A stretch of 64,000 nucleotides of DNA, taken from positions 136,241,080 through 136,305,079 of the forward strand of contig NC_077233.1 of NCBI RefSeq assembly GCF_027887165.1, read 5' to 3'. The stretch comes from Monodelphis domestica (Eukaryota). A program made the translations under genes and the position numbers. The stretch's first letter is position 1. Each line of letters starts with the position of its first letter. Under the pieces are notes generated by a model that saw nothing but the letters and a program-made list of their open reading frames with translations, was not told the origin of the DNA and did no database searches. Of the stretch, positions 1 through 64,000 are shown piece after piece.

Positions 1-24
1 CTCCCAGCCGCCAGCCCGCCTCAC

Positions 25-249
25 CTCCGCAAAGGGGCCGTGCAGCTCCCGCCAGCCCACGATGAGCTGGGCTTTCTTCTCTCCAATACGCTGCAGCCTC
101 CGCAGCTCCTTGGCAGAGCCAGTATTGAGCAGGCCTAGGATCTTCCTGCGGCTCTCGGTCAGGAGGTCTGGGGGCACCTGCAGCAGTTCCAAGGTGGTGC
201 AGAGCCTCTCAGGCTGCTCTTCCTGCTGCCCGCAGATCGGCTCAGGCTG
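25..249 (-). CDS. KIF22: KIF22 penultimate coding exon (C-terminal helix-hairpin-helix region); window starts in the following intron
   Basis: Minus-strand translation gives [75 protein letters not shown]. It matches the KIF22 C-terminal region from memory (..[38 protein letters not shown]). Acceptor is cag|cag at 250-251 (NAGNAG, so the start could be 246) and donor GTGAGG at 19-24. Length 225 nt, phase 0. Confidence 0.75.
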
Positions 250-823
250 CTGCCGGGAGGAATGGATGGAGAAAGGAGGGTATGTGGGGGATCTCCAGAG
301 GCTCCCTGCGGGTTGCAGGTAGGCAGCCAGCACCACGTGGAGGGGCTGGCCAGCTCCAGCCTTTCTTTTCCCTCATCCCTACCCTACTATTCTCTGGCAC
401 AGGGTTGATGATTGCCAGAACACACCCTATTCATTCCCACCCCAGTCTTAGACCTATCTTCAATCAACCCATCTTTCAAGTACCACCCTCCATGAAACCT
501 TCTAGAGCTGGTAGTTGTAACCCTCATTGCTTTCTCCTTTCTCTGAGTTCCCATGGCACTTGAGAGTACCTCCCATTTGGCAACTGTTTATGTGCCACCT
601 CCTGAGAGCTCTCTTTTTGTCATGGGCCTCATCTAGCTTAATTTTCCTTGTGTTTACATACTTCACCTTGACTAACTAAATACTAGTTCCAAACTAGAGT
701 TTGGGGTGTAACTCTTATTCTTAGAAGCTCAATAATTGAGTGACAAGGTGTCTTGACTTCTCAGACCTCCTTACCAACCTCTACCCTATAGGCCCAAATA
801 TCCATGTCTGCAGGTTATCTTAC

Positions 824-888
824 CTTCCTCTTACGGCTTTCTTTCTGCAGGATATGGGCCTTGCTTTGGGATGTTGTCTGCTCCTGAA
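824..888 (-). CDS. KIF22: KIF22 coding exon (basic KRK segment)
   Basis: Acceptor ctgtacctttag| at 889-890 and donor GTAAGA at 818-823. The peptide is (I)QEQTTSQSKAHILQKESRKRK, compared with human [23 protein letters not shown]. Phase fits both neighbouring exons. Confidence 0.65.
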
Positions 889-1007
889 CTAAAGGTACAG
901 ATTGGAAGAAATAATCATGTCAAAGCAGTCACCAATCCTCCCCTTTATAGTTTCCCTTTCCTTATCCAGAACTTCCACCCCCCAACTCCGTTTGTCTTTT
1001 TCCTTAC

Positions 1008-1170
1008 TTAGCCGAAAGGGTACAACCCTATTCAGAGGTTTGGTCATGGAGATTGTTTTTGAGGGAAGGGGGCAAGGTGGGGCCAGGGAGCCATTCTCCT
1101 CTTCCTCCAGTTCCTTGGGCTTCTGACTTTGTCTGTTGGCCTCTAGCTCTTTATACTTTTCCTTGAGCCT
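1008..1170 (-). CDS. KIF22: KIF22 coding exon (coiled-coil/stalk)
   Basis: Acceptor tttattcctacag| and donor GTAAGG at 1002-1007. The peptide is RLKEKYKELEANRQSQKPKELEEEENGSLAPPCPLPSKTISMTKPLNRVVPFRL, compared with human [24 protein letters not shown]...GAKPLKKAVV. 163 nt, and phase links to the next exon. Confidence 0.65.
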
Positions 1171-1434
1171 CTGTAGGAATAAATGAAAAAAGATGATCTA
1201 CTCTATTAAACACCTGAGGGCTCAAAATCTCCATTTATAAGTTTTCCAAGGCTCTAGAACAGTATGCCACTAGAAAAGATTAAGTTCCTGGCTGTATAGC
1301 TAGGGAGGGATGGAGTCAGGGTCAAACAAGTTCCAGGATGAGGAAGTTAGAAGAGTGGAAGCAAGAAGGTAGGAAGGAAACATGACAGGGTAAGGAAGGC
1401 TTCAACCAAGCCTTGAATTCTTTCCATAGTCTAC

Positions 1435-1603
1435 CTGAATCTCCAAGTCCTTTTCTTTCAAAGCCTTTTCTAGAGCTGTCCGTTCTCTTCGTGGTGTGCT
1501 TAGGATTGAAGTCCTGTGGCTCCCCTGGGAGTCTAGAATTCGATCCAGGTTTAGCAGGCGCTCTTGCACAGCTGGTTCTAGGGTATTCAGCTGCTTCAGA
1601 GGG
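1435..1603 (-). CDS. KIF22: KIF22 coding exon
   Basis: Acceptor tttatcctcag| and a weak donor cag|GTAGAC. The peptide is (S)[56 protein letters not shown], compared with human [50 protein letters not shown]. Confidence 0.7.
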
Positions 1604-3044
1604 CTGAGGATAAACGAATTTTATACTTTCCTTCTCTTTCATTTAACAGCTACCTGCTTCCCATGGCTGAATTCCCCAGCTTTCCATAATTCAGTAGGAA
1701 TATCAAATTCTCATGTCAGAAGCATCAGGTTTAGACTAAAGATCTTGATTTGAGTCTTGATTGCCACAAAAAGGTAACCTTAAGCCCCCAGCAAAACATG
1801 TACCATAATGAATGGCACAAACACCACAAATCACTACATGTATTAAGAATGAGTAAGATAGGAATAGCTCCATGGTTATAGAACTTGATCCTTGAGAAGG
1901 CCTCATAAAGTGATGGATCAATCAAGCCACTCAGACCATAAGTTGTTGACAGTAGGAATGTCAGAGGTTTTGTTTTTAAAGCAGGAAAAGCTTTAAAGCT
2001 TTAAGCAACATGAGACTTTAGAAAGAACTCACAAGGGAGAGTAAAAGGAAAAATAGTATCCTTCATTAATACTGGGATAGTGAGTTATACTTGGTGTCTG
2101 TCACATGTCCATAATTCCACATGGCACAGACTATTTTCAATTTTTTGTATAGTTTTACAATGCTCAGTCCAGAGATTCTGTATCCAGTTTATGCTCCATC
2201 AGCACTGAGGACCATTAGGTCTTCATCCTCAATAAACAGGACTGGTCTGGATAGGAAGCCCTTGGAATTGCTGAGCCCAAGACTGGAACAATCCACTGGC
2301 CTCAAGCATTTGGTACAAAGGCTGTGCTAAATGGTCAGTTGATGCTAATGACAGGAATCAAAGGCTGAAGGTCATTTTAAAGAAAAGCATTTGGGGTGTC
2401 AGGGTTAGGTCCAGTGCTGCTCACAACTAGGTCAATCACTCGAAGAACAGCACTTCAAAAGCTCTAGCATTTTTGGGCTATGTGACCTTTGGTGTGTCAC
2501 AAAACTTTCTGGGATCTTGGTTTCTTTAATTTATAAAAAGGGAATTATCACCTGCCCTGTCTAACTTTATAGGGTTGTGGTAAGGATCACATAAGAAGTA
2601 TGTAAAATGTTTTAAGCTATATTAAGCAAGCTATATTAATTTTACCTTTATTCCTCTTACACTTCTATAGTGGACTGGTCAGCTTCCTGAGGCCAAGACT
2701 AGAATTCAGAATGGTGTTGAATAGTTTTAAAGATATTAAACTAGCTTGGCCAGGGTTATCTGTATTTGTAGAGGAGAAATTAAACTTTCCTTTTTCTAGT
2801 TTATATGAACTTTTTCTCAACTCAGTGCTCTCTGAATTCTCCCCTATCCTTAAATGGACAATATCTGAAGCATTAGGATTAGATAGATGCTTTCCCTACA
2901 AAGTCATACTCTTGTGGATGGTCTTGCTATGTAGGTATGCCAAGGAAAAAGTTATTTCCTAAATTGGACTTGCTATCTCTTACTGCAAAAACCTGGAGGG
3001 AACTTATGTCCAAACCAATTTTTTTCTTTACCCTTCTGTTTTTA

Positions 3045-3200
3045 GAATCAATACAGAATATTGATTCTAAGGCAGAAGAGTGCTAAGGACTAGGCAATGG
3101 GAGTTAAGTGTTTTGCCCAGTTATTAAGGGTCTGAGGCCAAATTTGAACCCAGGACTTCCCATCTTCAGGTCTCTAACCATTGAACCGCCTAGCTGACCC
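3045..3200 (-). mobile_element. Marsupial tRNA-derived SINE (opossum SINE1/MAR1-type) in a KIF22 intron
   Basis: Reverse complement of the GGGGCAGCTGGGTGGCTCAGTGGATTGAGAG..GGTTCAAATCTGACCTCAGACACTTCC..GTGTGACCCTGGGCAAGTCACTTAACC consensus. Confidence 0.8.
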
Positions 3201-3493
3201 TCAGACCAATCCTTAAATGCTCCTTGGGCTGACCTAGGAATGTTACTTTCAGTGCCTAGATGTCATGGCAGGGTAGGACAGGTATAAAAAGTTGGGACCA
3301 GAGCTCAAATTCTTCTGAAAGCAGGAAATACAGATAGTCACAGCACTGTATACATAGGCCCTCAAGAATGAGTAATATGTTTGCATGGATATAAACCAAT
3401 TCTAATTACTAACATTATTCTTATTTAGGAGAAAGTATCAACATGATGTGGGAGATAGATGGAGGACTAAAAGGACTATCCCTTCTGTCTCAC

Positions 3494-3623
3494 CTGAGTT
3501 TGGGACAGCCAGATAGAAGTTCTGGGATACTTGTCCTGTCCTCCATTTCTTCCTGACTTCTAGTCTGCTTTGCTTCTGGAGGATCCATCAATTCCTTTTG
3601 GCCTGGCTTCACTGGGATAAAAG
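3494..3623 (-). CDS. KIF22: KIF22 coding exon
   Basis: Acceptor ttattctctttaccatttag| and donor ag|GTGAGA. The peptide is (A)FIPVKPGQKELMDPPEAKQTRSQEEMEDRTSIPELLSGCPKL(S), compared with human [34 protein letters not shown]. Split codons at both ends agree with the neighbours. Confidence 0.7.
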
Positions 3624-3765
3624 CTAAATGGTAAAGAGAATAATATAGCCATCTATCTGCTTTCAACAGCCTCAACAAGACTATAGATATTACAATACCT
3701 GATACTCAAGGTCTCAAGCTTTCCCTTCCCTGTCCTTTGTCTCTCTCCTATAATACACCTCTTAC

Positions 3766-3919
3766 CAGGGGGCTGAAGGCTCTTATGGGTGAAAGGCCGG
3801 TTGATCACTTCTTTGGACCTGGAGGCAAAGTTGAGTGATGTTACTGTATCTAGGTAGAAGCGCCTCTCTGGAGCAATATTAGCAATGAGTACACTGTGGG
3901 CTGAACCTCCAAGGGAGTC
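3766..3919 (-). CDS. KIF22: KIF22 coding exon (end of motor domain and neck)
   Basis: Acceptor tcttccctag| and donor g|GTAAGA. The peptide is [51 protein letters not shown], which is near-identical to human [51 protein letters not shown]. Confidence 0.88.
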
Positions 3920-4306
3920 CTAGGGAAGATAGGAAAAAATTGAGTCAAGAGCTAGGTGTTTTCTATCATGGTCTACCCCTATTTCCAAAGGCACAGCTTC
4001 TATCACTGCCTCCTCCTCTTCCCTTTATCTTGGCCATTCTCAATCCTCAGCTTGGGATAGTGGAAAGAACACTGGCCTGGGAGTTACTATTTACTAACTG
4101 TGTGACTTTGGACAAGTTAACTAATCTCTGAGCTCGTTTTTTTTACCTATAAAATAAGGATGCCATTTGACCTGCCTCTCTTAGAATTACTCTGAGCTTC
4201 AGAGAAAGAATGTAAAACTGTAAAGTACTTTAAAAACAGAAGAGATTCTTAATAGAAATGAGATTCTTTGACCCCAAGGAAGAAATCTGAATGCCTCTTT
4301 TTTCTA

Positions 4307-4621
<315 letters not shown>

Positions 4622-4728
4622 TCAGAGGCCCAATTTTGGTAACTTTTTTTCTGCCTCTACTTCTTATCACCTATCCCAAATCCAGATCCAAAATACTCCA
4701 ACCCTCAATATGCTGACAACAAACCCAC

Positions 4729-4938
4729 TTTAACCAGGAGCACAGCATGGCTTCGGGAGGACCGTTGGTTGAGCCGGGTAGCTCCCACAGTCCGATTTCT
4801 GCTGGCTGGCAGGAAATGTTGTTCAAAGTCAGTGAAGGAAGCAATGGGTTTTTGGGTGAGTCCAGGGATCAGGATGTTCCCCCATCGGTCTTCTCTGATC
4901 ACTAGGTCTCCTGAAGCAGGGGCAAGGAGGTCCAATAC
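4729..4938 (-). CDS. KIF22: KIF22 motor-domain exon (switch I)
   Basis: Acceptor tgtctttcccag| and donor aaa|GTGGGT. The peptide is [70 protein letters not shown], with switch [11 protein letters not shown]. 210 nt. Confidence 0.92.
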
Positions 4939-5164
4939 CTGGGAAAGACAGAAACAAGGTAGAATTCCTTATGTATAGCATCCTGACCTTCTATAGCTGG
5001 GCCTCACTACTATTCTCACTTTCTCTCCTTAAATAAGATCTAAGTTTTCTATTCAACCAAGTCCTCTCCTTAAGAGACTTTTTTTCTTGACTTTTCCCAC
5101 CTATCCCAAAGATTTAGGTTTCCAATTCCTATCTCAATCTCTCCTAACTTAAGAGGAGCCTTAC

Positions 5165-5319
5165 CTTCTCTTGATAGATTTCCAAATAGGACATGGAGAC
5201 AGCAAAGGCCCAGGGTCGCCCTTCTGCACCCTCCTCCCAAGTGAGCTGCAAGAGGTCTTTAAGGGCCCGAGGGATAATGCCAGGCTGCTCTGGGCTGCCT
5301 AGCATTGTGTATGTTTTCC
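5165..5319 (-). CDS. KIF22: KIF22 motor-domain exon
   Basis: Acceptor tcttcccacag| and donor aag|GTAAGG. The peptide is (G)[51 protein letters not shown]. The split codon completes the P-loop GPTGAGKT. Confidence 0.92.
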
Positions 5320-5829
5320 CTGTGGGAAGAAGACAAGAGGAAACAGTAAAATTACTGGCTTTCACATTGAACAAAGTAATAGCAATATTGTAAGATGATC
5401 AACTATGAATGACAGCTATTCTCTGCAATACAGTGATCTAAGACAATTCGAAAGAACTTGAGACAAAAAAAAAGCTCCCCATTTTCAGAGGAAGAATTGA
5501 TGGATTCTGAATGCAGAATGAAGCATATTTTTATCCCCCATTTTAAAAAAAATGAAGCTTCTTCCACAACATGACTAATACTGAAATATGCTTTTCATGG
5601 TTACACATGTATAACCTATATCAAATTGCTTTACTGTCTTAGGGAGGGGATGGGAAAGGAGGGAGAGGATTTGGAACTCAGAATTTTAGAAAACAAACAT
5701 TAAAAATTGTTTTTATTTGTAACTGGGAAAAAAACCAAAATATTTTCTAAAACGACTGGTTTTTAAACAGTGTCATATCCCTTCTTGCCCTCTGCTCAAA
5801 GCCCTGGACGCATTCTATTCTTCCCTAAC

Positions 5830-5957
5830 CTGCGCCTGTTGGACCATAGGCAAGCACACTGGCATTCTGTCCATTCATCAAGTGGCGAAGGATGGGCTGG
5901 ACAAAGCCAACATAGATGTCTTGCTGAGTGCTTGTTTCCCCATAGAAGGCATCAAAC
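5830..5957 (-). CDS. KIF22: KIF22 motor-domain exon (P-loop start)
   Basis: Acceptor tttctggtttgtag| and donor g|GTTAGG. The peptide is (Q)[42 protein letters not shown](G), compared with human [43 protein letters not shown]. Confidence 0.92.
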
Positions 5958-6193
5958 CTACAAACCAGAAAGATAGAAGTCAGACAAATCAGTCAACTAT
6001 AGGGGAAAGAGTTCATAAAACATATAGCACAGAGAGGGATATGATAGCTTCCCTGAGAGTCAGGGGCATGTGTAGATGTGCATGAGGAACAGCAATAAAA
6101 GAGTCAACACAACAGTCCCCACAAGTAATGTCAATGTGAGGGTCCAGGGGATTCTGAAGCAGTGGGATAAAGAAGGGGCCCCAGGGCCATTAC

Positions 6194-6389
6194 TGGTATT
6201 TGAGTGTCTCCTGACTATTTCTCCCATTGGCAATCTCCAAGGAACAGCTGTCCAGGCCCCGTACACAGGAGCTCTCACTGGTGCTGCTGGCCTCTTCCAC
6301 AAAGGGCCTAAGTCTCACAGCCACTCGTACTCGTGCCACAGAGGGGCGACGGCTGGTTCTGCCTTTGCTCATCTGGCAACGTGTAGCAC
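6194..6389 (-). CDS. KIF22: KIF22 exon 2 (N-terminal region and motor-domain start)
   Basis: Acceptor ttctcctcttcag| at 6390-6391 and donor ca|GTAATG. The peptide is (G)[64 protein letters not shown](Q), compared with human [58 protein letters not shown]. Confidence 0.88.
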
Positions 6390-7160
6390 CTGAAGAGGAG
6401 AAGACGGAACATTAGGCTACTGGGATTTATGATTCTCATCTAGTACTTGCCTTTTGATGTTTGGCTGGATTGCCTGATCTATTCCTTTAGCTATAAAGTT
6501 AAGAGGATCTACCTGTGTGATCTCTAATTCTCCTTGTTCTGACATATAAGCAAGGATATGGGGGTCAGAGAGTATAAAATACTTTTGGTGAATAACAGGT
6601 AGAGATTAGTTTGTAGAATAAGGCACATAGAATGGGAGATAAGGCAGGAAAGCGATATTAGGATTTAAAAAAAAACTTAGTTTGGGGCAACCTGAGGGGG
6701 AGGCAGAATACACAGGATTTATTTACTGGTTATATATGAAGAATGAAAGAGGGAAGAATCAAAGTTGACATTGAGGTTTCAAGCTTGAGTAACGAGAAAG
6801 GTAGTGATGTAATAGAGGAAGTCAGGAAGGTAAACTGATTTTAGTTTTTGTGATGAAATTGAGAAACCAATGGACATCCAGATGAAAATGTCCAGCAGGC
6901 AGCTGAAGATGTACATCTAGGCCTGGAGAAAGATCAGAACTAGAAATGCAGATTTGGGAAAAGGAGGCAATGTCTTAAGTATAAAACCATTCAATTTCAC
7001 ATATAATCCCCTTTGTACAGTCAATTATAATAGAAAAGGGGTAAATTATAATTTATACCTGACAAATGAGGAGACTAAGATTCATAGAATAATTTAATAA
7101 TACTTGCCCAGTGTCATGCAAGTAATACTCAATAGTCATGGGATTAAAAAGAGCTCTAGA

Positions 7161-7360
7161 GGGGGCAGCTAGTTAGTTCAGTGAATTGAGAGTCATGCCT
7201 AAAGATGGATGGCCCTGGGTTCAAATGTGGATTCAGACACTTCCTAGCTTGGTGACCCTGGGCAAGTTAGTTAACCCCACTGCCTAGCCCTTACTGCTCT
7301 TCTGCCTTGGAACCCATATACAGTATTGATTTAAAGACAGAAGGTAAGAGTTTAAAAAAA
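7161..7360 (+). mobile_element. Marsupial tRNA-derived SINE, A-rich tail
   Basis: gggggcagctagttagttcagtgaattgagagtcatgcc...ggttcaaatgtgg...gtgaccctgggcaagttagttaacccc...tttaaaaaaa. Confidence 0.85.
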
Positions 7361-8559
7361 GGCAAGAGAGCTGTAGATAGGGAATCGGAAAATCCGACTC
7401 TGCATTCTGGCTCTAATACATAAAATGGCTATGTGCAAATTGATTCACTGTTCTGCAGCATCTAAATCCAGTATTCTTTCCAATAGACCATTTCTCCTTT
7501 CCTTTAATTCTTGTTCAAGAATGTTACTAGATTACATATGATTGTCTAATATTGTTCCCTAATTGTGCTAGCTCTAACAGGTCAGGAACAGGGTAACAAG
7601 GTATGGCAGGCAATACACAATAGTGTATTGTGAATCAGATTTTGTTGTGAGCTCTGACTCTGCTTCAAATCAGCTCTGTGATAGAAATCAATTTCCCTCT
7701 GGGGATTTCCTTGTCTATAAGGTGAGGTTGGACTATATAATTTCTAAGATACCTTCCATATCTAATATTTATTTCCCAATACACTTTTTCCCCACACTGA
7801 ATTTTACAATACAGTAAAATAACAAAATAACTGAATTTGACAAGCCACACATTCCATACCCTCAAGCGCATACCTTTTCACAAAGACAAGATGTCATCAC
7901 ATAGTATTCCATAGCTCATTCCAGTTCTAAAATGCTGACTATGAAAACAAAAATTGCAATCCTTGCTGACAATTAAGTAAAAAAAACCCAAAAAAACCTC
8001 TCCAGTGAGTAACAATGTTCAAGTAATGTAACAAGAAACATTACAACAGTTAAAAGAAAGGAAGGTGAACAAAAACATTACCACTACTTGTATCCTCTAG
8101 TCTTCAAACATAAAATGGAAAAGGGGCTATAAACTCATTTATGGATGATAAATACTAAACACATCTTTCTAAAAGTAGAATTACTCATATATATGTAGTC
8201 AGTGCCCTTGACAAATAGTCCCACAAGTATACCATCCCATATTTCCGACTCCAACTGAAATTGCTTACATTTATATGAAATTTTACAATTAAAAACATAC
8301 TTTCATGTCTATCATATTATTAGATCTTCACTATAATCCTGTAAGGCACCCAATGCAAATATCTGTTTTCCATATTTACAGGAATGAAATAGTCATTAAG
8401 TATCAGTCAGGATTCAGACTAAGGTCTTCTGGCTCAACATTTAGAACTCTTTCCACTAGTCCACATTGCCTGAGAGTTATTAAGAAGCAATAGAATAGCC
8501 TGATGTGTTTTTCATCTTTTAAAGATCCCAAGGGGTGGTGGGCAAGAGAAAGGATCTTT

Positions 8560-8765
8560 TATTTATACTCATTATGGTCATTTTTGGCTTCTCTACCATT
8601 CTCCCCTCCTCCCCCTTTACTCTTCAGCTTTCTTTTGAGAATTGACCTCCTCCGTTAGATTACAAGCTCCTTGAGGGCAAGAACTTTTCAATATTTGTAT
8701 TCCAGTGTTTAGCACATAGTAGGCACCTCATAAATGCTTACTGGCTACTGACTATTTAACAAACT
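8560..8765. mobile_element. MIR/Ther-type SINE fragment
   Basis: ttagattacaagctccttgagggcaagaac...gcacatagtaggcacctcataaatgcttactggctactgac hallmark. Similar fragments lie at 12930-13060, 39300-39440, 53105-53235, 55030-55140 and 55480-55730. Confidence 0.6.
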
Positions 8766-9374
8766 GGCCATGCAATGTCTTAAATTTAGGGTGATACTTG
8801 AAAGATAAACCTAAAGCAAGTTGCAATCATTCTGTAACTTAATAAAATGCTCTTAAAGAATTATGACCAAATGAAAATCCATCATCTTGTGCATATTCTG
8901 ATGATGAGTTTCTTTGAACTTGGTTGCACTGGTCCTTGGATGTCATATTTCACCTATCAGCTTGAAAGGATCTGCCAGTTTGTTCTACTGGCTTTCAAGA
9001 ACCTAAGACCACTTCCACACCACAATGAAGAATCAAATTAGGTCTAGTGAAGGTACTATTGAGTGCAGGTGTGGTGTAGTGGAAAAATAACTAATTTTAG
9101 AATAAGAAGGCCTTGGATCAAATCTTAATTAACAATAGCTTTGTGACAAGCAAAATATCTGAATTTCAGCCTCCACATATGGAAAAAGAGGATCATAACA
9201 CTCTATAGATCATAATGTGACAGGAAAGTTGTGTGTAAAACAACAAAACTAATGTTCGGAGATGAAAAAGATGGCTGGATTGATAGGCTCCTGTGACAAA
9301 AGTCCCTTCTTCACCAGGTAATACACACCAAAGGATCTGATTTATCCTGGTCCATTTGGAGAATCAGAGGGAAA

Positions 9375-9420
9375 AAAATTCATATATATATGTATATGTA
9401 TATGTATATATATATATATG
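9375..9420. repeat. (TA)n/(TATG)n compound simple repeat
   Basis: catatatatatgtatatgtatatgtatatatatatatatg. Confidence 0.85.
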
Positions 9421-10013
9421 AAGGGCTGCCTACAATTTCTAGATTGCAGTAGGAAAAGCTTTCCCCTTCCTCGTCAAGTTATGGCTCAGGACAACCTTAA
9501 TAAACCGTCTAGATACCTCTTCCATTTGGCCTAAAATTGCCAGCCATTCCCAAGGAGCGTTTTCATTTCTGCCAAAGCATTGGTTCTACGGCAAACCCCT
9601 GCACCTCCACCAATTTTGTCTTTTTTCTTGTTGGCTCGAGTTTAGTGTCGAAAAAAGATTAGAAAGGATATAGAAATAAGTTGATTTTTTTGTTTTGTTT
9701 TTAGTAAAAGTCTTCTGTCCTTAGGGAAATATAACACTTATTAAATATTTTTTTCATAAAATTTGTTAATAACCTTCATTTGCCTTTTCTTTCTTTCATT
9801 TTCCCCCCTAGAGTCGACAGGTACGGGAGGGATAGTGTCTCTCAGCAGCAGTCCTTTAAGATGGAGTTGAACTCAGTGAGTCCTCACCATAAAAGGATCA
9901 TAAACTTACTGGGTTAGATCAACCTAGTTACCCCTAAGCTGCCAAGTTTTGTTTTAAATTATTTTTAGCTGCACCATATATGATTCCTTGTGCCATTTTC
10001 TTTTGTCTGTTTT

Positions 10014-10020
<7 letters not shown>

Positions 10021-10068
<48 letters not shown>
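10021..10068. repeat. (AT)n microsatellite
   Basis: About 24 perfect AT dinucleotide units. Confidence 0.95.
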
Positions 10069-10074
<6 letters not shown>

Positions 10075-13000
10075 GAATTGTAACTTTGGACAAGTCACTT
10101 CCCCTCAGTTTCACCATCTGTAAAATGTAGTTCATCTACTTCATGGGATGGTTATATGGACAAAATACAAAAACAGAACTGTGACTTCAATGGTATAGGA
10201 AATTCATCTCCCCAAACAGTCCTGTACCTTCTCTGCTACTTAACAGCTAATAATAACAAGCATTTTAAGATTTGCTAAGTCCTTTACTTACATCATCTCA
10301 TTTGATCCTTGCAACAACCTGAGATTGTTGGTACCATTAGTACCATTACCTTCCCCAATTTACAGATGAAGAAACTAGAAAGTGGCAGAGGCAAGATTTG
10401 AAATCTAATTTTTTTCATTTCACTGCTCTATCTACAATGCCATGTAACTGCTTAGTGGCTAAGACTTATATTGCCTAGAGCACTGACAGATTAGGTCAAC
10501 TGTCCAGGGTCACATAGCTGGTATGTTACAGGCAGGACTTGAATTTAGGTTTCCCCAAGTGCAAAGATTCTTTATCCATTCTGCTAAGCTGTCCCACTGT
10601 GAATAAAATAGGAAAATGAAGAGCTGTAAAAAGCTAACCAATCAAGAAGCATTTATTAGTGTAATTGTTAATTGACCTCAAATGTTTATTAGGAAAAAAA
10701 GTTTGTTTTTCTTCTTTGCCCATAACTCACCCCCCTCCCCATATTTACTTCCCTTCCTTTCTAGAACCCAAAAGACTAGTATTCCCAACTCCTCCCAGGA
10801 TTCAGGAAATTTCTTCCCTCCTTTCTACACTATTCCACCTGAGCCCAAAGGCTTTGGACTGGTCTTAAACTTAAGTGTGGCAGGAACAATCTGGAGCTTC
10901 CAGGTCAAATAAAAAAATGCTTCAAGTGAGAAAGGGAATTCAGGTAATGGGAAGCCCACAGTCAAGATCACATATGAGTGAGCAACCATCACTATAAAGA
11001 AGCAGATAGTTTGAAATAAAATATTCAAGAAGGCAAAGGATATGGGTTTACAGCTAATGATAACTTACCCAGAAAAACTTGAGTTCAATTCTACAGGGGA
11101 ATAAAATGGATCCTTAATGAAATAGAGGATGTTCAAACATATCCAGGCACACACAAAGAGTGAAAGGTATACAGGTACATTTCATTCAACAAGGTCATGG
11201 GAGAGAAAATGGAAATAGAGGGTAGTTTAAGGGAGGGATTAATCCTAAGCAAAACAAACTCTTAATAAGAATGAACAAAAAACATTTACAATTCTTTGTG
11301 GTGGTGAAGAAGTGGAAACTGGGGGAATCCCCATCAACTAGGGAATGGATGAAAAAGTTATGTATATGTGATGAAATTACACTGCTTTAAAAAAGGATAA
11401 AAGGGACAGTTTCCAACAAACCTGAAGACTTTTATGAACTGATGCTGAGATGCAAACAAGTCAATTTATATAAGGAAGACAACTTTGAAAGACTTGGAAA
11501 ATGTGATTCCAAAGATTCATGGTGAAATATATTTCCCATCTCTTGATAGAAAGTGAAGGATTCAAGATGCAAATAAAATTTAGACATGGTCAGTATCAGG
11601 TGTTTTTTGTTTTTAAAGAGATTCAAGAAACCTTAGAGATTAAGAGTTTGGACTAAAAGCTCAGTCTCTTGAAGTCTAGCTAGTTCAGTATCCTTTTAAT
11701 TATAGTATAAGTCTCTCTCAAGGTACAAGTCTAATTTTAGAGTCCATAAGCATACTTGTCTGACAAAACTCCAAAAAGCTCACAACAGAATACAATTAAA
11801 TGCCAAGTTGTAGATGTGATGCATAAAAGTCACAGGTACTCAGAGAAAGATTAATCAGTAGTAATGGAAGGCTTAAATAAAAACACTAGTCCCTAACTGC
11901 AAAGGTTTGTGAGTTTGGAATAGAGAGTCAAGCAAGGAGACAGCACCCTACCAATCAGGCATTTGTAAGAACAAAAGAACCAAGAATCTAAGCTGTCATT
12001 GAGTCAATGTGGAATCTAGAAGCCCCAAAACTTGTAGCCTAGTAAGATTCGATTACCCCCAGTTTAGTTAGCTTGAAGGTGAAAGTCTCTAGTTTGTCCT
12101 GGTCACCTGAGTTTCTCCCAGAGGGAAAGTCCAATTTCACTAGTCTCAGACTAACAACAATAGACCTTAAAGTAGTTTGAGTGGGGACAGCTAATCGGAT
12201 CAGTGTTGAGTATCTCTTTTGTCCCAGAGGTTTCTCTGCTTAGGCCAAAGTCCTTTACCTAGATAAGCCAACCCTTTTGTGTCCATTGTAAAGCATCAGC
12301 CCCTCACTGTTATTCCTGTCTGGGACATCTCATTTTCCTTTGTTACCATGGTAAAGTCAACCAACTATACCTCTCATCCTCAGTCCCCAAGTACCCCTAG
12401 AAAGGTATCTAAGCTTCCCACTTTAATAGCTCTTTGGAGTTGTCATCTAGCTCATGGCACTTCCAGGAGTTTGGTGACCAGAGTTTACAGAGTCTGGGAC
12501 TCTGCTTGGTTTGATAGCACACAGCTCGTCAAGGAGAACTAATTTTAGTGCTAAACTTCCTTCCTTAATTAAAGAGTGGTTTTTCTATTGAATAGTTCTG
12601 TGTTTTTTCCTAGTTTACAATTATTAGCAAGACACCTAAATCTCTTTGAGCCTTGGATCTCTAAAAAATGAAGAGGTTAGTTTAGATGGCTTCTAAGGCT
12701 CCTTCCAGGTAATTCTATCATTCTATGACCCTAACAGCAATCCTCTAAAGCATGACAGCTATGACAACTTAAAACCCCTACAAATGGGCTATTCTGCTTT
12801 GTGTAAAGAAACAATATAAATTATCTGACCATCACTAGTTTTCATTCAACAACTGCTAGTAGCCTTCCCAGTATTATTTTCATTTTATCCTGATGTATCT
12901 TGTTTGTTCATAGTTGTTTCCATGTTGCCCCCACCATTAAGACCAATATGGTATTTGAGAGCAGGGGCTGTCACTTGTTTTTCTTTGCATCCCTGGAATT

Positions 13001-13593
13001 TGGTACAGTTCTTGGCATGTAGTAGCATCTTAATAAATGCTTCTTGACTGACAAATTCCTGGTTTGTCCCTGAGTCCTCAGTGACTTATCCTCCCCTCCA
13101 TCTCTCCCACATCAGATCTTGCATTAGACTCCAGTTCCGAGATCTAGCCCTTTCTTCACCTCGATCTCATTTCTAGCTCTGTTTTAATTCGTGATTTTCA
13201 CCTCCTTTCCTTTGGGGGGTGTTGGAGGGACCTCTCTTTCAATTCTCAGGCCCGTCAGGACTGGGTTTCAAGACCCTATTCCCTACTTTTACTCCCTCTT
13301 CCCCTTTTTCTCTTTGAGCATCTCTCCCCATCTCAATATCGCTGCCCTTGACCTTACCCCGTCCCACTCTGGAGAAAGAGGGAAGGGGAAGGGTGCTAGG
13401 ACGTCTGAAGAAGCTCGCACCGCGCCTCCTCTTGCGCCTGCGCCTCCCTCGCAGAACTGACCCCACCTCCACTCTCCCCATCCCCCATCCCGCCTCCCGG
13501 CCAGGAAACCTCAAAGGGATAACTTCTAGAGGCAAACCTCTACTGAGGCAGCGAAGACCTTCTTTTTACCTCAGCTGCCCCACGCGCACCTAC

Positions 13594-13630
13594 CTGTAGC
13601 AGCAGCCACAGCCGCAGCCGCTACCGCCAT
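13594..13630 (-). CDS. KIF22: KIF22 exon 1 coding part (ATG at 13630-13628)
   Basis: ATGGCGGTAGCGGCTGCGGCTGTGGCTGCTGCTACAG followed by donor GTAGGT. It encodes MAVAAAAVAAAT, and splicing to exon 2 gives ...[10 protein letters not shown], compared with human MAAASAAAISGAGRCRLSK. The start context is aagacATGG, and an in-frame TAA sits two codons upstream. It lies in a CpG island. Total in-window CDS is 1863 nt in frame. Confidence 0.7.
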
Positions 13631-13800
13631 GTCTTAGGCTTCCGCTCCGCCGTCTTCACTACCCCCCCCCCAGCCCAAAAACCAACTCCTCTTCCACTGG
13701 AGCTGGTTCCTCCCGGCGTTCGAATTCCCCGGCAGTCCCGCCTCCTCCGGTCCTTTTGACCAATGGCGAGCACCATACTAGTTGAGGCGCCGGAAGAGGT
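13631..13800 (-). promoter_or_regulatory. KIF22: Putative KIF22 core promoter / 5'UTR with inverted CCAAT (13760-13764), GC box (about 13737-13742) and CHR-like TTCGAA (13719-13724)
   Basis: On the gene strand the order is ATTGG - GGCGGG - TTCGAA - about 90 nt - ATG. This is the CCAAT plus CHR arrangement typical of G2/M-phase genes. No TATA box is present. The elements sit inside the CpG island. Confidence 0.45.
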
Positions 13801-14117
13801 AGGATCGTCTCCAGCTGCCTCCCTGCGGATCCCCATTTGTCCTGCCAGATGTCCTGGCTTTTAGGCCCTGATTTGCCTCTCCTTTCCCCAAATCTTCATC
13901 TCCAGGAGCGCCCGGACCCCTTAGGGCGGGACAGCCGCGGCCGTCCTGACTGTTTGCTTCTGGAAGCTGCGCCAACTTCGGCCCCTGCCTCTGCGCCCTT
14001 TGCCTGTACTTTATGGGCCATCTTGGGCGCCTCTCCAGCGGTCAAGTCGTCCCAGATGACTCCCTTATCTGTTTATCCCATCCCGACTTCTCTTCCGATC
14101 TCCACCTGGCGTGTAGA

Positions 14118-14136
14118 CCCCCCCCCCCCCCCCCCC
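14118..14136. repeat. Poly-C (C19), which is G19 on the KIF22 strand, inside the CpG island and immediately followed by palindromic CCAATTGG (14138-14145)
   Basis: Read directly from the sequence. Confidence 0.95.
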
Positions 14137-14825
14137 GCCAATTGGTTGTCCCTTGGACATCTCAATCGTAGCAAATTCAAAGCTGAATTCATTAGCCTTC
14201 CCATTCCCGCCCCTCCCCCTCTTCCAAACGCCCCTATTCTGTCGAAAGCACCAACATAAATCCTCCCAGTTCCTCCAAAACCTAGGGGTCCTCCTCGAAT
14301 CCTCACCCCCACCCCAAAGTCTCTTCTATCCTGCCATCACCCTGGAGCAGACCCTTCAGTATCTCATGCCTGGACTTTTATAATATCCTTGCTGGTTGTT
14401 CTCCCAGATTCAGGTCTCTTCCTATTCTTATTCATCCTTCAATCAGCAGTCAAAGCAATTTTCCTAAAGTGCAGGTCTCCCCTCCTCCCTTTTCAATCAA
14501 TTCCCATAGCTGCCTATAACTTCCAGGATCTAATAGAAAATGTTCTGTTGGCATTGCAAATGCCTTCAAAAGCTGCCTTCCTCCTACCTTTCCAATCTTC
14601 TCATACTTTTCTCTATCCCCCTTCCCTTCCATACATCAAAGATCAAGTGACGCTGGCCTTTTCTCTGTTCCTCCCACAAGACACTCCATCTCCTGACTCC
14701 AGGCATTTTTATTGGTTGTCTGTCCCATGCCAGGGATTCTCTATGTTGTCTCCACCTCCTGGCTTGCTTCAAGTCTCAGCTAAAGTCCCACTTTCTTTTC
14801 CTTTTTTTTTAAACCTTTACCTTAA

Positions 14826-14998
14826 GGTCTTAGAATCAATACTGGGTATTGGTTCTAAGGCAGAAGAGTGGTAAGTGCTAGGCAATGGGGGTTAAGTGAT
14901 TTGCCTAGGGTCACACAGCTGGGAAGTGTCTGAGGTCAAATTTGAACCCAGAACTTCCCATCTTTGGGCCTGACTCAATCCATTGAGCCACCCAGCTG
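14826..14998 (-). mobile_element. Marsupial tRNA-derived SINE inserted into an older MIR/Ther-type element (14300-15130)
   Basis: Reverse complement of the SINE consensus. The flanks carry the MIR-type hallmark cctggcttgcttcaagtctcagctaaagtcccac. Confidence 0.8.
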
Positions 14999-17379
14999 TC
15001 CCCTAAAGTTCCACCTTTCAACAAAAACCCTTTCTCCAAACTCCTTAATGCCACTGCCTTCCCTGTTAATTAAGTTGTTTCCCCAATTAGGCTGAAAACT
15101 CCTAAGGCAGGGATTGTGTTTTTGATTTCCTTCTTTCTTTGTTTCCTTCCTTCCCTTCTTTTCCCAACCTTTCCCTCCCCTCCCCTTCCTTTCCCTTCCT
15201 TTATCTTTTTTTCTCACTTATTTTTTTTGAGACTGTATCTCCCTACCTTAGCCAAGCTTGGGTCTTCCTGACTTCAGGCTCTGACTCCAGAATCCACTGC
15301 CCATTCTATTTCTGTCAAATCCTGGGTAAAGTTGTGGTTTTAGGCCACTGTGGTCAATAAATAGTTTGAGTTATCCAGGACACATAATAAGCCCCAGATG
15401 AAGAGACGACTCTATTCTAAAGCAGTGCCTGGGACAGGGCACTGTCATACCATGAGGAGGGCACAACTGTATCTCCACAACATTTACTCAGTAACATCAA
15501 GGATGCTGAGAATGTTAAGTTCAGAGGGATCTAAATTTACCTCATGGAGCTGAGGATATTAGTCCTAGGAAGAAACCAATAATGACTTATCATAGTTCAT
15601 AGGGACATCAATAAGATGCTTCTGAGCTTAGATTTCCTGAGCTATTGATGGCTTTTCAAGAGCCACCACTCCAAAGTATTTAGTGTCACCAGCAGCAGCA
15701 CTGTCTTGTCTAGCAGGAAGGTTCTACTCCCAAATATTCACTGAACTATCTTGTTGAAGCAAGTGTGAAACCAAGGGTTTTCTCTTTTCAGGTTAAGTGC
15801 CTAGGGCCTTTAATAAAGGTCACAAAGCAAGTTAGGGTCAGAGTCACAATTGGAACTCACTTCTTATGAATCCCAGGCCAGTGTTTTTTTTTTCATTATA
15901 CCATACTTTCCTTGTTATTAGAAATTTAATGTTTAATTCATATATTAATTTTAAGGCTTACAAAATTATTTCCTCAAAATCCTGTGAGGCAAGTTGTATA
16001 AATATCAGTTTCCAGCTCTTTCTAACATGTATATTATAAATATGTAAAAAAAATCCCAGTTTTTCTCCTGCACTTAGGTAGGTTAGCTACCCTAAGAGGC
16101 TGCAATAGCCTCATTGGCCACTAGATGGATCGCAGCCTTCAAATCTTGGGCTGCTCTATCTTTGCCATCCCTCCTTACCCCAAGGAAGCTCAGGCTTTAG
16201 CAGTGCTCTGGTTTTGTTTAGCAGTTTGAACTAATTCCTCATTGGCTGATCCCAAATTACTCTAGGGAATGAAATAGAAAGTTGCTCTAAATATTAAAAT
16301 ATGAAATCTGTCATTTATACCTAGCTCATAATCTTCTACCCTATCTGGGTTCCCAACTGCTGCTTCTACAGATTTAAAGATGTGATCTCATAGTTTATTG
16401 TTCATCATAGAGTAAACTGAAAAAGAGCTAGATTACATATTCCTGAATGGCAGCATTCTTTTCCATATAGTTCCCAAATTGTCTCCCAATTGGCTTTTGA
16501 GAACTTTGGATATGAAAGGGAGAAATCCTGACCACACCAGCCTGTGGCTGATGAGAAAGGGATAAAGAAAAAGGGAATCTGCTTCTTGGCTCAGCTATGG
16601 TAGTCTGGAGATCAAGGGAAATCAATGAAGACAGTGAAGGAAGTCAGCTTCCTCTCTTACCAGCCCAATGGGATTCATAATAGTTGATAGATTCTGCTCC
16701 TCTTGATCTTTTCTGTAATGGTTCTCAGCCCTTATTTCAGCTCCTAATCAGGAGCTTTTTCAGATGTGCTGGCCTCTAGTCACCTTAGTTTCTTGGCACT
16801 GTGTCTTGGTGGCTAGTGCTAATTTCAGTCTCTGTGCATTTGCCTGTTCCTCTCTCATTCAAATAAACCTGCAGTGGTAAGGTGGATGGAAGGTAGGCAG
16901 GCAGAGAATTGTAGAAACAACAGTATATTATAGTGCTGTTCCTTCTTCCCCATCCACTCATGACTTTCTGCTCCAGATCATATCCAGTGCAGAACAGTTT
17001 ACCATATCTTCTGTGGCAGTCTTAATTCTCATAGTGTAGTATTTTCACAAATTCTGTTTTGCCTCTCTCCCTATTCCTGGACTGCACAGTCACCGCAGAG
17101 AAGAGAAACATTATGCATAAACATTGGAGACATAGAAGTTAAATGTGCTCACTTGAAGCTTTATTATATATTTGGTCAAAGAGAATAGTCCCTAATAGTG
17201 GACTTTTCCAACTTACAATGTGAAAGCATCTGGAGCCACAGTGGAGTATCAAGAATTCTTACAGAAATAATGTTTTCCTATATTTTCCAAGAGGGATGTC
17301 CAGGGATAATGTTCTTGAACCTCAACTTTTTAGGCAGTGTGGTACTTTAACCTAGCTTTCTAGTCAATGAGGGAGATTG

Positions 17380-17950
17380 CTTTCTTCTTTTTTTAATAGT
17401 ACCTTTTAGTGTAATTTCCTTCCTTATCTCTTAATCAGATCAATTTTTACTTTAGCTTTGTCAGGTACCATGATTGCTACTCCTGCTTTTTAAACTTTAG
17501 ATGATGCATAATAAATTCTGTTCCAACCTTTTTAACTTTAATCTGTTTGTGTCACCCTGCCTCAAATGTGTTTCTTGTAAACAACATTAAGTAGGATTCT
17601 GGTTTTTAATCCACTCTGCTATCCACTTCCATTTTATGGGTGAGTTTATCCATTCACATTCAGTTATGATTACTGTGTATTGGCCTCCATCTTATTTTCT
17701 CCTTTAGATCCTGCTCTATTACCTTTCACTCTGTTCCTCTTTACCAGTATTTTGATTTTTATCACCCCTCCACTTCCCCCTCCCTCCAATTCCCTCCCCC
17801 TTCCCTTGTCTTATTTCCCTTCTATTTCTCTGTAAGGCAAAATATAATTCTATACTCCAATGAGTATACTTCCTTTTCCCTCTCTGAACCAGTTTTGATG
17901 AGAGTAAAGTTTAAGTGTTGCCTGTCACCACCCTTATCCTCCCCTCTCTA
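17380..17950 (-). mobile_element. L1 fragment (ORF2 5' region)
   Basis: It shares tttgtcag(g/a)taccatgattgc...ccactc..tatgggtgagtt..tcc attcacattcag with the 25100-25450 segment of the main L1. Confidence 0.55.
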
Positions 17951-18050
17951 TAATGAATTTTCACACATCTTTATGTTATATAATTTATCACATTCTATCT
18001 TGATGAGGGAGATTTCTTGAGTATGACCAGTCTTAGAAGTTGCCTCTAGA

Positions 18051-18242
18051 GGGGGCTGCTCGGTAGCTCAGTAGCTCAGTGGATTGAGAGCCAGGCCTAG
18101 AGACAGGAGGTCCTGGGTTCAAATTTGACCTCAGATACTTCCCAGCTGTGTGACCCTGGGCAAGTCACTTGACCCCCCATTGCCTAGCCCATACCACTCT
18201 TCTGCCTTGGAGCCAACGGAAGGTAAAGGTTAAAAAAAAAAA
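18051..18242 (+). mobile_element. Marsupial tRNA-derived SINE with poly-A tail
   Basis: gggggctgctcggtagctcagt..ggattgagagccaggcctagagacaggaggtcctgggttcaaatttgacctcagatacttcccagctgtgtgaccctgggcaagtcacttgacc...aaaaaaaaaaa. Confidence 0.88.
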
Positions 18243-18399
18243 GTTGCCTCTAGATTATTCCCAGATTCAAATATTGGAAATCAGGCCTTTTAGAATGAAA
18301 AAAAAAAAAAAGAATTCCTGGAAAGGGATCCTTTTGGAGAAAGAACAGGAAAAGTTTATTTTTCTTTAAGAAATATTATGAAGATTTTATTTTACCAAT

Positions 18400-19020
18400 T
18401 ATTTGTAATAACAAATTTCCACATAAATTTTCCAAAGTTACATATTCTAAATTGCTTCCCTCCCTCCCTTCTCCCTTCTTGGAGCTGGCAAGCAATGTGA
18501 TCTGGGTTATGTATGTATTATCAGGCAAAAGATATTACCATATCATTCATTTTTGTAAGTGAATAACCATATAAAACCAAAACCCCCAAATAAAAATCCA
18601 AATAAACTAAAGTGAAAAATTTTATGCTTTGATCTGCATTCTGACTCCAATAGTTCTTTCACTGGAGGTAGATAGCATTCTTTATCAAAAGTCCCTCAGA
18701 ATTGTCCTGGGATCTTTGTATTGCTAATAGTAGCTAAGTTTATTACAGTTGATCATTCTGCAATATTGTTGTTACTGTGTACAATGTTTTCCTGGTTCTG
18801 CTTTTTTTACTTCAGCTCTTCCTAAAATCATCCTGTTCATTTCTTACAGCACAATAATATTCCATCACCAACATAAACCACAATTTATTTAGCTATTCCT
18901 CAGTTGATGGAGCTCCCTTCAATTTCCAATTTTTTGCCACCACAAAAAGAGCAGCCATAAATGTTTTTGTAAAAGTAGATCCTTTCCCCTTTTTGTTTTA
19001 TGTTTAAATAGTGAGTTTTT
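18400..19020 (-). mobile_element. L1 3'-end fragment (ORF2 C-terminus plus 3'UTR)
   Basis: It belongs to the same family as 33470-34065. The segment includes tattccatcaccaacataaaccacaatttatttagc and ttttgccaccacaaaaagagcagccataaatgttttt. Confidence 0.6.
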
Positions 19021-20471
19021 TGGATATTTTAGGGCTGGTGAGAAGGGGATTCTCTGCCTAGAAATCCCAGTGTGTTTGCCTTCCAGGAAGACTACAAATC
19101 ATAGGATGGCACTTTATGTCTGGAAGGGACTGCTTAGCACTCTGGGATTTTGGGGTGGTCTGATGGTGGCAAGTTAATTTTCCTTTGGATGTGCTTATAT
19201 GCTACTGTGAATACTTTCTGTGTTTTTTATATCTGCTTATGAGCTCCTCTTGTATTTTCTGTGGGATAAAATATTTCCCTGTACCAGATATGCATTTGTT
19301 ACCTTGTTACCTTTAAAATCTGGGGATTCTGTTATCTGCATCTGTAGAAACCTAGACATAGAATATTTAAGCTACATATGGTGATTCAGGAAAAGTCTTG
19401 TTAGGGGCATATGAAACAAAAGAGGAAACTACTTTTAAGGGCCATACCCTGAGATTAGATGTGGTATTTGTGAGCCTAGAATTTGGAGAACCTTGAACCA
19501 TGAAGTATAAAATTATCCTAAGTCATCCTTCTCTTCTTGGGCCACAGGTTATTCTCAGGGGTAACATCCTTATTTTGGTTACCCTAAATCCTTCTCTTCT
19601 TGAGTCAGCATGACTGAATTCTGGAGTGGGAGAATTTCAGGATCAGTGCCCTAGTTCTGGGAAGAATAATCACAGACACATAAAATGCTAGACACTATAA
19701 GGAACCTTAGGGATCATGTAGTTTAATTTTCCCAACTTACATATGAGGAAATTGAGGTTCAGTGTGAGGAGGTGCCTTACCCAAAATCACAAATTTAATA
19801 TCAAAACTGGTAGTAGAACCTTTGTTTCCTGATTTACAATTTGGTGCTCTTTCTATTAAGTTACACTCTTGCCAAGATTCAGGATTCAGAACATTCAGGA
19901 TTCAGACAGAGAGGAGAGGATAACTTTAGAAGACTATCAGGGAAGTCCCTTGGACTTGTGGTGGAAATTAGAGGCTGTTGTAGGTAACTTCAGTTGTGGA
20001 CTAAAAAATCCCAATATGAGGTGATAATTTATCGAATGCTACATGGTTTACGAAGAATTACAATACAGTAATTCATTCAAGACTTATCACAACTTTCTGA
20101 GATATTACAATGGGAAGTATTATTTTCATTCTTCAGATGAGAAAAATAAAATTTAGGTTTAGGTGACTTGCTCATGGTCACACAGATAAGTAAATGTTAG
20201 AGATGGGATTTGAATCCCTATTATTTTACTCTGTCCTTCTCAATGATGATTAAATTAATAAAACCTGTCAGAATGAGGAGGAGTATAGTAAAGAGGCGAG
20301 CTGGGGAGCCAGATTCTTGGAGAGGACCCCCAGAAGACACCTTGTCTACACCAACTCTAAAAATTCATGTTTGAGAAATACTTCCTTGAGAAATACTTCC
20401 ATCTCTGTGTTCTGGGGGAAAAGGTGGGCCTTGCTAGGTCCTTATATCTCTTTATTGTTCTTGTGGTGGTT

Positions 20472-20669
20472 GTTGTTAAAAACCCTTACCTTCTGTGTTG
20501 GAATCAGTACTGTGTATTGGTTCCAAGGCAGAAAAGCAATGACTAGACAATAGGGGTTAAGTGACTTGCCCAGGGTCACCCAGCTAGGAAGTGTCTGAGT
20601 TCAAATTTGAACCCAGGGCAATCCATTTCTAGACCTGGCTCTCAGTCCACTGGGCCACCTAGCTGCCCC
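20472..20669 (-). mobile_element. Marsupial tRNA-derived SINE
   Basis: Reverse-complement consensus (…gggtcacccagctaggaagtgtctgagttcaaatttgaacccagg…cactgggccacctagctgcccc). Confidence 0.85.
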
Positions 20670-21100
20670 TATATTTCCTCTTCATAAAGTGTCCTTTATA
20701 TTATCTCATTTGAGCCCAACCATAACCCTTTGAGATTAAGGTAGATATTGTTCTTTGCCACCACAAAGAGAGATGCTATAAATATTTTAGAACATATAGG
20801 TTCTTTTCCTTTTTCCTTGATCATCTTAGGAAAAAAAACACCTAATAGTGGTATTGCTGGTTCAAAGGGTATACACAGTTTAATAATTCTTTGGGCATAA
20901 TTCCAGATTGCTCATTTTGTAGGTGAGCAAACAGTTTCAGAGACTAAAACTGTTTAAGACACAAGTATCCTTTGGTACGATGCCAAACAAAATTACAGCA
21001 CTTTGAGATTCACATATACAAATTTAGGCGCACATGTAGGCTCTAAATTAGAGACACACAACAGCAGCACACTTCCACAAACTGACTTAAGCAACATCTT

Positions 21101-21106
21101 TTTATT
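21101..21106 (-). other. ZG16: ZG16 polyadenylation signal AATAAA
   Basis: Plus-strand TTTATT lies about 70 nt downstream of the stop codon on the gene strand. Confidence 0.55.
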
Positions 21107-21174
21107 CAATCACTTTAGTAGTTCCTGAGGGAACAAGAACTTTTCCAAGGAGAGGGCCTGCTGTGTCTGGATGG

Positions 21175-21490
21175 TTAGCAGCTGCTGCATTCACTGGGGT
21201 AAACATCCCAGTGAAGGCCAATAGCATTGATGAGGGAACCAGAGCGGCCGCTGATGAATCGAAGAACGGTGTTGGGATACAGTGGGGCAGCATTGAAGCT
21301 GGTGCCTGTATCTTTGCCAAAAGGCAGGTATCGGCCCTTGTCTGTCACAAAGACCAACTTCCGAAGGTAGTATTTATATTTGCCAGATACTTGGATGATT
21401 GACTCTCCGGGGTACAGAAAAATCTCCTCCAGGTCACCCTGGGAACCCCCAACATAGTTGCTCCATTCTTTGCCATATCGAACCTGAAGT
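21175..21490 (-). CDS. ZG16: ZG16 last coding exon (jacalin-like lectin domain, stop at 21175-21177)
   Basis: Acceptor tcctccctag| and phase 2. The peptide is (G)LQVRYGKEWSNYVGGSQGDLEEIFLYPGESIIQVSGKYKYYLRKLVFVTDKGRYLPFGKDTGTSFNAAPLYPNTVLRFISGRSGSLINAIGLHWDVYPSECSSC*, compared with human LQVRYGKVWSDYVGGRNGDLEEIFLHPGESVIQVSGKYKWYLKKLVFVTDKGRYLSFGKDSGTSFNAVPLHPNTVLRFISGRSGSLIDAIGLHWDVYP. Confidence 0.9.
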
Positions 21491-21950
21491 CTAGGGAGGA
21501 AGGAGGGAGAAGGAAGGAAAAATGGAGACAGATATTAAGCGTCTTACTAGCAAGAAACACAGAATAATGTAATAGATAAGAAAACTCCCTCCCTCTCTTT
21601 CAAAACTAGATATCATAGGGAATAGTGACAGTGTAGGTGGTATAGCAAAAGAGATTTCTAGAGATTCATAGGAGGTAAACATAGAAACCAGTAACAAATA
21701 TCTACCCATAAATATTCAAAATATCAGTAATAAGCAAAGTGAACTAGTGATCCTAAGTGAGAAGTTTGACTCCTAAATATGCATGAGACTTGGTAGGATA
21801 AGATTCATGATTGGAATATATCCATGGGAGGATATGCCTTATTCAAAAGCAACAGGATAGGTAAATGAAGGGATGATAGAGAAGTAAGTGAGGAAATCAA
21901 GAACAAGAAAATGACTAATAGTGAGGGCCAGCCCTGTTCAGAATTCTCAC

Positions 21951-22083
21951 CCCACAATGTAGTATCTGTTGACTCGGATTCGAATGGCAGTGATGGGGCC
22001 ATCTAGCTGGTTGCCCGAGTGAGAGAAGCGCTCTCCTCCCCCTCCTCCATACTCTCCATTGTAGGAGGATGCCCGTGGCTGGA
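21951..22083 (-). CDS. ZG16: ZG16 coding exon 2
   Basis: Acceptor ttatctctag| and donor gg|GTGAGA. The peptide is (V)QPRASSYNGEYGGGGGERFSHSGNQLDGPITAIRIRVNRYYIV(G), compared with human IQARSSSYSGEYGSGGGKRFSHSGNQLDGPITALRVRVNTYYIVG. Confidence 0.9.
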
Positions 22084-22268
22084 CTAGAGATAAAATAATT
22101 GGTAAGGATGAGGGTAAAGAAGGCTGCAGTCCTACCAAGACTCAGTCATCATCTTCTGGAGTCTTCCCATGGACCTGCATCCTTTTCAGACCCAACCTTG
22201 AATTTCCACTCCATATGCCTCTTAAATCCCAGGTGCCCTCTCTGGACCTAGGGACCCCTATATCTATA

Positions 22269-22317
22269 GGTCACTTACCGGACTCAGCTGACACACAAAG
22301 TAAGGCGAGGAGAGCCA
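22269..22317 (-). CDS. ZG16: ZG16 coding exon 1 (signal peptide, ATG at 22317-22315)
   Basis: ATGTTGGCATTGGCTCTCCTCGCCTTACTTTGTGTGTCAGCTGAGTCCG followed by donor GTAAGT. It encodes MLALALLALLCVSAES, a hydrophobic signal peptide (human MLTVALLALLCASASGNA). Phase 1 joins exon 2. The three exons total 498 nt including the stop. Confidence 0.8.
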
Positions 22318-22332
22318 ATGCCAACATCCTGG

Positions 22333-22356
22333 AAGCCAAGAGAAGGAAGGAAGGAA
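22333..22356. repeat. (GGAA)n, i.e. (TTCC)6 on the ZG16 coding strand in the 5' leader 16-40 nt upstream of the ATG
   Basis: aaggaaggaaggaaggaaggaaa. Confidence 0.9.
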
Positions 22357-22466
22357 GGAAGGAAATGAAATGGGTTCACCCTATCTGTTCCTGAATCAAC
22401 CCCAGTCATTTTATTTGCCTAACTCAGTCCCAGACTTTCTATCCACCTACCTCAGACCCTGACATC

Positions 22467-22472
22467 CTTATA
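22467..22472 (-). promoter_or_regulatory. ZG16: TATA-like element (GGTATAAGG) about 150 nt upstream of the ZG16 ATG
   Basis: Sequence motif only. Its position suits a TATA-driven tissue-specific promoter, and the TSS cannot be determined. Confidence 0.3.
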
Positions 22473-24099
22473 CCCTGATCTAGACCAAGGCATCTTGATC
22501 ACTTAACTCAGATCCTGGCAGTTTGCCTTCCTAATTCTGTCATCCTCAAATCCCTAACTTGTAGCCCTAACAAATCTACAGGGATTACCCATTCTCCTAA
22601 TTTAGGACTGGGTATCCTATACCCCCTTACCTGGCAGGTCCTGGTATAGTGTGACCTTAAGGAAAAGCCAAGTCCTTTTATCTCAGACACAGACCTTCCC
22701 CTGTTTCTTATCATGTGAATTTCACCTCCTGTACAAATACTATAAAGCCATTAGGGTCAGGTGTGGTATAGACAGCTGGATATCTCACGCTGGGCTCCTC
22801 CCTCTTGGGTCTCTCCCAGGGCTATAGCTAACAGACTGGGATGCCTGAACCAGGGTCCCAGATGGAAAGGAGCCAAGACGGTGGGGTGGACAAGTCTTAG
22901 GCAGCAGAGGGAGGCCCAAGGAGAAATAGAAGTGGCAGCCTTAATGATATAACCCTGAATATACTAGGAAAGGTCACTCTTGTCTAAAATGATCTCCCTT
23001 ATCCTTCTTCTCATATAACCTGAAATTCTACCATTAGTGATTTCTTCCTTTACATTAACCACTTTTTTCTTTAGGCCTTTAAAAGGTAAATTACCCACAG
23101 GCACAGAAGATATTCAGGGTCTCTCTCTTAAAAGAGAATGAGTTGATCAGGGACCCATGACAGCAAGAGGTCAAGGGTAGCTGGGGAGAGGACTGACAAA
23201 AGAGAAAAGAGGAGAGAAAGGGGGAGGTGTACTCAGGACCAATTAATTTACTTCCCTTCCATTTTGCTTACTAGCTTTGGGGACAGATACAGTCTAACCA
23301 AAGAGAGAATGTAGCCTCGATCCCCACAGAGAGAATGCTTTACCCAGAACTTGACCTGATAAAATCAATTCAGATTTTTATTATCCTGTAAAGGCACAAT
23401 CTCCCTGTGAGATAGCTAGTATAAGTACTAACCCCTTTTTGCAGATAAAGAAATAGAGGCTCAGAAAATTGGATTTACTTGCTCAAGATCCTACAACTTA
23501 TCAGCTTTAGAGATAGGAGTTGATTCCAGGTCACCTAATTCCAAATCTATTTCTCTTTTCACTATACCTCTGGCTTATGGGTTATTGTAGGTAGGCTCAA
23601 GGATGATTCAGACCTCCAGGACAACAGAAATCAATTTCCCTTCGACCCATTATTCTGGGGGCCAAAGCAAGATCTTTTCTCCCTTTCTTCAGACTGACAT
23701 CTTCCATTAACCCACCAAGAACTAAAATCCCTTGGGATTCAGCCACCATTCCTCAGTCCTTACAACCTCAGAGGAAATGAGGAAAAGTCACCTGGGTTAA
23801 TATTGCCAGAGCTGGAGCCACTATCATGGAGCAAGCCTGGAGGGAGCTTGAGAGGAATTAATGGAAATGGAAAGAAACTAGAATTATCAATCAACAAACA
23901 TCTATAAAGTGTTAACTATTTCTTAAATGTGATTTTTTAAAAAAACTCCATTTCATTAGGGATTAGTAGAAGGGGCTAGAAAGACAACCTCACATTTTAT
24001 CCCTTTTTGCTGCTGTTCCTCAACAAGCTACCCCTTCTCTACCTCACCCCTAGTTCCCTACACCCCTTGCCTAGGCTGGCCATGCTGACCATCTGGAGC

Positions 24100-27000
24100 C
24101 TATGCCCCAGATGGACCCCAAGGTCCATCCTGCCTATTTTTGTAAATATTCATCCATATCACCTAGATTGGCAAATTTATTGCCATATAATTGGGCAAAA
24201 TATTTTTTTAATAATTGCCTTACTTTCCTCTTCATTGGAGGTGAGTTCTCCCTTTTCATCTATGATACTGTTAATTTGATTTTCTTCTTTCCTTTTTTAA
24301 ATTTGATTGACCACTACTTTGTCTATTTTGTTTTTTCAAAATACGAGCTTCTAGTCTTACTTATTAGTTCAATAGTTCTATCACTTTTGATTTTATTAAT
24401 TTCTCCCTTAAATTTTAGGATCTCTAATTTGGTTTTCTTCTGGGGATTTTTTATTTGTTCGCTTTCAAGTTTTTTGATTTGCATGTACAAATCACTTACC
24501 TCTGCCCTCCCTAATTTGTTACTATATAAACTCAAGGATATAAGTTTCCCCCTGAGTAGTGCTTTGGCTGCATCCCATAGGATTTGAAAGGATGTCTCAT
24601 CTTTGTCATTTTCTTCAATGAAATTATTGTTTCTATGATTTGTTCTCTAACTAACCAACTTTGGAGAATCATATTGTTTAATTTCCAATTAATTTTTTGA
24701 TTTGGCTCTCAATGTACCCTTACTGATCATTATTTTTATTGCCTTATGATCTGACAAGGTTGCATTTATTATTTCTGCTTTTCTGCATTTGTATGCCATG
24801 TTTTTATGACCTAGTATATGGTCAATCTTTGTGAATGTACCATGTGCTGCTGAAAAGAAGGTGTATTCCTTTTTGTCCCTATTTATTTTTCTCCATATAT
24901 CTATTAACTCTAATTTTTCTAAGATTTCATTCACCTCTTTTACCTCTTTCTTATTTATTTTTTTATTTGATTGATCTAAATTTGATAGTGGTAGGTTCAG
25001 GTCTCCCACTAGCATAGTTTTACTATCTATTTCCTCCTTCAATTCTACTAGTTTTTCCATTAGAAATTTGGGTGCTATACTATTTGGTGCATACATGTTG
25101 TTTGTCTATACTCTCTTTAGTCAGGATGTTTTTACCTTCCCTATCCCTTTTGATCAGGTCTATTTTGACTTTGGCTTTGTCAGATACCATGATTGCAGCT
25201 CTTGCCTTCTTTCTATCAGTTGAGGCCCAATAGGTCTTGCTCTAACCTTTAATTCTGACCTTGTGAGTATCTACTCCCCTCATGTGTGTTTCTTGAAGAC
25301 AACATATGGTAGGGTTTTGGATTCTAATCCACTCTCCTATTCATCTATGTTTTATGGGTGAGTTCATCCCATTCACATTCAGAGTTATGATTGTCACTTG
25401 TGAATTCCCTAGCATTTTGATATCCTCTCCTAGTTCTGTCCTTTCTTCTTTTTCTATATCCTTTTAAACCAATGGTTTACTTTTAACCAATCCCCCTAAT
25501 CCCCTCCATTGATATTCTTCCCTTTCTGGTCCCTCCCTTTTTGTTCCCTTTTTTTTTTTAGGGTCTGTTAAGTTCCCTACTCCCTTTCCTTCCCTCCCTT
25601 TTTGAACTCCCTCTCCTCTCCCCCACTTAGTTTCCCCTTCTCTCTTACCCTGTAGGATAAGATAGAATTAAAGATCTCAATGGATCTAGATGCTCTTCCT
25701 TCTCAGAGTTGATTTCTCTGAGAGTAAGGTTTAAGTATTCTCTATTAGCACTCTCTTTCTCTCCTTCTTATAAGAATATTTTCCCCTCCCCTTCCCATGT
25801 GTATCTTTGTGTGAAAGAGATTATTCTATTTATTTTGTTTCTTCACGTATCTCTTGGTATCCCTCTTCAATTCTCCCCCCCCCCTTTTTCTTTTCCTTTC
25901 ATATCATCTTTTAGCCCTTAATGCCCCAATCTTTTCCTATGATTGATTCTTATAATTACTATTATAATAAATATTGTTTTTGAGAGTTACAAATAACATT
26001 TTCCATTTATTAATATATATAATTTTATCTAATTGTATCACTTAAAGAAGAGAGTTTGAATTTAAAAAATAACATTTTTCTCCTTTTCCCTCTTTTTCTT
26101 ATTTACCTTTTCATATTTCTCTTGATCTTTGTGTTTGGATATCAAACTTGCCACTTAGTTCTGGTCTTTTCTTTACAAATACTTGGAAAGCTTCTATTTT
26201 GTTGAATGCCCATATTTTCCCCTGGAAATATATAGTCAGTTTTTATGGATAGATGATTCTTGGTTGAAGACCCAGTTCTCTTGCCTTTCTGAATATCATG
26301 TTCCAGGCTTTGCGGTCCTTTAGTGTGGAAACTTCCAGGTCTTGTGTGATCCTCATGGGTGCTCCTTGGTGCATCTTGGTGCACTCATGGGTGCTCTTTT
26401 TGGCTTCTTGTAGAATTTTCTCCTTAGCTTGAAAGCTCTGGAATTTGGCAATTACATTCCTGGGAGTTGTCTTTTGGGGGATTAAGTATAGAGGGTGTTC
26501 TATGAACTTTTTCCAATGTCTATTTTTTCCTCTTGTTCAAGAACATCAGGGCAGTTTTCTTGGATGATTTCTTGTATTATGATGTCAAGATTTCTGTTTA
26601 TTTCTGACTTTTCAGGTAGACCAATGATTTTCAATTTGTCTCTTTGTGATCTGTTTTCCTGATCTGTCACCTTGTCAGTGAGATAGTTTATGTTTTCTTC
26701 TATTTTGTCAGTCTTTTGACTTTGCTTTATTAATTTTTGCTGTTTTGCAAGATCATTGGCTTCCAGTTGCTCAATTCTGGTCCTTAAGGCCTGTTTTTTT
26801 TGCTTTAACCTTTTGCTTTTCTGCTATAATTTTTTGATTTTCAGCTATAATTTTTGACTCTCTTTTTGAACCATTTCCCACTTCTCTTGCCAGAAGGCTT
26901 CCATCTTTTTGATAAGCTCTGATTTAAATTCTTCCAGAGCTTGTGGACAATTTCCATTTTTTTTAGAAGGTTTTGTTTTTGTTTTAATTTCCTTCTGTAT

Positions 27001-27350
27001 ATCCTCTGTAGTCTGGTTTTTTCCTCCGTAAACATTTTTGAGGGTCATTCTCTTTTTTTTTTTTGCTTTTTTTGGAAGGAGTTTGGGGCTCCTGTGCACA
27101 ATTAGCCATCGCTGTGGAAGATTTACCTTCCATTTTTAGTCAAATAACTGAGAGAGCTGGGCAGGTTCTCTGTGTATGGAGTTAAGGAGCAAGGATTTTG
27201 CCTGAGTCAAGCTCTCGAATCTCCGCAGCTGAGCTACCTTCCCGGGGGTGCCCACAGTCTGAGCTCCCCCCATCCGACAGGTGGTCTTCATCAGCTCCTA
27301 GGGCACTAGAGGTGCCCTTTGCTCACTCCAGAGGTGCCCCTTGCTCACTC
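24100..27350 (-). mobile_element. Degenerate LINE-1 carrying 5'UTR, ORF1 remnant and first ~440 codons of ORF2; 3' part absent
   Basis: Minus-strand ORFs match L1 ORF2 endonuclease/Z regions (AAIMVSDKAKVKIDLIKRDREGKNIL; MYAPNSIAPKFLMEKLVELKEEIDSKTMLVGDLNLPLS...YTFFSAAHGTFTKIDHILGHK; ...SYFEKTK; ...YFAQLYGNKFANLGDMDEYLQK). A basic, coiled-coil ORF1-like ORF lies at 26142-27099. There are frameshifts, for example a deletion between SIDN and MYAPN. Confidence 0.8.
24689..25096 (-). pseudogene. L1 ORF2 endonuclease-domain fragment (not intact)
   Basis: A 135-aa ORF with APE-like L1 endonuclease motifs. The upstream part is in another frame. Confidence 0.8.
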
Positions 27351-30300
27351 GCTGATTCTGGCTTGTAGTATTTGTTCTATTTGTTCTTTACCTTGGAAGT
27401 ACTGACTTTTGGGTATGACATTTTTGGAAGTTTTCATTTTAGTATTTCTTTCAGGAGGTGATTGATGAATTTCTTTCCATTTTTTTCCTATTTTTTCTTT
27501 AGTCCTACTAGAGTTTACAACAAACAAAAAAATAAGGTAGGCAGGATTTTCTAAGTCATGGTTTTCAGATAGTCTATTGATTCTGTTATGGGATTTTAGG
27601 AAGGGAAAACACATAAGGATTAACATAAATATTTTGAGTTTATTTGAGATTGGGGAGAGAGTTTTGGGGAAGGAGAGTGAAGGAGAGGGTGGTCTTATCT
27701 TTAAACCCTTAATTTTAACTCCTAAGTTAATAATTCTATTTAATTACACTAATATCCTAAAGACAAATCAGACAGGGAAGCTGGACCTTACAATAGAGTC
27801 TCCAGGAGCCAAAACAGGAATCCAAGTTGAAATGTCCATAGATGAAAACTCCTCCAAGCTGAAGGCAATTCCTCAATCCCTGACCAGCAAATGATTGAAG
27901 AATAAATCCTCACCACAGCCAAAGGATCTTCACAGGCTAATGTCTTGGGAATTGATCTTCTGACAGATTCAGCCACACTCCTCTCTCCTTTCCTCTTCAG
28001 CTCCAGAGAGAAAGTTTTTCTCTCAACTGAATCCCAAAGATTACAACACTCCTAGGCTCATAAGATTCCAGTTATGTGCTCCTGCCAATCATTTTGCAGT
28101 CTTTATCTTCCCTTGATACAATTCTAAGATTATGTTTTCTTGATCTATTTTCTAGGTCATTTGACTTTAATAGAATATAGCTTACATTTTCTTCTGCTTC
28201 CCCCCTCTTCAGCCAATCTTTTGATTTTGCTTTAATATTTTGTATGTGAGAGAGACATTGTTTTCTGTCTGTCCCATTCTAATTTGCAGGGAGTTAAATT
28301 CTTGAGTAACATAGACCATCTATTCTAAGCTATTAATTCTCCTTGCCATCTTTCCTTCCTAGCTGTTTCAGTCTCCTGGTGGCTAGACTTGGGTTTTGAT
28401 CTTGGCTTTTTCTTGCTTAGTGCAGAACTCACATTGGGCTCTGTCCCTTACTATGAGCCTGACAGATTCACCCTGATACTGATGTGGCTATTAGCTATTA
28501 TCTGAGACCCTACTTACTTTGCTTTCCTGATGCTATCCTTTTCCCTGCTGTGGTGAGTTTTCAGGATATTCTTCAGGTCTCTATCACTTATTATAACTCT
28601 GGTGGATTGCTAGGGACTCAAAGCTGCCTGGACACTGGTCTGATCCAGTTTCCTATTATGCTTTGGTTGGGACTGAATGACACTGAAGGCTGACTAAGGA
28701 TGGGGATAGGGATAGAAGTCCAAGAATTTTTAGGCTGACTACCCTCTGGTGGCCAATGGGGTTCCTACAGCCTTTTGAGAGGTCATATTACCTATATACC
28801 AGATATATGGGTAACAGGGGTGGTGGTTCAAGGAAAATGCCACTTATGGATGCCAGATATTGCACTTCTCATTGTATAATTAAATATAGCTTTAGCACAG
28901 ACTTTTCTCTAGGCTGAAGCAAGGCAGAATCCAAGCTGATTTGAACTGTTTACACTGTTATGCCTCTGCTTCAGGGTTCCAAGTCTCTCATAGTGTATAC
29001 ACAAAGGGCCATATGTACACATATTACATCTGGAGAGAGGCTATAAATTTATTTTTGATTCTTGTTTCCACCTTGCCCATATCCCCAGACTGCTTAGCTT
29101 CTCTCTCTCCCTCCCTCTCTCCCACCCTCCCTCATTCTCTCTCTTTCTTTCCCCCACTGCCTTCTTTATTTTGGCTACAGGTCCTTGAGAAAACAAGGCC
29201 TTTTTTGTTGTGGTTGGTGTCCTAGCTTTAGCCTCACAGATTGAAGTTAAGACTATTCTTCCAGCAGGTCCAAGAAAATCTGAATATCTGCTCCTCTCTC
29301 TTCCTTGGTGATTCTCTTAGGAACCAACCTTCATAAGTCACTTTTTCCTCAAGGTTTCTCTTTCCCCCTTGATTAACTAGATCAGCAGTTTTGTGGATCC
29401 ATGTTATTATATGGTTGAAGAAAAACTATGAATATTTCAAACTTGCTTTTATGGCACAATTCAGCCAGAAATAATTTAATTTAATGCTAATTGAATATAA
29501 AGACCATTTCTGGCTTGAGAGAGGTCCAAACTGGCCCAGTTCCCCCATGTCCTACAACATAATTTTCTACCCCAAAATGATTAGAGTTAACATTCATGAG
29601 ATTCTTGAACAAAGAAAAGATCATTTGTTAAAATAAAATTTGGAGGTTAACATTTCAAAAGAATATTGACTATTCAGTTCCTTCCTGGCTCCCTTCCCTC
29701 AGTGTTCTCCCAGAGTAATCAAAGTGACTCTTCCCTCTCTATCTCACTAGAATTCTTGCTCACTAGAAAAGGGCAGGCCAATAGAACCCAATCACTTCAG
29801 GAGTAGGGAAATCCAGTGCTCTTTAAATTTTTTTTTTTTACCAATTACATCTAATATTGAATTTCCATACAAGTTTCCCTGTTATATGATCGAACTTATA
29901 TCTCTCCCTCCCTTCTCTTCCCCCTCCTGGTGCTGGCAGGCAATTTGATCCGGGTTATCATGTATTATCATGAAAGATCTAGTCCTGGCTCTCGATCCAC
30001 TGAGCCACCCAGCTGCCCCTGATAAAAGCCAGTGATCTTAACAAGATCAGAAGTATTTTGGATTCTAAGTTTTGAGAGAGAATTTTTTTCTTCCCCTAAA
30101 CTTATAACCATTTCCCTAAGAAAGTCCTTTTGTCCTGAAATTAACTCTTCTTCAAACAAGAAAGTCTGGAAAGTTGTTTTTTAGCACAGTATTAAGAAAA
30201 ATTATTTCTGAATATTTTCAATTTTGCTTTTAAAAGTGTTTGGTTTGGAGAGGAGAGGAGAGGAGAGGCTCCCTTCAGGGCTGAGTTTTGTTTGGGATTT

Positions 30301-31291
30301 TCACCAACATTACAGTGGAGGTAAGGGAATGGAAAAAAGGGAAAGGGAAGTAGCTCCCTCAGGAGCTAGTAGAGGAGAAGATGGCAACTTATAGGGGTCT
30401 TAGAGAAGGTCCCAGGACTAACCCCTGATATTCCCTCGTGCTGAGAGGGGAGGAAAAAAGGTAACAGCTCAAAATCTCTTTAAGGATAGCTCACAGATTT
30501 TCCCTTTTTATGCCAAAAAAGAGTTCCATCTCTAATGTTCTTTACTTTTATTTTTAAATTTATTTTATTGTCTAGAGTAAAAGTGATAGAGAAAAAATTG
30601 TTAATGCAGATTAACCTTGTGTGTCAGGCATTTATTTCAACCTTTTCCTGAAGCTGTTTAAAAAATGTATATATATATATATTTTACCAATTACATATAA
30701 TAAATTTCCACACAAGTTTTCCTGAGTTACATGATTGAACTTCTCTCCCTCTTTCCCTTCCCTTCCCCCTCTCTCGGTGCTGGCAGTTGATTCAATCTGG
30801 GTTTTACATGTATTATCATGAAGACCATATCTCTAATATTCTTTAGAGATATTAAAATTTTTTTTTCAACTCCTCAGGGATTCCCAGGCAGTAACTAGCT
30901 AAATGGATATGGGGCTCACCACTTAACATGAGAAATTTGTTATTTATAAGAACTAGAAAATGACAAAAAAAATTACCTCATTTGGGTAGAATGGAGCATT
31001 ATTACAATTCTGGAAAAAGGGATATTTGTTCTCTGCAGATTCAAGATATAAGTGAAATTGCTCAAGTAAGAGTAAAAAGATCCTAAGGAATTTTCAATGT
31101 CTCCAGCTAGTTTGAACAAGACTGAAGGGAATAGGCTTGGGCTTGCTTTTCCCTGGAGAACAATAGTACTTTTTCTTTAAGGAGTTATATAGCTTTTTCT
31201 CTTTCCCTTTCCTACATATACAAATGCTGACCTGGATAGCAAAGTGTTGTAAGAGAAAACTTTCATTAGGATTCTAATATTGAAGAAAATA

Positions 31292-31470
31292 GGGGGCTGC
31301 TGGGTAGCTCAGTGGATTGAGAGCCAAGCCTAGAGATGGGAGGTCCTAGGTTCAAATCTGATCTTAGATACTTCCCAGCTGTGTGACCCTGGGCAAGTCA
31401 CTTGACCCCCATTGCCTAGCCCTTACCCCCCTTCTGCCTTGGAACCAGATGGAAGGTAAGGGTTTAAAAG
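31292..31470 (+). mobile_element. Marsupial tRNA-derived SINE
   Basis: agggggctgctgggtagctcagtggattgagagccaagcctagagatgggaggtcctaggttcaaatctgatcttagatacttcccagctgtgtgaccctgggcaagtcacttgacc. Confidence 0.88.
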
Positions 31471-31714
31471 TAATAATAGAGGAAGACTAGTTTTTGAAGT
31501 TGCAAAACTCCAGAATAGCAAGAATATCCCGTTACACATTATTAACAGGGGTATAGAACTACAGAGACCAGACATTATTGACAACATGGTGGCATTATAA
31601 AGTTTTACTGGCTCATTTAGTCCTTTTATTGATATGCATAGGAAATGCTGGCATTTGACATTTTAACAAATACAAACATCTGGAAACAGAATAAATATCT
31701 GTCACAAATATATG

Positions 31715-31716
<2 letters not shown>

Positions 31717-31755
<39 letters not shown>

Positions 31756-31770
31756 TGTGTGTGTGTGTGT
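31717..31770. repeat. (GT)n microsatellite
   Basis: gtgtgtgt...with a single atg interruption. Confidence 0.95.
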
Positions 31771-32329
31771 AGAGGCAGGGTTGTAGCAGAGAGAACACTG
31801 GACTGGAAGCCACTCAGACCTGGGTTCATTTCCCACTTCTGGCATCATTGGACCACTGAGAACTACAGGCAAATTTCTAAGCCTCTCAGTTGCCGAAAAG
31901 TTGGTTCCCTAAATTGGAAGAGTGATCATAGATCCAGCCCTTATCCTTATAGATACTATCATGATTGATCGAAAATTTTAAAAGCATTATTTAATATGCA
32001 GTAGTTTTTTATTAATATATACTTTCTCAGGCTGTAGATATTAATAATACAACTACTTGTCTGTGGCATGAAGGTAAATTTTTATTTAATTAAATTTTAA
32101 TTTTTTCTTAGTTTTTTCTTGAAATTTTACCAGTGCTTAGAGACATATTAGGCAGCATTGGGGAAAACAATGAAAAATGAAAGACAAGATCACTGAAATA
32201 ACACTTTTTTGACATGAAAATTGAGTCATTCTGAAGAAGTTGGGAATCATTTGTCAGGTTTAGCAGCTGATGATGAAGAGTCAACCAGGGTTTTTTTTTC
32301 CCCCTTTCCATTTTAAAATAAATACTGTT

Positions 32330-32492
32330 TATTGATTGTTTGAAGGCCAAAGAGTGGTAAGGGCTAGGCAATGGGGGTCAAGTGACTTGCCCAGGATCAC
32401 AGAGCTAGGAAGTGTCTGAGGTCAAATTTGAACCTAGGACTTGGCCATCTCTAGACCTGGCTTTCTATCCATTGAACCACCTTGCTGCCCCC
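32330..32492 (-). mobile_element. Marsupial tRNA-derived SINE
   Basis: Reverse-complement consensus. Confidence 0.8.
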
Positions 32493-33469
32493 TGGGCATG
32501 GATTTTCTAAAGTAACACTAAAGAGAAGAGGGGGAGAGAAGGTCAGAGCTGGCCTGGTGCAATGTGTCCTGCCAGGGTGGGTATGGGAGGAGTTGGAGGA
32601 TCTGAGAGTTCTCCTTTTCTCCTGCTGAGGTTGGATTTTGGATATTGATACTGACTCAGATTCCTCATTTTCAGTGATCCCTGCCTTGCAGACTTAATGC
32701 AACTGATACTCTTGCAGACCCTGGCAGATCTCACCTCCTATACAGTGGGGATGTTCTGGGGTGGTTTAAGCAGTGACTCCTGGGCTATGAAGATGCCCAT
32801 GTCCCCCCAGTGATGGGCAAGACGAATTTCTACTTGCTCTATTTTCCCTAGATTAAAGTTGCTCTGAGACTGTAGGATCCTGGATCAGAAGACCCTGCCT
32901 GGACTCTCAGCAATTCAGCCATTTGAGTGCCAGAGTTGGAGTGAGATAAGAACCTTGACCTTGGGAGGTGATTATGTCTTCTATGGTTTACATTACCTGT
33001 GCCTACTGTTTTAAAAAAATATTACATTTTTCTATCTAATCTAAGTAAAATATTTGCTTTACTATAATATATCTAAATATTTTAATGTCTGTATATGACA
33101 AGTAAGTTTCCAGTGAGGTGGGGATTTAGTCTAATATACCATATCCTGAATCTGGGCTCTGAGTAGAATTTTAGGGAGTAACAGGTAAAAAGGAACCTTG
33201 CCCACAGATCCCTAAAGAATTGCTTACATTTGTGTGAAAGCTTTGTCCAGTATCAATTTTGATTTTGGGTTGGTTTTTTTTTTTTGCAAGACTATTTGAT
33301 CATTGGATTAGACTGAGGTTGCAAAGATTTAATATCTATAGTACCAATATCAATATTGCTATCTCTATATATCTGTCTATTTCCCTTCCCTGGGTAGTAA
33401 TTGATTGTTCAAAGTTGTTTGTTCTTTTCCCTCACTGAAACCCTTCTTTATTTATTATTCCTCTTATAA

Positions 33470-34065
33470 CTCTTTGTAAAGAATTATTTTGACTGAAAAG
33501 CGAGGGGATGCCCATCAATTGGGGAATGGCTGAACAAATTGTGGGATATGTTGGTGATGGAATACTATTGTGCAAAAAGGAATAATAAAGTGGAGGAATT
33601 CCATGGAGACTGGAACAACCTCCAGGAAGTGATGCAGAGCGAGAGGAGCAGAACCAGGACAACATTGTACACAGAGACTAATACACTGTGGTATAATCGA
33701 ACTTAATGGACTTCTCCATAAATGGTGGTGTAATGTCCCTGAACAATTTGCAGGGATTTAGGAGAAAAAAAACACTATCCATAAGCAAAGGATAAACTAT
33801 GGGAGTGTAAACACCGAGGAAAAGCAACTGCCTGAATACAGCGGTTGAGGGGACATGACAGAGGAGAGACTCTAAACAAAACTCTAATGCAAATATTGAC
33901 AACATAGAAATGGGTTCAAATCAAGAACACATGTGACACCCAGTGGAATCACGCGTCGGCTATGGGGGGGGAGGAAAAGAAAATGATCTTTTGTCTTTAA
34001 TGAATAATGCTTGGAAATGATCAAATAAAATATTATTAAAATGAAAAAAAAAAGAATTATTTTGG
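33470..34065 (+). mobile_element. L1 3'-end (ORF2 C-terminal codons, 3'UTR, poly-A at about 34040-34062)
   Basis: Plus-strand translation gives ...GEWLNKLWDMLVMEYYCAKRNNKVEEFHGDWNNLQEVMQSE, the L1 ORF2 C-terminus (compare human ...WIKKMWHIYTMEYYAAIKNDEFMSF). It ends in an A-run. Confidence 0.7.
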
Positions 34066-34932
34066 TGCATTGTGATACTTGGTGTGTACAGTTGCTAATT
34101 GGTGTATATCATGTTACTGCACTGTTGTGGCAGAATAACTATGGTTATTATTGTAGTACATTCTGATTGAGTTTGGACTAAAAGAGAATTATGGCTGCGC
34201 TTGTGGTCACAGAATTATCAAATTTCAGAGCTGGAAGGGACTCCACTAGATATTTGGTACAACCTCACTCTACCTTGAATGAATCTCCATTATAACTTTC
34301 CCCTTCCAATGAGCAGAAACACCTACTGAAGTGGCCCATTGCTCTTTTGGATAATGTTAATTGTTAGGAAGTTTTTCCTCTTCCACTTCCACTCCATTTC
34401 TTCTGGATCTACCCTCTGTGGCCAAATAAAACAAGTCTATCCTAGCCTACCCTCCAAATGACAGCCTTGTAAATCCTGAAACCCATCAGTCATATCCCTT
34501 GAGTCTTTTCCTCTTCAGGTTAAACATTGCCTTCCAGCCCCTTTGACTGATAACTGTGTGACAGACCTAGAACCCTTTGCTCTCCTCTTTGATCTGCTTC
34601 TGATATTCTCTAATTTTATCAAGAACTGAATATAAAATTTGAATTGCAGCCTGACCAGGGCAGAACACAGATGAATTCTTACCATCTTGTTTCTGGAAGC
34701 TGTGCCTTTCAATGTGGTATAAGATAGCATCAGCCTTTTTGGCTTTCATCTCACACTTGTTTGCGGTCCATTAAAACCTATGGATTTTTTTCAGATGAGC
34801 TGCAGTTCAACTGTGCTTTCCTCATTTTGTGTTTTTGAAGTTCATTTTTTGAACTCAAGTTTAAGGCATTTATTCCTACAAATTTCAACCTTTTAATTTG
34901 GTTCAAAGTCCTAGCTTTGCCAAGATTGATTT

Positions 34933-34937
34933 TGTGT

Positions 34938-34989
<52 letters not shown>
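34933..34989. repeat. (TG)n microsatellite
   Basis: Perfect TG run of about 28 units. Confidence 0.95.
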
Positions 34990-34990
<1 letters not shown>

Positions 34991-35755
34991 TCCTGATCAT
35001 CATCCAGGGTATTATATAGTTATCCTTCCTAGCAGGTGTCATCTGAAGATTTAATAAGCATATTGTAAGGGTTAAATTAAGGAGTTCGACAAAGTGAGGA
35101 GAACAGTTTAACAGAAACTTTGTTTAATCTAAGAAAGAAGTACAGATAGAAAGACAGAAATGAGGAAAGAGATTATTAATCTTATACCCTATAAATATAT
35201 CTAAAATTCCTAATAACTACCTAAAATTTCCTAAAACTATCTTTGTCTTCTCAGGACAGGTTCTTCTGCCTGGTACACCAGGCCTACTCTACTCTACTCT
35301 ATCTATAAATGATTCACTAACTCCCTAACACCCTAACTCCCTAAAATAATAGACCGCCACCACTCACTCACTCTTCCAATCAGTTTTCTATAGCAGCCCA
35401 ACTGTCAGCAGCCAATTGCCAGTAGCCCCTTGCCTCAGAGACAGACCTCCTGCTCTCTAGAGATCCCAGAGGCCAAAGACCCCCAATTGTCAGTGGCTGC
35501 TTCCTTATCTTTTCACTGACAAACTGTCTCCCCAAACTTCTTGTCAGAGGGCCAGCTACTTCCTTCTCCTCAGGTCCTGGTCTCTTAGGTAACAAAATCT
35601 TCAGTTCTGGCTTACTGACTCACTGAACCTGTCAGTTCTGATACACTTAGAAATCCTGCTCTCTAACCTCCTAAGGAGACAGAGGGAGAGATTAAGAAAT
35701 CCCTTTAACAATATCATCATTTATGTCAGTAAGCTATTAAGAATCCCAGGTCCAG

Positions 35756-35942
35756 GGGACAGCTGGGTGGCTCAGTGGATTGAGAGTCAGGCCCAGAGAC
35801 AGGAGGTCCTGGGTTCAAATTTGGTATCAGATACTACCTACCTGTGTGACTCTGGGCAAGTCACTTAACTCCCATTATCTAGCCCTTACCATTCTTCTGC
35901 CTTAGAATCAATAAGATGGAAGGTAAGGGTTTAAAAAAAAAA
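35756..35942 (+). mobile_element. Marsupial tRNA-derived SINE with poly-A
   Basis: ggggacagctgggtggctcagtggattgagagtcaggcccagagacaggaggtcctgggttcaaatttggtatcagatac...ggtttaaaaaaaaaa. Confidence 0.88.
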
Positions 35943-36448
35943 GAATCCCAGGTCCAAGCACTTTGGGCATTCCACTGGCAAATGCCTACAAATTGAATCT
36001 TTGAGTTGTAAAAATGGAGACTTGAATCCAGGACTTCAATCCCCAGAAGTCCTTGCTCCACTTCCCCAGAATGCTTTGTAATATCATTGAATTCTCACTT
36101 GGGCCGAGATCGAGATGGGGTATTTAACCTGATTGGAAAGGCTTCTGGGGCTCTCTTTTCTTTTCCTACTTCTGCTTTGGAGAAGACACAGCTCTCCACC
36201 TAGCAGGCAAGATGTGAGTGGTTGTGAATAGGCTCTTTGGGCCTAGACATGTGCCTCTCTTACTTGTATTTTCTTTATATTTTAATCTTCAATAAACTTC
36301 TAAAAATATAATAGTCCTTGCAGAGAGAAACTAATTTCTACCCTGCCTCAGTTTCCCTAATTTTTAATCTTAACAGAGTTTCATCAACCAATCCTGAATC
36401 CACCTAATTTTATCATCACACATCTTGTGTCTCCCTGTGTCCTCCGGG

Positions 36449-36640
36449 GTGGGTGGGTGGAGGCAACTAGGCTCAGTGGATAGAGAGCCAAGCCTTGTGA
36501 CAGAAGGTCCTGAGTTAAAATATGGTTTAAGACTCTGGCCAAGTCACTTAACCCAAATCCCAAGTCCTTACTGCTCTTTTGCTTTGGAACCAGTTCTTAG
36601 TCTTGATTCTAAGACAGAAGGAAAGTGTTAAAAAAAATTA
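36449..36640 (+). mobile_element. Older, diverged copy of the same SINE family
   Basis: ggcaactaggctcagtggatagagagccaagccttgtgacagaaggtcctgagttaaaatatgg...gccaagtcacttaaccc...gtgttaaaaaaaa. Confidence 0.7.
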
Positions 36641-37424
36641 TTATTAAATGCTTTGTTAAAATCTAGGTAAGATATCTTTATAAATTTGACTGATTTTGAC
36701 AGTGAAACTATAAAAAAAGAAAATAAAAGTTCATCTGGAATGACCCGTTCTTTAAGAAGCCATTCTTTGCGGCAATTTGTAGTTGCTGTTTCCTTTTCTA
36801 TTTTGTTTATTGATCTACTTTTTAATAATATGTCATAAAATTTTCTCAAGAATTAAAAGTACAAATTCCCTAACCTATAGTTATTCCATAGACTGCTTTC
36901 TTTACCTTTTTGACTATTGGGATATTTCTCCTTTTGCAGTATTATACTATCTCCTTTGTTCTGTATGAACTATTAAAAAACAAAGAAGCAAACCCTTACC
37001 TTCTGCTGGGTCCAGCTCTGGGTTCCTGGGTCACCTCCTGGGGCAAAGAGGATGGATCTGGGATTTACAGGAGAGTCAATACTGTCTAAGGACCACACAG
37101 ACAAGTCTCTTGGAGCAGTGACAAAGTTTAATGGGAAAATTATGTAAGCTAGGGGATTAGGCAAGCCTTTTGCAAGGACAATGATTAATAATGATTTACA
37201 AAATAGATAATGGAAATGAACTATTTCAGTGACTCACAATAGGACTTTCTATAGGTAATAGAAATGTCAATGGGCGACTTCCTAGTTAGGTTTCTCATGG
37301 AATTCTTACGCCAGTAATTTCTGACAGGATATCTGGTATCTTGGCTACGCATCTGGCTCTAGCTAACTGATGGCTCTGATTTTATTGGGGCCTACTCTCA
37401 CTACTGAGGGCTGTAACCTTCTTA

Positions 37425-37776
37425 GCATCTGCTCAAAGACAAAAGAGTGGCAAGGGCCAAGCAATTGGGGTTAAATGACTTGCCCAGGGTCACACAGCTA
37501 GGAAGTTTCTGAGACTAGATTTAAACCAAGGTCCTCCCAACTCCAGGTCTTGCTCTCTATCCACTATGCTATCTAATTGCCCCTTCCTATGATCTTTTTA
37601 AAATTAAAAAATTCTTACCTTCTGTCTTAGAATTGATACAATAAGGGCTAGGCAGTTGTGATTAAGTGACTTGCTCAGGGTCACATAGCTAGGGAGTTTC
37701 TGAGGCTAGATTTGAAGCTAGGACCTCTAGTCCTCTAGTTCTGGCTCTCAATCAACCGAGCCACCTAGCTGCCCTG
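37425..37776 (-). mobile_element. Two adjacent marsupial tRNA-derived SINEs (37425-37585 and 37598-37776)
   Basis: Both are reverse-complement consensus copies (…gggtcacacagctaggaagtttctgagactagatttaaacc… and …gggtcacatagctagggagtttctgaggctagatttgaagctagg…). Confidence 0.8.
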
Positions 37777-38430
37777 CCATATTTATCTTCATATCCATAA
37801 TATCTAGCACAATGTCTGATATGTAGTCTAATGTTTACCATATTGTTATGTTTTATAGAAGCCTTACAAACAAGCTTCCCCTTTAAATGTTTTTTTATAA
37901 AACCTGTTATAGAATTGATACTGTGAATGTGAAATTTTATACCCCTTATGATTGTGATATATTTTATATTTTCCATAACTCTATAATAATACTCTATAGC
38001 TATTTTGTACTGCTATTGCCCCCCTCCACCTCTCCTTGCTAGCTGGCTAAGCTGTTCATCCTCATCTGCTCTGATATGATACTGGGCCAAAGACTTCAGT
38101 TTAATCTACAGGTTTCTGCCTCATAACTATTCAAAACCACTTATCTTTATGCTGACTTCTGCTGAATCATCATGGCACGTAGTACATTCATGCTAAAGGC
38201 AGAGGTTATGTCAGTGGCATGACTGGCCATTGAAGGGACAAAAGATACAGGACCAAGATGCACTGGACAATTTACTTGAGTTGGATAGCACTTTGTTACA
38301 TCACCTCTGTATGACTGGCTATATAAGGGGTCCTCTCTCAAGACTTGAGGCCTTCGGTTGCTAACTGGAATAACCACTCTGTTTTGTTTTTTATTTTTGG
38401 CTCCTCGGCTAATACATTTCCAACATAATA

Positions 38431-38595
38431 CTAAAAAACCAAGGCAGAAGAGAGGCAAAGGCTAGGCAGCAGGGGTTAAGAGATTTGCCTAGGGTCACGT
38501 AACTAGGAAGCATCTGAATTCAAATTTGAACCCAGGATCTCCCATCTCCTTGGCTGACTCTCTATCCACTGAGCTACCTAGCTGCCCCCTCCCCA
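38431..38595 (-). mobile_element. Marsupial tRNA-derived SINE
   Basis: Reverse-complement consensus ending ccactgagctacctagctgcccc. Confidence 0.8.
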
Positions 38596-41500
38596 TGATT
38601 TAAATTTTTTAAAATTTATATTGTCATTTTTTTATCATTTTCATTTTTGAATATATATGTTCTCCCTCCCCTATTCAATGAGCTATTCTTTTTTTTTTTT
38701 AACAAAGAATAAAAAAGAAACAGAAAAAATATAGTACACGAAAACTAAACAACACATTAGCTGAGACTGCCAGCATGTGCAGTGTTCCATGTGTATAGTC
38801 TTCCACCTCTGCAAGTAAGGGAGAGAAGTGAATTTTCTCATTTCTTCTCTGTCTCAGAGCTTGATTGTTACAGTAACATAGCTTTCATTTTAATTTTGTT
38901 GTTTCTCTTTTCACTTACATTGTTCTCGTCAACATGTGTTTCATTTTTCAGATGCTGCTTACTTCACATTGCCTCAGTTCATCTTTCTGAATTCTCTATA
39001 TTCTTTGCTTCTTGCAGCACAGTCATTTTCTATAACATTCATGTACTGCATTTGTTTAGCAATTTACAAATTGATGGAAGTCCATTTTGTATCCAATTCT
39101 TTGCTACCACAAAAAGTAATACCAAGAATATTCTGGTATATCTGGGACATTTTCTCTCACTATCCCCAGTGCCTGGTTCATATCTCTCTCTTTATTTTTA
39201 CTTCCTGGCTTCTTTGATTTCCTTCAAGTTCCAGGGAAAATCCCACCTTAAAGAAACCTTTGCTGATTCCCCTTAATTCTAGGGTTTTCCTTCTGTTGAT
39301 TCTATCCAGTTCATTCTGTATACAGCTTGTTTGTACAAAGTTGTTTGGGCAGGGGACTGTCTTGTCTTTCTTTGTACCTCCAGTGCTTATAAGGTACAGT
39401 GTCTGCACAGAGTAGAAGTTTAATAAATGTTTGCTGACTGTCTTTAACCTCTTTTCTCCATAATGTTTCAAATGTCACTGTCAGTAGCTCAGTAATCACA
39501 TTGGAAATTTTGAAATTTCTTTCTATTGTTGAGAATATAGTTTATTTGGGCTAAGTAACTTGAATTCAACAAGGACAACTCACAAACTCTTTTATTGATG
39601 TGGACTGAAATGTCCCACAAACCCTGACAAGTAGTTGTAAACAATCAAAAGAACATAGAAACAATACCTAGTTGTTAAGTATGAGGCCACCTTTCAGATA
39701 AGACATATATGAGTTGCTTAGATTCATAATTATGAGACAACTTCTCATATTAATCTTTAGACATAACCTGGGTCCTTGCTTGGGGTCTCTGGACAGCAAA
39801 CATAGGTGGTTCAGTTTTCTTGTCACTTAGGACTAGTTTCAAACACACATTCACTGTGTTCCTTAGAGTCTGGGTAGAAAAGAGCAAAACTTGATCTATA
39901 GTTATCCCAGGGTATTTAATATATCATTAGCATCTCATTTACATTGTGGTTTGCTCCCCCATTCCCCACATTGGGCAAACAGAATGTACCATGGGTAAAG
40001 CCAGGGAGACCAAAGTGGACCCCAGGTAAAGTGACATTAATTCCTTGGAAACACAGGGCAACAACTGCTCAAACAAATAATCTCTTCCTTAGTAACTAAT
40101 CAAGATAAAAAGTCTTCCTGAAAACCCCTACCCATTTTCTTTTTAACTCTTACTTTCACCTTTGTTTGGCTTACTTATTTACCTACCTTACCTACTATAC
40201 TAGTTATTCTGTTATTATATTCTTTTATAATAAAGCTTGTTTTCTCAAAATAGTCAGTTTGAGCCATCAAACAATTCCTTAGACAAGACCCAATCACCTT
40301 GCCCCCATTTTTTCTTTTGGTATCAGTGCCTATGCAACACCTATTTAATCAGGGACAATTTGTCACTCACTGGTGGGATTGGAAGCCTCTTAAGGACTGT
40401 CAATTTTACTTTTCAGGCTACTATTTTCCTTTTGTCATTTTTCTTCAACCTGTCATTTGATATTTAAATTCCTTTTTGAGTTTCTCCATAGCCTGCATCC
40501 AGTTCTCTGTTTTTTTGTTGTTGTTGGGTTTTTTTTTGAGACTTTGCTTGCTGTTTCCTGTACCTCATCCTCATCCACTGGTTCAGTTCTTTGATCCTTA
40601 CCCCCATAGAAGCTTGCAATTGTAGCTTTTTTTTTTAAAGCTCTGTCTTAATTATGTATACCCATCAGCAGCAAAATCCCATAACTTTGGTGTTGTCTTT
40701 TGCTCAGTGGAAAAACTCTGTCTGTGATTAGAAAGGATGTTAGATATGACTAGTCACTATAGATAGTGAAGTTCTTTGAAAAGAGGTCAGAGAATAGAGA
40801 AATAGTTGTGATGAAAAAAGCAGTTTCAAGCAATTCTAAAACATCTCAGAGGTCCTCATATTAAAAAGTTTGGGGCTATGCCTTTTATCTTCATAATGAC
40901 CTCAGAATTATACATAGTCAAATATAATTTTTAGAGCTCATTGGAGCCCTAGAAATCAGCTAACTTACTGTCTAGAGTTGGGTGGGTTTTCCTACCCATA
41001 GTGATCCTAGACTATGCAAATAGAAAATGTTTATTCAATAAACAGTTGTTAATCATCTTATCTTCAAACTATAGAAGCTGTTGGAGACTGAGTAATCTCC
41101 CAGAGTTAGGATGAAATCAAACTGAGGTCTATAGCCAAACTGGAACTTTTCTGGGATATCAAAGAATAGAACAGTGGGCTAAGGGGAGGTAGGGCATTAT
41201 GGCACAATGTAAGGAACATTTTATAAATATAAATAAAATTAAGGGACTTGAGACTGAAGCCTGTCTCTGGCACTTACTATCTATATGGGCAAGTTACTTC
41301 CCCTTTTCAGTTCTCAGTTTCCTCATATATAAAATGAAAAGATGAACCTGATAACATGCAAGGTCCCTTTAAACTCTAAATCTTTGATCTTCTGACCTCT
41401 AAGTTGAATCTTGACATCTTCAGGTGCATCTCTCAGAAGTCTGAACATTCAGTAACCAAAACCTTAGGCTTTGCTCTAGAACTCAAGGAATTAAAAGAGA

Positions 41501-42307
41501 GGTAGGAACTTAAGGATTGGGGTCAGACACAGAGATTTGTGGGAGAAGCAGGAGGATGGGAGGGATAGGGCCAAGTGGGTAGAAGCATATGCAGTATAAT
41601 CTCCATTAAATGAATAAGTCAAATTCTCATAGGTTCAGGACTGGTTTGTTGCTATCTTTTTTTGACCTCTGGATAAATTCCCAGACCCTATAACCCAAAA
41701 AGACAGTAGAAGGTCCTAGCAGCTGGAAACTATGAACAAAGGAGAGCTACAGTCACAAACAAAACAAAACAAAACAAAAAGTTTTCATACTGGGGAGCAG
41801 AGGAGTACTACTCCCTCTTCCGGTCCCACCTCACCCCAGGAAATGGCTCTTACCACGGTGACCACATCCCCCCTGTTTCCATAGAAACACCTGGGAGGAA
41901 GAGGGTGGCAGGGAGAGCTGGGTCACAGTTTCCTAACTGCCTGCCCCGAATGGGCCCTGTTTGTGCCTATTTGGGGACTCCACCCCACTGGATGCCCTGC
42001 CAGCATGCATTGAAGTGATCATTCCTCAAAGTGGGTGAGAACAGAGGCCAGTGGAGTATCTGAAGAAACCAAGGTGAGGAGCAAGGGTAGGGAGGAGAGT
42101 TTGGAGGACCTGGAGAAAGAAAAATAACTGAAGATTCAAATCAAAGAGAGAGAGAGACTTGAAGAGGTGACAAGTCAGAGAGAGATGGGCCTTGAGAAAC
42201 AGAAAGATAGACCTGGTGGTGTAGAATGGAGACAGAGAGGCAATAGGAAAGACTTCGAGACACACAGAGAAAAAGTGACCCAAGACCTCAAGAGATTGAG
42301 AAGGGAG

Positions 42308-42312
<5 letters not shown>

Positions 42313-42376
<64 letters not shown>

Positions 42377-42389
42377 AGAGAGAGAGAGC
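42313..42389. repeat. (CA)n followed by (GA)n, compound microsatellite
   Basis: (ca) about 31 units, then gagagagagagag. It lies inside a 550-bp purine-rich tract (42100-42660). Confidence 0.95.
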
Positions 42390-42879
42390 TAGAGAGGAAA
42401 AAAACCAAAGACGGAGAGAGAGAATGAAATAGACTATATTGGCAAGACAGTAACAGACTTGGAGAGACAGTAACAGAGATACAGAGACTGGAAATCAGAC
42501 TTGAGACATAGAGATATAGTCAATGAAAGACAGATTTGGGCAGAGATAGACCAGGAAAAAAAGACAAGGGGATAAATTTAGGGAGAGATGAGAGAGACTA
42601 AAAACAAAAGGAGAGATAAATTTGGAAAAAGACCCTGAAGCATCCAGGACACCCCACCCCAACCTCATTGTCCCCCCAAAACACAAAAAAGGCAGCAGAA
42701 AAAAGGAGCAGAAACTACTGTAGGCATTGGGAAGAGGCAGGCTGACTGGGCCCTAGGGGCTAGAAAGATATTTCTGTCTTTTCTTCCCCCACTATTTCCT
42801 CTTAGGCAAGGTTTAAGGGGGGAGAAAAGGGACCCAGAAGACTCTTTAAATGCCAATGTGAGGGACATCTGACTTCTGG

Positions 42880-43157
42880 AATGGATGTGAAGCCCAAAAT
42901 GCTGAAGTATTTCTCTTCTCTCTGCCTTTGTCTCTCACTCTCTATCCCCATCTCTCTTTTTCTCTTCTGTCCTGCTCTGTGTCACCTCTCCTCTTTACCC
43001 ATCTCTCCTTCTTCCCCCTCCTCTTGGTCTTTCTCTGTATATCTGTGTGTACCTGTTTTTCTTTCTGTTTCTTGTCCCTCCCTCCTTTCTTTCTTCCTTC
43101 TCTCTTTTTGTCTCCCTAACTCTTCCATTTCTGTCTTTCCATTTCCTCTCCCTCTCC
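42880..43157 (+). repeat. About 275-nt polypyrimidine (CT-rich) tract ending at the AG acceptor preceding the C16orf54-like ATG
   Basis: The plus strand is almost exclusively C/T (tctctgcctttgtctctcactctctatccccatctctc...tcctctccctctcctag). Confidence 0.85.
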
Positions 43158-43160
43158 TAG

Positions 43161-43814
43161 ATGTCTGCACCTCTGGAACAGCTTCCTGGGCAGGTGGAGA
43201 ACCCAGTCATGCACCAACCCTCGCAGTGGCCCCCTATCCTGTGTGGACCCTGCATTCCTATCATGCTGGCCCTGGCCTTGCTGGCTGCTATCTTCCTCCT
43301 GGCCACAGCAGTCCTGGCTGAACGCCTATTCCGCCGTTCTCTCAGATCAGATCCTAGTGTCGGGAGACCTAGCCTGGTCTGGCGTCCAGGTGGGGAGCTG
43401 TGGATTGAGCCTGTGGGGACACCCCATGAACGATCTGAAGACTGGTATGGTGCAATAGCCCCTCTTCTGCACTCCCAGGTTACGGAAGCCACAATTCCTA
43501 GGGGCACTTTAGAGGCACAAGCTACAGCACCTCCTAATCCAGATTCCCCTCCCTGTCCCTCAGTTCTTCCCTGGGCCCCTGAGTCCCCTGGGAGCACATT
43601 CTGGATGGCAAATCCTTGGGAAGAAAGGCCTCGGACTACTGGTCTAGTAGGATGGTGTGAGCCACAGCCAGGGCCAGAACCCTTAAGCTCACCATTTTAT
43701 GGCAGTCACAGGCCAGGGAGCCCTGAGCCTGACTGGGGCCTACAACCACGGGTAACTCTGGAGCAGATCTCAGCTTTCTGGAGAAGAGAGAACAGGGTTG
43801 GTGGAGGACCCTGA
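43161..43814 (+). CDS. C16orf54: Single-pass transmembrane protein, 217 aa, probable C16orf54 orthologue (DUF4689-like)
   Basis: The ORF, stop included, has a TM helix PIMLALALLAAIFLLATAVLA. Its motifs CGPCIPIML, AVLAERLFRR, LVWRPGGELWIEP, RERSEDWYG and GLQPRVTLEQISAFWRRE are the ones I recall from human C16orf54. A 3' splice site (ctctcctag|ATG) directly abuts the ATG, implying an upstream non-coding exon. The strand is opposite to ZG16/KIF22, as in human 16p11.2. Confidence 0.7.
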   Translation: MSAPLEQLPGQVENPVMHQPSQWPPILCGPCIPIMLALALLAAIFLLATAVLAERLFRRSLRSDPSVGRPSLVWRPGGELWIEPVGTPHERSEDWYGAIAPLLHSQVTEATIPRGTLEAQATAPPNPDSPPCPSVLPWAPESPGSTFWMANPWEERPRTTGLVGWCEPQPGPEPLSSPFYGSHRPGSPEPDWGLQPRVTLEQISAFWRRENRVGGGP

Positions 43815-44599
43815 AAAATGGACTCTTTGGCTTGCCTCATTCCCATTAGCCTTCCTGCAGAGACCTTCCTCCATTCTAATAGCCTATGGGAAGCTGGACC
43901 TACAGAGAGTCAAGTGACACTCGGGGCCCATGGATACAGGACTCTGGACTCCATCTTGGGATTCTAGACAATCCCTCAAAGAAGAGAGGTGGGACTTGGG
44001 GAGGATCCTTAAGGACTGAGTGCTGAGCATTTCTAAGAACATCAAGACATCTTTCTTCTGGACTGTGGGATCAGGCTGGGCATGGACGAGAGTATTCACT
44101 CAATTGAGTCAAATGGAATCCTAGCTCACCCTATGATGAGGTTAAGCCTCAGAGGATCTTGAAAGGCTGGCAAATGCCAGTGGATGCTAATGAAACTATA
44201 AAGCCACCAGAGTAAGAATATTGACTGTGTTAAATGTAGGAAATGGACATTTCTTTCCTTCCTTTTCCTTGTATTTAATCTCCTACCTGCTGTTCCTGAT
44301 CTCATCCTCTTTGTCTTTTTAACTATGGTGACTAGACCTCTTTCCAAGCAGGTAGGATGCCTCCTTCTGTAGATAAAAGGACTTTTATCTTCATAACTTG
44401 TAAATGTAGATATTTTTCAGTGTTATTGTGATGATGAACAAAAGACAGATGGCTGACTTCAGTTCACTTCCAGGAATTAGGGCTAGAAGACATTTTAGAA
44501 ACCCTCAAGTTCATCCCTGTCATTTTATAGATGAATTAACTGCAGATTAAAGAAGAAAAGGAACTTGCCTAAGCTACCTAGCCAGCATATGTCAGACAC

Positions 44600-45115
44600 C
44601 ACGTCTCTTAACTTCTAAGTCAGGCATCTTCCCCCCCAACCCCCAAATAGTATTTTATTGCATTTACCCCCAATTACATGTAAAAACAAATGTCAACATT
44701 TGTTTGCTGATAATTTGTAATCCACATTCTCTTCCTTTCTCCCCAAGACAGTAATCTGATAAGAGTCATACATGTGCTATCATACAATACATATTTCCTT
44801 ATTTGTCATGTTACATATTGCACATATAAGAAAAAATTCATGAAGGAAATAAAGTAAAAAGTGATATGCTTTGATCTGCATTCAGACTATCAGTTGCTTC
44901 TATGGGGGCATATAACATTTTTCATCATGGATCCCTTGGAGTTGTTTGTCTTGGATTCTTGCATTGTTGGTAATCGTTGTCATTCACAATTGATCATCAT
45001 ATACTATTGTTGTTATTGTGTATTGTGATGTTCTCCTGGTTCTGCTCACTTCATTTTGTATCAGCTCATATCAATCTTTCCAGGTTTTTCTGAAATCATC
45101 AGATCAGGCATCTTT
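44600..45115 (-). mobile_element. L1 3'-end fragment
   Basis: Shares gatatgctttgatctgcattc(t/a)gact..tcctggttctgctcacttcat with 18600-18800. Confidence 0.55.
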
Positions 45116-46730
45116 CTACTGCATCTTCATGAACGAGAGATGAGGGGAGGCCTGAATAAGCTAAGATCAAGATGGTATTATATGAGGAATGAGGGAAGCT
45201 AAACATGGCCTGAGAAGGCTAGCTCAGGAAGATGGTGGTATTGGGGGAGGGAGAAGGGTTGGAGTTGAGGGTAGTGCCTGTGGGACCTTTACATGGAGGA
45301 CCTTCCTTCCTTGAGGAGAACAGAGCTGATCTGGATTCCAAAGGAGAAATTAAAGAAAAAGGAGATTTCTTCAAGAGGTATTCAATTTGGCAAAACATTT
45401 ACTAAATATCTACTATGTATTGTGTTACGTGTTGGGGTCACTACACACATAAGATAGGATCTTCATCCTCAAATAACCTATGATCTAATAGAAGGGGTAT
45501 AACACATGTACCTTGATAAATTATTTTTACATGAAAAAATCCATGATTTAGGTTACAAAATAATGAAATGTTTATGAAAAGTCAGAACACTGGAAAGGTT
45601 CAAGGGAGTGACAGATGATTTTTGTCTAGAGGGAATCAAAAAGGTTGTGTGTGGCATCTGAGCTGGTCTTGGAGGAAGAGAGGGATTCCAAGCATCAGAG
45701 GAGTAGGAGGGACTTCATGCAAATGAGTAGTGATGGGAGAAGAGTCAGGGAACAACTGGTTGTCCATTTGACTAGAATGCAGAATATGTAAGTCATGTTA
45801 AGTCAGTAAGCACTGATTAAACTTTATATGTGCCAGGGCTTAGGGCTAGAATATGTAAATATAAAACAAGCAGAAAAAAAAAGAAATGGGGGTATGGAGG
45901 TAGAGAGATGAAGGTACCCAGTGCTGGGGCATAGTAGAGAAAATGCAGAGAATCAGGAGGGCAGCTTGGAGAGGAATGAAGACATAGTTGATTTGGGCAT
46001 CCTCTCAAATGTGTAAGGGGAACTAATGTGAAATGAACCTCAAAGCTTAGGCTGATGTTGTCTTGTAGAGGACCTTGAATGCTAGGATCAGAAGGTAATT
46101 TTTTAGCATTGGGAAAAAAAAAAACTTAGGCTAAAAAGGCTCTGCTTAGGGACCTAAGCAGAGAGACTACTTACTGACTGAGGGAGTCATCATAGTATAA
46201 TGTAAAAGAACCTAGATCAGGATCTAGGAAACCTCACCAGTCACCTTTGCTGACTTAGTGTAACCTCGGGTAAATATCCTCTCTTCTTGAGGCAGGCCTC
46301 AATTTTCATTTCTGTAAAATAAAAGGATTGTACTTGATGGCCTTTGATGTCTTTTATAGGTCTGACATCCTGAAATTCTGTGAAATTCCTTACCAAAGCT
46401 AGATTCCTAAACTGGACATAGAGAGATACTGCAACAATACTGTGTACCTACTGTGTGGCAACTTGCTTGTACCTTGAACTTCAGATCCATCACATTGGAA
46501 TAAAATAATTTATGCCACTCTAAATAGTAGGCAGAACGTGATATGACAGCTGAATTTTTATTCTGGAGGAAAAGGGAAGCCATGGAGGCCAAAATGAAGA
46601 GATTTGCTATCCCTTAGGTGTTCAAGGAATGACAGCCTACAAGATCAGTGGAGAAAAACACTCCGACTAGTCAGTAGGACGCTACATGTTTCACCCTGCC
46701 TGCCTCCCACTATCCTCAGGGGTCCAGCAA

Positions 46731-46746
46731 CCCCCCCCCCCCCCCC
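46731..46746. repeat. Poly-C (C16) homopolymer
   Basis: Read directly from the sequence. Confidence 0.95.
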
Positions 46747-47963
46747 ACTGGAGTTATTTTTGTCATCATTGATCAGCATTTATTGAATTGAGTACCTACT
46801 ACATGCAGGATCCAGTATTCGTACTCTGGGGAATGCAGGGATAAAGGGTCCCGCCCTTGGTGAGTTCATTATCCCCTTGGGAAGATTGGACTTCAGCATG
46901 GATAAAGATAGCTACAGATGTAAGGTCATATACAATTGCCAAAAAATGTGATGCAATGTGGAGGGCGGAAAGAGCCCCAGACAGAGAGTCATGAGACCTG
47001 GTTTCAAATACCACTTTCTAGTGTTTTGACTCTGAGTAAATGCCTTAAGCTTTTTGAGCCTCAGTTTCCTTATCTATTAAGTGGGGCTAATGATGTCTTT
47101 ACTACCCACCTCAAAGGGTCGTTCCAAGGCTCAAATGTGAGAAAGGTTGTTAAGCCCATTGCAAACTTTAAAGCAAAATACGAGTTGTCATTAGAATGGA
47201 GACTTTAGACAAGTCATTTTCCCACTCTGGAATTCTGTTTCCCACATGGAAAATGTTGGCATTCAAGGCCTCATATCATATTGCTCCCCTCAATGTGCTA
47301 TTAAACTCGACTACTCTGTTCCCCAAATATACCCCATGCTTTCTTACCTGTGAGGGAAAAGGCTCTGCGAACCTTTGCTCATATTATCTGAAATGTCCTC
47401 TCACTGTCTTTTTGCTTGTGGAATTATGATCCCTCCTTAAAGTCTGACTCATATCTCCCTAACCTTCCCTGATTTCCCCTCAGATTAGTAACAGCATCCC
47501 AACCCTCAGGCATGTATGTATTATTGTATATTATTCAATCCAATGAACATTTGCCTATGCTGAAGGCATTATTGTAAGAAGGCAAAAAATGAAGCAATCT
47601 CTGTCCCTAAGAGGCTTAAACTCTGTTGTAGTAACATAGGCACACATACACTTAGTAGATCATTTGAAGAGAGAAGAGATCACGGTAACAGCTGAGGAGA
47701 TCAGAGTTTTCCTTCGAGTAAGTAGGGTGTAATTTGAGCCTTGAAGATAGCCAAGAATTCAGAGTCAGAGTGGAAGAGGAAGTAAATGGATGGCTCATGT
47801 AAATACATGGAGGGGAGAAATGGCATGTTAAGATCCTGGAACAGCTTGTAGTTCAGGTTAGCTGGGAATTTGAAGGCTTGAAGGGGAAAGGGAGCAAGCA
47901 TTTAAGCAATACCTATTTTGTGCCAGGTACTGTGCTAAATGCTTTACAAATAAATTATCTTAG

Positions 47964-48142
47964 GGGCAGCTGGGTGTCTCAGTGGATTGAGAGCCAGGTT
48001 CCAATCTGACCTTAGATACTTCCTAGCTGGGTGACCCTGGGCAAGTCCCTTAACCCCCATTGCCTAGCCCTTCCCACACTTCTGCCTTGGAACCAATACA
48101 CAGTATTGATTCTAAAATGGAAGATGAGGGTTTATAAAAACA
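47964..48142 (+). mobile_element. Marsupial tRNA-derived SINE
   Basis: ggggcagctgggtgtctcagtggattgagagccagg...gggtgaccctgggcaagtcccttaacc. Confidence 0.85.
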
Positions 48143-49179
48143 AACAAATAAACAAAAAAATAAATCATCAGGTTGGATTCTCACACAACCTTGGGAGGTA
48201 GGTGCTATTATTATACCTACTTTACAGATGAGGAAACTGAGATGAGCAACAGTAAAGAGGATTGCCCAGGGCCACAGGTCTGAGATTTAAAGGTTGCAGA
48301 TTTAAAACTAAGTAATGAAAAAATAAAGCTGGACGGGGGTGTTCTGGACAAGTCAAAGTCATATTTTGGACAGATTGAGGAGTGTGCATTTTATCCCAGA
48401 AGTAACAGAAAGCTACTAAAGGCTTTCTGAGGAAAAGAGTAGAGCAATCAGAGCTTTCCCAAATAACTCAAATACTCATCCGATATGACTCATCGGAATT
48501 CTCCCTGAAATTTACCACATGGAGATTCCCCAACATGCTGGAGACCTTCCTTGCATTTAGGCCCATAAGATATCATCAGATTTTAAGAAGATTATTTTGG
48601 CAACTGTGTGGAGGATTCATTGGAGAAGAGAATTTGGAGGCAGGGAAGCCAACAAGAAGGACCTTACAACAATGAAGGCAAAAGGTCATAAGGGCCAAAA
48701 CTAGGTTGCCTGTATAAATAGAGAGATGGAAACAAACAGATGTGTGAAATATTGTGGAAGTTTGGTAATAGCTTGATCATGAGAGGCTGAAGGAGAGGGA
48801 AGAGTCAGGGATGATTCAGAGGCTGAAAATAGGGGTAACTGGTTTTCTTAACAGAAATATGGAAGTTAGGAGAAAGGGCATTCGTAAGGGGAAAGATCAT
48901 GAGTTCTGTTTTGGATCAGTTGAGATGCTGAAAGCTTCCATTTTTTCCTTTTTAGTGTCTGTAACAGGAATAAGCGTTGTATTTTGTCAAAAGTCTTTTC
49001 TGCCTCTATTGAAGTAATCATATGTTTTTTTTTGTTTTGTTATTAATATGGCCAGTTATGCTTTTAGTTTCATATTGAACCAGCTCTGCATGCCTGGTAT
49101 GAATTCAGCCTGGCCCTGGTGTATGATTTTTATGATATATTGCTGTAATCTCTTTGTTTGTATTTTATTTTATTTTTAA

Positions 49180-49375
49180 AGACCCTTACCTTCTATCTTA
49201 GAATCAGTACTGTGTCGTGGTTCTAAGGTAGAAGAGTAGTAAGGGCTAGGCAATGGAGGTTAAGTGATTTGCCCAGGGTCACACAGTTATAAAGTGTCTG
49301 AGGGCAAATTTGAACCCAGGACCTCCCATCTCTAGGTCTGGTTCTCAACCCACTGAGCCATCTAGCTGCCCCCTC
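49180..49375 (-). mobile_element. Marsupial tRNA-derived SINE
   Basis: Reverse-complement consensus. Confidence 0.85.
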
Positions 49376-51249
49376 TTGCTTGTATTTTGTTAAATTCTTT
49401 TTTTTTTCATGACTATTCATTAAAGAAATTTGTCTACAGTTTTCTTTTTCTGTTTTGGGTCTCCTTGGTTTAGGTATCTAGACTATATTTGTTCTAAGAA
49501 GAAATCTGAAAGGACTTCTTAAATAGGTAATATTTTTTCAAACAGTTTATGTAGCACTGGAATTGTGTTCTTTAAATATTTAGTAGAATTTGCTTGTAAA
49601 TGCTTCTGTGCCCAGAAGATGTCCATGTAGAAATATACAGCAGGAAACTGGTAATAGAGGGGGACTGGAGCTCAGGAGAGAGTTTAGGGCTGGTTGGGTA
49701 GATGTGGGAGATACTTGCATAGAGATGATGCTTGATGAGATCACCAAGGAGAGCTCACTTTGAGAGATCACTACACTCACTACACACAGAAAGTAGAGAG
49801 AAAAGAAGATGATTTAGGACAACCATGGAGGATCATCACACTTTGGTGTTAGGAAGCAGGAATTAAGATGAACTGACTGATGGGATGGAAAAAAGAATGG
49901 TCAGACAGGGAGAGAAGAACCAGGAGAAAGTAGTAAGCTAAGGTCAGCCAGAGAGACTTAAACCTCTTGGCTTCAGATCTCTTTTCTGCGACATGTTGGA
50001 CGAGATGGCTCCAAAGTCCCTTTAGTGCCCACGACTGGGGGTTTGTGGAAGGTGTAGCCATTTTTAAAGGATCCGGAGTCTATAATCTAAGAATAACAAA
50101 TACTAAAGATGGGTGGATACACATAAAATCAGTAGGGAAAGTCAATATTGACCATATATGCAGCAGAGCACAATAGAACTGTAAGGATGAAGGGTGGAGG
50201 CATAGCCTTTTCTTGTTTAGTCAGGAATTAAGCCAAGAAGGCTTTATGAAGGAAGTGGGATTCTAGGGGGACATGAAGGAAGAAAGAATGTATGGGTTTT
50301 GAAAGGAAGAGAAGCAAGATATAATGAAATAAGTTTACATATAATGTTGACTTAGAAAAAACACAGAACTATTAAATAGCCAGAAAAACCACTCTTTAAT
50401 CAAGGGAAAAGGGTTCAGTGTCTCCACACAGAGCTATGCACCACACACCTACACAGAGGATTAAACTCTGGACACTGACCCCTGGGAAAGCCAACAAAGC
50501 TAGATTGTATTATTCCCTGGAGCTCAAGTTGGGGAGTTTAAATACCTTTCTCTGAGAGGGAGAGTTGATTGACTTTACAATGGTAACAAAGGAGAATGAA
50601 GAGTCCCAGAAGGAATAACAGTGAAAGGCTGATGCTTTACAAGGGACACAAAAGGGAAAGATCCAGCATAGGGCTGGGCCATCTTGGTAAAGGACTTTGG
50701 CCTAAGGGGAGAAACCACTGGGACAAAAGAGAGAGATTCAACACCTTTGTTGAGTCTATTGTTAGTCTGAGATCAGTGAAGTAAGATTTTCCCTTAGGGA
50801 GGAACTCTCAAGTGACAAGGTCAAACCTGAAGCTTTCAACTTTAAGCTAAGTAAACTGGGGATCATGAAATCTTTCTGGGGGGCTTCTAGATTCCTCGTT
50901 GACAATAAGCTTAGTAAGGATGACAACTGGACCACAGGGTAGATGATCTTGAAGAGCAGAGGGAAAATATCAGTAAAGGGTGTTCAGGCCATCATTCTTG
51001 AGAACATGAAAACAGAATGCATAGATGATTAGGCCTGATTTGAAAATCTGGTTGGTTCTTCCTTCCTGAGACCTCTTTCATGTTGTTCCTTCTCCAGACC
51101 CTCATCACATTTCTTCTTGACTATTAGAATAGCTTCTTAATTGGTGTCTCTGTCTTCAGTCTCTCCTCACCTTCAGTTCACTAGATATGGATTACTCTTA
51201 TTGGTACTCTGAGCACGTACACCTTCACTAACTCCCCTTTTCTTTTTTA

Positions 51250-51475
51250 AAAATGTTGTTCTGTTTTTTTTGGGTTGCATTTGATTGTGACTCCTTTTGC
51301 GGTTTGCTTGACAAAGATACTGACATGGTTTGCCGTTTTCTTTTCCAATTCATTTGGCAGAGGAGGAAATTAAAGCAAACCCTGTTAAGTGTATGTTCCA
51401 GGGTCACATAGCTAGTAAATAAGGTTGTATTTGAATTCAGGTCTTCTACTATGCCACTTAGCTGCCCCACATTAA
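51250..51475 (+). mobile_element. Marsupial SINE, third type (…tttggcagaggaggaaat..gggtcacatagctagtaa…cacttagctgcccc)
   Basis: The same family appears at 61121-61330 (ttttgacagatgaggaaactgaggcaaacagggataagtaacttgcccagagtcacacggctag). Confidence 0.65.
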
Positions 51476-52129
51476 GAATGCTGTTGATACTTAAAAAACC
51501 CCCCAAAAAACAATTAATACATGGATGTCATTTCCCAGTGTCCACCCCTTCTCCCTATCCATTCCCAATTACTTGTAAGAAACTCTTTTTTTTTTCTTAC
51601 AGGAAAAAGTACAAACAGATGGACATTCAAGGTCTTCCACAATTTGCGTCCACCTACCTTTTTACAACCTTTCCTCTCCTCTCCTTTCTATGGAGTATTC
51701 TGTGTTCTGGCTAACGTTTTCTCATTGTCCTTTCTATAGATTGCAATCATTTCTGACTAAATTTCTGCTCATTCCATTTCTTTTGCTTAGAACATTTTCC
51801 AGGTTTCTACCTATGCAATTCCTATCCCTGTATTTATTTTTTTAAAAATACCTGATTGTAAATTTAACATCATTCAACCACCAAGCCTACTTTTTGTCAG
51901 CCACATTCTGTGATCTAGCCATCCTGGCCTACCAGTTGTTTTTCACAAAAACCTAATCTCTTGTCTTCATAGCATTAACATCTATCCAGACCTCCCAGTC
52001 CTTCCATCTTAATTGCTGAAGAACTTTTAAGGGCCTCTGGGCCTTGCCACCCATGTTATGTCTGAATTCTTTTATTTATCTTCTCCTTCTATTAGAGCGC
52101 ATGAACTTCCTGAAAGCATAGTTTTAATT

Positions 52130-52330
52130 TTATTTTTAAAATCCTTACCTTCTGCCTTAGAATTGATTCTATGTATTGTTCCAAGGCAGAAGAGTGGTAA
52201 GGACTAGGCAATGGGAGCTAAGTGACTTCCCCAGGGTCACACAGCTAGGAAGTGTCAGGCCAGATTGGAACTTAGGACCTCCCGTCTCTAGTACTGACTC
52301 TCAATCCACTGAGCCACCCAGTTGCCCTCC
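52130..52330 (-). mobile_element. Marsupial tRNA-derived SINE
   Basis: Reverse-complement consensus. Confidence 0.85.
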
Positions 52331-52404
52331 ATAGTCTTTATTTTTTGATATCTAATCATGTAACAGAGTGCTTGGTGCATGGTAAGCATTTATTAAGTGC
52401 TTTT

Positions 52405-52449
52405 TCATTCATTCATTCATTCATTCATTCATTCATTCATTCACTCACT
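52405..52449. repeat. (TCAT)n tetranucleotide microsatellite
   Basis: cattcattcattcattcattcattcattcattcattcattcactcact. Confidence 0.95.
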
Positions 52450-54429
52450 ATGCTCTATAATTACAATTTAAACCCTAGAACTACAATTCCCAGCATCCCA
52501 TGTTCCTTCTCATGTTACATGCTGACATAGAAAGGATATAAGTTTTGTGTAGCCCCGCCTCTCCCTCTCACTTGCTGTGATCCAGTTTGGTAGAGGTGGA
52601 GTGAGGTGAGAGCCAGAAGAGTTTTGCTCACAAGGTCTTAATTTTGTTAGATAATTAGGTTTTTATACTTCTATTTCTTTTTTATTCCTTCTACTTCAAG
52701 TGATTATTTTTTTTTAAATTTATTTAGTTATTTTAGAATATTTTTCCATCGTTACAAGATTCATGTTCTTTCCCTCCCCTCCCAACCCCATCCTGTAGAT
52801 GGTGCACAATTCCACTGGGTTTTACATGTGTCATTACTTCAAGTGATTATTAATAAACTTTATAAAATTAATACTTGGAGTATTGGACATTGATTTAAAT
52901 CTTACAGCACTGACTATCCCCAATGAATTCTATCTCTTTTCTTTTTGGAATCTCTAGTTTCTATTAAGGCTCAGTTCAAATGCCACCTACATGTGCCCTC
53001 TTTCCCCCAAACTGCTTTGTATTCACTGTGTGTAAATATATGTGTATATACATATATATGCATACACATATACACGTATAGATATTATTTATATGTTTAC
53101 ATACCATCCATCTCCTCTGTTAGACTGTAAGTTCTTTGAGGGGAGTGACAATTTCATTTTGTTTTTGTGTTTTCAGCGCTCAGTGCAGTATTTGGCACAG
53201 AGTCAGCCCTTAATAAACATTTGTGGACTGATAGTGATACAAAGACATAAGTGAAATGATTCTTATGGGAAACTTACATTCTGTTGGGGAAATATATTAT
53301 ACAAATATAAGTATATATCAAATAAACATTACAAAATACATACAAAATAAACACAACATAATTTTTTTGGAGGTACTAATAACTAGAAGTGGGGGGTCAG
53401 TAAAGACCAATTGTAGGAGGTAGGGTTTGAAGGGAATATTGAAGGAGACAAGCTATTCTAAAAGGGGATATATTCCAGCAGGAGGGGAATATATTTTAGG
53501 CTGGGGGAACCTGAGTTTGGGCATGGATGTGGTAGATGAAATAACTTGTGTTAAGAATAGCAAGGAGGCCAGTCTGGCTAGCCCTAAGAATGCATGAAAG
53601 GGAGTGATGTATATAATAAGCCTGAAACAAAGGTTGGAGTCTGGTTTTGGAAAACTTTAAATGCCAAAGATGCTAGAGGTAATATGGTGCCACTAGAGTT
53701 CATTCAGTGAGGAAACGACATTGTCAGATCTGTAATTTAGGAATATCATTTTGGTGGGGATTTGGGGATCTCCAAAGGAAAGAGAATGAAGGTGTCAAGA
53801 CCAAATAGGGCATTGCAATATTGAGGTAATAGAGATTGAACTAGGTTGGAAAGAGAGATGGATAAGAAAAACATTGGAAGGCAGAAACGACAAGACTTGG
53901 CAGCTGATCAGATATGTGGAGTGAGAGGAGAGTGTAAGGAATTTGGTGGTAGGTTAACACTCAGTAAAAGGGAAGTTTGAATGGGCACAGGAATTATAAG
54001 TGCATATTTTGGACATTTTGAGATGCTTATAGGATGTAGAATTCAAACTATCAAATTGGCAGTTGGTGGTGTGGGTCTAGTGCTTAGAAGAAATTAGGGT
54101 AAGATATATGGAGGTCTGGGTGTCATCTGCAAAAGAAGATGATAATTGAACCCATGAAATCTTGATGGGGTCACCAAGTGAGAGAATGTGGAGAGAAAAA
54201 GAGGCCCAGAACAGAGCCAGATGGGGAAAGAGAGCTTGTATCAACACGGAACTCCTGAATTCATGTCCTGCTGCAGATGACAGATGTGATCTTGGGCAAT
54301 TCAGTGCCTACAGGTAGGTGGTTTGTGGGCGGTATTTCCAGACTTAAAGGACTCTGCCCTCCTAATACCTATAATCTAAAAAAAACAAAAACAAATACTA
54401 AGGATAAGTAGACACACTTATAAATCTTT

Positions 54430-54632
54430 TTTTTTTTTTAAACTTTACCTTCTATCTTAGAATCAGTACTGGGTATTGATTCTAAGGTAGAAGAGTGGTA
54501 AGGGCTAGGCAATGGGGGTTAAGTGACTTGCCCAGGGTCACACAGCTGGGAAGTGCCTGAGACCAGATTTGAACCTAGGACCTCCCTTCTCTGGGCCTGG
54601 CTCTCAATCCACTGAGCCATCCAGCTGCCCCC
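54430..54632 (-). mobile_element. Marsupial tRNA-derived SINE
   Basis: Reverse-complement consensus. Confidence 0.85.
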
Positions 54633-57600
54633 CACACTTATAAGTCTTATAAGATTTCAGTTTTCTCACCTGTGAAATGGGATAATAATATCATCTTCTT
54701 GGGATTGTTGTATTTGTAAAGCACTTTTCCAACCTTAAAGTACTACATAATTGTTAGCTACTTTTGTTATCAAGCCTATTTCTTCTTTTTTTTTTGCCTT
54801 ATTTTCCCCCAATGCAGTTAATCCCACCCAAATAACAATCACCCTTCTCTTTCTCTCTTCATTTATTAAGCAGCCCAAGCACTGGCTTCTCTAAAACCTT
54901 TCCTGATCCTTACAGTTGGTAGTCATTCCCTCCTCCCCACTGTCCATAACCTCCATTTATTCTTTTGATTTTACTTTGTATACATTTCATATTTACTTAT
55001 CTATGTGCATGTCCCCCCACCCCCACCCCCAGAAGCTCTTTGAGGACAGGGAATGTTTTCATCTTTTTCCTTTGTCTCACCAGTACCTAGTCATATGCCT
55101 TGCACATAATAGGGGCTTCATAAATGCTTCTTGGATTGAATCCAACAACTTGAACTTGAACCACATTTTGTTGTTGTTAGCCCTCATTTCCAGTCACAGC
55201 TCATCCTGAACTTTGGAATCCATGATTCTTCCAGGGTCATGCCACTCTTGGATTCATGACTTCTTCTTATTTCTATACATACCTTTTGAAGATCAAAGTT
55301 GGTGGATCAGTTAGTTAATGGTGCATTTCCATCACTTTCAGCCTTTTCTTCCCCATTGGGATGATTGACCTGCGCTTTAAAGATTTAGCTTCTCTTTTTG
55401 TTTCAGTTAATCTTTTAGTGTCCAAAGGAAATGTCCCTTCCTTCGTGACTCCTTCCTTGAGCCTCCTAATGATCTCTCTCAGATATCACATAGCACAATG
55501 CTTCACTCATCTCGAATGCATGTATTAGGCTGGCCACAGTCCTTATGGAAGCTCCTTGATAAGGCAGGGGCAATTTCATCTTTATATCTTTAGACTTTTG
55601 GACCACCTTATATATACAGTCCTGTGTGCCCTGTATTGCTTCTAGAATGTAAGCCCCATGTAGGCAGGAAGTGTCTTGTCTAAACCTTGTGTCTTTTTCA
55701 GAGCCCAGCACAATGTTTTTCACCCCTTCTGTCCCCCCCACTGCTAGTGAGACTAGCAGTGCCCTCCCCAGCTGGTGGTTTCTCTCTAGAATCACCTTTC
55801 CTTTGTGCTGGACAAGATGTTGTATCTTGTATATACAATTTTCTTGGTATGTTGTCTCTTCCTTGAGGCATCTCGCTTTGATTCTCCTCTCTCAAGGTGG
55901 CTTTTTCTATGAGTGAAAAGTTCCATTCCATTACCATATTGCTTCATCTTGCATGCTTTATTGTCCTTCTCCTCCTTTGCTCCTGGGAGCCAGGTCAAGA
56001 ATCACTGGGGGTGACAATACCATCATGTGCTTTTGTCCTTCTTTGTTCACTCAGTACTAGTGTCATGCCTGGCACAGGTTGATCCATAATAAGTTGTGGG
56101 CAAATAGAAATTTGACACACTGAACTACAGTTACCCAGCATCCTTTTAAATTATGTGCTCACTTTACCTGGGACATTTGGAAGTTGCTGAAACTCATGCT
56201 GCTGCAGGGCTTTTTGGGGCTTTTGCTCTGGTGAAGTGTTGCAGGAGTGTTGACAGACTCACCTTAACTTCCTAATGAAAGATTGTTGGAAGTTATTCTA
56301 GGCCAATTCTGTCCTCTAATGGCCAAGACTGAGAACTACATGATCCAATGGCTCTTCAAAAGAAATTGGATCACCACACTTCCTCTTTCCTTTCTTTTTC
56401 TCTATCTTTCACCATTCATACATCACTTTATTCCATCTCAGGAAGTCTCATTACAATAAATAATCTTTTCACCATTTTCTTATTCTTTTTTTTCTTAAGA
56501 TTTGCTTGGTTACCTTGGGAAAAATCTCTCTTACTCAATGCATTCCCCAAACCCCACCTGTCTGTTATTGCTCAGAAAGAGCCATATATCTTAGTCAGAA
56601 AATGCCAGTGGTGGCCAGCAGTTATCCTGAGCTACATCTATGATCCAATGAAGTTCATTCAGAGGAACAAAGTGTATCCTTATATTTCCCCTTGTGAGCA
56701 CATGCTTTGGACATAATAGTTATTGAAGTTCCTTGAGAAGAGGCAAGAATGATTTCATTTTTATAATCTTGGAATTTTGGATCACCTTAAAAATAAAGCC
56801 CTTTGTAAGTCTTAAAGCAGTATATAAATGTGAATTACGATTACTATTGGAACTTTAGCGTCTCTACACTCCCTTTGGCTCCCTAGTTTCAGAGATCTGT
56901 TGTATTGGATTCTTATTAACATATGCCCTTGCTATTGCTACTGTGAGTAGGTTCCTTCGTCTGATATCTGTTTCTTTCTTCTTTTTATCCCAGTCTCTAC
57001 ACAAGGGAAAAGAGAACACACAAGTTTAAATTAAAACACCAACAATAAAAAGGGTCCCTGTTATTTGCATATCCATTTTTATGGTCTATATCAAGTACCT
57101 GTATTCTACATCTGGGGAAATCCAGCACATTCACTCCAAGGGTTGAATCGTTTAATGGATATAGGAGAGAAGTAAGTATATGCAGATATTTGAGTCCCAT
57201 CAATCATGCAGCTTCCTTGGATTTCAAGATGCCTCCTCTACCTGGACAATATCAGAATTGGTAGGAAGTTCCCATCCCATTTGGATCCCATTTTCTAGTG
57301 TCTGGGAGAAGGGGCAAGAATAGAGCTGGTCTTAGGTAAAGTTGTGAAACAGGTGGATCTTGTTCCCGTCTCACTTCCTCAAGGTAGCCTTCTTTTCTGT
57401 GTGAATGAAAAACTTAATTCCATCACTAGACTGCATTCTCCTTCTCTAATGCTCACAGTCATGTCAAGAATCACTGGGTATGACAATGCCACCATCTGCT
57501 GGGAAGTACCGAGAATTGCAAGGAGAGTGATAAACGTTGAGTAGATGGTCCTGGAACCACGGTGGAAAATGCCAGTGAGAAATAACCACAAATAACAGAA

Positions 57601-59420
57601 TTTCAGATTTATTGAAGACCTCAGTGACCATCTAAATCAACCCATACTAGAAAGGAATCACCTGCTACAATGTACCCTACAATGTACCTCAGTCTTTGCT
57701 TGAAGGAGGAGGAACCCACCACTTCTTAAGGCAATTCATTCTACTCTTGGAAATGTAAAATTGTTAGGAAGTATTTCCTGGCATTAAGCCTAAATTTAAC
57801 CCTTTGCACCATCTACCTTTTCCTCTTGGTTCAACCCCTGAGATCAAGCAGAATAAGTAAAAAAAAACCTCAAGACATATTTTTGAGGTGCCATACTAGA
57901 GCTGCAGTTAGGAGCTCTGTCCAGTGTATAGATTATAAGTGGCTCATTGAACCTCGTATATTTGACCATCCAAATGATACCACGGTTGAGAAGAGAAGTC
58001 TTAGGGGAAAACAGGACAGCTAGCTATCTTCAGTGCTGGAAAGGCTGTCATGTAGAAGAAGGATTAGGCTTGTTCTACTGATAACTTCTACTCATTGTTA
58101 CTAGTTCTTCCCTTTGGGACTAAAGGAGCAAATATAAGTTTTATAGGTTTTCTACATAAGATTCTAACCTTGTGGGAAATACATTCCCAAATCTAACTAG
58201 GTTGGATCCCCTACCCCGAAAATTTTAGCTCAAAGATCATCCCTGATGAGCATATCATTGATAGCCAATGGACCCAAATAACTCAAAGAAGAGGCATTCA
58301 CCAAGATGGCATAGTAGGAGTATAGTGTTAAAAAGTAAAATACCAGGAAAACAATCTTCTGAGCTAAAAACCAACCTTTATTGTTGAATTAATCACAACA
58401 TCAGGGTCAAAGACCAGTGCCAGTCCCAGCGCCAGGCTAAAGAGCTACCCCTATTTGCCTATTTGCTTATGTATCTTTATGTAAAAGACTCAGAATAAAC
58501 AAACTCCCTCCCCAACCCCACAAAAAGCAGGGGTGGTGTAGTCAGATGATCATTTCTTCAGAGGAGAAAACCAAAGTTTTCCCTTTTAGAAAGTTTCTTT
58601 CTTCCAGAATGTCAGGTTATTTTGCCTTATCTTCTTATGAAGGGGGGTGGGAGGATCATGTAAGTATTCTTGTCCCAATATAGTAACAGCTGAGGTTATT
58701 CCATGGTTTTGGAGTCAAAAGAGATACCATTATCTTAAGAAGTCTATAATAGAGAGCAGCAGGGAGGAGAATATTTTCCCTTTCCCTTCTTTGACATCAA
58801 TTGTCCCATCTTTTCATGTGTGTGTGTATATATTCACATACACACATATGCTTAGAATTTATTCTGATGGAAGGTAAAGGTTTTATTAAAAGAGACAGTA
58901 CACTTCAATCTGCATTCGTCTTTGATTCTTTCTCTGAAGGTAGATTGCATTTTTCGTCATGAGTCCTTTGGAATTGTCTTAAATCACTGTATTATTGGCT
59001 ATCCTATCTTGTAGTCACTCAGTAAAAGACACTACAGCCAGCAGAGAGCAATTTAAGGAGTCATTTGAGGCCCAGAGCAGAGACATATACTTTTCAGAAG
59101 GACACAGACAGAGGCACTTAAGGTTCAAGGCAGGAAGCAGCTTCCAGGACCTCGGCTTCCTCACCGCAAAGAAGAGAGCCATTGGTGCATTCAAAAGAGA
59201 ACTAGTCCTGGAAGAAGAGAGTTGAGTTGTAGAAGAGAAATGATTGAAAATCTCTCCCTTGCTTTCAGGTTAGAAACTAGGCTGCCCCAAATGAAAATTC
59301 CTCAATGTTCCTTAATATATTAAGCTCTCTAAATTTCTTCAAGGATCCTGATATTGAATTTCAATTAGAAGTCCAGACAAAAATTTCCAAAGGGACATTT
59401 AACACACAGGATAATCTGAA

Positions 59421-59650
59421 TGGAGCAGCTAGGTGGAACAGTCAATAGAATGCTGGCCCTGGAGTCAGGAAGATTGAGTTCAAATCCAACCTTAGACACT
59501 TATTAGCTGTGTGACCTCAGGTAAGTCACTTAACCCTTTTTGCTTCAGTTTCCTCATCTATAAAATGAGCTGGAGAAGGAAATGACAACTCATTCCAGGA
59601 TCTTTGTCAAGAAAACTCCAAATGGGGTCACAGAAAAGTCTGACATGACT
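59421..59650 (+). mobile_element. Second marsupial SINE type (head ggagcagctaggtgg..., body cagtttcctcatctataaaatgagctggagaaggaaatg)
   Basis: ggagcagctaggtggaacagtcaatagaatgctggccctggagtcaggaagattgagttcaaatccaaccttagacacttattagctgtgtgacc...ccaaatggggtcacagaaaagtctgacatgact. Confidence 0.8.
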
Positions 59651-60555
59651 AATTGATTAAACAACAATAAATCTGAATGGTGGTCCAAACTCACCCTTCA
59701 CCAGAACAAGTAAGCTAGTTAAATAAATGAAATGATGTCAGAAAGTTCCTCAGAGAGGTACAGGGCTCCACTCAAAAGTGATTAATAATCACACGGGGTG
59801 AGTTATTCCATTTGTAGGTCATTAGGCAAACCTTATCCCATGGACCATAAGCACTTCCAACAAACTGCAAAGGCTCATGTCACAATAAAACAATTGTCCA
59901 GATTTGCGTAAAAGAAAACAAAACAAAAAAACAGAACATGGATGAATTTTCACAATAGGTGAATTTCTGGGCACTGGCATTCTAGGGGCATAACATCTAT
60001 GATCTTCCTAACTTCTTACATATTCATATTGGAAAAATTTCCCAATGAATAAAGCTATTAAAATGGAATAAAGAAGAGAAGTAGTTGTGCATTTCACCAA
60101 ACTGGAGGTCTTCAGGGAAAAGCTGGCTGACCACTTGTTCGATATGTTGTAGAAGGGATTCTTTTTTGGGTCTGACTTAAATTATGGATGGCTGCTGAGC
60201 TCCCTTCCAGACCTGAAATACTATAACTCTGTGACTGACTCCTCTGGAGGACAAGAATCTAATCAGGGGATTGCAATGAATCAGCATTCTCATGGCCACT
60301 GAAAAAGCTAATGCAGTCTGAGGCTGTAGTAGGAGGAATATAGCTTCCAGGAACAGAGAAATGATATTTGTATTATACTCTGTCCTTGTCAGACCCAATC
60401 TGGAGCATTGTGCTCATTTCTGGGTTCTGTAACTTAAGAAAGACATTGGTAAGTTGGGGAGGAACCAGAGGAGGGCAATCAGGATGGCAAAGGGGCCTTG
60501 GGCTCATAGCATTTGAGAATTAGGTAAAGGATTTGGGCATGGTTAACCTGCAAAA

Positions 60556-60573
60556 AGAAGAAGAAGAAGAAGA
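60556..60573. repeat. (GAA)n short microsatellite
   Basis: agaagaagaagaagaagaag. Confidence 0.8.
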
Positions 60574-61120
60574 GTCAGGATGTAGTTGACAGCGATGTAC
60601 ACATATCTGAAGGGCTATCAGGTGGAGGAGGGATTGGGCTTGTTTTATTTGGACCCAGGAGTAATGGGTGGAAGATCCAAATAGGCTGTTAGTTGGTCCC
60701 AGGAAGGATTTCCTAACAATTAGATCTTGAGAAGTGATAGATTTCTCCTTGGAAGTCTTCAAGGAGGAGCAGATAGATGGTTTAGGGGAGAGAGAGCCAG
60801 GAGGTCTTTGGTTCAAATCTGACCTCAGACCCTTCCTAACTGTATGACTGTGAGCAAGTCACTTAACCCCAGTTGTCTAGCCCTTACTACTTGGAAGAAA
60901 TACTTAGTTAATGATTCCAAGGCAGAGGGTAAGGGTTATAATAATTAAAAAAGAAAAAAGTCTTTGAGGAAAGGCTAGATGTCTACTTGTTAGGGATGTC
61001 CTAGTGGGGATTTCTTCATGTATGGGTTATATTGGATAGTTGCAGAGGTCCTCCTAAGCTTGAATTCTGTGATTCTGTTTTAGTTCATTGTACTTGGTTG
61101 TAGTTGTTTAGTCATTTTTA

Positions 61121-61330
61121 GTCATGACTCTTTGTCACCCCTTTTGGGGTTTTCTGGGCAAAAGCTACAGGAGTGGTTTACCATTTCCTCCTCCAGCTCA
61201 TTTTGACAGATGAGGAAACTGAGGCAAACAGGGATAAGTAACTTGCCCAGAGTCACACGGCTAGAGTGTGTCTGAGGACTGATTTGAACTCAGGCTAGTA
61301 CTCTAACCACTATGTCACCTACTTGCCTCA
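61121..61330 (+). mobile_element. Marsupial SINE, third type
   Basis: See 51250-51475. Confidence 0.65.
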
Positions 61331-61799
61331 TTTGGTAAATAAGAAGAATTAGAAAACATAGGAAGCTACCAGATAATGTGTTGGCTTCCTTCCCTAGGTT
61401 CTGTTTTCGTTGACTTTTCTTTGGGTTTTGTAAATTTGTGCAGCAGCAAAGAGGAGTTTGTGACATGTTGAGTGGTATCAGAAAGTGAAATTCCAGATTA
61501 TCAGGGGGAGGGGGAGAGGAATGAGCCAGAAAAGTGAGAAATCCCCCAAAGTGAACATTGATCGTTTGTTATATGAGTCACTTCCAGAAGGCTCATGAAT
61601 AGCATAAGGTAATCAAGGATGTGTGTGTATATGTATACACACATATGGAAAAACATATATCTTTACACAAATACAAAGATGAATGAATACAAAGAAAATA
61701 GGAGGAGCTTCAGCTTAAGTAGCCAGTAAGGTGTTATGGTAAATTGCACGGAGCAACTTATAAGATAGAAATAGTTGTAAATATGTGCGATTAGCTTTG

Positions 61800-62110
61800 T
61801 CATTCAAAAAACACTTGTTAAATGTTTACTATGTGCCTGGCACTGTGCTATGTTCTGGAGATGCAAAGAAAGGCAAAAATCCATGGTCTGTGCCTTCCAG
61901 ATCACTCATTCTAAAGGGAGAGACAACATGCAGATAACTATGTATGTCTAAGATGGATACAGCCAAGTGGAAGGTAATCTTGGAGAGAGGGAGACCTGGG
62001 AAAGACCTTTTGTAGAAGGCAAGATTTGAGAGCATCTTTGAGCTGGGAGGCAGAGGTGAGGACAGAGAGCATGGTAGGTACAGGCGACAGAAAGGGGCCA
62101 GATTGTGAAG
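61800..62110. mobile_element. MIR/Ther-type SINE; an inverted copy of its 5' ~90 bp lies at 62203-62290
   Basis: …cacttgttaaatgtttactatgtgcctggcactgtgctatgttctggagatgcaaagaaaggcaaaaatccatggtc…, followed by a MIR-like body (…gagctgggaggcagaggtgagg…). Confidence 0.65.
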
Positions 62111-63439
62111 GGCTTTACATTTCCAATAGAACATTTTTATTTGATCTTGGCAGTAATGGGGGTGAGGAGGATTGGAATTTATTGAGTTGAGGGTATGTGT
62201 GATCTGGCCAGACCATGTTTTTTTGCCTTTCTTTGCATCTCCAGAACATAGCACAGTGCCAGGTGCATATTTCTAAAAAGTGCTTTTTTCTAAAGGCAGT
62301 TGAGTGGAGGATGGATTGGAATGGGAGAGATCTGAGGCAGGGAGACAACCAGGAGACTATTGTAGTAGTCTAGCCATAAGATCTGTATCGGGGTAGTAGC
62401 TGTGTGAATGGAGAAAAAGGGATGTACACGAGAGCTATTGTGTAGGTAGAAAAGACAAAACTTGACCACAGATTGGCTATGTAGAGTAAGTGTGAGCAGC
62501 TGAGGATGGAATTGTGGTTGAGAACTTGGGTGTCTAGAAGAATGGTGGTGCTCTCAACCTTAATAGGAAAGTTGGCAAGAAAGGAGGTTTTTTTGGGGAA
62601 AGATAAGGAGAAATGTTTTATATAGGTTGAGCTGAGATGCTATTAGGTCATCCAATTCTAGATTTCATTGAGCTGTGATGAGTGATGTGACACTGGAGTT
62701 TAGGAGAGAGATTTGGGTAGGATCTATAGGTTTGGGAGACACCTGCAGAGAGATAATTGAACCCACAGGAGTTGATGAGATCACTGAGGTAGGATAGAGG
62801 GAGAAGAGAAAAGGATCCTGGGCAGATCTTTAGGGGGCACCCATGTGAGTACAATCTTGATGAAGATCCAGAAAAGGCAACTGGAAAAGATTGGTTTGAC
62901 AGAAGAAACAAGAGACAGCAGTGTCACAAAAACCTAGAGAAAGAGTTTGCAGAAGAGGGTGATTAAATGCTGCAGATAGGTCAAGAAGGATGAGGACTGA
63001 CAAAAGGCAAAATTTGGTAAGAGATCATTGGTAGCTTTAGAGAAAACAATTTTAATTGAATGTAAAAGTTGGAAGCCAGATTGCAAAGGATTTAGAATAA
63101 AGAGAGAAAGGAAGTAGGGGCGACTAATGTAGACAGTTTATTAAAGGAGTTTAGCCAAGAAGGAAAGGATATAGGGTGATAGCTAACAGGGATGGTCAGA
63201 TCAGGTGAAGAGTTTTTTGTTTTTGTTTTTTAGGATGGGGGAGCCATGGGTGTGTTTGAAGATAACAGGGATAGGAATAGATTAAATATTAGAGAGTGGG
63301 TGGGGATGTTTAAAGGTGACAATTTGCTAGAAAAGATACAAGGGAATGGAATGATGAGTGTAGGGGTGTTTGACAAGGAAAGGAAGTAACATTTATTAAA
63401 TGCCTACTATGTTCCAGGTACTTTGCTAAGCTAGATATC

Positions 63440-64000
63440 TTTTCATTTTTTTGAAAATTTTATTTAGTCAACTTAGAACATTATTTCTTGGTTACAAGAA
63501 TCATATTCTTTCCCTCCCTCCCCTCTCCCCACTCATAGCCGACATGCAATTTCACTGGGTATTACATGTGTCCTTGATCAGAACCTATTGTTGGTGTTTG
63601 CACTAGGATGACCACTTAGAGTCTACATCCCCAGCCATATCCCTTTGACCCATGTTGAAGCAGTTGTTTTTCTTCTGTGTTTCAACTCCCACAGTTTTTC
63701 CTCTGGATGTGGATAGTGTTCTTTCTTGTAGATCCCTCTGGGTTGTTCAGGGTCATTGCATGGCCACTAATGGAGAAGTCCATTACATTTGATTGTACCA
63801 CAGTGTATCAGTCTCTGTACAATGTTCTCCTGGTTCTGCTCCTCTCACTCTGCATCACTTCCTGGAGGTTGTTCCAGTCCCCATGGAATTCCTCCACTTT
63901 ATTATTCCTTTGAGCACAATAGTATTCCATCACCAACATATACCACAGTTTGTTCAGCCATTCCCCAATTGAAGGGAATCCCCTCATTTTCCAGTTTTTT
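63440..64000 (-). mobile_element. L1 3'-end fragment (continues beyond the window end)
   Basis: It is the reverse complement of the 33470-33960 family (ccatggaattcctccactttattattcctttgagcacaatagtattccatcaccaacatataccacag). Confidence 0.65.

What the first reader, a model, noticed from the sequence alone, without database searches (positions are those of the whole stretch)
13631..13800. KIF22 promoter shows the CCAAT + CHR architecture of DREAM/MMB-FOXM1-controlled G2/M genes
On the gene strand, an inverted CCAAT box (tcgccATTGGtca, plus 13760-13764) is followed 36 bp downstream by TTCGAA (TTYGAA CHR-like, 13719-13724) and then about 90 nt later by the ATG. A GC box (GGCGGG) lies between them, and no TATA box is present. 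This CCAAT-then-CHR spacing near the TSS is the established signature of late cell-cycle genes, and KIF22/Kid is a mitotic kinesin. Conservation of this layout in a marsupial would support CHR-dependent regulation of KIF22 across therians.
Basis: partly seen in the sequence, partly recalled or inferred. Interest (0 to 1): 0.55.

Follow-up and report, generated by a model that had tools for sequence, protein, structure and literature searches.

The report
Conserved cell-cycle switch in KIF22 promoter
The motifs are real and sit in the promoter of a marsupial KIF22 (mitotic kinesin) gene, and the TTCGAA element is the best-conserved piece of that promoter across mammals, but KIF22 has been a published CHR/DREAM target gene since 2014, so this confirms known biology.

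Summary
On the minus strand, ATTGG (13764-13760), GGCGGG (13742-13737), TTCGAA (13724-13719) and the ATG (13630) lie as described. There is no TATA box. The gene is KIF22: exon 1 splices in frame to exon 2, and the best protein hit is sugar-glider KIF22 at 96%. ZG16 and C16orf54 lie upstream, as I recall for human 16p11.2.

The composite motif alone is not statistically unusual (4 matches in the window, 9.8 expected). Conservation makes the case. Across this marsupial, sugar glider, platypus, orangutan, muntjac and bank vole, the two longest conserved runs in the promoter are AATTCGAA and ATTGGT. The vole has TTCAAA, the inverse canonical CHR. A muntjac KIF22 retrocopy begins 1-2 nt after the CHR, which places the mRNA 5' end there.

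The CCAAT box is less constant: it is lost in sugar glider and vole. Sturgeon and paddlefish carry a similar CCAAT + TTCAAA pair upstream of a likely non-coding exon 1.

Published work already lists KIF22 as a gene with a conserved CHR (Müller 2014) and as a p53-p21-DREAM target (Fischer 2016). LIN9, B-MYB and FOXM1 bind its promoter by ChIP (Wolter 2017).

Verdict: interpretation supported, already known, low interest.

The parts
13719..13724 (-). CHR element TTCGAA (palindromic). It is the core of the conserved 8-mer AATTCGAA at 13719-13726.
   Evidence: Searches give the sequence. Searches show it identical in Petaurus, platypus, Pongo and Muntiacus, and TTCAAA in Myodes. It is the longest conserved run in the 6-mammal alignment. 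TTCGAA was validated as a DREAM-binding CHR in Bub1 (PMC4176359).
13760..13764 (+). CCAAT box (reads ATTGG on the gene strand). The + strand reads TTGACCAATGGC, which by my reading fits the flanks NF-Y prefers.
   Evidence: It is conserved in platypus (30 nt from the CHR), Pongo and Muntiacus (39 nt). It is lost in Petaurus (ATTTG) and Myodes (ACTGG). ATTGGT is the second-longest conserved run.
13737..13742 (-). GC-box-like GGCGGG between CCAAT and CHR (putative Sp/KLF site)
   Evidence: GAGGCG, AGGCGG and GGCGGG are the only 6-mers shared by all 5 other mammalian promoters. One search shows invariant columns there.
13790..13796 (-). CTTCCGG, an ETS-type (GABP/ELK-like) motif upstream of the CCAAT box
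   Evidence: this 7-mer is shared with 4 of 5 other mammalian promoters. It is visible (CTTCCGGCG in therians).
13594..13630 (-). Coding part of KIF22 exon 1 (ATG...ACAG, MAVAAAAVAAAT + first base of Gly), followed by a GTAGGT donor at 13593
   Evidence: It joins in frame to exon 2 and matches human KIF22 from Met14. The orthologous exon 1 is seen in Petaurus and platypus.
13631..13718 (-). Probable 5'UTR / TSS zone between the CHR and the ATG; contains a G10 run at 13662-13671
   Evidence: Inferred from the Muntiacus retrocopy, whose homology to the parent gene starts 1-2 nt 3' of the CHR. Also inferred from the published rule that CHRs lie on or very near the TSS. No TSS data exist for this species.
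22..6389 (-). KIF22 exons 2 to penultimate (motor domain and C-terminal HhH region). The gene runs off the window start.
   Evidence: tblastn. One search shows Kinesin, Microtub_bd and HHH_3 Pfam domains on the orthologues.

Best explanation
This is the core promoter of the marsupial orthologue of KIF22 (Kid). Its central control element is a single CHR (TTCGAA, 13724-13719) placed at or just upstream of the transcription start. The mechanism below is inferred from the established CHR pathway and from human KIF22 data. In G0/G1 and after p53-p21 activation, the MuvB core contacts the CHR through LIN54 as part of DREAM (p130/p107-E2F4-DP) and represses the gene. In S/G2 the same MuvB core at the same site exchanges partners for B-MYB and then FOXM1, which permits or boosts G2/M expression. 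Basal activity comes from upstream activators: NF-Y on the CCAAT box 40 nt upstream, an Sp/KLF-type factor on the GGCGGG box, and an ETS factor on CTTCCGG. There is no conserved CDE 4 nt upstream, so this is a CHR-only promoter. Shown here: gene identity, motif positions, deep conservation of the CHR, and partial conservation of the CCAAT box. Inferred: the binding factors, the timing, and the TSS in this species.
For: Synteny with ZG16 and C16orf54 (DUF4689, E 5.6e-112) comes. Conservation: GGAATTCGAA is identical in this window, Petaurus, platypus and Pongo; Muntiacus has GAAATTCGAA; Myodes has CAATTCAAAA. The vole TTCAAA is one CpG transition away and is the inverse canonical CHR. AATTCGAA is the only 8-mer of the 300-nt promoter shared with 4 of 5 other mammals. 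It is also the longest run of columns with at least 5 of 6 identical. Window versus Petaurus identity is 90% (79/88) across 13770-13683, against about 71% for the surrounding HSP. Of the ten validated CHR hexamers, only this one is positionally conserved within +/-250 nt. TSS proxy: the Muntiacus processed retrocopy starts 1-2 nt after the CHR. Literature: TTCGAA is a validated CHR bound by DREAM, CHRs sit on or close to the TSS, and KIF22 is in Table 1 of conserved-CHR genes (PMC4176359). KIF22 is among 210 p53-p21-DREAM-CDE/CHR targets (PMC4705690). LIN9, B-MYB and FOXM1 ChIP is strongly positive at the human KIF22 promoter (PMC5355254).
Against: There are no binding, expression or TSS data for this species. 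The composite motif is not enriched over chance in the window. The CCAAT box is lost in two of six mammals, so the 'CCAAT + CHR' layout is not obligatory. Only one CCAAT box is present. [quoted passage not shown] The conserved block coincides with the likely TSS, so part of its conservation could reflect start-site selection rather than LIN54 binding. The turtle locus showed no TTYRAA in 4 kb upstream of its annotated ATG, although the true promoter there was not identified.
Confidence: 0.85

Rival explanations
1. The motifs are a chance co-occurrence of short words in an ordinary CpG-island housekeeping promoter and have no specific cell-cycle role.
For: ATTGG-N25-45-TTYRAA occurs 4 times in the window against 9.8 expected. 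A second nearby pair, TTTGAA 14181-14176 with CCAATTGG 14138-14145, is not conserved in Petaurus. This shows that such pairs do arise by chance.
Against: The TTCGAA block is kept at the same place from platypus to primates while the flanks diverge. Human ChIP and CHR-screen data also exist for KIF22.
Confidence: 0.03
2. The conserved AATTCGAA block is mainly a start-site or core-promoter determinant, or the site of another factor, and MuvB binding at KIF22 is incidental.
For: The Muntiacus retrocopy 5' end abuts the block, so the block overlaps the TSS. KIF22 mRNA did not respond to LIN9, B-MYB or FOXM1 knock-down in MDA-MB-231 cells. GGGGAATTCG also resembles an NF-kappaB-type decamer at 9 of 10 positions (my own reading of the sequence).
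Against: By my reading, the substitutions tolerated in evolution (TTCGAA to TTCAAA; flanks GGGG/GGGA/GGGC/GCGG) keep a TTYRAA hexamer but break the NF-kappaB-like decamer. CHRs characteristically sit on the TSS. KIF22 is DREAM-bound and p53-p21-repressed in genome-wide data.
Confidence: 0.08
3. The CHR works essentially only as a DREAM repressor site (quiescence and p53-dependent silencing). G2/M-phase activation is driven by the upstream activators (NF-Y, ETS, Sp) rather than by MMB-FOXM1.
For: Wolter et al. 2017 found binding without dependence on MMB-FOXM1 for KIF22. In Müller 2014 the common feature of CHR mutants is de-repression in early cell-cycle phases.
Against: That result comes from one cancer cell line. 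The CCAAT box is dispensable in two lineages, which argues against NF-Y as the sole driver.
Confidence: 0.3

Closest known systems
Human/mouse KIF22 promoter CHR (Müller et al. 2014, NAR 42:10331, Table 1; Fischer et al. 2016; Wolter et al. 2017)
   Same: It is the orthologous gene with the orthologous element. Orangutan has the identical GGGGAATTCGAA with ATTGG 39 nt upstream (40 nt here) and a GC box between them.
   Different: Eutherians have a 13-codon N-terminal extension, so the CHR is about 31 nt from their ATG against 88 nt here. The GC box here is GGCGGG rather than GGGGCGGGG. The species is a marsupial that has not been tested experimentally.
Bub1 promoter TTCGAA CHR (validated non-canonical CHR, Müller et al. 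2014)
   Same: It has the same hexamer, which binds DREAM in vitro, and the same class of late-cell-cycle gene.
   Different: It is a different gene. The Bub1 element was tested by mutation and ChIP; the one here was not.
Classic CCAAT/CDE/CHR promoters (CCNB2, CDK1, CDC25C)
   Same: They are TATA-less, with CCAAT upstream of a CHR that lies at the TSS, and show G2/M expression.
   Different: Here there is a single CCAAT box, where I recall 2-3 boxes phased about 33 bp apart in the classic promoters. There is no CDE: the 5 nt that precede the 4-nt spacer read GCCGG here, ATCGG in Pongo and GGCGC in platypus, and they are not conserved. The CHR is TTCGAA rather than TTTGAA.

Membership tests
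CHR (cell cycle genes homology region) promoter element / DREAM-MMB-FOXM1 target | Hexamer equals one of the ten experimentally validated CHR sequences | tested here: met
   TTCGAA lies at 13724-13719. TTCGAA is one of the three commonest validated CHRs (PMC4176359).
CHR (cell cycle genes homology region) promoter element / DREAM-MMB-FOXM1 target | Phylogenetic conservation of the element | tested here: met
   It is identical in Petaurus, platypus, Pongo and Muntiacus, and reads TTCAAA in Myodes. It is the top conserved block in both alignment-based and alignment-free tests.
CHR (cell cycle genes homology region) promoter element / DREAM-MMB-FOXM1 target | Located on or within about 200 nt of the TSS | tested here: inconclusive
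   No TSS data exist for this species. The element is 88 nt upstream of the ATG. In Muntiacus a processed retrocopy starts 1-2 nt after the CHR, which supports a TSS at the element in that eutherian.
CHR (cell cycle genes homology region) promoter element / DREAM-MMB-FOXM1 target | In vivo binding of MuvB/DREAM/MMB-FOXM1 proteins | not testable with these tools
   Only human literature is available: LIN9, B-MYB and FOXM1 ChIP-qPCR positive at KIF22 (PMC5355254), and DREAM-bound in Müller 2014.
CHR (cell cycle genes homology region) promoter element / DREAM-MMB-FOXM1 target | Late cell-cycle (G2/M) expression, and de-repression in G0/G1 on CHR mutation | not testable with these tools
   Human KIF22 is in the late-cell-cycle set. 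I found no reporter mutagenesis of the KIF22 CHR in the searched literature.
CDE/CHR tandem element | GC-rich CDE (…GCGG-like) exactly 4 nt upstream of the CHR | tested here: not met
   The positions before the 4-nt spacer read GCCGG (window), ATCGG (Pongo) and GGCGC (platypus), and are not conserved. This is therefore a CHR-only promoter.
NF-Y CCAAT box of G2/M promoters | CCAAT pentamer with favourable flanks, upstream of the CHR | tested here: met
   The + strand reads TTGACCAATGGC at 13760-13764, 40 nt (start to start) upstream of the CHR. The judgement that these flanks favour NF-Y is my own reading of the sequence.
NF-Y CCAAT box of G2/M promoters | Conservation, and multiple CCAAT boxes phased about 31-33 bp apart | tested here: inconclusive
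   It is conserved in 4 of 6 mammals and lost in Petaurus and Myodes. There is only one box near the CHR. The next CCAAT (14138) is 380 nt away and is not conserved. The 31-33 bp phasing criterion is recalled from memory, not checked in a paper here.

The most novel reading that the evidence does not exclude
The CCAAT-plus-CHR module of KIF22 may predate the split of ray-finned fishes and tetrapods. Sturgeon carries GGGCGGG ... CTGATTGGCC - 39 nt start to start - TTCAAA, about 150 nt upstream of a GTAAGT donor and 1.8 kb upstream of the ATG exon. In paddlefish these two blocks and the donor region are the only blocks the two species share in that stretch by BLAST, despite a 21-nt deletion between the two blocks. 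On this reading the CHR toggles between TTCGAA and TTCAAA by CpG decay (also seen in the vole) while staying within TTYRAA. The CCAAT box is repeatedly lost (sugar glider, vole), which implies that the CHR, not NF-Y, is the indispensable element of this promoter.
Probability: 0.5. Interest if true: 0.25.

Novelty: already known. Interest (0 to 1): 0.15.

Why it matters
It matters little beyond confirmation. It shows that a sequence-only reader can correctly recognise a DREAM/MuvB-controlled promoter. It extends a published human/mouse CHR annotation for KIF22 to marsupials and monotremes, and probably to chondrostean fishes. It gives a small natural experiment: two mammalian lineages lost the CCAAT box while the CHR persisted, and one lineage converted TTCGAA to the inverse canonical TTCAAA. 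That is consistent with the CHR being the dominant constrained element. It opens no long-standing question.

Tried and rejected
(1) Look-ups of the Petaurus X2 and Pongo isoform-5 proteins found no locus, because only the longest product of each gene is indexed. Cluster members P0122 and P0124 worked.

(2) Muntiacus P0004 turned out to be an intronless retrocopy, not the gene. I re-used it as a TSS proxy.

(3) The supplementary tables of Müller 2014, which would name the exact KIF22 CHR, are not held. That the published CHR is this TTCGAA is therefore inferred: it is the only positionally conserved validated hexamer within +/-250 nt.

(4) The turtle (L008) and fire-bellied toad (L009) loci have their ATG in exon 2 and no recognisable promoter in the 6 kb fetched. 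They are uninformative, and I do not count them as absence.

(5) The upstream pair TTTGAA 14181-14176 with CCAATTGG 14138-14145 was considered as a second module. I rejected it because it is not conserved in Petaurus.

(6) A CDE 4 nt upstream of the CHR was considered and rejected.

(7) NF-kappaB-like, HSE-like and GAS-like readings of GGGGAATTCGAA were considered. I rejected them on spacing and on the pattern of tolerated substitutions; this is my own reading of the sequence.

(8) A statistical test of the composite motif in the window showed no enrichment.

Full report
**Observation.** On the minus strand the sequence reads ...CTCTTCCGGCGCCTCAACTAGTATGGTGCTCGCCATTGGTCAAAAGGACCGGAGGAGGCGGGACTGCCGGGGAATTCGAACGCCGGGAGG...(88 nt)...ATGGCGGTAGCGGCT.... 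A script confirmed ATTGG at 13764-13760, TTCGAA at 13724-13719 and ATG at 13630-13628. It found no TATAAA-type word on the gene strand nearby. The region is a CpG island (GC 0.58-0.64, CpG o/e 0.6-0.8) over about 13300-14300. The 'GC box' is GGCGGG (13742-13737), one base off the canonical GGGCGG.

**Gene identity.**
- The ATG at 13630 opens 37 coding nt (MAVAAAAVAAAT + G) that end at a GTAGGT donor.
- Joined to the AG acceptor at about 6390, this gives GGT-GCT-ACA-CGT-TGC (G-A-T-R-C), in frame and colinear with human M14-AAASAAAISGAGRC.
- An independent database search with the assembled N-terminal 369 aa returned only proteins named KIF22. The best was 96% to Petaurus breviceps (sugar glider), against 81-86% to eutherians and monotremes. 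The window is therefore from a marsupial other than Petaurus.
- The whole locus aligns to the Petaurus locus at about 70-78% identity.
- Upstream lie ZG16 exons (21175-22138, minus strand) and a C16orf54-type ORF (43161-43814, plus strand; Pfam DUF4689, E 5.6e-112). This is the gene order I recall for human 16p11.2. The ZG16 (Jacalin)-KIF22 adjacency was also seen in the fetched platypus, Petaurus and Muntiacus loci.

**Is it more than chance?** Not on its own. The pattern ATTGG-N25-45-TTYRAA occurs 4 times in the window against 9.76 +/- 3.15 in shuffles. A second such pair 400 nt upstream (TTTGAA 14181-14176 with CCAATTGG 14138-14145) is not conserved in Petaurus. The case rests on position and conservation.

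**Conservation.** I fetched orthologous loci, each with the CDS start at a known coordinate:
- platypus L002, Petaurus L003, orangutans L004/L005, bank vole L006, muntjac L007;
- a muntjac retrocopy, L001.

Upstream of each ATG the same layout appears:

| Species | Sequence |
|---|---|
| Platypus | GGGGATTGGCTGAGGGGCCGGGACCGGCGCGGAATTCGAACGC |
| Petaurus | CGCCATTTGTCGAGAGGACCGGAGGAGGCGGGGCCGCCGGGGAATTCGAACGT |
| Pongo | CGTGATTGGTGGAGCCTGGGAGAGGGGGCGGGGCATCGGGGAATTCGAATGG |
| Muntiacus | CGTGATTGGTGGAACCCAGTGGAGAGGGCGGGGCAGCGGGAAATTCGAATAG |
| Myodes | CGTGACTGGTCGAATCTGATAGAGGGGCGGGACCCGGGCAATTCAAAAGAG |

- In the six-species alignment (A1), the two longest runs of columns with at least 5 of 6 identical bases are AATTCGAA (13726-13719) and ATTGGT (13764-13759).
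- Alignment-free, AATTCGAA is the only 8-mer of the 300-nt promoter shared with four of the five other species. The best 7-mers add CTTCCGG (13796-13790, ETS-like) and GAGGCGG (the GC box).
- Window versus Petaurus identity is 79/88 (90%) over 13770-13683, against about 71% for the surrounding HSP.
- Of the ten CHR hexamers validated by Müller et al., only this one is positionally conserved within +/-250 nt in all six species.
- The vole variant TTCAAA is one CpG transition from TTCGAA and is the inverse canonical CHR. Inverse CHRs are functional in Ube2c and Plk4.
- The CCAAT box is less constant. It is present in this window, platypus (30 nt from the CHR rather than 39-40), Pongo and Muntiacus. 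It is destroyed in Petaurus (ATTTG) and Myodes (ACTGG), and no replacement CCAAT lies within about 200 nt of the CHR in either species (the nearest is about 215 nt upstream in Myodes and about 480 nt in Petaurus).
- No CDE is conserved 4 nt upstream of the CHR.

**TSS.** No transcript data are available for this species. However, the muntjac retrocopy L001 lacks intron 1, and its homology to the parent gene begins at AGAGAGGCGGGCCC, 1-2 nt after TTCGAAT in L007. Retrocopies are copies of mRNA and are often 5'-truncated. The mRNA 5' end in that lineage therefore lies at or upstream of the base just after the CHR. This fits the published rule that CHRs lie on or very close to the TSS.

**Deeper conservation (exploratory).** In turtle, toad, sturgeon and paddlefish the ATG is in exon 2.
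- The turtle and toad flanks showed no recognisable promoter.
- In sturgeon, 1.8 kb upstream of the ATG exon, the sequence reads GGGCGGG...CTGATTGGCCAG...(39 nt start to start)...CGAAATTCAAAAAAG, followed about 150 nt later by AAG|GTAAGT.
- In paddlefish, the CCAAT block (25 of 26 nt identical), the CHR block (22 of 23) and the splice-donor region are the only sensible BLAST matches to this stretch. A 21-nt deletion lies between the two motif blocks.
- This suggests, but does not prove, that the module is older than mammals.

**Comparison with what is known.**
- Müller et al. 2014 (PMC4176359) showed that TTCGAA binds DREAM, validated it in Bub1, and listed KIF22 in Table 1 among 148 DREAM-bound late-cell-cycle genes with evolutionarily conserved CHRs.
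- Fischer et al. 2016 (PMC4705690) list KIF22 among 210 p53-p21-DREAM-CDE/CHR targets.
- Engeland's 2017 review (PMC5729532) includes KIF22 in one of its gene tables; I read only that table row, not its heading.
- Wolter et al. 2017 (PMC5355254) found strong LIN9, B-MYB and FOXM1 ChIP signals at the KIF22 promoter. KIF22 mRNA was nevertheless independent of MMB-FOXM1 depletion in MDA-MB-231 cells.
The supplement naming the exact element is not held. That it is this TTCGAA is inferred.

**Mechanism.** Based on the established pathway, LIN54 of the MuvB core binds the CHR at the TSS. As DREAM it represses in G0/G1 and after p53-p21 activation. As MMB-FOXM1 it permits or boosts G2/M expression. 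NF-Y (CCAAT), an Sp/KLF factor (GGCGGG) and an ETS factor (CTTCCGG) supply basal activation. This is a CHR-only promoter with a single CCAAT box. The repressive arm is better supported than the activating arm for this gene.

**Verdict.** Novelty: already known. Interest is low (0.15).

Noticed in passing
L001 9970-12000 (Muntiacus reevesi CM018481.1) vs L007: Muntiacus carries an intronless KIF22 retrocopy with an intact 646-aa ORF, annotated as a hypothetical protein. Its 5' end begins 1-2 nt after the parental CHR, so it lacks the parental promoter.
   Followed up: partly
window 13300-14300, minus strand; G19 at 14118-14136, G10 at 13662-13671: The KIF22 promoter is strongly G-run-rich on the sense strand: 37 runs of G>=3 per kb against 11.5 per kb window-wide, and only 9 C-runs. 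It has three G4-type motifs. A 2026 paper (PMC13556083) reports G-triplet-rich human and mouse KIF22 promoters that form composite G4s with a MAZ enhancer in vitro, so this property seems shared with this marsupial.
   Followed up: partly
window 14138-14181: A palindromic CCAATTGG abuts the G19 run, with a canonical TTTGAA 32 nt further upstream on the gene strand. This second CCAAT/CHR-like pair is not conserved in Petaurus (TTTGGA / CCGTTTTG) and is probably chance.
   Followed up: yes
window 13790-13796: CTTCCGG(CG), an ETS-type motif, is conserved in all five therians examined, about 70 nt upstream of the CHR.
   Followed up: partly
window 6390-13593: Intron 1 of KIF22 is about 7.2 kb here. 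Most of it aligns to the shorter Petaurus intron at 68-79% identity, with gaps that probably mark lineage-specific insertions.
   Followed up: no
window 21175-22138 (-) and 43161-43814 (+): These are the neighbouring genes. ZG16 (jacalin lectin) exons lie on the minus strand. A single-exon C16orf54-type ORF (Pfam DUF4689, E 5.6e-112) lies inside the 43-44 kb GC-rich patch. This is the gene order I recall for human 16p11.2.
   Followed up: partly
window 24689-25096 (-): A 135-aa ORF has a weak endonuclease/exonuclease/phosphatase match (E 3.6e-5, just under Pfam's cut-off). It is most likely a LINE-1 ORF2 fragment.
   Followed up: no
L002 9700-9835 (platypus): The platypus KIF22 promoter carries a tandem array of about 9 copies of GAGGGAGGTGCGC about 120-250 nt upstream of its CCAAT box. 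The array is absent from the therians examined.
   Followed up: no
L010 1032-2978 / L011 2861-5058 / L008 1-2060: The gene upstream of KIF22 differs among non-mammals: PAGR1-like (PAXIP1_C) in sturgeon, CDIPT-like in paddlefish and MVP in tortoise. By my recollection these are 16p11.2 genes that lie downstream of KIF22 in human, so the neighbourhood has been rearranged while KIF22-MAZ adjacency is kept in several of them.
   Followed up: no

What the first reader, a model, noticed from the sequence alone, without database searches (positions are those of the whole stretch)
42100..43160. Strand-asymmetric low-complexity architecture upstream of the C16orf54-like gene: 550-bp purine tract, (CA)31(GA)7, then 275-bp polypyrimidine tract ending at the ATG-adjacent acceptor
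The plus strand switches from almost pure A/G (42100-42660, includes 42313-42389 CA/GA repeat) to almost pure C/T (42880-43157). The C/T tract terminates in ...ctctcctag|ATG. Mirror-like homopurine/homopyrimidine blocks of this size can adopt H-DNA/triplex structures and are recombination and fragility hotspots. The pyrimidine block is also an exceptionally long polypyrimidine tract for the acceptor that joins a 5' non-coding exon to the coding exon, a possible PTB/hnRNP binding platform. Candidate donor sites for the upstream exon are caaag|GTGGGT and accaag|GTGAGG at about 42040-42075.
Basis: seen in the sequence. Interest (0 to 1): 0.55.

Follow-up and report, generated by a model that had tools for sequence, protein, structure and literature searches.

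The report
Purine-then-pyrimidine first intron of C16orf54
The flagged stretch is the whole 1,087-base first intron of an opossum C16orf54 gene; its purine-rich front and pyrimidine-rich back are real and shared by all marsupials examined, but they are drifting apart like unconstrained DNA, so only the last ~50 bases look functional.

Summary
Window 42074-43160 is intron 1 (1,087 nt, GT-AG) of a didelphid C16orf54 homologue. It lies between a non-coding exon 1 (donor accaag|GTGAGG, 42073|42074) and the single coding exon, whose ATG is the first exon base.

The 5' block is 73% purine, not "almost pure". The 3' block is 88% pyrimidine over 249 nt. They are the top-scoring purine and pyrimidine segments of the 64 kb.

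The same layout occurs in Gracilinanus, wombat and Tasmanian devil, and more weakly in elephant, monkey and mouse. It is therefore inherited, not a lineage-specific expansion. Only the (AC)31 is lineage-specific.

There is no sign of constraint on the blocks:
- They diverge as fast as or faster than flanking non-coding DNA.
- Transversions are not depleted.
- Polarised changes run towards mixed composition.
- Only the last 50 nt is conserved.

No H-DNA-type mirror repeat is present. Predicted purine:pyrimidine RNA pairing is extensive but equals that of composition-preserving shuffles. The 251-nt AG-free zone is expected from composition and is absent in Australian marsupials.

Verdict: an old, decaying low-complexity intron with an ordinary splice acceptor at its end. 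Interest is low.

The parts
41790..41960 (+). Promoter-like block upstream of and overlapping exon 1. It is nearly invariant in the 4 marsupials. It contains caggaaatgg (41837-41846, ETS-like) and tgaccaca (41859-41866, RUNX-like), both recognisable in mouse, monkey and elephant.
   Evidence: Four-species alignment. Eutherian sequences read. The motif assignments come from my own knowledge of the consensus sequences and were not tested.
41963..42073 (+). 3' part of exon 1; its 5' end (the TSS) was not determined. It is non-coding in this species: there is an in-frame TGA at 42011-42013, and two short uORFs start at 41992 and 42005.
   Evidence: This segment is homologous to the coding first exon of wombat isoform X1 (…KRVRTEAGGVSEETK|MS; the window encodes …KWVRTEASGVSEETK|MS).
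42074..42079 (+). 5' splice site, AAG|GTGAGG.
   Evidence: It is orthologous to the annotated donors in L002 and L003, where the spliced translation equals P0002 and P0006. It is conserved in all 4 marsupials.
42074..42632 (+). Purine-rich block (73% A+G) made of degenerate GA/GACA/GAAA-type low-complexity sequence. The best-scoring segment runs 42028-42632.
   Evidence: Orthologous blocks of 493-681 nt at 73-77% purine occur in the other 3 marsupials. Divergence and gap columns are above the flanks. Net flux is R>Y 39 against Y>R 15.
42313..42388 (+). Perfect (AC)31 (42313-42374), then t, then a 13-nt GA run (42376-42388). This microsatellite is lineage-specific.
   Evidence: TRF result. It is absent at this position in Gracilinanus, wombat and devil, which carry other microsatellites elsewhere in the block.
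42633..42909 (+). Mixed-composition middle of the intron. It holds a conserved element at 42767-42811 (gatatttctgtcttttcttcccccactatttcctcttaggcaagg) and a TATA-like ctctttaaatgcca at 42843-42856.
   Evidence: Both are conserved in the 4 marsupials. The first has a recognisable eutherian counterpart, ggttc(t/c)catttc(t/c)tcacccaccacttcctctctaggc. Function is inferred only.
42910..43158 (+). Pyrimidine-rich block (88% C+T, 249 nt). It forms a 251-nt AG-free zone upstream of the acceptor.
   Evidence: Orthologous blocks of 209-268 nt at 87-89% Py end 2 nt before the ATG in all 4 marsupials. The distal 200 nt is 37% invariant and the last 50 nt is 66% invariant.
43116..43120 (+). Candidate branch site CTAAC, with the branch A at 43119, 42 nt upstream of the exon.
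   Evidence: yTnAy scan. It is present in the window and in Gracilinanus only. This is a prediction, not a demonstration.
43159..43160 (+). 3' splice-site AG, directly abutting the start codon.
   Evidence: It is the only AG in the last 253 nt of the intron. It is orthologous to the annotated acceptors in wombat and devil.
43161..43814 (+). Single coding exon of the C16orf54 homologue (217 aa plus stop).
   Evidence: Pfam DUF4689 at E=5.6e-112. 93% identical to the Gracilinanus agilis C16orf54 homologue.

Best explanation
Window 42074-43160 is the first intron of a marsupial (didelphid opossum) C16orf54 gene. A non-coding exon 1 is spliced from AAG|GTGAGG (42073|42074) to the AG at 43159-43160. 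The first base of exon 2 is therefore the A of the start codon.

The intron begins with a ~560-nt purine-rich block and ends with a ~250-nt pyrimidine-rich block. Both are degenerate simple-sequence DNA built from the same GAGAGACAGA / TCTGTCTCTC-type motifs. The layout was already present in the marsupial common ancestor and probably, in some form, in the therian ancestor. It has been passed down since.

Only the last ~50 nt, holding the branch-site candidate, the proximal polypyrimidine tract and the AG, behaves as constrained sequence and does the work of a normal 3' splice site. The remainder of both blocks is an unconstrained relic. It evolves at or above the local neutral rate, loses its compositional purity at the rate expected without selection, and spawns different microsatellites in different lineages by slippage: (AC)31 here, a long GA run in Gracilinanus, GA/GACA runs in the devil.

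What is shown: the coordinates, the composition, the orthology, the annotated splice model in two relatives, and the substitution patterns. What is inferred: that this species uses the same junction, and that the lack of detectable constraint means lack of function.
For: Gene and splice model:
- The ORF is DUF4689.
- Orthologous isoform X1 proteins carry …SEETK|MS…, matching window 42053-42073 joined to 43161.
- The spliced translation of L002 and L003 equals P0002 and P0006, with introns of 1,074 and 1,071 nt, both GT…AG.

Shared architecture:
- Purine blocks of 493-681 nt at 73-77% and pyrimidine blocks of 209-268 nt at 87-89%, ending 2 nt from the ATG, are present in all four marsupials.
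- Elephant has 288 nt at 72% Pu and 210 nt at 75% Py. Mouse and Colobus are weaker.
- The intron aligns end to end across the marsupials.

No constraint on the blocks:
- Identity to wombat/devil is 0.73/0.62 for the Pu block, 0.705/0.643 for the Py block, and 0.777/0.694 for other non-coding DNA.
- ts/(ts+tv) in the Py block is 0.68/0.72/0.64 against 0.67/0.65/0.64 in the flanks. Transversions per site are not depleted.
- Polarised class-changing substitutions: Py block Y>R 12 against R>Y 2 (neutral expectation 0.88; equilibrium rejected, p=0.013). Pu block R>Y 39 against Y>R 15 (expectation 0.76; equilibrium rejected, p=0.0015).
- The last 50 nt is 66% invariant against 37% for the distal 200 nt.

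Microsatellites and origin:
- Microsatellites differ by lineage. The Pu block has 2-2.8x the gap columns of its flanks.
- The intron has no transposon-like extra copies in the window and no Rfam family.
Against: - There is no transcript evidence from this species. The exact protein is not on record. The junction rests on homology to computational (NCBI) models in other marsupials.
- The mouse, the only species with a spliced read-derived contig here, uses an acceptor 86 nt upstream of the ATG. Acceptor choice can therefore differ between lineages.
- The selection tests have little power: 8-27 transversions per comparison and 14 polarised changes in the Py block. Alignments of low-complexity DNA are error-prone. 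A weak or purely compositional, length-dependent constraint could escape these tests.
- Persistence of a recognisable Pu-to-Py layout from marsupials to elephant is compatible with neutral decay from a purer ancestor. That ancestor is assumed, not observed.
Confidence: 0.72

Rival explanations
1. The 250-nt CU-rich tract is a selected splicing-regulatory platform of the large AG-exclusion-zone / distant-branch-point type. It would bind PTBP1 or related hnRNPs and control lymphoid-specific removal or retention of intron 1.
For: - The AG-free zone is 251 nt here and 248 nt in Gracilinanus.
- In human data only 165 of 67,334 introns have a zone of >=150 nt, and such exons are enriched for alternative splicing and PTB regulation (PMC1431707).
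- The block contains 14 TCTT, 12 TCTCT and 4 CTCTCT motifs.
- The block sits at the same place in all marsupials.
Against: - The AG-free zone is only 41 nt in wombat and 89 nt in devil.
- Given the composition, zero AGs is expected 37% of the time.
- A consensus branch site, CTAAC, lies at the ordinary distance of -42.
- The distal 200 nt shows no conservation excess, no transversion deficit, and a net loss of pyrimidines.
- Motif counts were not compared with a composition-matched expectation.
Confidence: 0.1
2. The purine-rich 5' half and the pyrimidine-rich 3' half pair in the pre-mRNA. This would bridge the two splice sites, as the (AC)m-(GT)n introns of fish do, or would mask the polypyrimidine tract.
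For: - In the MFE fold of the intron, 171 of 323 pairs join the purine block to the pyrimidine block, and the two intron ends close one large domain.
- The same holds in the other marsupial introns, with 160-192 such pairs.
- There is precedent for intron-bridging by complementary simple repeats (PMC4691745).
Against: - The pairing is purely compositional. MFE z = -0.08 against block-preserving shuffles, which give even more Pu:Py pairs (187 +/- 11). z = -0.62 against whole-intron shuffles. The best duplex is -194.3 against -194.6 +/- 8 kcal/mol.
- Both blocks are losing the complementarity-giving composition at the neutral rate.
- Unlike the fish class, a strong conventional polypyrimidine tract is present.
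- Folding of a 1.1-kb intron in isolation ignores co-transcriptional folding and bound proteins.
Confidence: 0.05
3. The blocks act at the DNA level as H-DNA/triplex-forming, fragile or recombinogenic sequence.
For: - Pure pyrimidine runs of 35 nt (43075-43109) and 24 nt (43002-43025) exist.
- The purine block shows raised divergence and indel turnover.
- (AC)31 is a classical Z-DNA-prone, slippage-prone repeat (Z-DNA propensity is from general knowledge).
Against: - No mirror repeat with arms >=10 nt, spacer <8 nt and >=90% AG/CT lies in either block. The best arm is 7 nt (definition from PMC11879447).
- Pure runs of >=20 nt are commonplace in this window, with 31 in 64 kb.
- The locus has stayed colinear in four marsupial lineages with an intron length of 1,071-1,138 nt. 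This argues against a rearrangement hotspot.
- The Py block has fewer gaps than the flanks against Gracilinanus.
Confidence: 0.05
4. Intron 1 is promoter-proximal regulatory DNA. The purine-rich non-template strand just downstream of the TSS would favour R-loops or bind purine-box factors (ETS/PU.1, Ikaros, IRF, MAZ). The blocks would then be part of a lymphoid enhancer.
For: - The blocks start within ~100-300 nt of a deeply conserved promoter-like block carrying ETS- and RUNX-like motifs.
- GC skew is +0.4 and AT skew is +0.4 to +0.7 over 42000-42600.
- A conserved ETS-like element lies between the blocks at 42767-42811.
- C16orf54 expression is biased to bone marrow and lymph node in human (PMC9481382 abstract).
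Against: - The conserved pieces are the promoter and the middle element, not the blocks themselves.
- The Pu block diverges faster than its flanks and is decaying in composition.
- G content is modest (26%; GC 43-46%), unlike R-loop-prone CpG-island promoters.
- No binding or chromatin data can be consulted here.
Confidence: 0.08

Closest known systems
Ordinary U2-type GT-AG intron separating a non-coding first exon from the coding exon, with degenerate microsatellite (low-complexity) filling
   Same: - Consensus donor AAG|GTGAGG.
- Pyrimidine tract plus YAG acceptor.
- Candidate branch site at -42.
- Conserved only near the splice sites.
- The interior evolves neutrally with microsatellite birth and death.
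   Different: - The degree and polarity of the compositional split are unusual. The top purine and top pyrimidine segments of 64 kb sit in one 1.1-kb intron.
- The layout is old: marsupial-wide, with an attenuated form in eutherians.
Exons with large AG-exclusion zones / distant branch points (Gooding et al. 2006, PMC1431707)
   Same: The AG-free zone is 251 nt, a size seen in only ~0.25% of human introns. The zone is pyrimidine-rich and full of PTB-type motifs.
   Different: - The large zone is not conserved in wombat (41 nt) or devil (89 nt).
- It is expected from composition alone (P=0.37).
- A proximal consensus branch site exists.
- The exon is the only coding exon, so it cannot be a cassette exon.
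(AC)m-(GT)n intron-bridging introns of teleosts (Lin et al. 2016, PMC4691745)
   Same: Complementary simple sequence sits at opposite ends of one intron, with a predicted long-range duplex closing the intron.
   Different: - The sequence is GA-rich/CT-rich and degenerate, not AC/GT repeats.
- The pairing is no better than shuffled controls.
- A conventional polypyrimidine tract is retained.
- The composition is decaying neutrally.
H-DNA-forming homopurine/homopyrimidine mirror repeats (non-B DB definition)
   Same: Purine/pyrimidine strand asymmetry, with pure Py runs of up to 35 nt.
   Different: There is no mirror symmetry of >=10-nt arms. The overall purity, 73% and 88%, is below the 90% criterion.

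Membership tests
C16orf54 / DUF4689 gene (for the downstream ORF) | Full-length match to Pfam PF15755 and orthology to annotated C16orf54 homologues | tested here: met
   E=5.6e-112, profile positions 1-223 of 223. 93% identity to Gracilinanus and 79-82% to other marsupial C16orf54 homologues.
U2-type spliceosomal intron (42074-43160) | GT donor and AG acceptor with consensus context | tested here: met
   AAG|GTGAGG at 42073|42074 and ctcctAG|ATG at 43160|43161. Both are conserved in 4 marsupials.
U2-type spliceosomal intron (42074-43160) | The junction is used in transcripts | tested here: inconclusive
   Splicing the orthologous sites reproduces the annotated X1 proteins of wombat and devil exactly. 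No transcript or exact protein record exists for this species. Mouse RNA-derived contig L008 is spliced from the neighbouring donor but to an acceptor 86 nt upstream of the ATG.
U2-type spliceosomal intron (42074-43160) | Branch-site consensus yUnAy 18-45 nt upstream of the acceptor | tested here: met
   CTAAC with its A at -42 (43119) in the window and in Gracilinanus. It is not conserved in wombat or devil. This is a prediction only.
H-DNA / intramolecular triplex motif | Mirror repeat with arms >=10 bp and spacer <8 bp | tested here: not met
   Inside the intron only (AC)31 gives such hits. The best arm in the Pu and Py blocks is 7 nt. Definition from PMC11879447.
H-DNA / intramolecular triplex motif | >=90% AG or CT content of the arms | tested here: not met
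   The blocks are 73% Pu and 88% Py overall. Pure runs (up to 35 nt) lack mirror symmetry.
H-DNA / intramolecular triplex motif | Single-strand nuclease or chemical hypersensitivity under negative supercoiling | not testable with these tools
   Needs a wet-lab assay.
Large-AGEZ / distant-branch-point exon class | AG-exclusion zone >=100-150 nt upstream of the acceptor | tested here: met
   251 nt in the window and 248 nt in Gracilinanus. Thresholds from PMC1431707.
Large-AGEZ / distant-branch-point exon class | The large zone is conserved in orthologues and exceeds the compositional expectation | tested here: not met
   41 nt in wombat, 89 nt in devil, and 6-108 nt in eutherians. Shuffles of the tract give zero AG in 37% of trials.
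Large-AGEZ / distant-branch-point exon class | Branch point at the 5' end of the zone with no proximal candidate | tested here: inconclusive
   A proximal CTAAC sits at -42. Weaker candidates sit at -164 and -224.
Intron-bridging complementary-repeat introns | Stable long-range duplex between the intron ends, beyond what composition gives | tested here: not met
   171 of 323 MFE pairs are Pu:Py, but z = -0.08 against block-preserving shuffles and duplex z = 0.04.
Intron-bridging complementary-repeat introns | U2AF2-independent splicing that depends on the repeats | not testable with these tools
   Needs minigene or depletion experiments.
PTB-binding platform | Clusters of UCUU/CUCUCU motifs in a pyrimidine context | tested here: inconclusive
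   14 TCTT, 12 TCTCT and 4 CTCTCT in 251 nt. The counts were not compared with composition-matched controls. Binding is untestable here.

The most novel reading that the evidence does not exclude
The purine-first, pyrimidine-last composition of C16orf54 intron 1 may be a functional, composition-level feature that tolerates free sequence drift. It could be a promiscuous GA:CU intron-closing duplex, or a long CU landing pad for PTB-type proteins that gates splicing of this lymphoid gene. It would have been retained since before the marsupial-eutherian split. The small-sample substitution tests used here would be too weak to see the constraint.
Probability: 0.07. Interest if true: 0.5.

Novelty: new member of a known kind. 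Interest (0 to 1): 0.2.

Why it matters
As it stands, it matters little. It fixes the exon-intron structure of an unannotated opossum C16orf54 gene: a non-coding exon 1, a 1,087-nt intron, and an ATG as the first base of exon 2. It also gives a clean worked example of a striking purine/pyrimidine architecture that is old and shared yet shows no detectable constraint, a caution against reading function into low-complexity strand asymmetry.

If the minority reading were true (composition-level intron bridging, or a PTB platform), it would extend the fish (AC)m-(GT)n principle to mammals. It would also point to a post-transcriptional control of a poorly understood lymphoid membrane protein located in the 16p11.2-syntenic region.

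Tried and rejected
- **Exact-protein look-ups.** The window protein and the bilby, koala and monito del monte proteins returned nothing. No transcript-level evidence for this species, and no further marsupial loci, could be obtained.
- **Ancient inverted duplication of one block.** Rejected. Many short inverted matches exist, but the Pu:Py duplex energy equals that of shuffled blocks.
- **Transposon origin.** Rejected. With low-complexity filtering off, the intron matches only itself and other (GT)n microsatellites in the window. It matches only orthologous positions in the other loci.
- **Structured RNA gene in the intron.** Rejected. No Rfam family in the whole window reaches its gathering threshold.
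- **Selection on pyrimidine content.** Tested by ts/tv and by polarised flux. Not found.
- **AG-exclusion zone as a signal.** Rejected as independent evidence. It is explained by composition and is not conserved.
- **First candidate donor caaag|GTGGGT.** Rejected. It lies inside the homologous exon 1.
- **The second most pyrimidine-rich segment of the window (25423-25938).** Checked as a comparator. It sits beside a LINE-1-like endonuclease ORF and is unrelated.
Full report
**What is in the sequence**

The region was read directly and quantified.
- On the plus strand, 42100-42660 is 70.9% purine (A 251, G 147, C 96, T 67).
- The stretch 42905-43160 is 85.9% pyrimidine.
- A perfect (AC)31 lies at 42313-42374, followed by t and a 13-nt GA run.
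- The C/T-rich tract ends ...ctctcctag|ATG at 43160|43161.

With +1/-2 segment scoring, 42028-42632 (73% Pu, score 122) is the best purine segment of the whole 64 kb, and the next best scores 42. The segment 42910-43158 (88% Py, score 159) is the best pyrimidine segment, and the next best scores 111, beside a LINE-1-like ORF. Shuffled windows reach at most 23 and 31.

The asymmetry is therefore real and far beyond chance. "Almost pure A/G" is an overstatement, however. The longest uninterrupted purine run in the purine block is 16 nt. The longest pyrimidine runs are 35 and 24 nt, and runs of >=20 nt are frequent in this window, with 31 in total.

**What the region is**

The ORF 43161-43814 (217 aa) matches Pfam DUF4689, the C16orf54 family, over its full length (E=5.6e-112). 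Its best database relatives are marsupial C16orf54 homologues: 93% identity to Gracilinanus agilis and 78-82% to wombat, bilby, koala, monito del monte and Tasmanian devil. The window is therefore from a didelphid opossum.

Three marsupial "isoform X1" proteins carry an N-terminal extension ending …G(V/L)SE(E/N)TK immediately before the conserved Met. Window 42032-42073 encodes …KWVRTEASGVSEETK and is followed by GTGAGG.

Splicing the orthologous sites reproduces the annotated proteins exactly:
- Wombat: L002 6001-6111 + 7186-7839 gives P0002, with an intron of 1,074 nt.
- Tasmanian devil: L003 6001-6039 + 7111-7785 gives P0006, with an intron of 1,071 nt.

By homology, the finding's coordinates are intron 1, 42074-43160 (1,087 nt, GT…AG). 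In this species exon 1 is non-coding. An in-frame TGA sits at 42011-42013 with no in-frame ATG after it. The first lies inside the exon.

I could not obtain transcript evidence for this species, because its exact protein is not on record. Use of this junction here is inferred.

**Comparison with orthologues**

Loci were fetched for Gracilinanus (L001), wombat (L002), devil (L003), mouse (L004-L009), echidna (L010), Colobus (L011) and elephant (L012).

All four marsupials have the same layout. A purine block of 493-681 nt at 73-77% starts at the donor, and a pyrimidine block of 209-268 nt at 87-89% ends 2 nt before the ATG. The whole intron aligns end to end.

Eutherians carry weaker versions:
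- Elephant has 288 nt at 72% Pu and 210 nt at 75% Py, ending at tctcccag|ATG.
- Colobus is interrupted by what looks like an Alu element.
- Mouse is weakest.

In mouse, an RNA-derived Logan contig (L008) is spliced from …gtgacag|gtgagg to an acceptor 86 nt upstream of the ATG, even though tctcccagATG is retained.

The architecture is inherited from at least the marsupial ancestor. Only the microsatellites are lineage-specific: (AC)31 here, a long GA run in Gracilinanus at a different position, and GA/GACA runs in the devil.

**Is it under constraint?**

Neighbouring non-coding DNA is largely alignable between this opossum and the Australian marsupials at 70-80% identity. Alignability alone therefore says nothing.

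| Comparison | Pu block identity | Py block identity | Other non-coding identity |
|---|---|---|---|
| vs Gracilinanus | 0.870 | 0.899 | 0.916 |
| vs wombat | 0.731 | 0.705 | 0.777 |
| vs devil | 0.619 | 0.643 | 0.694 |

- The transition share in the Py block (0.68/0.72/0.64) equals that of the flanks (0.67/0.65/0.64).
- Transversions per site are not depleted in the Py block.
- The Pu block is 1.3-1.6x more diverged and has 2-2.8x more gap columns than the flanks.
- Polarising class-changing substitutions with the other clade as outgroup gives Y>R 12 against R>Y 2 in the Py block, and R>Y 39 against Y>R 15 in the Pu block.
- Both ratios match the neutral-decay expectation (0.88 and 0.76). Both reject compositional equilibrium (p=0.013 and 0.0015).
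- Within the Py block, the last 50 nt is 66% invariant across four species, against 37% for the distal 200 nt.

The simplest reading is that only the proximal ~50 nt (branch region, polypyrimidine tract and AG) is functional. The rest would be a relic of a once purer simple-sequence tract that is slowly eroding. The counts are small and low-complexity alignments are imperfect, so a weak composition-level constraint cannot be excluded.

**Tests of the proposed mechanisms**

*H-DNA.* I used the standard definition: mirror arms >=10 bp, spacer <8 bp, >=90% AG/CT (PMC11879447). The only mirror hits in the intron are in (AC)31, which is not homopurine. The best mirror arm in either block is 7 nt. 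A purine block followed by a pyrimidine block on the same strand is an inverted relation, not a mirror one. The locus has remained colinear, with an intron length of 1,071-1,138 nt in four lineages. That does not suggest a rearrangement hotspot.

*Long polypyrimidine tract / AG-exclusion zone.* The AG-free zone is 251 nt, a size reached by ~0.25% of human introns (>=150 nt: 165 of 67,334; PMC1431707). It is only 41 nt in wombat and 89 nt in devil, and composition-matched shuffles give zero AG 37% of the time. A consensus CTAAC sits at -42 in the two didelphids.

*RNA pairing.* The MFE fold pairs 171 of 323 base pairs between the two blocks and closes the intron end to end, in all four marsupials. 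This resembles the (AC)m-(GT)n bridging introns of fish (PMC4691745). Block-preserving shuffles do just as well, though (z=-0.08; duplex z=0.04). The pairing propensity follows from composition, with no evidence of specific helices.

*Other origins.* There are no transposon-like copies and no Rfam match.

**Verdict**

The region is a new example of a known kind: a low-complexity first intron with an ordinary 3' splice site. It is notable only for how sharply and for how long the purine/pyrimidine polarity has persisted. Interest is low (0.2).

The most novel reading left open is composition-level function in intron bridging or PTB recruitment. I give it about 7%.

Noticed in passing
window 41790-41960: A promoter-like block upstream of and overlapping exon 1 is almost invariant in four marsupials and recognisable in mouse, monkey and elephant. 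It contains an ETS-like caggaaatgg (41837-41846) and a RUNX-like tgaccaca (41859-41866), which fits the lymphoid/bone-marrow expression reported for human C16orf54.
   Followed up: partly
window 42767-42811: A conserved intronic element sits between the two blocks (gatatttctgtcttttcttcccccactatttcctcttaggcaagg). Its eutherian counterpart, ggttc(t/c)catttc(t/c)tcacccaccacttcctctctaggc, contains an ETS-like core (TTCC on this strand; GGAA on the other). It may be an intronic enhancer.
   Followed up: partly
window 42843-42856: A TATA-like ctctttaaatgcca is conserved in all four marsupials about 55 nt upstream of the pyrimidine block. It could mark an internal promoter whose transcripts would carry the CU tract as an unspliced leader. 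This could not be tested without RNA data.
   Followed up: no
L005 5219-5914 and L008 1-30/27-1800: Mouse RNA-derived contig L008 shows exon 1 spliced to an acceptor 86 nt upstream of the ATG (ttccag|gaaacggg). The ATG-adjacent tctcccag is nevertheless conserved in all therians examined. Acceptor usage seems to have shifted between marsupials and mouse, or both acceptors are used.
   Followed up: partly
window 42011-42073; L002 6001-6111; L003 6001-6039: Exon 1 is coding in some marsupial gene models and non-coding here. The devil and bilby have ATG where this opossum has GTG. The wombat has an ATG further upstream. The N-terminal extension is therefore lineage-specific and probably not functional protein.
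   Followed up: partly
window 41992-42018: Two short upstream ORFs would be present in the spliced leader: an ATG at 41992 (8 codons) and an ATG at 42005 (2 codons, in frame with the main ORF and stopped by the TGA at 42011).
   Followed up: no
L010 ~6050-6176 (echidna): The echidna gene model has a 117-nt intron just before the conserved Met. It repeats the pattern in miniature, with a G/A-rich start and a ~70-nt C/T-rich end. Its upstream exon lies next to apparently SINE-like repeats (judged by eye, not tested), and the model may be artefactual.
   Followed up: no
window 24689-25096 (-) and 25423-25938: A LINE-1-like endonuclease ORF fragment (Pfam Exo_endo_phos, E=3.6e-5, just below the curated cut-off) lies next to the second most pyrimidine-rich segment of the window. 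This is probably transposon-derived low complexity.
   Followed up: partly
window 31716-31770 and 34933-34994: Two further long AC/GT dinucleotide microsatellites were found as minus-strand BLAST matches to the intronic (AC)31.
   Followed up: no
L002 6780-6840 (wombat): A wombat-specific tandem triplication of a ~25-nt unit (gatccctgggtgagaagag…) lies in the middle of the intron. It accounts for most of the gap columns there.
   Followed up: no
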